Below, piece by piece: positions 1 to 41,312 of a stretch of DNA of 41,312 nucleotides. Source of the DNA: Promethearchaeota archaeon (lineage in GTDB: Archaea > Asgardarchaeota > Lokiarchaeia > Sigyniarchaeales > SOKP01); the NCBI GenBank assembly GCA_019058015.1, contig JAHLWH010000030.1, positions 1-41,312 of the forward strand, in the 5' to 3' direction. Under the pieces are notes generated by a model. That model had not been told where the DNA came from. It saw nothing but the letters and a program-made list of their open reading frames with translations, and made no database searches. Position 1 is the stretch's first letter, and each line of letters begins with the position of its first letter. The position numbers were made by a program, and so were the translations under genes.

Positions 1-400
1 CTTTTCCTAAAATCAATTCTTTATCAGTTATCGGAAGTATTAAAAGGCTTTCAATTGTTTTTCGTTCCTTTTCTCCTGCAAAAGAATCAGATGCTATTAC
101 CATGGTCAATATCATGGGAGTGAATAAGAAAAGTGGTTTCATTATAAAGTTAATATTATAATAAATAATAATTTTTAAAACTTCATTTTCTTGGCCTTGA
201 AAGAAAGGAATTAAGTCTGCAAGACCTTCACCATTATTATATTCTTCTGGTGGGATGAATAAAGCTGTTCCAATAAGTAGAATTGGAAAGATTATTGAAA
301 AAAGTATTGGTAATATAATAATAGGCAATAAAATTTCCTTATTCTTATAGATTTCTTGCCAATCTTTTTTAAATATATAAAAAGAATTTTTTACTTTCAT
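1..400 (-). CDS. ABC transporter permease (ABC-2/NatB-like), runs off the window edge
   Basis: Not in the ORF track. Manual translation from ATG at 400 gives MKVKNSFYIFKKDWQEIYKNKEILLPIIILP...IASDSFAGEKERKTIESLLILPITDKELILGK, which has the typical GEKERxTxExLL permease motif. It starts 2 nt after the ATPase stop. Confidence 0.9.
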   Translation of the reverse strand, partial: MKVKNSFYIFKKDWQEIYKNKEILLPIIILPILFSIIFPILLIGTALFIPPEEYNNGEGLADLIPFFQGQENEVLKIIIYYNINFIMKPLFLFTPMILTMVIASDSFAGEKERKTIESLLILPITDKELILGK

Positions 401-402
401 TA

Positions 403-1371
403 TTATTTCTCCCCTGATTGTTGATTGATTTTAGAATCTTCCATTAATTTTACATAAATATCTTCTAAACTATACTCAATAGGTTCAACTGATATTATTT
501 TTCCACCCAATTTTACAACTTTTTCGACAATAATCGGAGTAAATTCTTCAAGATCTTTTAAATGGATTCGAATACTTCCATTAATTGGAAAAATTTCTTT
601 AATAAAATCAAGTTTGGATAGTTGAGATATTATTTCATCTGATAATCTTTTTAATTTGATTTCTAAAATTCTAAATTCCCACAAATTTTTACTAATTTCA
701 TCTGATGTACCAATCCGTTTTATCCTACCTTTATCAATAATCCCCACTCTATCACAAACTTTTTGTACCTCTTCTAAATTATGAGAATTAATAAATATCG
801 TCCGATTTCTTGATTTTAATTTTATTATTAATTCTCTTACTTTTACAGCAGCAATTGGATCTAAACCAGCAGTAGGTTCATCAAAGAAAAGAATTTTAGG
901 TTCATGAATTAGAGTTCTAGCTAAAGCAAGTCTTTGTTTGAGTCCTTTTGACAATTCACCAGCATACATATCAATTCTATCTAACATCTCAAATTGCTCT
1001 AAGATATTTTCGATCCTTTCATTGAGATTTTGAATATTATAGAATTGTCCAAAGAATTCTAAATTCTGTTTAACAGTTAGATTTTCATAATTCCCATGAT
1101 TTTCTGTTAAAAATCCAATAATACTTCTTATATTTTCTTGATCTTCTAATATACTCATACCATTGAGAAATGCGTTTCCAAGAGTTGGTTTTAATAAACA
1201 GGCTAGCATTCTTATGGTTGTTGTTTTTCCCGCACCATTTGGTCCCAAAAAACCGAAAATTTCACCAGAATTTACTGAAAAATTGATATTATCAACAGCT
1301 AAAACTTCAGTTTTATCTTTTTTATTAATAAATTTTTTGCTTAGATTCTCAACTCGAATAATCTCGGTCAT
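403..1371 (-). CDS. ABC transporter ATP-binding protein (DrrA/CcmA-like exporter type)
   Basis: Walker A GPNGAGKTT, signature LSKGLKQR, Walker B ILFFDEPT, H-loop NSH, C-terminal SLEDIY motif. Confidence 0.95.
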   Translation of the reverse strand: MTEIIRVENLSKKFINKKDKTEVLAVDNINFSVNSGEIFGFLGPNGAGKTTTIRMLACLLKPTLGNAFLNGMSILEDQENIRSIIGFLTENHGNYENLTVKQNLEFFGQFYNIQNLNERIENILEQFEMLDRIDMYAGELSKGLKQRLALARTLIHEPKILFFDEPTAGLDPIAAVKVRELIIKLKSRNRTIFINSHNLEEVQKVCDRVGIIDKGRIKRIGTSDEISKNLWEFRILEIKLKRLSDEIISQLSKLDFIKEIFPINGSIRIHLKDLEEFTPIIVEKVVKLGGKIISVEPIEYSLEDIYVKLMEDSKINQQSGEK

Positions 1372-1502
1372 TAATTCATTTTCTCATAAGTATCATTTAT
1401 CTAAATCTTATTATACAGAAAGAGATTTAATTCTTTTCTATAAAAAATTAAAAAGAAAATAAGAGAAATTGTGCGAAATATTTATTCAATACTTCATGTC
1501 AA

Positions 1503-2588
1503 TTAGAACACAAACAAAATTATAGCGATAGCTGCAACACAACCTAGTAAGGATAAAGTAAATGTAAATAAGTGATTACCGACTCTAAAATAAATTCGAG
1601 AGATTTTTAAATCAACATCAATTGTGAAAATATTATTGTTTGTTTTTAAATGACCATATAGAATTAAAGGCGTTAAATATCGAACATAAAACCTGCTCCA
1701 AAACATTATTGAGAACATAGCTATAATAGAAAAGAAAGTAATTTCCAAGAGGTCGGCTTTTTTAACTCGAAATAGGAGATATAATAGGAAAATAACCGTA
1801 ATTGGAATTAATTTTATAAATATTGGAATCCCTTGAAATAGTGTTGTATTAACGCCGGAAAGCCAATTAATATAAAGAGATAAATAATTAGGTAAATATA
1901 AAATCGGACTGATTAAAAAGATAATAATTGGAATAACCAAATAGATCATAAATTTTTTGATCTCATCCCAATTTTTTTCGAATAAAAATTTTAAGAAGAA
2001 AAAGAGTGCTGCTGGTAAAGTAAACCATTTTGAACACATAGTTAATCCTGAAAAAAGATAAAATAATGATTTATTTTCATTTGGATAAAAATATAATGAT
2101 AACATTAGAAAGATATAAAAAAAACTATCTGTTATATGATAGCCACAATTAATTGGGCTGAAGACATTATTTAAAAGTACAAATGGATTAATTAAAAATA
2201 ACCCTAAAATAAGATTCCTCTTAGGAACTTCAAATTTTTTTAAAACAAAATAAAATGACAGAGATACTAATAGATCTAAGAGAAAAGCATAAAAAGCGAA
2301 TACTTCAACAGAATTAAATGAGATTAGCTTGAAAATAAGTATTATGTATAAAGTTAAAGGGGGATATTCTAAATCCCCGGCATCCCAAATCCATTCGCCC
2401 GTAAACATTGTATCTGTTGTGCGAAAATTTACTGCAACATCTCCCCAAGAAATTGTTGGATCCAAATGACTAAAATAGTAATAAATTATCATAAAAACTC
2501 TAATTGCAACTCCAGCAATGATCAGTAATAATTCGCTAATGAATGATGTTCTGATTTTCCAAAGTCCATTGAACTCTTTCTCAGACAT
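1503..2588 (-). CDS. Polytopic membrane protein, probable GT-C (GT87/PIG-M-like) glycosyltransferase
   Basis: About 10 hydrophobic segments. The first loop has WGD...EYPPL, followed by NP, D and KW.P motifs typical of polyprenol-P-sugar transferases. Adjacent to a Dol-P-sugar synthase. Confidence 0.6.
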   Translation of the reverse strand: MSEKEFNGLWKIRTSFISELLLIIAGVAIRVFMIIYYYFSHLDPTISWGDVAVNFRTTDTMFTGEWIWDAGDLEYPPLTLYIILIFKLISFNSVEVFAFYAFLLDLLVSLSFYFVLKKFEVPKRNLILGLFLINPFVLLNNVFSPINCGYHITDSFFYIFLMLSLYFYPNENKSLFYLFSGLTMCSKWFTLPAALFFFLKFLFEKNWDEIKKFMIYLVIPIIIFLISPILYLPNYLSLYINWLSGVNTTLFQGIPIFIKLIPITVIFLLYLLFRVKKADLLEITFFSIIAMFSIMFWSRFYVRYLTPLILYGHLKTNNNIFTIDVDLKISRIYFRVGNHLFTFTLSLLGCVAAIAIILFVF

Positions 2589-2683
2589 AATCCTAATTAT
2601 TTTTTCTACTTTTTAAGATTTTTTAAAATTAAAAACTAATAAACTGTGTAAAAATGTTTTTAAGAGATTTAATTTACTTTTAA

Positions 2684-3400
2684 TTGATGGAAAATTTTAA
2701 GTTAAGCATTATAATACCTGCATATAATGAAGAAAAAAGGATCCCCCTCTTTTTAGAAAGTTTAATTAACTTTTCTCTCAAAAATCTTAGTAATTATGAA
2801 ATTTTAGTTGTTAATGATGGATCCACAGATAATACCAAAAAAGTTGTTGAAAAAATAAAAAAAAATTATGATCACGTTAAATTTATTAGTTATAAGAATA
2901 ATAAAGGAAAGGGACACGCTGTTCTTCTAGGAGTTTTAAAATCTACTGGGGATTTTGTTATATTCATAGATGCTGACGGTTCAATAGAACCTTATGAAAT
3001 TTTGAAAATGCTCAAGGTTTATAAAAAGTATGAATTTGATGTAATAATTGGATCGAGAAAATTAGAAGAATCGGAAATTACCCACTCGCAACCTTTTAGT
3101 AGAAGGATGTTTAGTAAAATTTTTAACTTATACTCAAATTTTTTTTTCAGATTAAAAATAAGCGATTTATTATGTGGATTTAAAGGATTTAAGAGAGAGG
3201 TTGCATTCCAAATTTTTAAAGATTTAAAAGCTTATAGATGGGAATTTGATGTGGAAATTCTTTATAGAATAAAACGAAGAGGATTCAAAGTTATAGAATT
3301 ACCCATTAAATGGAAACATGAAGAAGGGTCAAAAATTAAACCTCTTGATCCAATACTAATTTTTTTAAATATACTAAAACTGAGATTAAAATATATTTAA
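2684..3400 (+). CDS. GT2 dolichyl-phosphate beta-glucosyl/mannosyltransferase (ALG5/DPM1-like)
   Basis: Motifs IIPAYNEE, VNDGSTD, NKGKGHA, DADG, IGSR, DLLCGFKGF, FDVEIL. Confidence 0.9.
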   Translation: MMENFKLSIIIPAYNEEKRIPLFLESLINFSLKNLSNYEILVVNDGSTDNTKKVVEKIKKNYDHVKFISYKNNKGKGHAVLLGVLKSTGDFVIFIDADGSIEPYEILKMLKVYKKYEFDVIIGSRKLEESEITHSQPFSRRMFSKIFNLYSNFFFRLKISDLLCGFKGFKREVAFQIFKDLKAYRWEFDVEILYRIKRRGFKVIELPIKWKHEEGSKIKPLDPILIFLNILKLRLKYI

Positions 3401-3419
3401 CTTTAGGATGTAAGTGTTT

Positions 3420-4454
3420 TCACACAATCTTTTCTAATTTTTTTTCCTGTTCATCTAAATGTTCTAGATCTATTCCTATAAATTTGAAATTGAAAGACAT
3501 AGTCGCAATTCCTCCATAAATAAAAACATAAACCATTCGAATAATATGATCTAAAATAAATATAGATAAAATTTCATTGTAAGGGATTGTTGGATAGAGT
3601 AAAGAAATAAGTATGGCACCAGCGATTTCTGATACACCCCAGCCTCCTGGTGTAATAGGGATTGTTTTTGTAAAGAAAGTAACCAACTGTGCCAACAATA
3701 TAATAAATATATTAATTTCATAACCGGCAAAAAAGAAAAAAATTACCAACGTGAGAGCTTCAAAAAGCCACGTAGGAAAGTTCAAAATTAAAACCCAAAT
3801 TAATTTTTTCTTATTTTCTCGAAAATCGTTTAATCCTTCAATCAAATTTTTAAGAAATCTTTCTATAAGATTTCTAAGTTTCTTGGAAATTTTCCCAATC
3901 AAGTTAAGAAACCATTCAGTCTTAAAGAAAAGAATTATCAATCCAATTAGCCCCCCTACCAAAATTAATGCCCCTATTAATAGAAAGAATTGTAAATTCA
4001 ACTGCGTAGTTCCCGTTATATTATTTAAGTATAAATATAGCAAGGCAATACAGCTTATGGAAAATAAAATAATTAAATCGATAAACCGTTCAATTGCAAC
4101 GGCACATATACTTTTACTCAAACGGATATTGGGATTTCTTTCATGAATAAATTCTATTTTCGCTAAGTCTCCAATTTTTGCAGGGGTTAATTCATTTGTA
4201 GCCCATCCCGCACCAATAGCACTATATATAGTTAAAAATGAGGGATTAAGATTGATTCCTTGAAATATTATTTTTAATTTATATGTTCGAAAAAAAAATG
4301 CAGCAGTATAAGTCATAATGAATAAAAGAATTCCTATAATAGAGATTCGACATAAATTTTCTAATATAGTATTATAATCAATAAAAATAATCATAAAAAC
4401 AATGAGAATAATAGTAAAAACTCCAAAAAGAATACGTCTTGTCCTCGTTTCCAT
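3420..4454 (-). CDS. Lysylphosphatidylglycerol synthase TM / flippase-like (UPF0104) membrane protein
   Basis: Multi-TM, with NELTPAKIGD, ERFID and PITPGGWGVSE family motifs. Confidence 0.85.
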   Translation of the reverse strand: METRTRRILFGVFTIILIVFMIIFIDYNTILENLCRISIIGILLFIMTYTAAFFFRTYKLKIIFQGINLNPSFLTIYSAIGAGWATNELTPAKIGDLAKIEFIHERNPNIRLSKSICAVAIERFIDLIILFSISCIALLYLYLNNITGTTQLNLQFFLLIGALILVGGLIGLIILFFKTEWFLNLIGKISKKLRNLIERFLKNLIEGLNDFRENKKKLIWVLILNFPTWLFEALTLVIFFFFAGYEINIFIILLAQLVTFFTKTIPITPGGWGVSEIAGAILISLLYPTIPYNEILSIFILDHIIRMVYVFIYGGIATMSFNFKFIGIDLEHLDEQEKKLEKIV

Positions 4455-4549
4455 TAGAATTAAAATTAAGAATATTAAATAAATTTATAGAATTTTTAGT
4501 GATAACATTTATTCACTATTACATCAGTTCATTTTAAAATATAATTTTT

Positions 4550-5161
4550 TTATAGGTCGGGAAGTATATTACTTATTACCCATACAACGATGATCAAAAT
4601 AATAAGAATAGGTATCATGAATATTAAAAATTGATAAGCTCCTTTTATAGTTGCCCTGCTAAATTCCCTCATTCCTTCTTTGAATTCTTGTTTTTGTTGT
4701 TCTCTCCATTTATCATAGTCCCCTTTAATTTTGTGCAATTGGTTTTCCCAATCAACCTTAGCCTTTTCTTGCTTATTCTTGAATTCTTCTTGCCAAGTTC
4801 CAATTTGTGTATCCCATTTATTTTTCAAATTTTTGAAAAATTGATTGAATTTATTTTTGTTTTCTTCAGATTCTTCTAAAAAAGACTTGGATTGCTCTTC
4901 CATAGATTTTTTTAAAACTCCAAATCCGTTTTGAATGCCAGAAATGAAATTATTCCATCCTTCATTAAAATTTTTTGAAATATCTACTTTCGTAAGGTCT
5001 CCCGATTTCGCATCTGCTTCTTGAGTTTTTTGTTTAACATCACTTGTTTCAATCTCTTCACTAATCTTCTTTATTTCAAAAAGATTATTAAAGTTTTCAG
5101 TAATTTTATCAAACTGTTCTTTTATCTTTTTATTTAATTCATCTAAATCTTGATTTTTCAT
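4550..5161 (-). CDS. Hypothetical tail-anchored amphipathic helical protein
   Basis: 203 aa, K/E/Q/N-rich helix with 11-residue hydrophobic periodicity and a single C-terminal TM segment (about aa 176-200). Confidence 0.75.
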   Translation of the reverse strand: MKNQDLDELNKKIKEQFDKITENFNNLFEIKKISEEIETSDVKQKTQEADAKSGDLTKVDISKNFNEGWNNFISGIQNGFGVLKKSMEEQSKSFLEESEENKNKFNQFFKNLKNKWDTQIGTWQEEFKNKQEKAKVDWENQLHKIKGDYDKWREQQKQEFKEGMREFSRATIKGAYQFLIFMIPILIILIIVVWVISNILPDL

Positions 5162-5280
5162 AAGAATAATTTAGATTTGCATATATTTAAAAATGCGCAC
5201 TTTCAAAAATAAGCATATTTTACTTATTTGTTTTTATTTTCATTTTCTTCACAGGACCATAAAGGATTTTCTATTTAAAA

Positions 5281-5292
5281 AAAAATTTATAA
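5281..5292 (+). promoter_or_regulatory. Putative archaeal BRE/TATA box for the aminotransferase
   Basis: A-run followed by TTTATAA about 28-34 nt upstream of ATG 5320, spacing consistent with a leaderless transcript. The AT-rich background weakens the call. Confidence 0.35.
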
Positions 5293-5319
5293 CTTTACTC
5301 TTACTAAGAATAGCTAATT

Positions 5320-6693
5320 ATGGAATTTGTAACAATTAAAAATACTCCAATTTATAAGGCATTTTCTGAAGTCGGAAAAAAGATTTTCTTACCAAGAAGT
5401 ATTTTTTATTGGGCTGAAAGAGCAAAAAAAGAAGCAGAAATAAGTGGAACAATCGGAGCAGCATTTGGTTTTGAAAAAGATTTTATTGAGGCTGGAGGAG
5501 ATCGATGGGTTCCTTGTTATCTACAAAATATAAAACATTTTTTCAATACTGATATTACTAATGTCGTACTTTATGCTTCTATTGCTGGCTTAACTGATAG
5601 TAGAAAGAGATGGAAAGATTGGGTTATTAAGAAATCGCAATTAGATGATAACAAAAAAAAATCATTAAAAGATCTCGAAAAATATCTGACTTTAACACTA
5701 ATTACACCTGGGATTACTCATGGGATTTTTACATGTTGTAGCATGTTCTTAAATCAGAGTGAATATATCATTTTACCAAATAAACGTTGGGGAAATTATG
5801 ATAATATCGTAGAAAAAAACATTGGTGCAAAAATAAAATCTTTTAACTATTTCTCAGAAGATAGTATTGATTTAAAAAGCTTAGAAAAAGCAATGCAAGA
5901 TGTATTAAAAATACAAGATAAAATAATTTTAATTCTGAATATTCCAAACAATCCTACGGGATATATTCCGACAAGAAAGGAGGCTATTGATTTAATAAAT
6001 TTATTAAAGAATATGGTTGAACAAAATAAAAAACCGTTAGTAATTCTTTGCGATGATGCCTATGAAGGATATACTTTTGATATAGACGCCATAAAAACCT
6101 CATTATTTTATGATTTATTTCAATTGGACGAAAATATCATTCCAATCAAGTTAGACGGAATAACCAAAGAATTATTAATGTATGGAGGGAGAATAGGTGC
6201 TCTTACTATAGGAATACATAAAAATTGGATTAAAACTGATCTTGAATTAGAACAGTTAAAAGTTGAAATAGAAAATAAATTTTCAGGTTTTATAAGAAGC
6301 ACAATCTCAAATTCAAATATTTTATACCAAACTATTCTTAACTCTTTACTCTCAAGTCAGGAAATTGAAAAAACCCTACAGCACCGTAAAAAAGTAGAAA
6401 AAATGTTGGAAAAAAGGTATATTTTACTTAATCAAGAATTGAATACAATTAAAAGCAACGAAATTTCTATTGATCCTAATCGTGGTGGTTTCTTTCTATT
6501 TGTCAGTTTAAAGTCGATTAAAGCGACTGATTTTGCTGATTTGTTGCTAAAAAAATACAAAATTGGAGTAATTCCCATAGAAAAACCTCATGAAGGAATT
6601 AACGGCTTCAGAATTGCATATAGCTCAATAGATATTAAAAAAATTCCAGAATTTGTCTCAAGAATTAAAAAAGCTATAAGCGAATACGAATAA
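5320..6693 (+). CDS. PLP-dependent aminotransferase class I/II
   Basis: PNNPTGY, DDAYEG, DGITKE...GGRIG (PLP lysine), GGFF and the C-terminal RIAYS arginine. Confidence 0.92.
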   Translation: MEFVTIKNTPIYKAFSEVGKKIFLPRSIFYWAERAKKEAEISGTIGAAFGFEKDFIEAGGDRWVPCYLQNIKHFFNTDITNVVLYASIAGLTDSRKRWKDWVIKKSQLDDNKKKSLKDLEKYLTLTLITPGITHGIFTCCSMFLNQSEYIILPNKRWGNYDNIVEKNIGAKIKSFNYFSEDSIDLKSLEKAMQDVLKIQDKIILILNIPNNPTGYIPTRKEAIDLINLLKNMVEQNKKPLVILCDDAYEGYTFDIDAIKTSLFYDLFQLDENIIPIKLDGITKELLMYGGRIGALTIGIHKNWIKTDLELEQLKVEIENKFSGFIRSTISNSNILYQTILNSLLSSQEIEKTLQHRKKVEKMLEKRYILLNQELNTIKSNEISIDPNRGGFFLFVSLKSIKATDFADLLLKKYKIGVIPIEKPHEGINGFRIAYSSIDIKKIPEFVSRIKKAISEYE

Positions 6694-6816
6694 GTCCTCG
6701 AGATCTGCTACAACCCAATTATCTTTTTAATTTTAATCGGATTTTTTTGATATAAATTTATATATTGAAAGAAACATAAGAAAAATATAAGTTAAAATTT
6801 GTGAGGTATTTTTTTT

Positions 6817-7764
6817 ATGAAAATCTTTATAGTTGCTAAGGGTGAATTAAAGGAAGTAAATAAGCCAATATTTTCCTCTGGAGATACTTATATTGTTGAT
6901 GATGAAAAAACCATTTATATATGGCTTGGTAAATATTGCTCGGTAGATGAAAAAACATTTGCGGCAATGAAAGCTAGAGAATTGGATGAGCAAAGAAGTG
7001 GTGCTGCAAAAATTATTACTCTTGATCAAGGTCAAGAAATAAAAGAGTTTTTACAACTTGTTGGAGGAATGAAAATCGTAGATAAAAATTTAGCAAAGAC
7101 TATGCTTATTGATGTAGACACTGGTGATTGGTCAGGTGCGGGAGAGCATGTAAACACACTCTATAGAGTCTCTTCTGAAGAGTTTGAAGATATAAATACC
7201 ATGAAATTTATCCAAGTACCCTTTAAAAAAGAAAGTTTAGATTCTGAAGATTGTTTTATTGCAGATTTAGGAGATAAAATTTATATTTGGCAAGGTGCGA
7301 ATTCTAATGTCAAAGAAAAAGTAAAAGGTGGACAATGGGCAAGAAGTTTTGACGCTGAACGAGCAGGATCACAAAATGAAGTTATTTTTGAAGAAGGTGA
7401 TGACTCAGAATTTATGAAAATTTTCGAAGAAAAAGTTGAGACCTCTGTTGATGAACATGTACAATTTTCTGCAGAATCTGCATTAGAGAAAGAAGAAGTC
7501 TCTGAACCGGTAAAAGAACCTGAGCCTGAAATGGTAATTATACCTATAAAAGAACCCCCTACCCCAACTACAATGGATTTGGATACTGGGATATTAACAG
7601 TAGGAAAACCCACTGGACGACGTAAATGCCCCAAATGTGGCGAGGAACTTAAGTATATGATTCATGAGACCATTGACAAAAACAACATCATAATGGATTA
7701 TCCAAGAGTATATGGCAAGAAATACAAATGTGGAAAGTGCGGAACGGAGTGGAGGGAGAAATAG
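6817..7764 (+). CDS. Two-domain gelsolin (Asgard 2DGel-like) with acidic/Pro linker and C-terminal Zn-ribbon
   Basis: Two gelsolin repeats (FSSGDTYIVD..IYIWLG...EK; LDSEDCFIAD..IYIWQG...EK), then CPKCG...CGKCG at the C-terminus. Confidence 0.9.
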   Translation: MKIFIVAKGELKEVNKPIFSSGDTYIVDDEKTIYIWLGKYCSVDEKTFAAMKARELDEQRSGAAKIITLDQGQEIKEFLQLVGGMKIVDKNLAKTMLIDVDTGDWSGAGEHVNTLYRVSSEEFEDINTMKFIQVPFKKESLDSEDCFIADLGDKIYIWQGANSNVKEKVKGGQWARSFDAERAGSQNEVIFEEGDDSEFMKIFEEKVETSVDEHVQFSAESALEKEEVSEPVKEPEPEMVIIPIKEPPTPTTMDLDTGILTVGKPTGRRKCPKCGEELKYMIHETIDKNNIIMDYPRVYGKKYKCGKCGTEWREK

Positions 7765-7815
7765 CCTAAAGAAATAGTATTCCCTAATAAAATTATTCAT
7801 TTATTTTAAATTTCC

Positions 7816-7828
7816 TTTTATTTTTTTT
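7816..7828 (+). terminator. Possible oligo-T archaeal terminator after the gelsolin gene
   Basis: TTTTATTTTTTTT about 55 nt after the stop codon. T-runs are common here. Confidence 0.3.
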
Positions 7829-7921
7829 AATTCAGAAAAACGTTATTAATCCAAAAAGATTAATATGTAAACCAATATGATTTTGATATACAAATTGCAT
7901 GTTTATACAAAATAAAAAATA

Positions 7922-8179
7922 ATGAATATAATGTCTGAAGAAAATAAAGAACCAGAAAAAGAAACTGAACCAGAAACTACTCCTCCAAGCGAAGAGTTCT
8001 CAGATATATTAACCGTACCAAAACCTGAGGGACGCCGAAAATGCCCTAAATGTGGTGAGGTACTTAAACATATGATTCACGAGAGTGTCGATAAGGGAGT
8101 GATCGTTCTCGATTACCCTCGAATTTGGGGTAAGAAATACAAATGTGGAAAGTGTGGCTGTGAATGGCGCGAAAAGTAG
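7922..8179 (+). CDS. Stand-alone C4 Zn-ribbon protein paralogous to the gelsolin C-terminus
   Basis: Acidic/Pro N-terminus, then CPKCG...DK...YP..WGKKYKCGKCG.EW. The true start may be ATG 7931. Confidence 0.88.
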   Translation: MNIMSEENKEPEKETEPETTPPSEEFSDILTVPKPEGRRKCPKCGEVLKHMIHESVDKGVIVLDYPRIWGKKYKCGKCGCEWREK

Positions 8180-8227
8180 TAAATTTCTAAATCTTTTTTA
8201 TTCATTTTCTTTTTTAGCAAAAATCCT

Positions 8228-9418
8228 TTAAGAACTACCTCTACGTAGAACTTTAATTTTCTTTTTTAAATCAATTATTTCATCTTTTAGTTTTCCAGAT
8301 TCCTTTTCCATCCGTGAATTTTCCATTTTAAGGATTTGAATGTTATCCAGATAACTGTTCTCTTTAGCCTTTAATGCTTCTAATTCTTTCTCGAAATTAA
8401 TTTTCAAATTTTCAATTTCAATATCTTTTTTTACAGATTCCTTTTGAGCTAATTCAAGTTTTTGTTCAACTCTCTTTACAATTTCTTCTTTTGCCATGCT
8501 TGATTTAGTGATTTCCACATTTTCTCTTTCTCGCTTAATAAGTTGCTCTTCAAATTCTTTAATTTTATCTTGCAATGATTTGGATTTTTCAAGTTGTTGA
8601 TTCAAATGATTTATTTCCCCGTTAAGAAAATTAATTTCTTCATTCTTTTCTGCCAATTTATCATAAATTTTCTCTCTTTCTTTAACTTTTTCTGTTAATT
8701 CTTGAATTTCTTCTTTTGCTTTATTGAGAGAGTTTTCCTTATCAAAAAGGGCTTTTTCTTTTTGTGTTATAATTTCATCTTTCTTTTCAATAATAACTTT
8801 TAATTTGTCATACTTAGACTTTTGAATAGTATCTTTCTCAAGATATTGAATTTGTTGATGAAGTTCTTGAATTTGAGAATCTCGTTGTTTAATTTTTTCT
8901 TGAAATTCACTAATACCATGTTCTCCTAATTCATATTCCTTAATTTTTGCTTCAAGTTGCTTGATTAGATTTTCCTTTTCATTTAATTGGCTAAATTTTA
9001 CAGAAAACTCATTAATTTGTTTATCTTTTTCAATCAATAAATCATTTTGTTCCCCAACTTTTAAATCCAAGGAAATAATTTTTTCTCTTTGTTCTTTTAT
9101 TTTTTTATTAATGTTATCTCTTTCTGCCGTTAATTTAGAAATAATTCCATCTTTTTCATTAATTTTTGACTCAAAATCGTTTGGGACTTCAGGTTTTTCA
9201 GCTTTAGAGGAGCTTGAATCCAACTGTTCAATATAATTTTTTAGCATTAAATTTTGTTCTTCTAATTGTTTATTTTTTTTCAGTAAGAAATCAACTTGAT
9301 CTTCTAAAGAAGACGGCATTTCTTCCTTGCTTTCTTTGCCTTCTTCTTCTTCTAGCCAACCTAATGCGGATAGGGCATCTGAAAGTGAATCGTTTTTTTC
9401 TTTTTTTTCATCATTCAT
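8228..9418 (-). CDS. Long coiled-coil protein
   Basis: 396 aa, E/K/Q/L/I-rich heptad pattern over most of its length. No TM segment or catalytic motif seen. Confidence 0.85.
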   Translation of the reverse strand: MNDEKKEKNDSLSDALSALGWLEEEEGKESKEEMPSSLEDQVDFLLKKNKQLEEQNLMLKNYIEQLDSSSSKAEKPEVPNDFESKINEKDGIISKLTAERDNINKKIKEQREKIISLDLKVGEQNDLLIEKDKQINEFSVKFSQLNEKENLIKQLEAKIKEYELGEHGISEFQEKIKQRDSQIQELHQQIQYLEKDTIQKSKYDKLKVIIEKKDEIITQKEKALFDKENSLNKAKEEIQELTEKVKEREKIYDKLAEKNEEINFLNGEINHLNQQLEKSKSLQDKIKEFEEQLIKRERENVEITKSSMAKEEIVKRVEQKLELAQKESVKKDIEIENLKINFEKELEALKAKENSYLDNIQILKMENSRMEKESGKLKDEIIDLKKKIKVLRRGSS

Positions 9419-9614
9419 TTATTTTATCAACGAAAGGGAGATATTTCATTCAATATTGAGTTTATCTATGTTAAAAATATAAAATGTTTATCTATATATC
9501 TTTTTCTTAAAATTCTAAGAATATAAATAATAATAGAAAGGAAATATTAAAATAATATTCGATATATTCGCAATATAGATCTATAAAAAATTTGAAGGAA
9601 AAAAATAAAGTATT

Positions 9615-10058
9615 ATGCAAATTCGTGCATTTACGGAGCAAGACGAAGATGAAATCACTAATCTAATGAAACAATTATGTTCAATAACAAATCAAGAATT
9701 TGGCGAGGACCGATGGAAGCACTCATTAATAGCGGAATTTAAGAAAGATATTAAGAATGAAATGATAGTTGCGTTTAACGAGATGGAAAACAAAGTTGCA
9801 GGGATGGCATTGATTTCTATTAGAAAAACAAATTTTGGATTTTTATTTGGAAATATTTCAAACTTAATAGTTGATCCAAATTATAGAGGAGAAGGTTTAG
9901 GGGAAAAATTAATAAGATACTCTATTGATTTCTTCAAAAAGAACCATATTAACTCTGTAAGAATTATTGTTAAAAAGGAGTTAGATGAAAGTGCAAGGAG
10001 TTTATTTATTAAATTTGGATTTAATGAAATTTTTAAAGTATTTGAATTAAAAATATGA
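9615..10058 (+). CDS. GNAT family N-acetyltransferase
   Basis: Acetyl-CoA motif A LIVDPNYRGEGLGEKLI and C-terminal ARSLFIKFGF. Confidence 0.9.
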   Translation: MQIRAFTEQDEDEITNLMKQLCSITNQEFGEDRWKHSLIAEFKKDIKNEMIVAFNEMENKVAGMALISIRKTNFGFLFGNISNLIVDPNYRGEGLGEKLIRYSIDFFKKNHINSVRIIVKKELDESARSLFIKFGFNEIFKVFELKI

Positions 10059-10122
10059 TATTTAAATTTTTATCTTCTAAATTAGTATTTTAAAGCAATT
10101 CAATAATATTTTTTGATACAAT

Positions 10123-11364
10123 ATGATAAAAAAATACAAAAAAGGGCAATCAATTTTATTAGAAGGTCCAGCTAAGGCCGCATTATTAAATGGAGAAGTT
10201 GAGATTTTTGGAAAAGTTATAAAGGTTACAGATAAAAGAGAAAGAATAGATCTTTTAGAACCGAATAAAAAAGATCCTAATGTAATAATTATTTCAACCG
10301 GTATAAGGTATCCTTTATTATTTTTGGAAGATTCTGAGATTGATATTTATGTGGCGAATGAAGACCAGGTTATTGAATTGGAGGATAATTCGATTCCAGA
10401 AAGTTGGGCTAAAATTTCTAATAAAATTATTGAAGATATTAAAAAATCGACCAGTACTACCCCAGCAAAAATAATGGTATTGGGTCTTAGCAGCGGGAAA
10501 ACGACAATTATTAAATATTTAGCCAATAAATTATTAGCAGAGGGTTTAAAGGGAGGATATTTAGATTCGGACTTAGGGCAGCAGCAGATGTATATTCCCA
10601 CAACGATTAATATTGGAATGATAGATTCACATGTTTTATCAACTCAAGATTTTCTTTCTAAAGACACAAAATTTATTGGTTCTACGTTTCCAAAAGCTGA
10701 CTTGAAATATATCTTACCACATTATTCTAAAGAATTAATAGAAGAATTTTGCAAGAAAAATAAAGAGATTCGATTCATTCTTATTGATACAGATGGCTGG
10801 ATCAAGACAGAAACTGGTATTCTTTATAAAAAACTTTTTACTTCTATGATTCAACCAGATTATGCTATCATATTTAAAAACAAGGAAGTAAAAGAGTTAG
10901 AGGAAATTGAGAAAGATATAAAAAAACTCAGTTCAAAACCTAAAATCTTTTTAATAGATGCTGAAAATAAATATTATTTTGAAAGAACTAAAGAAGATCG
11001 CCGGTTTTTAAGACAAAGGCAATTTGCTATGGTTTTTGAAAAATTTCGCAAAATTACTGTCCCTTTTAATGAGATAATACTGATTAAAGAGGAATATGAT
11101 ATGGAAAATAAAAAAATTATCGAAAAACAATTAAATTTCGAAGAATTGGGAAAATTACCCTATCATTATGTAATAATTGCTTTAAAAACCGAAAAGAATG
11201 AACTAATTAATATAGGACTTCTTTTTAACATAAATACTGAGAAACAATATTTTCTTTTGTATTCGGATTTTAATTATAAGGAGCAAATTAAAATTAAAAA
11301 GATCGTAATAGGAAGTCTTAGGCTCTCCGTCAAGGGAAATTATCAGGGGTATTTATATCTTTAA
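10123..11364 (+). CDS. Clp1/Nol9/Grc3-family polynucleotide 5'-kinase-like protein
   Basis: N-terminal LEGPA...GEVEIFG domain, GKTT, DSDLGQ, IDTDGW and the lid motif RRFLR. Confidence 0.85.
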   Translation: MIKKYKKGQSILLEGPAKAALLNGEVEIFGKVIKVTDKRERIDLLEPNKKDPNVIIISTGIRYPLLFLEDSEIDIYVANEDQVIELEDNSIPESWAKISNKIIEDIKKSTSTTPAKIMVLGLSSGKTTIIKYLANKLLAEGLKGGYLDSDLGQQQMYIPTTINIGMIDSHVLSTQDFLSKDTKFIGSTFPKADLKYILPHYSKELIEEFCKKNKEIRFILIDTDGWIKTETGILYKKLFTSMIQPDYAIIFKNKEVKELEEIEKDIKKLSSKPKIFLIDAENKYYFERTKEDRRFLRQRQFAMVFEKFRKITVPFNEIILIKEEYDMENKKIIEKQLNFEELGKLPYHYVIIALKTEKNELINIGLLFNINTEKQYFLLYSDFNYKEQIKIKKIVIGSLRLSVKGNYQGYLYL

Positions 11365-11483
11365 AGAAGTAAGTGATTCTATGTCTTTAATTTCAGAAAT
11401 CTCATTATTGCTGATGTTGTTCGTAGGGATTTCTCATAAGGTAAAAATTTTTCTTTATATTTGAAATATTTCGGGGAGAACAA

Positions 11484-12875
11484 TTGAACTTAGATGATTC
11501 AGATTTAATTGAGTTGGGTAAATATTTTGGTGTAAATCTAATATCATTTAAATTACTGAGGGAATCACAAGATGACAAATACGCCGATAAAATCAGAGAA
11601 AGGGCATTAAAAAAACTGGAGAAATCAAAGGAGAATTATTTAATTGAGAAAGAAATGTTTTATGCTGGAGCTATTGATTTTATGGTGGAAGAAAATAATG
11701 GACGCAAAAGATTTTTCGTACTTGAGACGAATGGAGGCTCATCAAGAGGTCTTTCAATTATAACACCTAAACAACAAGGATTGTTATTTGATGGATATTT
11801 ACAAGCAATAAAAAATTCCTTAAAAAACAATAAAAGAGAAGATAATAAGCTCTTTATTTTAGTTGGCACGCCTATTGATGATGCGCTGCTTCATGAAAAG
11901 ATTTTTCTATTAGAATATTTGAAAAAAAAAATATTAGAAATTGGATATAGCGTCAATATTTATACTGAATTAAATTTTAAGGGATTTTTTACTGAAGACG
12001 TGGCATTTTTTATCACAGATTATAAAAAAATAGCCTTGAATATCTCATTTAAAGATAATTGGGTTATGTATACAGATCAAAAAATAAATCTATTAATAGG
12101 AGATGGAATTGCTCGTAGGATAAAAGATGAAGTTTTTAAGCGATTAATAAGAGAAGATTTTCGAAAAATTAATACAATTATTGTCAATCCGATTTTTTTA
12201 ATTACAGATGATAAATCTTTAACTTATTTGGCTGAATATTTCGCTAAAAGTAAGTTAGAAAAATATCGAGTAAAATATCTGATGTTTAGTAAAGGAATTA
12301 ATGAAGAGGATTTATTGAAAAAAATGGATTTTGTTGTTAAAAATTACAATACAAATTTTATTATCAAACCAAGTGGTGGATCTGGTGGAGCAGGTATTAT
12401 TCCTATTAGTTCTGACGAAGATCCCTCGAATTTTAAAAAGATTATTAAAAAAAGTAAAGATGAATTTTTTGGAAAATTTCTTAAAAATCGAGATCCATAT
12501 CCCTACACAATTATGGAAATGGCAGATTTCTCCTTAATTGATTGGAGAAATGGAAATCACACTTTTGATATTAGAATTTATTTGAGTCAAAAAGAAGGGA
12601 AAATAATTCCAATTGGTGGTTTGGTTAGAATTGCACGTAATTCTTATGGAGGGACACTGAATAAACAGGAGTTTGTGGTTAATTTAAGTGGTTATAATGG
12701 AAACATTGAGGCAGATCGTGCATTAGCAATATCACCAAGTACTAGGGACATATTAAACCTCTCTGATGAGGATTTTGTTGATATGTTTTGTATTGGCTGT
12801 GTGCTCTTCAAGAGCATTACTGAAACGTATAAAAAAATTATTAATTTTTCAGATTGGAGTAAAATAATTGAATAA
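11484..12875 (+). CDS. Circularly permuted ATP-grasp amide/peptide ligase (TTL/YheCD-like motifs)
   Basis: GAIDFMV...FVLETN lies near the N-terminus. DDKSLT, FIIKPSGGSGGAGI, FDIRIY, RIA and VVNLS follow in the C-terminal half. TTG start preceded by GGGGAG. Confidence 0.75.
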   Translation: MNLDDSDLIELGKYFGVNLISFKLLRESQDDKYADKIRERALKKLEKSKENYLIEKEMFYAGAIDFMVEENNGRKRFFVLETNGGSSRGLSIITPKQQGLLFDGYLQAIKNSLKNNKREDNKLFILVGTPIDDALLHEKIFLLEYLKKKILEIGYSVNIYTELNFKGFFTEDVAFFITDYKKIALNISFKDNWVMYTDQKINLLIGDGIARRIKDEVFKRLIREDFRKINTIIVNPIFLITDDKSLTYLAEYFAKSKLEKYRVKYLMFSKGINEEDLLKKMDFVVKNYNTNFIIKPSGGSGGAGIIPISSDEDPSNFKKIIKKSKDEFFGKFLKNRDPYPYTIMEMADFSLIDWRNGNHTFDIRIYLSQKEGKIIPIGGLVRIARNSYGGTLNKQEFVVNLSGYNGNIEADRALAISPSTRDILNLSDEDFVDMFCIGCVLFKSITETYKKIINFSDWSKIIE

Positions 12876-14040
12876 TTCAAATTATTATATAGATAAGGAC
12901 ATATTAAACAAACTATTAATTCCACAAGAAAGAAAAAAATTATTAAATGAAATTTTTAATAAATTGGAATTATTTAATAAATCCGATTTTGTTGAGCTTG
13001 AATATTTAGAAATATCAGATGGTAAGATACCAGTTTTAACTATTAATCAGCCAAAAAGTTTAGATCAACTAAGAAAATTATATATAATGGTCGCATCTCA
13101 GCATAATGAATATTGCGGGCTTTTTGGACAAATATCTTATCTATTTGAATTAACCTCTACTAAAAATAAGGACCTCATATCCAATGAACTAAAAAATTCT
13201 ATGATAATATTATTTCCATTAATGAACCCTTATGGTTTCTTAAACCCTCGACCTGATAATAAATTCGGTTATTATTTGAAAAATGGTGACAATTTAAATA
13301 GATATTGGAGGAAGACTTTTATTCCCAATTTTAGGGAGAAAGATGAGGACAATAACCCATATATTATTCCGGAAAATGCTTTAGTCTTTAAAAATTTTAT
13401 GCAGAAATATTGGGAGAGGGATCTCGAGATATATTTAATCGATTTTCATGAAACTTCATTATTCAGAAGATTTACAGAGGATATGGTTAAAAATTTAAAT
13501 GCTTTCTACAAATTAGAGCATTATTATAAAATGTGGATTGTTGAATATCTCGTAAAAAGAGAAAATTTACCTAAGAGAGAACCATTATTTATGAAACCTC
13601 ATCCAGATTTAGATCACCATCATTTTAATATTACTATTAACCAAGGGGAACAATTAAGAGATAATTTAAAAGAAGCTTGGGAGAAAAATAATGACAAATT
13701 GCCCTTTGCTTATATTTATAATTACAAGAGCGGTGATTTTTGCAGATCAATTGCAAGAAATGTTCAAAGTAAATTGAAAGATCTCATGTGGGATATAAGA
13801 CAACCAGCATTTCTTCACCCAGAAGATCATGGATGTTTTGTCTGCTTGGGACATTCTACTCGAAGACCTAAAACATTCACATTTGAATTAGAATGTGACA
13901 AACAATTATTTAATCTTTTAGAAGAAATTGAAAAATGCAAAAGCAATCAAGTCTATTTTAACAAAAAAATTGATAATATCAATAAAATAATAGATATAGT
14001 AAGAGAAACAATTAAAGCAGCAGTAAATCTTAATTTTTAA
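12868..14040 (+). CDS. M14-family zinc carboxypeptidase / deacylase-like protein
   Basis: SQHNE, PLMNPYG, NLNR, IDFHE and a late TFELE. Overlaps the upstream gene by 8 nt. Confidence 0.75.
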   Translation: MNNSNYYIDKDILNKLLIPQERKKLLNEIFNKLELFNKSDFVELEYLEISDGKIPVLTINQPKSLDQLRKLYIMVASQHNEYCGLFGQISYLFELTSTKNKDLISNELKNSMIILFPLMNPYGFLNPRPDNKFGYYLKNGDNLNRYWRKTFIPNFREKDEDNNPYIIPENALVFKNFMQKYWERDLEIYLIDFHETSLFRRFTEDMVKNLNAFYKLEHYYKMWIVEYLVKRENLPKREPLFMKPHPDLDHHHFNITINQGEQLRDNLKEAWEKNNDKLPFAYIYNYKSGDFCRSIARNVQSKLKDLMWDIRQPAFLHPEDHGCFVCLGHSTRRPKTFTFELECDKQLFNLLEEIEKCKSNQVYFNKKIDNINKIIDIVRETIKAAVNLNF

Positions 14041-15028
14041 AGAAATTTAAGGCACAAGTAACTATTGACAATTCATTCTTTTTCAGTAAATGACCTCCCT
14101 TTTTAAAAACTAATGTGTTTTTGTTTGATAGCTCCAACAATTCTTTGTTTTTTATAAAATTCTTAAATTTTACGATTCTATCGTTTCTTGCATGAACTAA
14201 CATTACTTTTTTGGTGAATTCTTTCCATTTTACCTCGGAACCAGAAAAATTTTGAGTTTTAAAGTTTTTAATCACATGATAAGGAGATATTGCTAAATTG
14301 GTCTCTTCACTAGGAAATTGGTGCATTCCTTTAAAGAAATATCGAAGCCACACAATTGGATTAAAATGAGGAATGTTTTCTCTAAAGTCAGCAATTGCAG
14401 ATACTGCAAATACTTTTTTAATTTCTTCTAAAGGAAAACCTCCACATAAAATGGTCAACGCACCAATACTAAATCCGGCTGTATAAATCTCTTTGTTGCC
14501 CATCTTATCATTATTTTGAATCCATCTCACAATATGTAAAAAATCATTAATTCTATTCTTAATATCAGCTTTTTTTCCTACTTTTTTAGATTCACCAGTA
14601 CCACGAGCGTCATAAACAAGAACAGGATAACCAAAATTTACGATTGGAAGGAAAAAATATTCTAAATCTTCTTTTAGATCTGAAAATCCCGGGGATATTA
14701 TGATTATGGGTTTATTTTGAGATAAATAAGTTGAATTAGAAATTTTCAATTGATATATTGCACCGGATAAAGATCCCCCTTCAACAGAAATACTTATTTT
14801 TTCCATGTGTATATTTTTTAGGTTAAACTTATTCCATCTATCAAGCCATATATCACGAAAACTCCAATAAACTTCAAATGGAATTAATACAAATAGAAAA
14901 GTTATAAGGGATAATATAAAACATGTATAAAAAGGATTTCTCCAAGATGCATTGACATAAAAGATAAAAGCAGAAAAGAAGATATCCACAGTAATTAATA
15001 TTAATCTTTTACTATTTTTCGAAAGCAT
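14030..15028 (-). CDS. Membrane-anchored alpha/beta hydrolase
   Basis: Two N-terminal TM segments, SPGF oxyanion loop, YDARGTGES, GFSIG nucleophile, HARND and GGH. Confidence 0.85.
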   Translation of the reverse strand: MLSKNSKRLILITVDIFFSAFIFYVNASWRNPFYTCFILSLITFLFVLIPFEVYWSFRDIWLDRWNKFNLKNIHMEKISISVEGGSLSGAIYQLKISNSTYLSQNKPIIIISPGFSDLKEDLEYFFLPIVNFGYPVLVYDARGTGESKKVGKKADIKNRINDFLHIVRWIQNNDKMGNKEIYTAGFSIGALTILCGGFPLEEIKKVFAVSAIADFRENIPHFNPIVWLRYFFKGMHQFPSEETNLAISPYHVIKNFKTQNFSGSEVKWKEFTKKVMLVHARNDRIVKFKNFIKNKELLELSNKNTLVFKKGGHLLKKNELSIVTCALNFFKN

Positions 15029-15158
15029 GGTTCCCTAATTATTTTAACTTAAATACTTTAAAAAAAACCATCAATAAAAACTTGAAAAAAAAATAAATTC
15101 TGAAGAATCCTTTTTTTTAAAATTATCAAAAGTTGGTTTAAATTATCATTGTAGATTT

Positions 15159-15458
15159 TTATTTGTTAGCTTTATCCGACGGACAACCATAGTCGGTTCT
15201 AATCTCACAATTTCTCTTTGAACTACTTCCCGAACAATTTACACAAATTGTAGCCTTCAACATTTTTTCAATTTCACTTGCTGAACGCCCCGATTTTTCT
15301 TTATCAGTCTCATCTGCCAGCATCTCATCTTTAATTTTATTTAGATCCTCATAGGTTTCCTCTTCTAAATCATCGTCCCAGTCTTCTAAATCTATTTCCT
15401 CTTGAGCTGGAATGTCATCAATTTCTTCTTCTTTTTCTACGGTTTTTTTTTTACCCAT
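15159..15458 (-). CDS. Small acidic protein with C-terminal 4-Cys motif
   Basis: 99 aa, D/E-rich N-terminal half, then CVNC-x8-C-x7-CP. It fills the space between co-oriented genes. Confidence 0.7.
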   Translation of the reverse strand: MGKKKTVEKEEEIDDIPAQEEIDLEDWDDDLEEETYEDLNKIKDEMLADETDKEKSGRSASEIEKMLKATICVNCSGSSSKRNCEIRTDYGCPSDKANK

Positions 15459-15549
15459 AATATATCATTAATTTATTACTATGAAATAAATTTTATTTTT
15501 AGATTTTATAATAATATTTTCAATTTAAATAAAATAGAAATCTGAAAAA

Positions 15550-16827
15550 TTATGCATCTTCAAGCTTTATAATATCTTTTAATTGGTTATAAGCGATGCA
15601 ATTCTTTCTCTCTTGTTCAGAGCACATTTTAACTTTCCAACATCGATATTCATCACATAAGTAAGCGGGACATTTTTTCCTCTTTTGTTCTAAGCACTTT
15701 TTTATTCTCCAGCATTGAAAAGATGTTTCATAAAATTTGTGAAATTTTTTAGGAAGTTGGGTATAGTCAAAATTTGTCTTTTTCAAATGATCATCTAATG
15801 AGACTGAGTTATAGGTGTTCCAAAATAATAGAACTTTTTCTTTGTTTTCGGGTTGTTTTGCAAAATCAATCATCGCTGCTAATGTTTTTCCAGTATAAGT
15901 TGTCTCAATTTTGAAATCTTTCTGTTTTCCTTCTAATTCGTAAATTTTATCAACAGCTGCCTGACCACGCTTAGTTTTAACACCGTAATTTGATCCATAA
16001 TAACCTATCTCTAAATCAAAATCATTTTCATTTATTATAATATTAGGAACGGATTTATCATATTTGCGTAAAAGTTTAATAACCTTATTTGCAGTTCTCG
16101 CAATATTTTTAGTGTTTATTACGATTGCATCAGCTACTCTAACTGGTCTAATTTTTGTTTTTAATCCAACAATTTTACATCCAGCAATTAAACCTGCCGC
16201 AGTGCCCGTAGAACCACATGGTACAAAGATATAATCTGGCACAGGTATCTCTCCAGCATCTATTTGTTTTTTTAATTCAAAAACTGCATTTACAAAACCT
16301 AATGTTCCGAGGGAAGTACCAATGCCCAACAGAGGTGAAGCTCCAATAAGCATTAGATAATAGTTTCGTTTAAACAATCTTACTCCGAGCAGTCTAAGTA
16401 TTAATCTATAAACACCTTTTACAAATATAATCTTTGCACCAAGATGATGATATAATAATAATGATCGCTGAACATGCCACGTTAAAGGTTGAGGAAATAA
16501 ATATAATTGAGTTTTTAAGCCAAATTGATTTCCAACAAATACAGCCGCTAATCCGTGATTGGTGCCTATGCCACCAGCAGTTGCAACGATTTTTTTTCCA
16601 GACTTTAAAATTTTCCCATAAACAAATTCGTATTTTCTGATTTTATTTCCACCATAGAAATCGGTACTTATATCATCCCTTTTAATCCATAGGTTATTAT
16701 GCTCAAGCTCCTTTCCTAAATTTTCCATCTTTTGAACAGGAGTCGGATATTTGGCTATAGCGACCCATGGAATCCTATCCTTTAAGTTTGGATATCTTTC
16801 AAAAAGAATTGGTTTATCTCTGACCAT
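15550..16827 (-). CDS. D-cysteine desulfhydrase / ACC deaminase family PLP enzyme with Cys-Trp repeat tail
   Basis: PTP, IKRDD, GGNKIRK (PLP lysine), TNHG, PCGSTGTAAG and ETTYTGK, plus an extra Cys-rich C-terminus. Confidence 0.9.
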   Translation of the reverse strand: MVRDKPILFERYPNLKDRIPWVAIAKYPTPVQKMENLGKELEHNNLWIKRDDISTDFYGGNKIRKYEFVYGKILKSGKKIVATAGGIGTNHGLAAVFVGNQFGLKTQLYLFPQPLTWHVQRSLLLYHHLGAKIIFVKGVYRLILRLLGVRLFKRNYYLMLIGASPLLGIGTSLGTLGFVNAVFELKKQIDAGEIPVPDYIFVPCGSTGTAAGLIAGCKIVGLKTKIRPVRVADAIVINTKNIARTANKVIKLLRKYDKSVPNIIINENDFDLEIGYYGSNYGVKTKRGQAAVDKIYELEGKQKDFKIETTYTGKTLAAMIDFAKQPENKEKVLLFWNTYNSVSLDDHLKKTNFDYTQLPKKFHKFYETSFQCWRIKKCLEQKRKKCPAYLCDEYRCWKVKMCSEQERKNCIAYNQLKDIIKLEDA

Positions 16828-17034
16828 AATTATAAGATTAATGTATTTAATTTAATGATTATTATCAGTTATCAGCCGTATTATCATTGTTTAAATAAAA
16901 TCTCACTAATTCTGAACGTTTTTTAATTAATACCTTTAATATTATGAATATATAAACAAACTTTATAACTATCAATTGATTTATTCACAAACAAAACTTA
17001 AATTTTAATTAAAAATTTAAAGGATGATTTCAAT

Positions 17035-17481
17035 ATGAGTGAAGTTGAAAAAGATTCAAATGAATTGTTGAATATTTTGCTGCTGATAGTTGGTGTTTTC
17101 TTTATAGTAAAAGGAATTCTTGATTTCTTGGCATGGGGCGGCATTTTGGTTCCAGATTGGTTGAGTAATTTTGCAACGAATCCTGATACAGCTGCCGCTC
17201 TTTCGTTCTTTGGCTCACAAGGTCTAATCTCGGTAGTTTTGGGCTTCTGGTGTTTAGTTGCGGGAATAGGAATGTTTAAAGAAGAAGAATGGGCTATGGG
17301 GCAAGCACTTGTAGTTCTAAGTTTAATGGTTGTGACAGGGGTTTCAGCGATAATGGGTTGGATTGGTGCTCCAGCTTCTTTTGATTTGGCTTATTGGCCA
17401 AATTATATAGTAATAGTTGCTTTTATTATCGGATTAGTTGGTTTCTTCTGGCTTTTATTCACAAGAAAGAGATACGATTAA
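17035..17481 (+). CDS. Hypothetical 4-TM membrane protein
   Basis: Four hydrophobic segments and a basic C-terminal tail. Confidence 0.8.
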   Translation: MSEVEKDSNELLNILLLIVGVFFIVKGILDFLAWGGILVPDWLSNFATNPDTAAALSFFGSQGLISVVLGFWCLVAGIGMFKEEEWAMGQALVVLSLMVVTGVSAIMGWIGAPASFDLAYWPNYIVIVAFIIGLVGFFWLLFTRKRYD

Positions 17482-17509
17482 ATTATACAAATTAAAAATA
17501 AATATCTCA

Positions 17510-17528
17510 TTTTTTTTACTTTTTTTTT
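17510..17528 (+). terminator. Possible oligo-T terminator
   Basis: Two T-runs of 8-9 nt about 30 nt after stop 17481. Confidence 0.35.
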
Positions 17529-17668
17529 AATAAAACAATTAAAAATTCTACAGAAGTATTTTTTCATATTTCTAGAATAACGCTTTTAATTTTTTTAAAA
17601 TGATTCATTTAATAATGAGAACAAACATAGTTTTTATTATTAATTAGAGTTTAAAGTCAAGAAGGACA

Positions 17669-18598
17669 TTGAGAGCAAACAAATTTCAAGGAAACATTTT
17701 AAATTATTTAGGGGAATATAATAATATTGTTTCACTTCGAAATTTTAAAAGAAGACAAAACAAAAAAGTAAAGAAAATTGTTGGTGTCCCACACCCTTTT
17801 ATTAAATGGGCAGGTGGAAAAAAACAATTATTAGAACAAATAAATAAATACCTTCCAAAAAAATTTAATAAATATTTAGAACCATTTGTTGGAGGAGGAG
17901 CATTGTTTTTTTACTTACTACCGAATAAAGCAATCCTAATTGATAATAATAAAGAATTAATAAATTGTTATAGAGTAATTCAGAATAAAATTGGAGAATT
18001 AATTAATTCTTTAAAAAAACATAAAAACAAAAAAGATTACTTTTATAAAATCCGAAGTATTGACAGAATCCCAGAAGAATTTAAAAAGCTCACAGATGTA
18101 GAGAGGGCTTCTCGAACTATTTTTTTAAATAAATGTTGTTTTAATGGGTTATATAGAGTCAATAGTAAAGGAGAATTTAATGTTCCCTTTGGTAAATATG
18201 AAAATCCTAAATTTTGTGATGAAGAAAATTTATTAGCTGTAAATACGATACTGAAAGATATTGAGATTATTAATGGAGATTTTAAGGAATGTTTAGAATT
18301 AGCTGAAAAGGATGATTTTATTTATTTTGACCCTCCATATCAACCAATTTCGACCACTGCTAATTTTACTAGTTATACCAAAGAGAATTTTAATAAAGAA
18401 GATCAAGTGAGACTGTTTAAAGTTTATGAAGAGTTAGATAATCGTGGATGTAAAGTTATGTTAAGTAATTCCTATAATGATTTTATTTTAGATTTGTATA
18501 AAAAATATGATTTAAAAACAGTTTATGCAAAAAGAGCTATAAATTCAGATGCTTCAGGTAGAGCACAAATTAAAGAGGTTTTAATTATAAACTATTAA
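17669..18598 (+). CDS. dam: Dam/DpnM-family (D12 class) DNA adenine methyltransferase
   Basis: PFIKWAGGK, EPFVGGGA, FNGLYRVNSKGEFNVPFG, DPPY, FTSY, MLSNS. The start codon is uncertain. Confidence 0.92.
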   Translation: MRANKFQGNILNYLGEYNNIVSLRNFKRRQNKKVKKIVGVPHPFIKWAGGKKQLLEQINKYLPKKFNKYLEPFVGGGALFFYLLPNKAILIDNNKELINCYRVIQNKIGELINSLKKHKNKKDYFYKIRSIDRIPEEFKKLTDVERASRTIFLNKCCFNGLYRVNSKGEFNVPFGKYENPKFCDEENLLAVNTILKDIEIINGDFKECLELAEKDDFIYFDPPYQPISTTANFTSYTKENFNKEDQVRLFKVYEELDNRGCKVMLSNSYNDFILDLYKKYDLKTVYAKRAINSDASGRAQIKEVLIINY

Positions 18599-18633
18599 AA
18601 TTAGTAGAATCTTTTCAAATTTTAACTTATCCT

Positions 18634-20691
18634 TCATAAATTTTCAATTAATTTAATCCACTTATGACTTAGGATTAGAGTCATTTCATTATGAAGCTTA
18701 TTTGAATTAGAGTAAAAATCATAAAGATTTACAATCTGGTCCAATATATTTTTAGATTTAAATGGGGCTAATTTTCTAAAATTATTTGATTTTATTTCAC
18801 GATAAGGAAATATTTCATTTATATCAGGAAAGATATTTTCATTTTTCATAATTTTTAAAATCTCCTTGCAATAAATATTATCATTCTGAATAATTTCGGA
18901 GAAATATAGATAATATACCAAACAATTAATTAATTTCCTAAAGAACTCAAGAATGCTATTAAGAGATTCCTCTTGAATACAGTTGCATTGTTGATCTTGA
19001 ATAATTTCATATTTTAATTGATGTAGAAAGTGAAGTAATTTTCCTAGTTTTGAGAAAATTTGGGGAATGTTTGAAGGAAGGGGAATTCTCTTTAAGAAAC
19101 TTCCATTAAAGCGTAGGTATCCAGAAGCCATATGTAAGGAGCTGAAAAGTGATTTAAAAATATAATCTACACATTTAGAGTTCATAATAACTGAGAGAGA
19201 AAATAGCTTTTCTACTGAGATATCTTCTCCTAAAAGCATATAAGCCCCTGTTATATTAATAAAATAACCAAGATCGCAAAATACTGTCATGTCTTTTGCA
19301 ATTTCTTTAAAAATCAATTTAGGTTTCTGAAGATCATTCCAAAATCTATTAAAATTTTTATTATAAGGAAAAAATGACATAAATAAACGTCTATTGGCAA
19401 TTTTTATTTCTTTATTAAATTTAATGTGGAATTTTCCAATATTGCTCGTCCCGATCAATATAAGATCCTTTTCATTATATCTTTTATTCACAATAAGGTC
19501 CAGATATTTTGCCCAATTCGTAAAAGTGAATGGTCTATAGATGAATTTTGAATTTATATAGATTTCTTCAAGTGGTTTAAAATTGGATATAAGATAATTT
19601 ATAATATTAAAATCACCAACAATCGGAATTACTAAAGATGGAATTTGATTAATGTTGGATTGTACTATTTTTTTACTAAGAAATCTTTTAAATAGAAAGT
19701 CTTCGATGATTTCAGATTTTTGAGCATTTTTAATTGAAATCATATGTTCAGAATTCAATAAATTTTTCGATTTTAGGAAAGAAATAATTATTGGATAGAT
19801 TGAGGCCTTTTTAAAGATTTTTAATAAAGAAATATCAACTATTTCCAGAATTTTTGTTTGATTTATAAGTAGATTTCGAATTTTTAGACCATAATCAGCT
19901 GAAAGAAATTTATTTGTTATAATGAAAGAGCAATATCCTTTATTTTTCAATAATTGATATGCTCGTTCTATAAATAAAATAGAAATATCATATAATTTAT
20001 AAGCAGATTCATATTTTTGCTTTAGAATTTGTTTGTTAAAGTAGGATTTCATTTTTTTATTTTCAATATATGGAGGATTTCCCAATATAATATCGAATTT
20101 TTTAAAATCAACGATTTTATCTTCAATTAAAAAATTACCGAGAATTATATTATTTTTTAATAAATCACGTTTTGGAGTTGCTTTTCTATTATAAAACCAG
20201 TTTATTAGGCGTAATTGACATAATTTAATAGCTTGTGTGTCCAAATCTACACCAAATAAATTGTGTTTAATAATTGATTTTTTTATTTTAAATTGATCTT
20301 CAGTGGGATTTAAGATCTTAAATAGTTGAAAGAGGATAGTAGCCATTGATATTAAAAATCGGCCAGTTCCACAAGCGGGATCGAGTATTTTAATTGAGTT
20401 AATTAAATCGTTTAATACTTTTTTTAAATTATTATTATCTTTTAATAATGATTTTAGTGATGAAAAATTTGGTTCTTTTATAAGATCGAGATATTTAGAG
20501 ATTTCCTGTTGTTTTAATATAGCGTTTATATGATATTGAATACTTTTTAAACAAATATATCTGCATATTGTTGCCGGAGTATAAACAGTTCCTTTAAGTT
20601 TCCCACTCTTTTTATTATTAGAAAGTTGGTTTTCAAAATCTTCGATTTTTTTTTGAATTTCATCGAAGTTTTCAAATATTGTTTTTTTCAT
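18634..20691 (-). CDS. N6-adenine DNA methyltransferase (Eco57I/TaqI-like gamma class) with TRD, no nuclease domain
   Basis: GTVYTP, ILDPACGTGRFL, FGVDLD, GNPPY and a TaqI-C-like region (KLIFKEI...MNS...LKRIPLP). Confidence 0.88.
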   Translation of the reverse strand: MKKTIFENFDEIQKKIEDFENQLSNNKKSGKLKGTVYTPATICRYICLKSIQYHINAILKQQEISKYLDLIKEPNFSSLKSLLKDNNNLKKVLNDLINSIKILDPACGTGRFLISMATILFQLFKILNPTEDQFKIKKSIIKHNLFGVDLDTQAIKLCQLRLINWFYNRKATPKRDLLKNNIILGNFLIEDKIVDFKKFDIILGNPPYIENKKMKSYFNKQILKQKYESAYKLYDISILFIERAYQLLKNKGYCSFIITNKFLSADYGLKIRNLLINQTKILEIVDISLLKIFKKASIYPIIISFLKSKNLLNSEHMISIKNAQKSEIIEDFLFKRFLSKKIVQSNINQIPSLVIPIVGDFNIINYLISNFKPLEEIYINSKFIYRPFTFTNWAKYLDLIVNKRYNEKDLILIGTSNIGKFHIKFNKEIKIANRRLFMSFFPYNKNFNRFWNDLQKPKLIFKEIAKDMTVFCDLGYFINITGAYMLLGEDISVEKLFSLSVIMNSKCVDYIFKSLFSSLHMASGYLRFNGSFLKRIPLPSNIPQIFSKLGKLLHFLHQLKYEIIQDQQCNCIQEESLNSILEFFRKLINCLVYYLYFSEIIQNDNIYCKEILKIMKNENIFPDINEIFPYREIKSNNFRKLAPFKSKNILDQIVNLYDFYSNSNKLHNEMTLILSHKWIKLIENL

Positions 20692-20795
20692 CTAAAATTT
20701 ATTGATTTTTTTAGAAAATAAATCTTTTTTAATAATTTCAACTATAAGATAATTAAATTAAAAAGGTTCAAAATGAGATAAAACAAGAACTTGTT

Positions 20796-21200
20796 ATGGT
20801 GGAAATTCCTAACCAAGAAATTGCAAAAAAGATAATGGATGATCTAAATGAAAATGAAAGTTATAGGAAAACTGCAAGAGATTGGGAAGGAGCTATTATA
20901 ATAAAGTTTTTATCTGATGGTAATAAATTTAAAAAAAAATATTATTTATATCTTGATTTATGGCACGGAAAAGTTAGAGGTGCGGAGTTAATTGGCGGAC
21001 AATCCGAAAAACCTTTTGAATGTTATATTTCGGCAAATGAGACTGATTGGAGAAGATTATTTAAGGGAGAAATAGACCCGACTATTGCGATGAGGATGGG
21101 CAAATTTAAATTTCAAGGTAATTTGGATAAATTAATCCGTAATACAAAAGCAACAACCTACATTTTGAAATATCTAACAAAGTATCTCAAGGATTGGTGA
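20796..21200 (+). CDS. SCP2 sterol/acyl-binding domain protein
   Basis: 134 aa with LNENESY...WEG, DLWHG and WRRLFKGEIDPTIAMRMGKFKFQGNL. Confidence 0.85.
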   Translation: MVEIPNQEIAKKIMDDLNENESYRKTARDWEGAIIIKFLSDGNKFKKKYYLYLDLWHGKVRGAELIGGQSEKPFECYISANETDWRRLFKGEIDPTIAMRMGKFKFQGNLDKLIRNTKATTYILKYLTKYLKDW

Positions 21201-22429
21201 TTTTTTCAAAAAAATTTGTTTTATTAAAATTTATGGAAAATATGAAAAAAAAAATGGTTATAAAAGGTATTAGAGATAAAGTTGCAATAATTGGTGTTGG
21301 TGCAACAAAATATGGAGAACTATGGGATGAAAATCAATTTTCTTTATTGATTAAATCTACCGATGAAGCAATGGCAGATGCTGGAGTAAAAAGAGATGAG
21401 ATTGAAGCAGTTTGGATAGGAATATATTATTATTTTACAGGATTATCAGGCGGAACATTTGCAGATGCTTTAAAATTGTGGGGTATTCCAATTACAAGAG
21501 TAGAAAATTATTGTGCTTCTGGTATGGATGCATTTAGAAATGCATGTAATGCTGTCGCTTCAGGTGTTAATGATGTAGTTATAGCATGTGGTGTTGAAAA
21601 AATATTAGATGAGGGTTCTCGAGGTTTACCTGGATTTCGGAAATTTGGTCATCCAATGTATCCAAGACCTTCTGCCCCTGCGATATTTTCACTGGCAGCT
21701 ACTCGTAGTTTTAAAGATTATGGATGGACCAAGGAAGATTTAGCGAGAGTTGCAGTAAAAAATCATGATAATGGAGCACATCATCCTAAAGCCCATTTTA
21801 GAAGGCCAGTTTCATTAGAAACGGTTTTAAACGCTCCAATGATTGCAGATCCTTTGGGTCGATACGATTGTTGTGCTATTTCAGATGGTTCAGCAGCATT
21901 GATATTAACGAGTCCAGAGCTTGCACCGAGTTATGCCCATGGAGATGATTATATTTTAGTAAAAGCTAATGCATTATCGGTTTATACAAATATGCCTTGG
22001 TATTGGCCTAGCTTTGGTTTTATATCATTTCCATCGACAACAACCGCTGCCAAATTGGCATATAAAGAAGCCGGAATAACGGTTCCCCGAAAAGAAATTG
22101 ATTGCGCTGAAGTCCATGATTGTTTTACAATTACCGAATTATTAAATTGCCAAGATCTTCAGTTTTGTGAAAGAGGACAGGCAGCTGAAGAATTAAAAAA
22201 TGGTACGTTTAACTGGGACGGAGAAACTGCGGTTAATCCATCAGGGCGTCTTAAAAGTTTTGGTCATCCAATTGGTTCTACAGGTTGCCGGATGCTCTAT
22301 GAAGTAACCAAACAAGTTCAGGGAAGAGCAGATGGAAGACAGGTTCCAGATGCTAAGATTGGGCTAGCCCATAATTTGGGTGGAGCCTACACTGTATGTT
22401 CCGTTACAATCTTAAGTCAAAATCCATAG
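21194..22429 (+). CDS. SCP2-type thiolase (acetyl-CoA acyltransferase)
   Basis: VENYCASG, SDGSAA, EVHDCF, GHPIGSTG, HNLGG. The real start is probably ATG 21242 or 21254. Confidence 0.92.
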   Translation: MVIFSKKFVLLKFMENMKKKMVIKGIRDKVAIIGVGATKYGELWDENQFSLLIKSTDEAMADAGVKRDEIEAVWIGIYYYFTGLSGGTFADALKLWGIPITRVENYCASGMDAFRNACNAVASGVNDVVIACGVEKILDEGSRGLPGFRKFGHPMYPRPSAPAIFSLAATRSFKDYGWTKEDLARVAVKNHDNGAHHPKAHFRRPVSLETVLNAPMIADPLGRYDCCAISDGSAALILTSPELAPSYAHGDDYILVKANALSVYTNMPWYWPSFGFISFPSTTTAAKLAYKEAGITVPRKEIDCAEVHDCFTITELLNCQDLQFCERGQAAEELKNGTFNWDGETAVNPSGRLKSFGHPIGSTGCRMLYEVTKQVQGRADGRQVPDAKIGLAHNLGGAYTVCSVTILSQNP

Positions 22430-22515
22430 AATAATATTTTCATCATACATTATCTTTTAAGGTAATTTAAAATAGTGTTTTTAATATTGAAGTCATAAAG
22501 GAATGGCAAATAAAA

Positions 22516-23436
22516 ATGAAAAATATTAATATAGGTTTTGATGAATCTCATAATAATAAACTAAAGATTGAAGATACAGCATTTGCTGACTTTTTGGAGT
22601 ATATAGTTAATTCAAATTTTAAGATAGGAAAAATAGAGGCGGGTTTAACCGAAAAAAAATTATCAACATATGATATCTTTATTATTGGAGTTCCTACAGA
22701 ATCTTTAATCGAAACGGATGAAATTACTGATTTAGTTAAATATGTTCATGATGGAGGAAGTTTATTAATTATAAATGACCAAGGCGGTGATTATGAGAAT
22801 CAAAATAATTTATCAGAACTAACCAAAAATTTTGGTATAACATTTAATAATGATACTTTATATGATGGTCGATATTTCTCTATTGAAAATTCTCGGCCAG
22901 TAATAAAGGATTTTATACCTCATTTTATCACGCGAGATATTTCAAGTATTATTCATTCTAATGGCTGCACATTATCAATTGATAAATCAGTTGAAAAAGA
23001 CAATATAGATGTTGATTATATTGCCTATTCTTCCAAAGATACTTCATGGCACGAATATTTCAATGGAAGTGATTGGGTTGAGGAACCAGTAAGTGAATTA
23101 CCAGTAGTTGCAGTAGGACATTATGGTTCAGGTAAGATTGTAGCTTTAGCAAATATGTCTTTGTTTTCAAGCTTACATGATTCTTATGGAATAAATGCTG
23201 AAGATAATTTTAAATTGATCTCAAATATTGTTTCTTGGCTATTAAATAAGGCCGAATCGGAAGAAACAAGGGAAATGCAACCTATTTATTTAACTGCGCC
23301 GATAGACCAGGATATCTTCTATTGGGTGAAAGAACAGATTAGAAAGAAAAAATGGAGCAATATTGGAGATGTAATTAATTTTGCTTTAAGAGTACTTAAA
23401 ATAAGGTTGAAACGAGAGATTGAGGAAGAAGAATAG
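22516..23436 (+). CDS. GIFT/DUF4350-like (class I GATase-fold) domain protein with C-terminal ribbon-helix-helix-like segment
   Basis: FDESHN, YDIFIIGVP, EITDLVKYVHDGGSLLI, NLSELTKNFGI, YGSGKIV, DNFKLISNIVSWL, then the tail IYLTAPID...WSNIGDVINFALR. Confidence 0.7.
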   Translation: MKNINIGFDESHNNKLKIEDTAFADFLEYIVNSNFKIGKIEAGLTEKKLSTYDIFIIGVPTESLIETDEITDLVKYVHDGGSLLIINDQGGDYENQNNLSELTKNFGITFNNDTLYDGRYFSIENSRPVIKDFIPHFITRDISSIIHSNGCTLSIDKSVEKDNIDVDYIAYSSKDTSWHEYFNGSDWVEEPVSELPVVAVGHYGSGKIVALANMSLFSSLHDSYGINAEDNFKLISNIVSWLLNKAESEETREMQPIYLTAPIDQDIFYWVKEQIRKKKWSNIGDVINFALRVLKIRLKREIEEEE

Positions 23437-23537
23437 AAGAATATAAATTCAACTGGTTAATTAAAATAAAACCCATAAATCGCAATTTTTAAATCAAATT
23501 AATATGTAATCACGTTAAATTTGAGTCATTTTTAAAA

Positions 23538-24428
23538 ATGATAAAAAAAATATTACAATCACCTTTTTCTGAAAAAGAGATTAGCTTTAGTGACTTTATT
23601 GATATTATTAAAAAGAGCAAGATTATATTTGAAAAGGAACCTTATGTATTAAAATTGAATGCATCATCTCCCCAAGAAAAAATTCTCATCATAGGAGATA
23701 TCCATGGAAACCTACCCTCATTGGTTAAAATCAAGGAAAAAATCGATGAAATTAAACCTGAAATGGTTCTTTTTTTAGGAGATATTGTTGACCGAGGGCT
23801 TTATCAATTAGAATGTCTATGTTTTATTTTATGCTTAAAAATTACAGAGCCAGAACGTTATTTTTTACTAAAAGGAAATCATGAAACAATCGAAATTAAT
23901 CGATATTATGGATTTTTGGATGTTCTTTTGAATCAATTTGGTGATACAAAATATATGAAATATCTTTTGGAATTATACAATTCTCTCTCCCTTTGTTCAA
24001 TAATTAATAAAAAAATATTTTGTGTGCATGGGGGCATTCCTGAAGATATTGAAATCATCAATAAATTAAAAAAATTGGATAAAAAACCAAATTTGATGAG
24101 TGATCCTGAAATCTCTAATGAAGTTTTTCAAATGATATGGAATGATCCTATAGAACATGAAGCATCTCCTTATTTTGTAGACAATTTCAGAGGTGAGGGA
24201 ATAAAACGATATGGTTATAAAGCATTTGAAGAATTTATGGTGCATTATGGTTTTAAATCTTTAATTAGATCACATGAAATATTTCCTCCTCAAGGTTATC
24301 AATACTTCTTTAATGGTAGATTATTGACGATTTTTTCCTCAAATAATTATCGAGGTCAATTTGCACCTAATCCAGCAACGATCGCTTTAATTGAAGACAC
24401 GAACGTCAAGTTACTCATATTACAATGA
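23538..24428 (+). CDS. PPP-family Ser/Thr protein phosphatase
   Basis: GDIHG, GDIVDRG, KGNHE, VHGG, WNDP, IRSHE, TIFSSNNY. Confidence 0.93.
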   Translation: MIKKILQSPFSEKEISFSDFIDIIKKSKIIFEKEPYVLKLNASSPQEKILIIGDIHGNLPSLVKIKEKIDEIKPEMVLFLGDIVDRGLYQLECLCFILCLKITEPERYFLLKGNHETIEINRYYGFLDVLLNQFGDTKYMKYLLELYNSLSLCSIINKKIFCVHGGIPEDIEIINKLKKLDKKPNLMSDPEISNEVFQMIWNDPIEHEASPYFVDNFRGEGIKRYGYKAFEEFMVHYGFKSLIRSHEIFPPQGYQYFFNGRLLTIFSSNNYRGQFAPNPATIALIEDTNVKLLILQ

Positions 24429-24476
24429 TTTTTTAACTATAAAATTCCTTAATCAAACTTAATTAATTAGGTTAAT

Positions 24477-24830
24477 TTGAAAATGAAAGCAATTAAATGC
24501 CAAGTAATATCAGACTATAAATCTGCTTTTTCTGATCCGTTAATAATTGTTAAAGGTGAGATTTTAACAATTAGTGTGAAAGAAAGCGAGTGGAAAGAGT
24601 GGCTATGGTGTATTAACCAATTTCGTAAAGGAGGATGGGTTCCGGAAAAATATATCGAGAAATTAAATGATAAAAAATGTAAAGCTCTCAGAGATTATGA
24701 TGCAACTGAACTTACTGTGAAAATTGGAGAAGAATTAATAATTAGCAATGAAGTAAGTGGTTGGGCTTGGGTTACCAACAAGAAAGGTAAAAGCGGTTGG
24801 GTACCATTAGAGAATATACAAATAATTTAA
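24477..24830 (+). CDS. Tandem SH3-domain protein
   Basis: Two repeats, each ending W-x-W...GWVP; the second begins ALRDYDATELTV. Confidence 0.88.
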   Translation: MKMKAIKCQVISDYKSAFSDPLIIVKGEILTISVKESEWKEWLWCINQFRKGGWVPEKYIEKLNDKKCKALRDYDATELTVKIGEELIISNEVSGWAWVTNKKGKSGWVPLENIQII

Positions 24831-24848
24831 AATTAATTTTATTAAAAA

Positions 24849-25292
24849 TTAAAGAATTAATTCTGGAAATTTTTCAATTAGTTCTGGGTATTTCTTTATT
24901 TCATTTTTCCATCTATCTTCTGCATCAATATCTAATATTATATTATACTGTTTAATTATTTTTTCTGTTGGAACATAAATATCTGCGCTTATTTCTATAT
25001 CATTTTTAAGAAAAACCTTAGTTGCAATTCGAGAATAAAGTCCTAATTTTACTCCTTCAAAAGTGTCGAGTTGAATTAATTGATCAAAATTAACATCAAA
25101 TTTCAAACCCCAAAATTGTGCATTTTTATCTGGCAAAACGTATGGAAACCAATTCCCTGGGGGTAATATTCTTCTATAATTTTTTACTAAACATACCTCA
25201 ACATTTTCATAATTTTTCCATAGATTATTAGTGATAAATGTTCCATATGCTACTAAAGTAGTCAATGGTTGAGAGTGTGAATTGTATCTCAT
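24849..25292 (-). CDS. Gamma-glutamylcyclotransferase (GGCT/AIG2-like) family protein
   Basis: VAYGT, FPY, LDTFEG....YSR, ADIYV. Confidence 0.8.
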   Translation of the reverse strand: MRYNSHSQPLTTLVAYGTFITNNLWKNYENVEVCLVKNYRRILPPGNWFPYVLPDKNAQFWGLKFDVNFDQLIQLDTFEGVKLGLYSRIATKVFLKNDIEISADIYVPTEKIIKQYNIILDIDAEDRWKNEIKKYPELIEKFPELIL

Positions 25293-25408
25293 ATTGAGTT
25301 AATTTTTTATTAAATAATCTTTTTCAAAATTATTTGATAGAATTGAATTTAGGGGAAAAATAAAGCATAATAGGCAAACACAAGAAATGGATAAGTCTAT
25401 TAGCTGAT

Positions 25409-25645
25409 TTAGAGAATCTCGGAGGCGTCTGGCTTGATAAACAACAGGTTATTCCCTCTTATGAAGATCTCAGAATATTTAGCTACAGCTGCTCCATCCA
25501 TAAATTCTGTGGCATCTTCTATTATCATATTCATATAAGAGTCAATTTCTTTCATTTTACCTCGGTATTCCGTTCCGTCTTTTAATCTTAGTAGAATAAC
25601 GGAATTTACTGCCTTTTCTAGAATTTTGAGTGGGTCTCGTTCCAT
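25409..25645 (-). CDS. Sm/LSm-like RNA-binding protein (SmAP)
   Basis: Sm1 LKDGTEYRG...DSYMNM and Sm2 IFIRGNN. Confidence 0.95.
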   Translation of the reverse strand: MERDPLKILEKAVNSVILLRLKDGTEYRGKMKEIDSYMNMIIEDATEFMDGAAVAKYSEIFIRGNNLLFIKPDASEIL

Positions 25646-25771
25646 TTTATTAATTTACCTGATAATTTTTCTCTTTGATTAAAAACAATATTAAATATAA
25701 TTATATACTCTTAAAAAATACTCTTAAATTAAAATCTTTTTAATTTTTTTACGTTATTAATTTCAATTAGA

Positions 25772-26344
25772 ATGAGAAATTTGAATGCAAAAAAATTGGA
25801 TAAGAAGAAAAAGATTATAGAGGATTATAATTCTTCTGCCAAAATTTATGATAACCGATATAAAATAATTCAAAATTATAAATTCAAGCTATTAATTGAA
25901 AATCTTATTTTTAAACGTGGACTTTATCTGGATGCAGGTTCTGGAACAAATTTATTTTTAGATTATCTCAATAGAGAAAAGATTACAAGAAATATTAGAT
26001 TAATTGGTTTAGACATATCTTTTAATATGCTAAAGATTGCAAAAGAAAAACAAAAAAACTCTTGTTTAATCTTAGGAGATATTGAACATCTTCCATTCAA
26101 AAGGAATCTTTTTACGGGTTTTTTTTCGATTACCACCTTTCAAAATCTAGCTGATATTAATAAAGGTATTGAAGAGTTGATTCGGGTTTTTAAAAGTAAA
26201 GGATTATTAGCTATTACAATTTTAAAAAAAAGCTTCAATTTAAATGAAGTTAAAAAATTATTTCAGCCACATTTTCAAGATTTAAATTATATTGATGATA
26301 ACAAATGCGGAGATTGGATTATTTTAAGAGATAATCGATTTTAA
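25772..26344 (+). CDS. Class I SAM-dependent methyltransferase
   Basis: LDAGSGT, GLDIS..ML, GDIEHLPF. Confidence 0.88.
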   Translation: MRNLNAKKLDKKKKIIEDYNSSAKIYDNRYKIIQNYKFKLLIENLIFKRGLYLDAGSGTNLFLDYLNREKITRNIRLIGLDISFNMLKIAKEKQKNSCLILGDIEHLPFKRNLFTGFFSITTFQNLADINKGIEELIRVFKSKGLLAITILKKSFNLNEVKKLFQPHFQDLNYIDDNKCGDWIILRDNRF

Positions 26345-27196
26345 AATTTCTTCAGCATTACTCTCTACATTAAATCTCTTTTTAAAAAATAAACATATAT
26401 TTTCAATATCTCTTTTCAAAATTGATAATCCATTGGGATGGCTCTTGGGGACCCACTGTGGCCAATCTATTATTAAAATGTCACCTTCAGAATTTATTAA
26501 GACATTAAATTCTCCGAGATCTCCATGAATTATACCTATATTTTTATAAATAATACTTATTTGATTAATTATATCTTCAAAAATAAATACCGGATCTTCT
26601 ATATCGATGAGATTATTAAGTTCTGTTCCTTCAATAAATTCCATTATTAAAATATGACGATTGATTCCAATCGGTTTTGGAATATTTAATCCTAATGGAG
26701 CAATTTTTGAAAGGGCTTCATATTCTCGCATAGCAGCAAGTCGATTAATGTAAAGCCAGGAAAAATGGCGTCTTTCACCGACAAATATTCTTAATTGTTT
26801 TACCTTTCGGAAACTTGTCCGACCTATTCTAAAAATTTTCATAGTCATTTCTTCATTATCATCGTTTATGCACTTATATACATCTGCTTCTTTTCCTTTC
26901 CCAATCTCTACCCCGAGTTGAGAAATTATTCCTTGTCCAACTAAAATATGAAAAGCGAGCATATCATACCCAATTGAATTTAATTTATAACTGGTCACAC
27001 CTGTTGAATCACGCACGATGAGATTATTTTTATGAACTTTATTGAGACGGAATAAAACTTCCTCCATTTTCAATTTAGAAAAAAAACAGATATCACTCAT
27101 TTTTACGGTGGCAGCTCTTCTCATACCCCGTTCAATCGCTCTTAATACGCGGAAATCTTCCTTTTCCATTGATTTTATAATTTTAGCTACTTCCAA
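26324..27196 (-). CDS. rio2: RIO2 atypical Ser/Thr kinase (N-terminal winged helix)
   Basis: DFRVLRAIE, GYD.LA, IGKGKEADVY, RIGRTSF, IHGDLGEFN, IIDWPQ. Confidence 0.93.
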   Translation of the reverse strand: MEVAKIIKSMEKEDFRVLRAIERGMRRAATVKMSDICFFSKLKMEEVLFRLNKVHKNNLIVRDSTGVTSYKLNSIGYDMLAFHILVGQGIISQLGVEIGKGKEADVYKCINDDNEEMTMKIFRIGRTSFRKVKQLRIFVGERRHFSWLYINRLAAMREYEALSKIAPLGLNIPKPIGINRHILIMEFIEGTELNNLIDIEDPVFIFEDIINQISIIYKNIGIIHGDLGEFNVLINSEGDILIIDWPQWVPKSHPNGLSILKRDIENICLFFKKRFNVESNAEEILKSIIS

Positions 27197-27307
27197 ACCT
27201 TAGTTTCTCTTTAATTCATATTGTAAATATACTCAATTTAAATAATACAATTTAAATAATTTATTATTAAGGTAAATCGCGATTGAATATTTAAGGATTT
27301 TTTTTTT

Positions 27308-28066
27308 TCAAGCATTTGAATGTTTATATATCCAGAAAATGGAGTATATTGTTGGGCAAACTAAAATAATAATTCCAATTAAATTTATTAATAAAAATAT
27401 TCTTAAATCATTTTGGGAAATTAAATACATTGTTGTAGTTGAGCCAGATTGAAATAAAAAAAGAAAAATTCCTTGGGAGATATATAGTAGAAAACCTATT
27501 GACATAATAATCCCAATTGCTGCTATTATAATTGATATAACGCGATTTATTATGAAGGATAGGACTTGATTTCCAATAAAAATAAGGAGAAATATGAGAA
27601 TTAAAATTTGAGAAGTGAAAATCCACCCATTATATATTTGTGCATTAATTTGTAAGCTTCCATTTGTTTGAACCCATGATAATGGCGATAATAGGTTAAG
27701 ATAATATGTAAATGAGAGAATAGTTCCAATTAGTCCGAATATCAGATAAAGTTTTAAATAAATGGTTCTCTTTAAGATTATTTTCTCTTTTTTACCAAAT
27801 TTTTTCAATAAATTCATTAATTGTGTGTGAATTTCTGGTGGAATGTTATCTTTTAAAATTTTAAGTTTAAAATTTTGATACTTCTCTTGTATTAATGATA
27901 GTGATTTAAAACCAAGCTCCTTCTTTTTCTTTTTTGATTTTGGACCTTGCCATAAATATACAATTTTATTCTTCTCATCTAAAAATATTGCAAGATCATG
28001 AAGTAAAAGGCTGGTTTCTTCTTCAACCCAGTTTTCTAAATTTTCATCAAAAATAAATGTTTTCAT
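27308..28066 (-). CDS. Gelsolin-like N-terminal domain fused to about 4 TM helices
   Basis: N-terminal LLLHDLAIFLD...IVYLWQGPKS resembles the gelsolin core; aa about 103-247 are hydrophobic helices. Confidence 0.65.
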   Translation of the reverse strand: MKTFIFDENLENWVEEETSLLLHDLAIFLDEKNKIVYLWQGPKSKKKKKELGFKSLSLIQEKYQNFKLKILKDNIPPEIHTQLMNLLKKFGKKEKIILKRTIYLKLYLIFGLIGTILSFTYYLNLLSPLSWVQTNGSLQINAQIYNGWIFTSQILILIFLLIFIGNQVLSFIINRVISIIIAAIGIIMSIGFLLYISQGIFLFLFQSGSTTTMYLISQNDLRIFLLINLIGIIILVCPTIYSIFWIYKHSNA

Positions 28067-28103
28067 GTATAGGATTTGTAATTAAATTGTTATTATTAAA
28101 ATT

Positions 28104-29027
28104 TTAAAGAAGTTGTGTAGTTAAATTTTTACTTTTAATATATTCCCATGACTGATTAATATAGCGTTTATATTCTTCTATATCTTCATTGCTTAATCTA
28201 TTAAATCTCTTTTGAGTGGATAAATACTCTTCAATTGGTTTTCGCTTTGCCGGATCTAAAAGCCTTTTACTTGGGGTAGATAATGAGAACTTTCCGTTTT
28301 CAATCTCATATAATGGCCAAAATCCCGTTTCAACAGCTAATTTTCCCATTTTAATTGTATCTTTTGTGGAAAATCCCCAACCTGGTGGGCAAGGAGATAA
28401 AATATGAATATATTTTGTTCCCTTAATTTCCTTAGCTCTTTTGAATTTTGCATAAATATCTAATGGATAAGATGCGCAAGAAGTTGCAACGTAAGGAATA
28501 TCATGGGCTTCTAAGATTTTTGGCATGTTTTTTTTATGTTCTGTTTTTCCATATATTGGAGTTGTTGTAGTAAATGAACCATAAGGAGTTGATCCGGAAC
28601 GCTGAACGCCAGTATTCATATAAGCTTCATTATCATAGCAAGCATAAATAAAATTGGTTCTTCTTTCTGCCGCTCCGCTTAAACCTTGAATTCCAATATC
28701 CGTAGTCCCTCCATCACCTGCGAATGCAACACAGGTAACCTCATCATCTTTTCCCATAGCTTCCAAGGCTGCTTCAATCCCAGACGCTGAAGCTGCTACA
28801 GTAGCAAAAGGAGTATTAAGAACCGAAATTTTATCAACACTTGTAAATCCTTGCATCCCATGCAACACAGTAAGACATGAAGCAGGAACTGTAATAATTG
28901 TATTGGGACCTAGAGCTTTTAAAGCTGTGCGATATATAAGTGATAATCCACAACCAGCGCACATACGATTACCAGGTAATAAAAATTCCTCTTCAGGAAT
29001 GTCATATAATTTAACTTTATCAGCCAT
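28104..29027 (-). CDS. porB: Pyruvate/2-ketoisovalerate:ferredoxin oxidoreductase beta subunit
   Basis: CAGCG, GDGGT.DIG...YDNEAYMNTG TPP motif, PCPPGW. Por versus Vor specificity is not resolved. Confidence 0.92.
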   Translation of the reverse strand: MADKVKLYDIPEEEFLLPGNRMCAGCGLSLIYRTALKALGPNTIITVPASCLTVLHGMQGFTSVDKISVLNTPFATVAASASGIEAALEAMGKDDEVTCVAFAGDGGTTDIGIQGLSGAAERRTNFIYACYDNEAYMNTGVQRSGSTPYGSFTTTTPIYGKTEHKKNMPKILEAHDIPYVATSCASYPLDIYAKFKRAKEIKGTKYIHILSPCPPGWGFSTKDTIKMGKLAVETGFWPLYEIENGKFSLSTPSKRLLDPAKRKPIEEYLSTQKRFNRLSNEDIEEYKRYINQSWEYIKSKNLTTQLL

Positions 29028-29030
29028 TTT

Positions 29031-30287
29031 TTATTTTACCACCTCTTGCAAGAAATCTAGTTCATCAAGTTTTAATCCAATAAATTCTGTTTGTTCAGAA
29101 TATTCATTTTTTTTCTCCAAATCAATCGCTCTATAAACTCCATCGATTAGATCCTCAGCATTTACATCTCTACCACCTAGTCCTACAATATATCCTTTGA
29201 TAAACGGTCTATTTTTCGATTGGTATAATGCACTCTTCAATTCATAACAGAGAATTCCTTCATAACCATAACCGATATCTCTATCGAACACTACTATTAG
29301 TTTTGCATCTTTAAAAAGTTCCCGAAGATATTTAGTGGGAAAAGGTCTGAATAATTTTAAACTTATAAGCCCAATTTTTACGCCTTTTTCTCTCAATTTG
29401 TCGATAGCTAAACGTGATTCTGAAGCAACAGAACCAACTGCAAAAATATACATCTCGGCATCTTCTGCTCTATATGTTTTATAAATCCCATTTCCATAAG
29501 AACGGCCGAATTTTTCTGCAAATAAATCATGGACTTCTTTAACTTTTTTTATGGAATTTTCTATAGAGCGTTGAAGTGAATATCGAAACTCATAATACCC
29601 AGGTGCAGTCCCCTCCTCTCTTTTAACTATATCTGGAGTTGTAACAGGACAAACTCCCATTACAACATTCATATCTCCTAAGTTAAGATGATGCTTCAAT
29701 GGTGGTAAAAATTCATCAATTTTTTTTTGGGGTTCCAATTTAACTAACATGGAAGTATGGGATAATATATATCCGTCATAATTTACAAAAGTTGGGACAT
29801 AAACACTGGGATCTTCTGCAATTCTATATGCTTGCAAGTTAGTATCATAAATTTCTTGATTATCTTCACAAAACATTTGTATCCATCCAGTATCTCTAAC
29901 TGTGAATGCATCTTGGTGATCAGTCCACACAGACCATGGTGCTCCAACAGATCTCATAGCAATATTCATAACAATAGGTAAACGATTTCCTGCCGCCCAA
30001 CATAAAATCTCATACATTAATAATAATCCATGAGAAGATGTTGCAGTATACACTCGAACACCTGTGGCAGATGCCGCCACACATGCGGTGAGAGCAGATT
30101 GTTCTGATTCTACTCTAACCATACGCGCATTTAACTCCCCATTTTCTATAAAAAATGAAATTTTTTCAACGACTGGACTCTGTGGTGTGATGGGATATGC
30201 TGCTACAACTTGAACTCTAGCGCCCTTACATGCATTAGCTGCTGCATGATTTCCGGTCATAACTTGATATTCTTCCACGCTTGTCAC
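29031..30287 (-). CDS. porA: Pyruvate/2-ketoisovalerate:ferredoxin oxidoreductase alpha subunit
   Basis: AAYPITPQS, ESE, TATSSHGL, DG..LSHT, FRPFP, GLGGRD. Confidence 0.93.
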   Translation of the reverse strand: MTSVEEYQVMTGNHAAANACKGARVQVVAAYPITPQSPVVEKISFFIENGELNARMVRVESEQSALTACVAASATGVRVYTATSSHGLLLMYEILCWAAGNRLPIVMNIAMRSVGAPWSVWTDHQDAFTVRDTGWIQMFCEDNQEIYDTNLQAYRIAEDPSVYVPTFVNYDGYILSHTSMLVKLEPQKKIDEFLPPLKHHLNLGDMNVVMGVCPVTTPDIVKREEGTAPGYYEFRYSLQRSIENSIKKVKEVHDLFAEKFGRSYGNGIYKTYRAEDAEMYIFAVGSVASESRLAIDKLREKGVKIGLISLKLFRPFPTKYLRELFKDAKLIVVFDRDIGYGYEGILCYELKSALYQSKNRPFIKGYIVGLGGRDVNAEDLIDGVYRAIDLEKKNEYSEQTEFIGLKLDELDFLQEVVK

Positions 30288-30580
30288 AGTTCACTCTCCT
30301 CAACCATTTTTATTGCTTTTGGCGGACACACTTCCGCACAAATTCCACAACCTTTACAATATTCATAATTTATTTTTGGAGGGATTGTTCGGCTTATAAT
30401 AGGCTCGGGACAATATAACCAACAAAAGTGACAAACATCTTTATTCATTTTCACAACACTACATTTATCAAGATCTATTTTTGGCTTGAATCTACTCCAA
30501 GAACCAGTTTTTCCAGCCTCTCCCACAACTGGCTTTTGAATGGATGCTAATATTATTTCATAAACTTTTTGATCAACCAT
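30284..30580 (-). CDS. porD: 2-oxoacid:ferredoxin oxidoreductase delta (2x[4Fe-4S]) subunit
   Basis: KTGSW...P, CHFCWLYCP, YCKGCGICAEVCP. Confidence 0.92.
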   Translation of the reverse strand: MVDQKVYEIILASIQKPVVGEAGKTGSWSRFKPKIDLDKCSVVKMNKDVCHFCWLYCPEPIISRTIPPKINYEYCKGCGICAEVCPPKAIKMVEESEL

Positions 30581-30665
30581 TTTTCTTCCTTTTTATTTTT
30601 TTTACGATTTTTTTCTTAATAATTGGAATACAGACTTAAATTAGAATCAATATCAAGGATTTTTT

Positions 30666-31262
30666 TCAAAAATTGAGGAGCATAGCAAGTTTTGCTGCCT
30701 CTTCAGCAAGAGAACTGTTAGATTCTCCTTTTTTTTCCCCCATTACTTTTATTATAGCTTTTTTCATGGATTTCAAATCAATAGAGTCTAAAGCCTTTGT
30801 TAATACCCCTAAAATCGGAGTATTAACTATGGGAATATCTTCTAAATACAGATCTCTTTCAATACAAAATTTATTAATATTTGCAGATGCAATTTTTATT
30901 TTATTAGCGAGATTATAAAAATTCTTTAACGCTTCAGGTGTTTTTTCAGAATTAATTATTAATATTCCATTTTCTTTAATATTTTTAATAATATCTGGAG
31001 TAATAACCGTCTCATCTAAAACAATAGTAATATCTGGACGTTTAATTTGCGCTCGAGTCCAAATTTTTTTATTTTTTGAAATACGGGCAAATGCCTGAAC
31101 TGGAGCTCCTCTCCGTTCAGCTCCAAATGATGGAAATGCAACAACATCCTTATAGTTACCGCTTATGTAGGCTGCTTCTACTATTATTTGGGATGCTAAT
31201 ACACATCCTTGACCTCCTCGGCCATAAAAAACAATCTCAGTTATTTCTTCTGCATCCGACAT
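30666..31262 (-). CDS. porG: 2-oxoacid:ferredoxin oxidoreductase gamma subunit
   Basis: GRGGQG, FPSFGAERRGAPV, NTPILG. Confidence 0.93.
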   Translation of the reverse strand: MSDAEEITEIVFYGRGGQGCVLASQIIVEAAYISGNYKDVVAFPSFGAERRGAPVQAFARISKNKKIWTRAQIKRPDITIVLDETVITPDIIKNIKENGILIINSEKTPEALKNFYNLANKIKIASANINKFCIERDLYLEDIPIVNTPILGVLTKALDSIDLKSMKKAIIKVMGEKKGESNSSLAEEAAKLAMLLNF

Positions 31263-31422
31263 TATTTACAACTAAACTCCTATTTTTTTAAAAAAATTTA
31301 GATATTTAAGGTAATGTCTTAATGAATATTAAAAAAAAGTTAAAAATTTTTTGATAATGATATGAAAATTTTTTTATGGGTTTTCAATAATTTTTTATGC
31401 TTCTTTAATTGTATTTCAAAAT

Positions 31423-32259
31423 TTATTTAACATGGCTTTCTAACCAGTCGCTTAAATTTTTTAAAACCTTTTTACGATCATCTTCTACTTCGTTATAAAC
31501 TTCATGGAATAGTCCATCATAAATATAAGCGGTTTTGTCATCCATTATGAACAAATCTTTCAGATTTTCAGCTCCTCCCATTAATTTATCTTCTGAGCCA
31601 CATTGCATTAATAACGGAAGTTTAAGATTGCCTACAAATGTTTCTAATTTGTTAAGGGCTTTCATCATTTCATAACCAAGTTTTGTAGTAATTTTTTCAG
31701 CGTGCACCAAGGGGTCATTTTCATAACCACTTACTACTTCAGGGTCGTGACTAAGAAATTTTGCATCAATATTTGGATCGATTTTCATATGGGGGGCAAT
31801 TTTTGAGAATAATTTTGCCATAAATTTTAGGAAGCCACTTACTTCTCCACCAGTACTTGTACCTGCTCCGGAAAGAATTAATCCACTTAATAGGTTTTCA
31901 TATTTTTTCGTAAAGTAAAGGGCAATTAATGAGCCCATAGAATGACCAAGCAAAAATATAGGTAAATTTTGATGTTTTTCTTTTATAATGTCATATAATA
32001 ATTTTTGATCTTCGATATATTGATCCAAATTATCCACAAAATTTATTTCTCCCTCGGATTTACCGTGACCGCGATGATCATTAGCATATACTGCATATCC
32101 GAGTGGAATTAGCTCATTTACAATGTTCAAATATCTTCCAGAATGTTCAGCAAATCCATGTGCAATCTGAACCACGGCTTTTGGAGATTCTGGAATCCAT
32201 GCTTGATAATAAATTTTTAATCCTTTAACACCCTCAAATTCACTTTCTAAATGTTTCAT
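31423..32259 (-). CDS. Monoacylglycerol lipase / lysophospholipase (alpha/beta hydrolase), copy 2
   Basis: HGFAEHSGRY, DHRGHGKS, GHSMG, GSED, HEVYNE. Confidence 0.92.
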   Translation of the reverse strand: MKHLESEFEGVKGLKIYYQAWIPESPKAVVQIAHGFAEHSGRYLNIVNELIPLGYAVYANDHRGHGKSEGEINFVDNLDQYIEDQKLLYDIIKEKHQNLPIFLLGHSMGSLIALYFTKKYENLLSGLILSGAGTSTGGEVSGFLKFMAKLFSKIAPHMKIDPNIDAKFLSHDPEVVSGYENDPLVHAEKITTKLGYEMMKALNKLETFVGNLKLPLLMQCGSEDKLMGGAENLKDLFIMDDKTAYIYDGLFHEVYNEVEDDRKKVLKNLSDWLESHVK

Positions 32260-32378
32260 AAAAAACCTCAGTTTTTATTTGATTATTTTTTAAATAAATA
32301 GAATGGAAATAATAAAAAAGTTTTTCTCACAATTTATTATGTCTTAATCATTGAAAACTCGTCTTTTTTTTTATTACT

Positions 32379-33245
32379 TTATTTTTCTACTTTATTTTTA
32401 TTTTCAAAATTTATCACATGTTTTTCTAACCAAGCGCTAAGATCTTCTAAGACCCTTTTCCGTTCTTCTTCAACTTCATTATAAACCTCGTGATATAAAC
32501 CATCGTAAATAATAATGGTTTTATCTTCCATTTTAAATATGTCTTTAAGAATTTCTGTTCCTGCGGTTAATTTATCTTCTGAGCCACATTGAACTAATAA
32601 TGGAAGTTTAAAAGTATTCACAAATGTTTGAACTTCATTGAAATATTTTAACACCTCATAGCTAAGTCTCATAGGAATTTTATCGGTATGAACTAGGGGG
32701 TCTTGTTCGTAATTTCTTACTACTTCAGGGTCGTGGCTGAGTAATTTTGCATCAAGTCCTGTACTCATTTTCATATGTGGCGCAATTTTTGAGAAGAGTT
32801 TAGCCATAAATTTTAAAAATCTACTTACTTTTCTGCCGGCTTTTGTACCTGTGCCCGAAAGGATAAGACCATTTAACAAATTTTCATATTTCTTTGTGAA
32901 ATATAACGCAATAAATGAACCCATAGAGTGACCCAGCATAAAAATTGGTAAATTAGGATGTTGTTTTTTTATTATTTCATATAACAATTTTTCATCTTCT
33001 ACATACTGATCAAGAGAATCTGCATAATTTCTTTTTCCTTCGGATTTACCGTGACCTCTATGATCATCGGCATAAATTGCATAATCAAGTGGAACTAACT
33101 CATTTACAACATTCAAATATCTGCCTGAATGACTACCAAATCCATGTACAATCTGAATAACAGCCTTAGATGTTTCTGGAAACCATGCTTGATAATATAT
33201 TTTTAATCCTTTAATACCCTCAAATTCACTTTCTAAATGCTTCAT
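32379..33245 (-). CDS. Monoacylglycerol lipase / lysophospholipase (alpha/beta hydrolase), copy 1
   Basis: HGFGSHSGRY, DHRGHGKS, GHSMG, GSED, HEVYNE. Colinear paralog of the neighbouring gene. Confidence 0.92.
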   Translation of the reverse strand: MKHLESEFEGIKGLKIYYQAWFPETSKAVIQIVHGFGSHSGRYLNVVNELVPLDYAIYADDHRGHGKSEGKRNYADSLDQYVEDEKLLYEIIKKQHPNLPIFMLGHSMGSFIALYFTKKYENLLNGLILSGTGTKAGRKVSRFLKFMAKLFSKIAPHMKMSTGLDAKLLSHDPEVVRNYEQDPLVHTDKIPMRLSYEVLKYFNEVQTFVNTFKLPLLVQCGSEDKLTAGTEILKDIFKMEDKTIIIYDGLYHEVYNEVEEERKRVLEDLSAWLEKHVINFENKNKVEK

Positions 33246-33759
33246 AAAATAACTTTCTTCTATTAATTATTTTTCAATTAAAAAGAATTAAAATCTAAAA
33301 AAAAGCTTTGTATTATGTTATCATCTTAATAAAAATCATTAAAATTTAACGGAGATATTTTATTTAAATTAAGAAAATAGATTATTGTTTTAGAATATCT
33401 TCAAAACCATAATAATTTTTCATTTAATAAAAGAAATCGGGGAGAGGTTGGATTGCAATACGATAATGAATGGCAGATGAATCCTTAAGAATTTTGTTTA
33501 AATCAACCCTTTTTTTTATTCTTAATTTTATTTCTCATAAGTTTATACTTTTTTTTAACTCGGTTTATTATTTTTTATAATCCGAAATCTAATTATTTAT
33601 AAACTTTAAAGAGAGATTAAAAATTATTTTTCGTAAATTGGATTCCGCTTAATTGAAATTTTGATTTTTCCTATTTCTTTACTTCAAAATATTGAAACAA
33701 TATTGAAAATATTAATTCATCACCCTATCATTATTTATTAGAATGAAATTCTTATTCTT

Positions 33760-35402
33760 ATGCAACAAAATCAATTTTTTTTTGAGAATCAATCACGAAA
33801 TTTAAAAAAAATAGAAAGTGGTAAAAAAATTAATCCTAAGCGGGATACGCCTAAATCAGTAACGGGCCAGAGTTATGCAATTCGCATTGATAAAAATAGA
33901 GAAAATATAAAACAGTTTCCAAGGAAAAGCAGAATTGCTTTAAGTTTTTATATATATAAACTTTTAAACAAAAAACCCGAAATAACAAACGGATTAATAA
34001 TTGAAAAAATTTTTCTAAATATTGAGAATTCATCAAAAATTAAAGTAATTCCACTTTCAGAACGCAAGGAAATAAAAGAAAAGAGGAAAAACCGAGATTT
34101 TAAAAAAGCAATACACAAATATTTCCTTGAACTAATTGAAATTATAAGAGAACTAAGAAACCTTAATATACAGAAAAAGAAATATGCTCAGCAAGGTTTT
34201 GTAAATGAGCTTATATCTCAAGGAATTACATTGGGATTATCTCCTACATACTTAAAAGAATTTATAAAAGAACTAGTAAAAGAACTGCAAAATAAATTCG
34301 ACGATTTCAATCTCAAAGGTATTACTACAAGATGGACATACGAAGATTTACAAAAATTGGCGCAAAAAAAAAGAGGAAAACTACTTAACACTAGAGAAGA
34401 GTTTGAATCTATTAAGACACCACCATCTCATACAATATTTTTATGGGAAGGGAAAATGGTCATAAATTTAAATTAAGTCCCGCTAAGATTATGCAAGAAA
34501 TTTGGTGTCCTCAAGAGAGAAAGCAAAAACCATGGACTTATGAGAGATTGAAAGAATTGGCGAGAGAGAGAGGTTTAGAAAAAAAAAGCATTCCTGGAAA
34601 ACTCCTAATAGCCAGAGAACAATTTGAAAAATTGAAAAAAATTAAACCCCCAGCTAGAACTAAATATCTATGGAGCTGTGAAATTGAAGGGCATGAACCG
34701 TGGGAGGCAAGACCAGATAGCATTAAGGATGGAAGTTGGTGCCCTATTTGTGCACCAGCAACTCCATTGACTTATGAACACATAGTAAAATTGGCTAGGG
34801 ATATAGGAATAGAATCTACTGGAAAACCCGGCAAATTTTTAACACCTAAATATAAAGTCAATAAAATCTCAGCTAAATCAAAAAAGCATTTTCTATGGCA
34901 ATGTGGAGAAGGACATGAACCTTGGAGTGCCACACCCTCAAATATTAAGTTAGGAAGATGGTGTCCAATTTGTGCGGAATGAACTAGCGAAAGAATTACA
35001 AGATACTTTTTTGAAAGCATATTTAAAGCAAAATTTCCAAAAAGCTCTCCAAAATGGTTGCAAGAATTAACAGGTCGAAAATTACATTTAGATGGATATA
35101 ATGAAAAATTAAAATTAGCGTTTGAATTCAATGGCATACAACATTACGAACCGATATATGGGTATGAAAAGTTAATAATCCAACGAGAAAATGACGCTTC
35201 TAAAGAGTTGGCATGTGAGAAAGAAGAGGTTATTCTTATTATTATTCCTTATGATTTTGAAGGAAGAAAAGATTTCGTAGATTACGATAAAATGCAGAAT
35301 TTCATTGTTAATGAATATGAGAAAAAAACAGATAAGAAATTACCTAAATTACCTTTTCTTGATTATAGAACAAGGAATTTTAAGAGATTAGATGAGTTCT
35401 AA
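33760..35402 (+). pseudogene. Disrupted Zn-ribbon-repeat + Vsr/DUF559-like endonuclease gene (about 547 aa reconstructed)
   Basis: Three track ORFs join into one protein. There is a 1-nt deletion at about 34450 (FLWE-gg-ENGH) and an in-frame TGA at 34980-34982, followed by 25 open codons leading into LHLDGYNEKLKLAFEFNGIQHY. Three W.C..GH...WCP repeats precede the nuclease. Confidence 0.8.
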
Positions 35403-35515
35403 ATTTTCATTTCAATTTTTGTGTTTTATTAAGAGAATAATAGTAAGAATAAATTCTTGGAGTCTATTAATTTATTTTAAATACTAATTTAAATTTTTTA
35501 TTAAACTTTTCAATA

Positions 35516-38248
35516 ATGCCCATGGAAGATTGGAAAACTAAAAAATTAACTCCTATGATGGAACACTGGAGATCAATAAAGTCAAGGTTTCCCGATGAGT
35601 TAGTGGCTTATAGGATGGGGGATTTCTTTGAATTTTTTTACCAAGATGCGGTTAGAGTATCAAAGCTCTTAGGTATCACGCTCACAAAAAGAACATTTGG
35701 AGGAAAAGACTCATATCCGTTAGCAGGCATTCCACATCATTCTGGAAATTATTTTAAAAATCTTGTTAATTTAGGAGAAACTGTTGTAATCGTAGAACAG
35801 CTGGAGGACCCAGCAGATGCTAGAGGACGAATTGTTAAACGAGGTATCGTGAGGATAATGTCACCTGGAACAATTATCGAATCGGACATGTTAAAAACAA
35901 ATGAGAATAATTACATTTCTTCAATAATTAAAGGTAAAAAAGGCTATGGTATTGCATTTGCCGACTTATCAACTGGAGAATTTTCAACCACTCAATTCGA
36001 ATCTAAAGAAGGTATTGCTGAAGAAGATCTTTTCGCGATTTTTTCTCGTTATAGTCCTGTTGAGCTTATATTACCATTAAACCTCTATCAGGATGACGAT
36101 TTCATAATTAAAATCAAAGATATTAGTAAATGCATTATAAAGGAATTTCAGGATTATGTTTTTGAATATGAAAATGGATATTCGATAATTATTAAGCATT
36201 TTAATTTAAGCAATCTAGAATCTTTTGATTTAGAAAATTTACAAATGGCAGTGCAAGCCTCTGGTGGTTTATTAGCATTTTTAAAGGAAACTCAAAGAGA
36301 TGTTATACCAAATATTTTTCAAATTAAGGTTATTAAACAAAAGGAAGTATTAAATTTAGATTATTCAACTCAGAGAAATTTAGAACTATTAAGGAATATT
36401 AGGGACCGAGGAAAAGATGCAACACTTTTTTCCATTTTTAATCATACTCAAACACCTATGGGTGGTCGTTTATTAGCTAAAATTATTGTAGAACCACTTA
36501 TAAATAAAGATCAAATTAACCAACGATTAGAAATCGTTCAAAAATTTAAGGATGATGTTTTTTTAAGGTCTGATCTTAGGGATAAACTTGAGAAAATGGG
36601 GGATCTTGAGCGAATTATTAATAAGATTAATTATTCTCGTTCCGCAAATGCGAGAGATTTATTAAATTTGAAAAATTCTCTCGAAATAATTCCAGAAATT
36701 ATAGACTTGTTAAAAAAAGGAAAAACTCCAGAGTTAGAAAGTTTTTTAAAAAAAATTAAAGATTTTTCGGTAATTCGAGACTTAATTAAGAATTCCATTG
36801 CAGAAAATCCTCCAACTACCATAAAAGAAGGCGAAATAATTAAAGAAGGTTATAATGAAACGGTTGATGAGTATCGAAACATAATCAATAATGGAAAAAG
36901 TTGGATGTTAAAATTTGAGAAATCGTTAAAACGACGTTTTGCTATACAAACTGGGATTAAGGTATCACATAATAATATTTTGGGATATTTTATAGAAATT
37001 ACTCATGCTACCAAATCTAAAATCAGAAATTTTCCCGAAGAATTTATTTCAAGGCAATCCATTAAAAATGCTGTAAGATATAAAAGTAAAGAATTAAACG
37101 AATGGGAGGAAAAGATTCTAACAGCTGAGGAGTCAATTAATGATTTGGAATTTCAAATGTTTTCAGAAATACGAGAGAAAGTAGTTATGCAAACTGTTGA
37201 TATTGGAGATGTTTCTGAATCAATTGCAATGATTGATGTATTATGTACTTTTGCTGAAATAGCAGAAAAATATGATTATTGCAGACCGATTATGCGAGAT
37301 GATGATAGAATTATTATTAATGAAGGGCGTCATCCCATTGTTGAGCAAATTAATTTTTCGGAACCCTTTATTCCTAATGATTGCTATATGGATACGGAGA
37401 AAGAACAGATATTAATTATAACTGGACCGAATATGGCGGGAAAATCAACTTTTTTAAGGCAGGTTGCATTAATTTGTTTGATTGCACAAATGGGGAGTTT
37501 TATTCCAGCGAAATCGGCAGAAATTGGTATTATTGATAGAATTTTTACAAGAATTGGAGCATCGGATGATCTTGCGAGACGATTAAGTACTTTCATGATA
37601 GAAATGAACGAAACTGCAAAAATCCTTAATTATTCTACTCCAAAAAGCCTTATAATCATTGATGAGTTAGGGAGAGGGACATCATCCTCAGATGGAGGCG
37701 CAATAGCAATAGCAACTTTAGAAAAATTACATTCCATGAAAGTAAAAACTCTATTTTCTACTCATTTCCACCAACTAACAGAAATTAAACTTCCTCGAGT
37801 AAAGAATTATCATTTAGATATAAAGGAAGATGAGGATGGTAACATAACATTTATTAGAAAAGTTCAAGAAGGAAGTACAGATAAATCGTATGGCATACAT
37901 ATTGCACGACTTGCCGGGATCCCAGAAGATACTATTATAAGAGCTTTTAAGGTCCTTGAACAGATAGAAAAAAATGATACTTTTAGAGAAACAATTAGAA
38001 ATGGAAATAAAATAAAAAAGGAGACTCCTAAACCTAGGAAAAAAGAAATAAAAAAACCCGGGAAAACTGTGCAAACATCATTCTTTAAGCCAATTGTGAA
38101 AATAAAACATGAGATAAGTGAAGAATATATTAAATTATTTGAAATTATTTATAATGTCGATATTGATAATATCACTCCACTAAAAGCAATAGAGAAATTA
38201 AGCGAAATAAAAAAAAAAATTGAAGATATTGAATCTAATAATCACTAG
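35516..38248 (+). CDS. mutS: DNA mismatch repair protein MutS (MutS1)
   Basis: TPMM, RMGDFFEFF, GRHP, TGPNMAGKST, STFMIEM, DELGRGT, STH, SYGI. Confidence 0.97.
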   Translation: MPMEDWKTKKLTPMMEHWRSIKSRFPDELVAYRMGDFFEFFYQDAVRVSKLLGITLTKRTFGGKDSYPLAGIPHHSGNYFKNLVNLGETVVIVEQLEDPADARGRIVKRGIVRIMSPGTIIESDMLKTNENNYISSIIKGKKGYGIAFADLSTGEFSTTQFESKEGIAEEDLFAIFSRYSPVELILPLNLYQDDDFIIKIKDISKCIIKEFQDYVFEYENGYSIIIKHFNLSNLESFDLENLQMAVQASGGLLAFLKETQRDVIPNIFQIKVIKQKEVLNLDYSTQRNLELLRNIRDRGKDATLFSIFNHTQTPMGGRLLAKIIVEPLINKDQINQRLEIVQKFKDDVFLRSDLRDKLEKMGDLERIINKINYSRSANARDLLNLKNSLEIIPEIIDLLKKGKTPELESFLKKIKDFSVIRDLIKNSIAENPPTTIKEGEIIKEGYNETVDEYRNIINNGKSWMLKFEKSLKRRFAIQTGIKVSHNNILGYFIEITHATKSKIRNFPEEFISRQSIKNAVRYKSKELNEWEEKILTAEESINDLEFQMFSEIREKVVMQTVDIGDVSESIAMIDVLCTFAEIAEKYDYCRPIMRDDDRIIINEGRHPIVEQINFSEPFIPNDCYMDTEKEQILIITGPNMAGKSTFLRQVALICLIAQMGSFIPAKSAEIGIIDRIFTRIGASDDLARRLSTFMIEMNETAKILNYSTPKSLIIIDELGRGTSSSDGGAIAIATLEKLHSMKVKTLFSTHFHQLTEIKLPRVKNYHLDIKEDEDGNITFIRKVQEGSTDKSYGIHIARLAGIPEDTIIRAFKVLEQIEKNDTFRETIRNGNKIKKETPKPRKKEIKKPGKTVQTSFFKPIVKIKHEISEEYIKLFEIIYNVDIDNITPLKAIEKLSEIKKKIEDIESNNH

Positions 38249-38260
38249 AGGTAATTTATT

Positions 38261-40141
38261 ATGCGGCGAATAAAAAAAATTAAAGATTTCGAAAAAATTG
38301 CTGCAGGAGAAGTTGTTGAACGGCCTGCTTCAGTTGTTAAAGAATTGGTGGAAAATTCGATTGATGCAGGGGCAAAGAACATCAAGATTATCATTAAAAA
38401 TGCTGGAAAAAGTTTAATTCAAGTAATTGATGATGGCTACGGTATTGAAAAAGAGGATGTAGAAATCGCTTTTGATCGTTACACAAGCGGAAAAATTGAA
38501 AAATTTGAAGATTTAGATACTCTAACAACATTAGGATTTAGGGGAGAAGCTCTTAGTAGTATCGCGGTAGTTTCACAAGTAGAATTAATAACACGCACTA
38601 AAAATGATGATTTAGGTTCGACCATCGTAATTCATGGCGGGGCGGTTATTGAAAAAAAGGAAATTTCAGCTCCTGTCGGAACGAATATTAAAGTAAAAAA
38701 TCTATTCTATAATATTCCCGCAAGACAAAAATTTTTAAAAACAAACAGGGTGGAACTTGGTCATATTACCGATATAATCACTAGATATGCCTTAGGTTAT
38801 CCTCAAATTCATTTTGTTTATCAACACAATAATTTAGATATTCTTAATTGTCCATCTTCAGATGATTTAAAAGATATGGTTTTCCATATATATGGAAAAG
38901 AAACTGCGAAAAAAATGCATCCAATCGATTATATCCATCAGGATGGGCTATTTGCATTGTCCGGATTGCTAGGCGACCCAGAAATTTCGAAAAAAAAAAG
39001 AACTAGCCCCAGTTTATTTCTTAATAAGAGATATGTTATATCTGATAAATTTTTTGAAGTGATTAAGGATGCATATAAAGGTTTCTTAATGATTGGGAGG
39101 TTTCCTTTCTTTATTTTAAATTTAGATACAAATCCTGCTTATGTTGATTTTAATATCCATCCCCAAAAGATGTCTGTCCGCTTTAATAATGAAAAGATAT
39201 TATTCCCCTTTATAGAAAATGCATTAAAGGCTCATTTAGATGAGTTATTCTTAACAAAAAAGGGCGAAATAATTACAAAACCATTGGAAACATTTATTGA
39301 AGAAGAGAAAGAGGAAATTCAATCTGGTTTAAAAAATATTACGGTTCATGTAGATGATCAATCTATAATAGCAAAAGAACAAGTATTAAATTTTCAAGCC
39401 GATTCAAACATTATCGATTCAGCAAAATCGAAGGAAATGATACAAACTAAACTAATATCCGAGGGCATACTTGAAAAGAAATTTGAAAATGCCATAGCAG
39501 AATCATTATACCGAGAACAATATATTATCACTGATACTTTACCTAAAATGCGTCCTATTTCAAGAACAGGGCAATTAAGTAACAAAATATATATATTATT
39601 TGAAAGTAAAGACGAGGATGGTAATCCAGCAATATTAATTATAGACCAGCATGCAGCTTCTGAACGAATTATGAAAGAAAAGTTTTTAAATCAATATAGA
39701 GATTCAAAAGTTCAAAAACAGCAATTAATTTCTCCCTTAAAAATTAATATCTCTCCAGCTGAACGTTTTTTTTTGAAAGAACATTTAAGTGAGGTTAATA
39801 AGTTTGGATTTGAATTAGAGGATTTCGGAGGAAATACATTTATATTAAGAGCAGTGCCAGCAATTATCGAAAAACTCCCCAAAATAGATATACTTAAAGA
39901 TATGATCGAGGAAATCGCACATATAGGAAAACAGCAGAGTTTCTCCGAATCTGAAGAGGAGATTATCAATTATCTTGCATGTCATAAAAGCATTCGGGGA
40001 GGGGATTATCTCACAACGAAAGACATTAGAAGGTTGGTTTTAGAGCTTTCGAAATGTAAAGACCCCTATCATTGCGCACATGGAAGACCCACTTTAAGAT
40101 TTATTACTTTTAAAGATCTTGATAAAATGTTTCACCGATAG
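38261..40141 (+). CDS. mutL: DNA mismatch repair protein MutL (endonuclease-type)
   Basis: IAAGEVVERP, ENSIDAG, GFRGEAL, DQHAASERIMKE, ACH, CAHGRP. Confidence 0.97.
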   Translation: MRRIKKIKDFEKIAAGEVVERPASVVKELVENSIDAGAKNIKIIIKNAGKSLIQVIDDGYGIEKEDVEIAFDRYTSGKIEKFEDLDTLTTLGFRGEALSSIAVVSQVELITRTKNDDLGSTIVIHGGAVIEKKEISAPVGTNIKVKNLFYNIPARQKFLKTNRVELGHITDIITRYALGYPQIHFVYQHNNLDILNCPSSDDLKDMVFHIYGKETAKKMHPIDYIHQDGLFALSGLLGDPEISKKKRTSPSLFLNKRYVISDKFFEVIKDAYKGFLMIGRFPFFILNLDTNPAYVDFNIHPQKMSVRFNNEKILFPFIENALKAHLDELFLTKKGEIITKPLETFIEEEKEEIQSGLKNITVHVDDQSIIAKEQVLNFQADSNIIDSAKSKEMIQTKLISEGILEKKFENAIAESLYREQYIITDTLPKMRPISRTGQLSNKIYILFESKDEDGNPAILIIDQHAASERIMKEKFLNQYRDSKVQKQQLISPLKINISPAERFFLKEHLSEVNKFGFELEDFGGNTFILRAVPAIIEKLPKIDILKDMIEEIAHIGKQQSFSESEEEIINYLACHKSIRGGDYLTTKDIRRLVLELSKCKDPYHCAHGRPTLRFITFKDLDKMFHR

Positions 40142-40487
40142 GATAATAACCGAGGACAGATTTAATAAAAAATTTTTCTTGATCATCACTTGCTAATCTT
40201 AAAATCATATATATAAAAATTATATAAAAATATAAATCAATTTATAGAAAAGTATAACCTTACTTATTTTATCTTAATTTGATTTGTTTATTTTTTATAA
40301 TAATTCTTTTACATTTTGGAGCTTAAACCTTCTTTATTGATTTTGGTATGACGGTATATATATTCCGAAATTAGATTTATTTTGATAATAAATTATTACA
40401 CCTTAATTATTTATAAGTTACGGTTCCCAATTTTCCATAATTAAATATATCTCATAAATTTTAAAATAAAATGAAAAGAAAAATAAA

Positions 40488-41312
40488 TTGACTTCGGAGA
40501 GAAATAGTGAAAATAATAAATCAGAAAAAAATTTTTCACAAAAAGAATTACGAGAAAGACTTCCATTTGATAGGAAAAACTTTTCTGATAAAGTCTTAAA
40601 ATTTTTTGATGATTATAATATTCCTTACACAGATAAACAGAAAAGGTGGGATTGGATTAATAGAAAAACTGCACCTATATATTATCGAGAGATTATTTAT
40701 CCAGATGTAAAGGGTAAGTTAAATAGGGATGATTATTATCTAAAAAATGGAGAAGCGCCCACTCTTGAACAGATAAAAAAATATGGGCATCTAGATTTTG
40801 CATCAGCTTGTACATACAGAGGCATCAAATATAACGATATTTTAAGGGGAGTGGGGTTAAAAATCAATATAGAAATGAATCGTTGGGAAGGATTAAATTT
40901 GGAGAAAGCTGCAATAAATCTATTAAACATACTTAATGAAGGTTTAAGGGAGAAATTAGGTTTGGCAGATAATGAATCACCTACTCTTAAGCAATTGAAT
41001 GATAATGGATTCAGGGATTTTGCATCAGCTTGTAGAAAGAGAAGGATTAAAATAAACGATGTTATAATCGAAGCAGGGCTAAAAATTAATAAAGAAATGA
41101 ATCGTTGGGAAGGATTAGATTTAGAAAAAGCTGCCGAACATTTATTAAAAATACTTAACGGAGGTTTAAAGGAGAAATTAGATTTGGCTGATAACGAAGC
41201 ACCTACAATGGACCAATTGATCGATAATGGGTATGGAGACTTTTTGAGAGCCTATACAAATAGAGGCATCAAACATAATGATGTTTTGAAGGAATCTGGG
41301 TTAATTCCTCAC
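40488..41312 (+). CDS. Tandem 74-aa repeat protein (homing-endonuclease-associated repeat-like), runs off the window edge
   Basis: Not in the ORF track. An open frame of 275 codons runs from TTG 40488 to the window end with repeats RW...A...L...EAPT..Q....G..DF..A...R.IK.ND.....GL. Confidence 0.85.
   Translation, partial: MTSERNSENNKSEKNFSQKELRERLPFDRKNFSDKVLKFFDDYNIPYTDKQKRWDWINRKTAPIYYREIIYPDVKGKLNRDDYYLKNGEAPTLEQIKKYGHLDFASACTYRGIKYNDILRGVGLKINIEMNRWEGLNLEKAAINLLNILNEGLREKLGLADNESPTLKQLNDNGFRDFASACRKRRIKINDVIIEAGLKINKEMNRWEGLDLEKAAEHLLKILNGGLKEKLDLADNEAPTMDQLIDNGYGDFLRAYTNRGIKHNDVLKESGLIPH
40750..41312 (+). repeat. Coding tandem repeat, period 222 bp, about 2.5 copies visible
   Basis: GAAATGAATCGTTGGGAAGGATTA occurs at 40872 and 41094. 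GATTTTGCATCAGCTTGTA recurs with the same 222-bp spacing. Confidence 0.92.

Follow-up and report, generated by a model that had tools for sequence, protein, structure and literature searches.

A circularly permuted ATP-grasp ligase and an overlapping M14-fold hydrolase of Lokiarchaeia: a candidate pair for making and breaking one amide bond

In E. coli GspSA, whose substrates are glutathione and spermidine, a ligase is combined with a hydrolase that undoes the ligation. Tubulin is edited by TTL/TTLL enzymes and M14D cytosolic carboxypeptidases (CCPs), likewise an ATP-grasp ligase plus an M14 carboxypeptidase, and RimK, a canonical ATP-grasp, acts on S6. LysX, another ATP-grasp enzyme, and the carboxypeptidase-like LysK take part in LysW-mediated lysine synthesis. 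A small class of ATP-grasp proteins is circularly permuted; it includes the eukaryote-type glutathione synthetases, ATP-dependent ligases that place an amino acid onto a carboxylate, and the CP_ATPgrasp_1/2 proteins, which have alpha-E and transglutaminase partners. Here, we compare with these systems two genes of a Promethearchaeota archaeon, found in a contig of 41,312 nt (JAHLWH010000030.1, hereafter the window).

The first gene encodes a putative permuted ATP-grasp amide ligase and the second a divergent M14-fold zinc hydrolase (Table 1). Both begin with TTG, each with a Shine-Dalgarno-like motif 5′ of its own start (GGGGAG at 11473-11478 for the ligase, GGAG at 12856-12859 for the hydrolase), and TTG 12868 is the sole ATG, GTG, or TTG start 5′ of the conserved N-terminus of the hydrolase. 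Because the ligase TAA stop codon lies at 12873-12875, the two genes overlap by 8 nt. A first-pass annotation of the window had reported this overlap and taken it to suggest translational coupling. A survey of 400 genomes of the phylum shows the genes to be tightly linked and conserved as neighbors: at 91 of 96 match places the hydrolase immediately follows the ligase in the same orientation, and every hydrolase-bearing genome (89/89) also has the ligase, a pairing far beyond chance. The predicted complex of the two proteins, with a score of 0.19 against a mark of 0.32, says nothing either way. Upstream of the ligase is a gap with what appears to be a TATA-like box. A sigma-70 promoter and terminator scan stayed at chance level, the sigma-70 model not being suited to archaea, and since Rfam had no match at E ≤ 1 over 9400-15600, the region gives no riboswitch hint at a ligand.

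Table 1. Features of the ligase-hydrolase locus in window coordinates
Feature	Position	Strand	Details
Clp1-like P-loop kinase, conserved upstream neighbor	10123..11364	+	Pfam CLP1_P, 97.9 bits
Permuted ATP-grasp amide ligase (putative), uncharacterized family	11484..12875	+	ORF, 463 aa
N-terminal β-hairpin, ligase residues 59-86, with D65, E81, N83	11658..11741	+	strands E61-71 and E74-83 in model
ATP-binding strand and glycine-rich loop, FIIKPSGGSGGAGI (K295)	12357..12398	+	K295, P296, G302, G304 conserved
FDIRIY motif (R364)	12564..12581	+	conserved; aligns to KFDLRIYI of TTLL7
Ligase stop/hydrolase start overlap, 8 nt	12868..12875	+	
Divergent M14-fold zinc hydrolase (putative), uncharacterized family	12868..14040	+	ORF, 390 aa
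Q78-H79-N80-E81, shortened zinc motif (HxE versus HxxE)	13099..13110	+	
N142-L143-N144-R145, candidate clamp for the substrate's free carboxylate	13291..13302	+	invariant
D192-F-H194-E-T-S197, candidate third zinc ligand	13441..13458	+	invariant; role putative
E340-L-E342, candidate general-base glutamate	13885..13893	+	putative role, from position in the M14 pattern

The AF2 model of the ligase (pLDDT 94.8) gave 75 Foldseek matches at E ≤ 0.001, and its predicted three-domain fold places the protein in the ATP-grasp superfamily; the titles of the 38 chains that reached Z ≥ 8 (every one at Z ≥ 8.2) are those of ATP-grasp-type enzymes, namely ligases, inositol-phosphate kinases, and synapsin. 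Alignments to the model also support the circular permutation proposed in the first-pass annotation, with an active site that looks intact: permuted ATP-grasp chains align from residue 2-42 onward, whereas canonical ATP-grasps align only over model residues ~120 to ~447, and their C-terminal 45-50 residues have no counterpart (1-230 of 281 residues aligned for ArgX, and to 242 of 294 for RimK). The N-terminal hairpin, in which D65, E81, and N83 lie within GAIDFMV...LETNGGS, is matched only by permuted relatives in structural alignment and would be the displaced element of the ATP-grasp C-domain, with a putative role in Mg binding. K295 lies within IIKPSGGSGGAGI, F361, D362, and R364 within FDIRIY, and VVNLS spans 398-402; the residues and motifs that had been named from the sequence are thus all present, and they are conserved. 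K295, G298-G304, and R364 are kept in 25 close and 44 distant ligase sequences, and in the wide alignment of 44 ligase-family sequences conservation at D65, E81, N83, K295, and R364 is 90% or higher. The Lys, Gly-loop, and Arg motifs align to their counterparts in TTLL7 and GshAB, the stretch FIIKPSGGSGGAGI falling on IVKPANGAMGHGI of TTLL7 and on the equivalent stretch of other ATP-grasps.

The best fold matches of the ligase are permuted small-molecule amide ligases, and TTL is absent among the nearest folds. The best whole-chain match is 3k1t, a structural-genomics entry from Methylobacillus flagellatus titled "putative gamma-glutamylcysteine synthetase," its own function being putative only (Z 16.1, rmsd 4.7 over 332 residues at 42-454 of the model; Foldseek E 1.7e-10); the two have the permuted topology in common, but identity is just 12% and no Pfam or NCBIfam family joins both at threshold. 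The top Foldseek matches are the glutathione and homoglutathione synthetases 8fbz, 2hgs, 1m0w, and 3kal, yeast, human, and plant enzymes among them (E 3e-12 to 5e-10 over 410-438 aligned columns; VIA Z 12.7-13.0), which share the permutation at 11-17% identity and TM-scores of only 0.35-0.44. Pfam glutathione-synthetase families matched neither the ligase (E ≤ 1) nor its 44 relatives (E ≤ 0.01); the likeness to the eukaryotic enzyme is one of fold only, and nothing suggests that the ligase makes glutathione or is ancestral to that enzyme. GspSA (2io7; Gsp synthetase Z 13.3) and YgiC/YjfC (7uka, 7uk6; YgiC Z 13.5) have the same permuted fold, as does CP_ATPgrasp_1/2 (3n6x; Z 12.3, Foldseek E 2.6e-9), and PF14403 (CP_ATPgrasp) matches 1 of the 44 relatives (E 0.0018). 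As had been noted, the locus has no alpha-E or transglutaminase gene, neither family appearing in a Pfam scan of 12 neighboring ORFs (5320-20691). A further fold match is Cp1B of the fungal E-64 pathway (PMC12568646).

At the level of sequence families, the ligase has no match to Pfam TTL (PF03133) at E ≤ 1, and 2 of its 44 relatives match at E ≤ 0.01 (best 2.7e-5, below threshold). TTLL7 is the only PDB sequence match of the ligase-family profile below E 0.01 (E 0.0012). The label "TTL-like" used in the first-pass annotation therefore describes the short motifs, and it applies neither to the Pfam family nor to the fold neighbors found with AF2 and Foldseek. Two further Pfam families, YheC/D PF14398 (15.5 bits versus a cut-off of 26.8) and ATPgrasp_ST PF14397 (21.7 versus 31.4), cover residues 240-385 only. 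Neither protein of the pair is near any NCBIfam cut-off, and PDB sequence searches with the single proteins returned nothing meaningful. In a set of 1.84 billion proteins, 92 representatives belong to the ligase family. The homologues of the two proteins that carry a source name are all "hypothetical protein" except one "YheC/YheD family" and one "TIM barrel enzyme," and the fusions (one GPP34 and two unassignable extensions) are uninformative.

The model of the hydrolase (pLDDT 85.5; 103 Foldseek matches at E ≤ 0.001) has a true M14 carboxypeptidase α/β fold, in line with the family first assigned to it (Z about 21), with VIA Z of 20.9 to 1kwm (procarboxypeptidase B) and 7eqx, 20.5 to 1jqg, 19.7 to 4a37, 19.5 to 1qmu, and 17.8 to 8v3q (CCP5). 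By sequence, it scores 20.3 bits with Pfam M14 PF00246, under the cut-off of 21.6 (E 4.7e-4, residues 54-247), and its profile found only carboxypeptidase N in the PDB (E 2.6). The M14 zinc motif HxxE is replaced by H-x-E: the 27 aligned hydrolase sequences all have Q78, N80, and E81, and H79 is kept in at least 90% of them, one sequence having Q at the His position, and hhalign sets AQH-NEYNG against gqHGnEwNG of the AstE-like proteins described below with a one-residue gap. Because the motif is one residue short, normal zinc catalysis by this protein is not assured. In M14 enzymes an Asn-Arg motif binds the free carboxylate of the substrate, and NLNR of the hydrolase aligns to NGVDLNRNF of carboxypeptidase N. 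N144-R145, H194, E340 (at least 90% conserved), and E342 (invariant) occur in the order expected for M14, a pattern that alone suggests the roles of H194 and E340/E342; the position of D192-S197 matches D.H.GGPG of the AstE-like proteins, and the motif set is also kept in a 24%-identical homologue from family f3.

The first-pass annotation had described an Asgard module. The pair is real, but since it is confined essentially to one Lokiarchaeial family plus a few relatives, both genes being absent in most Asgard lineages, it is not an Asgard-wide trait. The hydrolase has been lost at least five times with the ligase retained and is missing in 36 of 125 ligase-bearing genomes, so the ligase product needs no such enzyme for its turnover; on the best explanation, the core activity is that of the ligase, with the hydrolase as a dispensable accessory.

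A profile search of genome contigs with a 7-sequence ligase alignment located ligase loci outside Lokiarchaeia, in Methanonatronarchaeia, Hadarchaeota, Thermoplasmatota, Actinomycetota, Chloroflexota, and Bipolaricaulota. An AstE/AspA-type deacylase (PF24827, E 1e-24 to 1e-27) lies beside the ligase in 19 of these 24 loci, and the link between ligase and zinc hydrolase thus recurs independently in distant lineages. The Lokiarchaeial hydrolase occupies the equal position, is homologous to this AstE-like partner over its N-terminal half only (hhalign 92.5%, E 4.9e-7), and has in common with it the motif order QH(G)NE.NG, P..NP, D.NR, D.H, E. The AstE-like partners, however, are ~314 aa with a canonical HGNE, and two of three scanned have weak C-terminal barrel-sandwich (biotin-lipoyl-like) matches, whereas the Lokiarchaeial protein is 390 aa with H-N-E and a helical C-terminus, and reaches 12.1 bits with PF24827 (cut-off 25). 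Its fold also lies nearer the classical M14 enzymes, at Z 18-21, with AstE-type deacylases at Z 13-15. The characterized AstE/AspA enzymes in its fold list (by title succinylglutamate desuccinylase, CphZ, and the ectoine-utilization EutE/DoeB) have small N-acyl amino acids or dipeptides as substrates.

Other genes recur around the distant ligases. An RtcB-like gene, whose profile matches only RtcB chains in the PDB and those weakly (E 0.1-0.2), flanks the ligase in 18 of the 24 non-Lokiarchaeial loci and in the Asgard loci of families f3 and f7. The idea that it co-occurs only with the ligase was rejected, as it is found in 212 of the 400 phylum genomes, many of them lacking the ligase, compared with 127 for the ligase. 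A 402-aa upstream protein of a Helarchaeota-labelled locus, considered as a diverged Clp1, has no likeness to it and belongs to the RtcB-like family. An HD-domain protein is found near the ligase in 3 of the 24 loci and in the Helarchaeota locus, a TIM-barrel protein beside the RtcB-like gene in three loci, and an ABC-2 transporter pair near the ligase in three. In a distant ligase branch, the ligase was called at full length in 14 loci, and 5 of these have an ORF of 439-504 aa just downstream; two of the four scanned are MFS-like, below the Pfam cut-off.

We favor, with a probability of roughly 0.55, a reading in which the two proteins make and break one amide bond to an amino acid and the acceptor is probably small. 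As a carboxylate-amine ligase with a circularly permuted ATP-grasp fold, the first enzyme would bind ATP and Mg via K295, R364, the glycine loop, and the N-terminal hairpin with D65, E81, and N83; it would convert a carboxylate to an acyl-phosphate and couple this to an amino acid at the amino group. The translationally coupled M14-fold metalloenzyme would remove a C-terminal amino acid, because the Asn-Arg clamp for a free α-carboxylate is kept; that this is the bond made by the ligase we infer solely from adjacency. The pair would then be comparable to synthesis plus turnover, and its nearest functional parallel would be the synthetase/amidase GspSA, which differs in having a fused cysteine amidase domain instead of a separate M14-fold metalloenzyme. 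By analogy with the fold neighbors of the ligase, the AstE/AspA-type partners, and the transporter-like genes, a small molecule or short peptide is favored over a protein tail as acceptor, and a small compound appears more likely than a tubulin-style protein tag. The first-pass annotation had put reversible tagging foremost and a small-molecule ligase/hydrolase pair as its main alternative. Making and breaking a shared bond is plausible, no substrate protein for a tag has been identified, and the small-molecule pair is now the better-supported reading, though not proven.

Protein or peptide tagging, in which the ligase would add amino acid(s) to an acidic tail or C-terminus and the M14 enzyme would trim them, seems to us unlikely, even as the best of the competing accounts. 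The central motifs of the ligase resemble those of TTLL7 (KP..G..G.GI, FDLRIY) and of RimK-type enzymes, and its motif-level likeness extends to TTL, YheCD, and ATPgrasp_ST, which include protein or polymer modifiers; the hydrolase fold is nearer protein and peptide carboxypeptidases (CPB, CPA, CPD, CCP5), the CCP-like 4a37 among them, than AstE-type enzymes. TTL enzymes are unpermuted, however, and TTLL chains match the ligase only over the core at ~120-457 with lower Z (11.0, 9.2, and 7.7), the whole-chain neighbors being small-molecule ligases. The non-Asgard relatives pair with AstE/AspA-type deacylases near transporter genes, and the pair is confined to one family. Nearby proteins had been proposed as substrates, but no tubulin-like or other substrate protein is linked to the pair and no candidate co-varies with it; the small acidic Cys-rich protein at 15159-15458, syntenic in 14 of 16 loci examined of family f1, has a C-terminus that is not an acidic tail and persists where the hydrolase has been lost. 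Nothing beyond analogy ties the pair to the eukaryotic TTLL/CCP system.

Somewhat less probable again is that the enzymes act sequentially in one pathway, the hydrolase supplying the carboxylate or amino acid or freeing a carrier-bound end product. The tight gene coupling would fit such an arrangement, ArgX and LysX are good core matches to the ligase (Z 12.6 and 11.6), in the one Helarchaeota-labelled locus that lacks the M14-like gene, a gene for an M20 peptidase adjoins the ligase in tail-to-tail orientation, and the RtcB-like, HD-domain, and TIM-barrel proteins would be further enzymes of the module. Yet no carrier protein gene was seen, and repeated loss of the hydrolase with the ligase kept is hard to square with an obligatory step.

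Chemistry at RNA ends, with the ligase acting on an RNA- or nucleotide-linked carboxylate alongside the RtcB-like enzyme in most lineages or the Clp1-like kinase in the present family (f1), strikes us as very improbable. Beyond the RtcB-like linkage, it draws on the Clp1-like gene: in 15 of 16 f1 loci this gene precedes the ligase at a distance of up to ~1.3 kb (13 directly and 2 behind one extra ORF). That gene is not beside the ligase in families f3 and f7, and its adjacency may be inherited synteny because it falls inside a block of conserved gene order; a functional tie between kinase and ligase is a candidate only. The RtcB-like gene is unlinked to the ligase in the genome studied and frequent without it elsewhere, the ligase has its own upstream gap with the possible TATA-like box, and no function in RNA chemistry is evident for a partner of the zinc carboxypeptidase type. 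Equally improbable is that the M14-like protein serves the ligase as a metal-poor subunit for binding or regulation: HxxE is shortened to H-N-E in 27 of 27 aligned sequences and the gene is dispensable in many genomes, but E81, N144, R145, H194, and E342 never vary, and conservation of H79 and E340 is at least 90%, among sequences of just 34-45% identity, which fits a working active site, and the f3 homologue keeps the motif set.

Our literature searches found no report on an Asgard ATP-grasp with a carboxypeptidase and, judged by title, none on the family of the ligase among work on circularly permuted ATP-grasps, none on the pair among work on Asgard tubulin tyrosine ligase, and none on an RtcB/ATP-grasp/aspartoacylase module. 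Neither family reaches threshold with any Pfam or NCBIfam model. The ligase is a new branch of the small circularly permuted ATP-grasp class, and in the hydrolase, which has the M14 fold, the zinc motif carries a conserved deletion of one residue. The pair has no bearing on eukaryote origins: its distribution stays within one Lokiarchaeial family, and the ligase clusters with homologues from bacteria and other archaea. The recurrence, scattered over archaea and bacteria, of a permuted ligase together with an RtcB-like protein and a zinc deacylase points to an undescribed pathway. We think it unlikely that the pair is a writer and eraser of macromolecules, placing an amino acid or short chain on a Lokiarchaeial protein, at its C-terminus or at an acidic side chain, or on the carboxylate of an RNA- or nucleotide-linked substrate that the RtcB-like partner would make, for the H-N-E enzyme to remove; if true, reversible tagging would have arisen independently of the eukaryotic tubulin code. 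Were the product a protein tag, prokaryotes would have a rare counterpart of tubulin-tail editing; with a new metabolite or cofactor as product, the pair would represent useful but ordinary enzymology.

The contig encodes a circularly permuted ATP-grasp ligase, in which the catalytic positions are conserved, and an M14-fold partner, here called the hydrolase, whose metal motif is conserved but altered, and the two genes are strictly coupled. Profile searches of both proteins over 400 genomes of the phylum returned ligase matches in 127 genomes, of which 125 hold true family members: one genome designated G000, 121 of 134 genomes of f1 (the Lokiarchaeial family with the conserved pair), 2 of 14 in family f3, and 1 of 2 in family f7. 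The hydrolase profile matched in 89 genomes, in f1 and f3 only, and all 89 carry the ligase. At 91 of 96 match places the hydrolase lies directly downstream of the ligase on the same strand, with 4 to 81 nt separating the two HMM matches, apart from a single split match at 553 nt; the remaining five are halves of genes that lie on different contigs. The pair, which the first-pass annotation had picked out in a single genome, is conserved as neighbors in the hydrolase-bearing genomes among the 400 surveyed. The ligase occurs without the hydrolase in 36 genomes, and short hydrolase remnants follow the ligase in four genomes, three of them with stop codons. In a ligase tree of 77 rows (49 labelled, with four genomes entered twice among these), the Asgard ligases form one clade (SH-aLRT 100), and the presence and absence of the hydrolase requires seven changes, at least five of which are forced by well-supported branches. 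Because of these repeated changes, the ligase is the retained core of the pair and the hydrolase is dispensable.

The claimed 8-nt overlap of the two genes is borne out, as the ligase stop codon falls past the hydrolase start. Each TTG start is preceded by a Shine-Dalgarno-like sequence, GGGGAG 5 nt upstream of the ligase and GGAG 8 nt upstream of the hydrolase. A TATA-like TTTATATT lies ∼25 to 30 nt ahead of the ligase start, within the 119-nt gap that follows the upstream gene, suggesting that the pair may have a promoter of its own. The G+C content is ∼27% throughout. In f1, a conserved gene order runs GNAT, Clp1-like kinase, ligase, hydrolase, convergent alpha/beta hydrolase, and small acidic Cys-rich protein; this order is not kept outside f1. 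In two genera, a 350-aa ORF without a Pfam family separates the Clp1-like gene from the ligase. The small acidic protein itself, 99 aa long in the window, is strongly acidic in its N-terminal half and ends in a C-terminal motif of four Cys; the first-pass annotation had named it among the candidate substrates. Its Cys-rich part is matched close to the ligase in 14 of the 16 f1 loci inspected, hydrolase-less ones among them. Elsewhere, the window encodes a gelsolin-repeat protein, of a kind typical of Asgard archaea, adjoining a long coiled-coil protein, as well as two methylase genes that are probably restriction-modification genes.

Coordinates of the pair, its neighbors, and related features (window positions unless a separate locus, L-number, is named)
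Feature	Location	Strand	Description
Ligase ORF	11484-12875	+	463 aa; TTG start; TAA stop at 12873-12875
Hydrolase ORF	12868-14040	+	390 aa; TTG start
Hydrolase C292, H317, H321, C323	13741-13836		Invariant
Gelsolin-repeat protein	6817-7764	+	Pfam Gelsolin, E 1.4e-27
Coiled-coil protein	8228-9418	-	Long
Acidic four-Cys protein	15159-15458	-	99 aa
Adenine methyltransferase	17669-18598	+	D12 class
Methylase	18634-20691	-	Eco57I/MmeI type
350-aa ORF	L033 2275-3327; L037 6682-7734		
RtcB-like ∼400-aa protein	L050 1468-2712 (G000:C101:17425-18633)		No Pfam model
RtcB-like ∼400-aa protein	L043 9398-10606	-	No Pfam model
RtcB-like ∼400-aa protein	L042 1013-2230		No Pfam model
Arginine decarboxylase and deoxyhypusine synthase	L042 2268-3842		f3 locus
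M20 peptidase	L043 6489-7943		Helarchaeota-labelled locus
Nannocystis ligase fusion	L126 4762-7221		819 aa

The ligase family is small: one search gave 375 clusters at 90% identity, and a complete HMM scan over 1.84 billion proteins gave 92 representatives at 50% identity. Pfam and NCBIfam gave only sub-threshold matches, among them ATPgrasp_ST, YheCD, and GSH-S_ATP over residues 240 to 385. The motifs named from the sequence are present and invariant across 25 close homologs, and D65, E81, N83, K295, and R364 are at least 90% conserved across 44 sequences with identity down to 16%. The AlphaFold2 model built from the 44-sequence alignment (pLDDT 94.8, pTM 0.93) retrieves eukaryote-type glutathione and homoglutathione synthetases at the top of a Foldseek search (E 3e-12 to 5e-10), followed by PDB 3k1t, 3n6x, YjfC/YgiC, glutathionylspermidine (Gsp) synthetase, and the fungal ligase Cp1B. 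By the all-against-all aligner VIA, the closest fold is 3k1t (Z 16.1), with YgiC at 13.5, Gsp synthetase at 13.3, and glutathione synthetases at ∼13. These permuted chains align from model residue 2 to 42 onward, whereas the canonical ATP-grasps (ArgX 12.6, LysX 11.6, TTLL11 11.0, TTL 9.4, RimK 9.1) match only residues ∼120 to ∼447 and leave over their own last 45 to 50 residues. This pattern is a signature of circular permutation and supports the one that had been proposed. Hairpin 61-83, which carries D65, E81, and N83, is predicted from the model to replace the canonical C-terminal Mg-binding hairpin. The accompanying label "TTL-like" held up only as a description of motifs: TTLL7 was the sole PDB match of the family profile (E 0.0012), through KP..G..G.GI and FDLRIY, which do not establish membership, and the ligase fails sequence tests for TTL, YheCD, CP_ATPgrasp, and glutathione synthetase.

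The hydrolase belongs to a family of 108 clusters, none of them named, and narrowly misses Pfam Peptidase_M14 (20.3 bits against a cut-off of 21.6). Its model (pLDDT 85.5) nevertheless has the carboxypeptidase fold expected of the claimed M14 partner, with M14 carboxypeptidases as Foldseek matches (E from 4e-8 down) and VIA Z scores of 20.9 for procarboxypeptidase B, 20.5 for CPA, 19.7 for a Pseudomonas CCP-like enzyme, 19.5 for CPD, and 17.8 for CCP5; the AstE, CphZ, and MpaA group scored lower, at 13 to 15. Conserved sites follow in M14 order: QHNEY (78-82), PLMNPYGF, NLNR (142-145), which aligns with the same motif in carboxypeptidase N, DFHETS (H194), and F-E-L-E (E340, E342). The zinc motif, H79-N80-E81, is shorter by one residue. 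Just ahead of the candidate catalytic-Glu region, C292, H317, H321, and C323 could, judging from sequence, make up an additional metal site or border the specificity pocket.

Relatives of the ligase outside Loki place the pair in a wider setting. Scanning 185,579 species genomes returned relatives at 29 to 43% identity to the Methanonatronarchaeum query in Methanohalarchaeum, Hadarchaeota, Thermoplasmatota, Actinomycetota, Chloroflexota, and Bipolaricaulota and in the Nannocystis fusion, whose N-terminal extension of ∼357 aa has no assignment. Another fusion, P0307 (674 aa), has an N-terminal GPP34 (GOLPH3-like) domain. An AstE/AspA-type deacylase (∼314 aa; PF24827, E 1e-24 to 1e-27) adjoins the ligase in 19 of 24 non-Loki loci, a ∼400-aa protein without a Pfam family in 18, and both in 15; the loci beyond these are mostly short contigs. 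QHGNEWNG in the deacylase corresponds to AQH-NEYNG in the Loki hydrolase, and profile-profile comparison indicates that the two are homologous in their N-terminal halves (92.5%, E 4.9e-7), on the basis of which the Loki hydrolase is most simply read as a strongly diverged descendant of the AstE/AspA-type partner. The association of this ligase family with a zinc deacylase is old and recurring. In a distant ligase branch (16 to 22% identity), neither partner occurs in any of the 14 loci where the ligase call is full-length; five of these have a 439- to 504-aa ORF just downstream, and two of four such ORFs scanned are MFS-like, below the Pfam cut-off. Three Anaerolineae loci (L065, L066, and L073) hold two ligase copies side by side, an arrangement that would fit the addition of two residues one after the other.

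The ∼400-aa protein belongs to an uncharacterized family and keeps Asp, Cys, and His residues in an RtcB-like set (PNxCG, NHF, H.S, HQG, PHGGGY). In the PDB its profile matched nothing but RtcB chains, and those weakly (E 0.11 to 0.2); one member matches Pfam RtcB (E 0.0035), and in a language-model atlas its neighbors are archaeal clusters without names and a cluster in which RtcB makes up 13%. The gene adjoins the ligase in most lineages outside Loki and in the f7 locus, is unlinked to it in the window's genome, and occurs in 212 of the 400 genomes, many of them ligase-less. In the f3 locus it lies three genes upstream, with arginine decarboxylase (pyruvoyl-dependent) and deoxyhypusine synthase genes between, directly upstream of the ligase; this polyamine/hypusine context, from a single locus, may be chance. 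In the Helarchaeota-labelled locus, where the M14-like gene is absent, an M20 peptidase gene stands tail to tail with the ligase, 30 nt apart, and may take the place of the missing hydrolase; upstream are HD and metallophosphoesterase genes.

A literature search found no paper on the pair or its wider module. In function, the nearest parallel is Gsp synthetase/amidase, in which a permuted ligase is tied to its product's hydrolase. The first-pass annotation had proposed the pair as a candidate writer and eraser of an amino-acid tag on proteins. That reading is partly supported: its coupling, permuted ligase, and M14-fold partner stand, the ligase motifs do resemble those of protein-modifying ATP-grasps, and the Loki hydrolase is nearer to true carboxypeptidases than to AstE; even so, we consider a protein tag unlikely. 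A small molecule or short peptide is favored as the acceptor because every characterized whole-chain fold neighbor of the ligase is a small-molecule ligase, because members of the ancestral partner family have small N-acyl amino acids as substrates, and because transporter-like genes recur nearby. The ligase would join an activated carboxylate to the amino group of an amino acid as an amide, and the hydrolase, keeping the predicted free-carboxylate clamp, would remove that amino acid.
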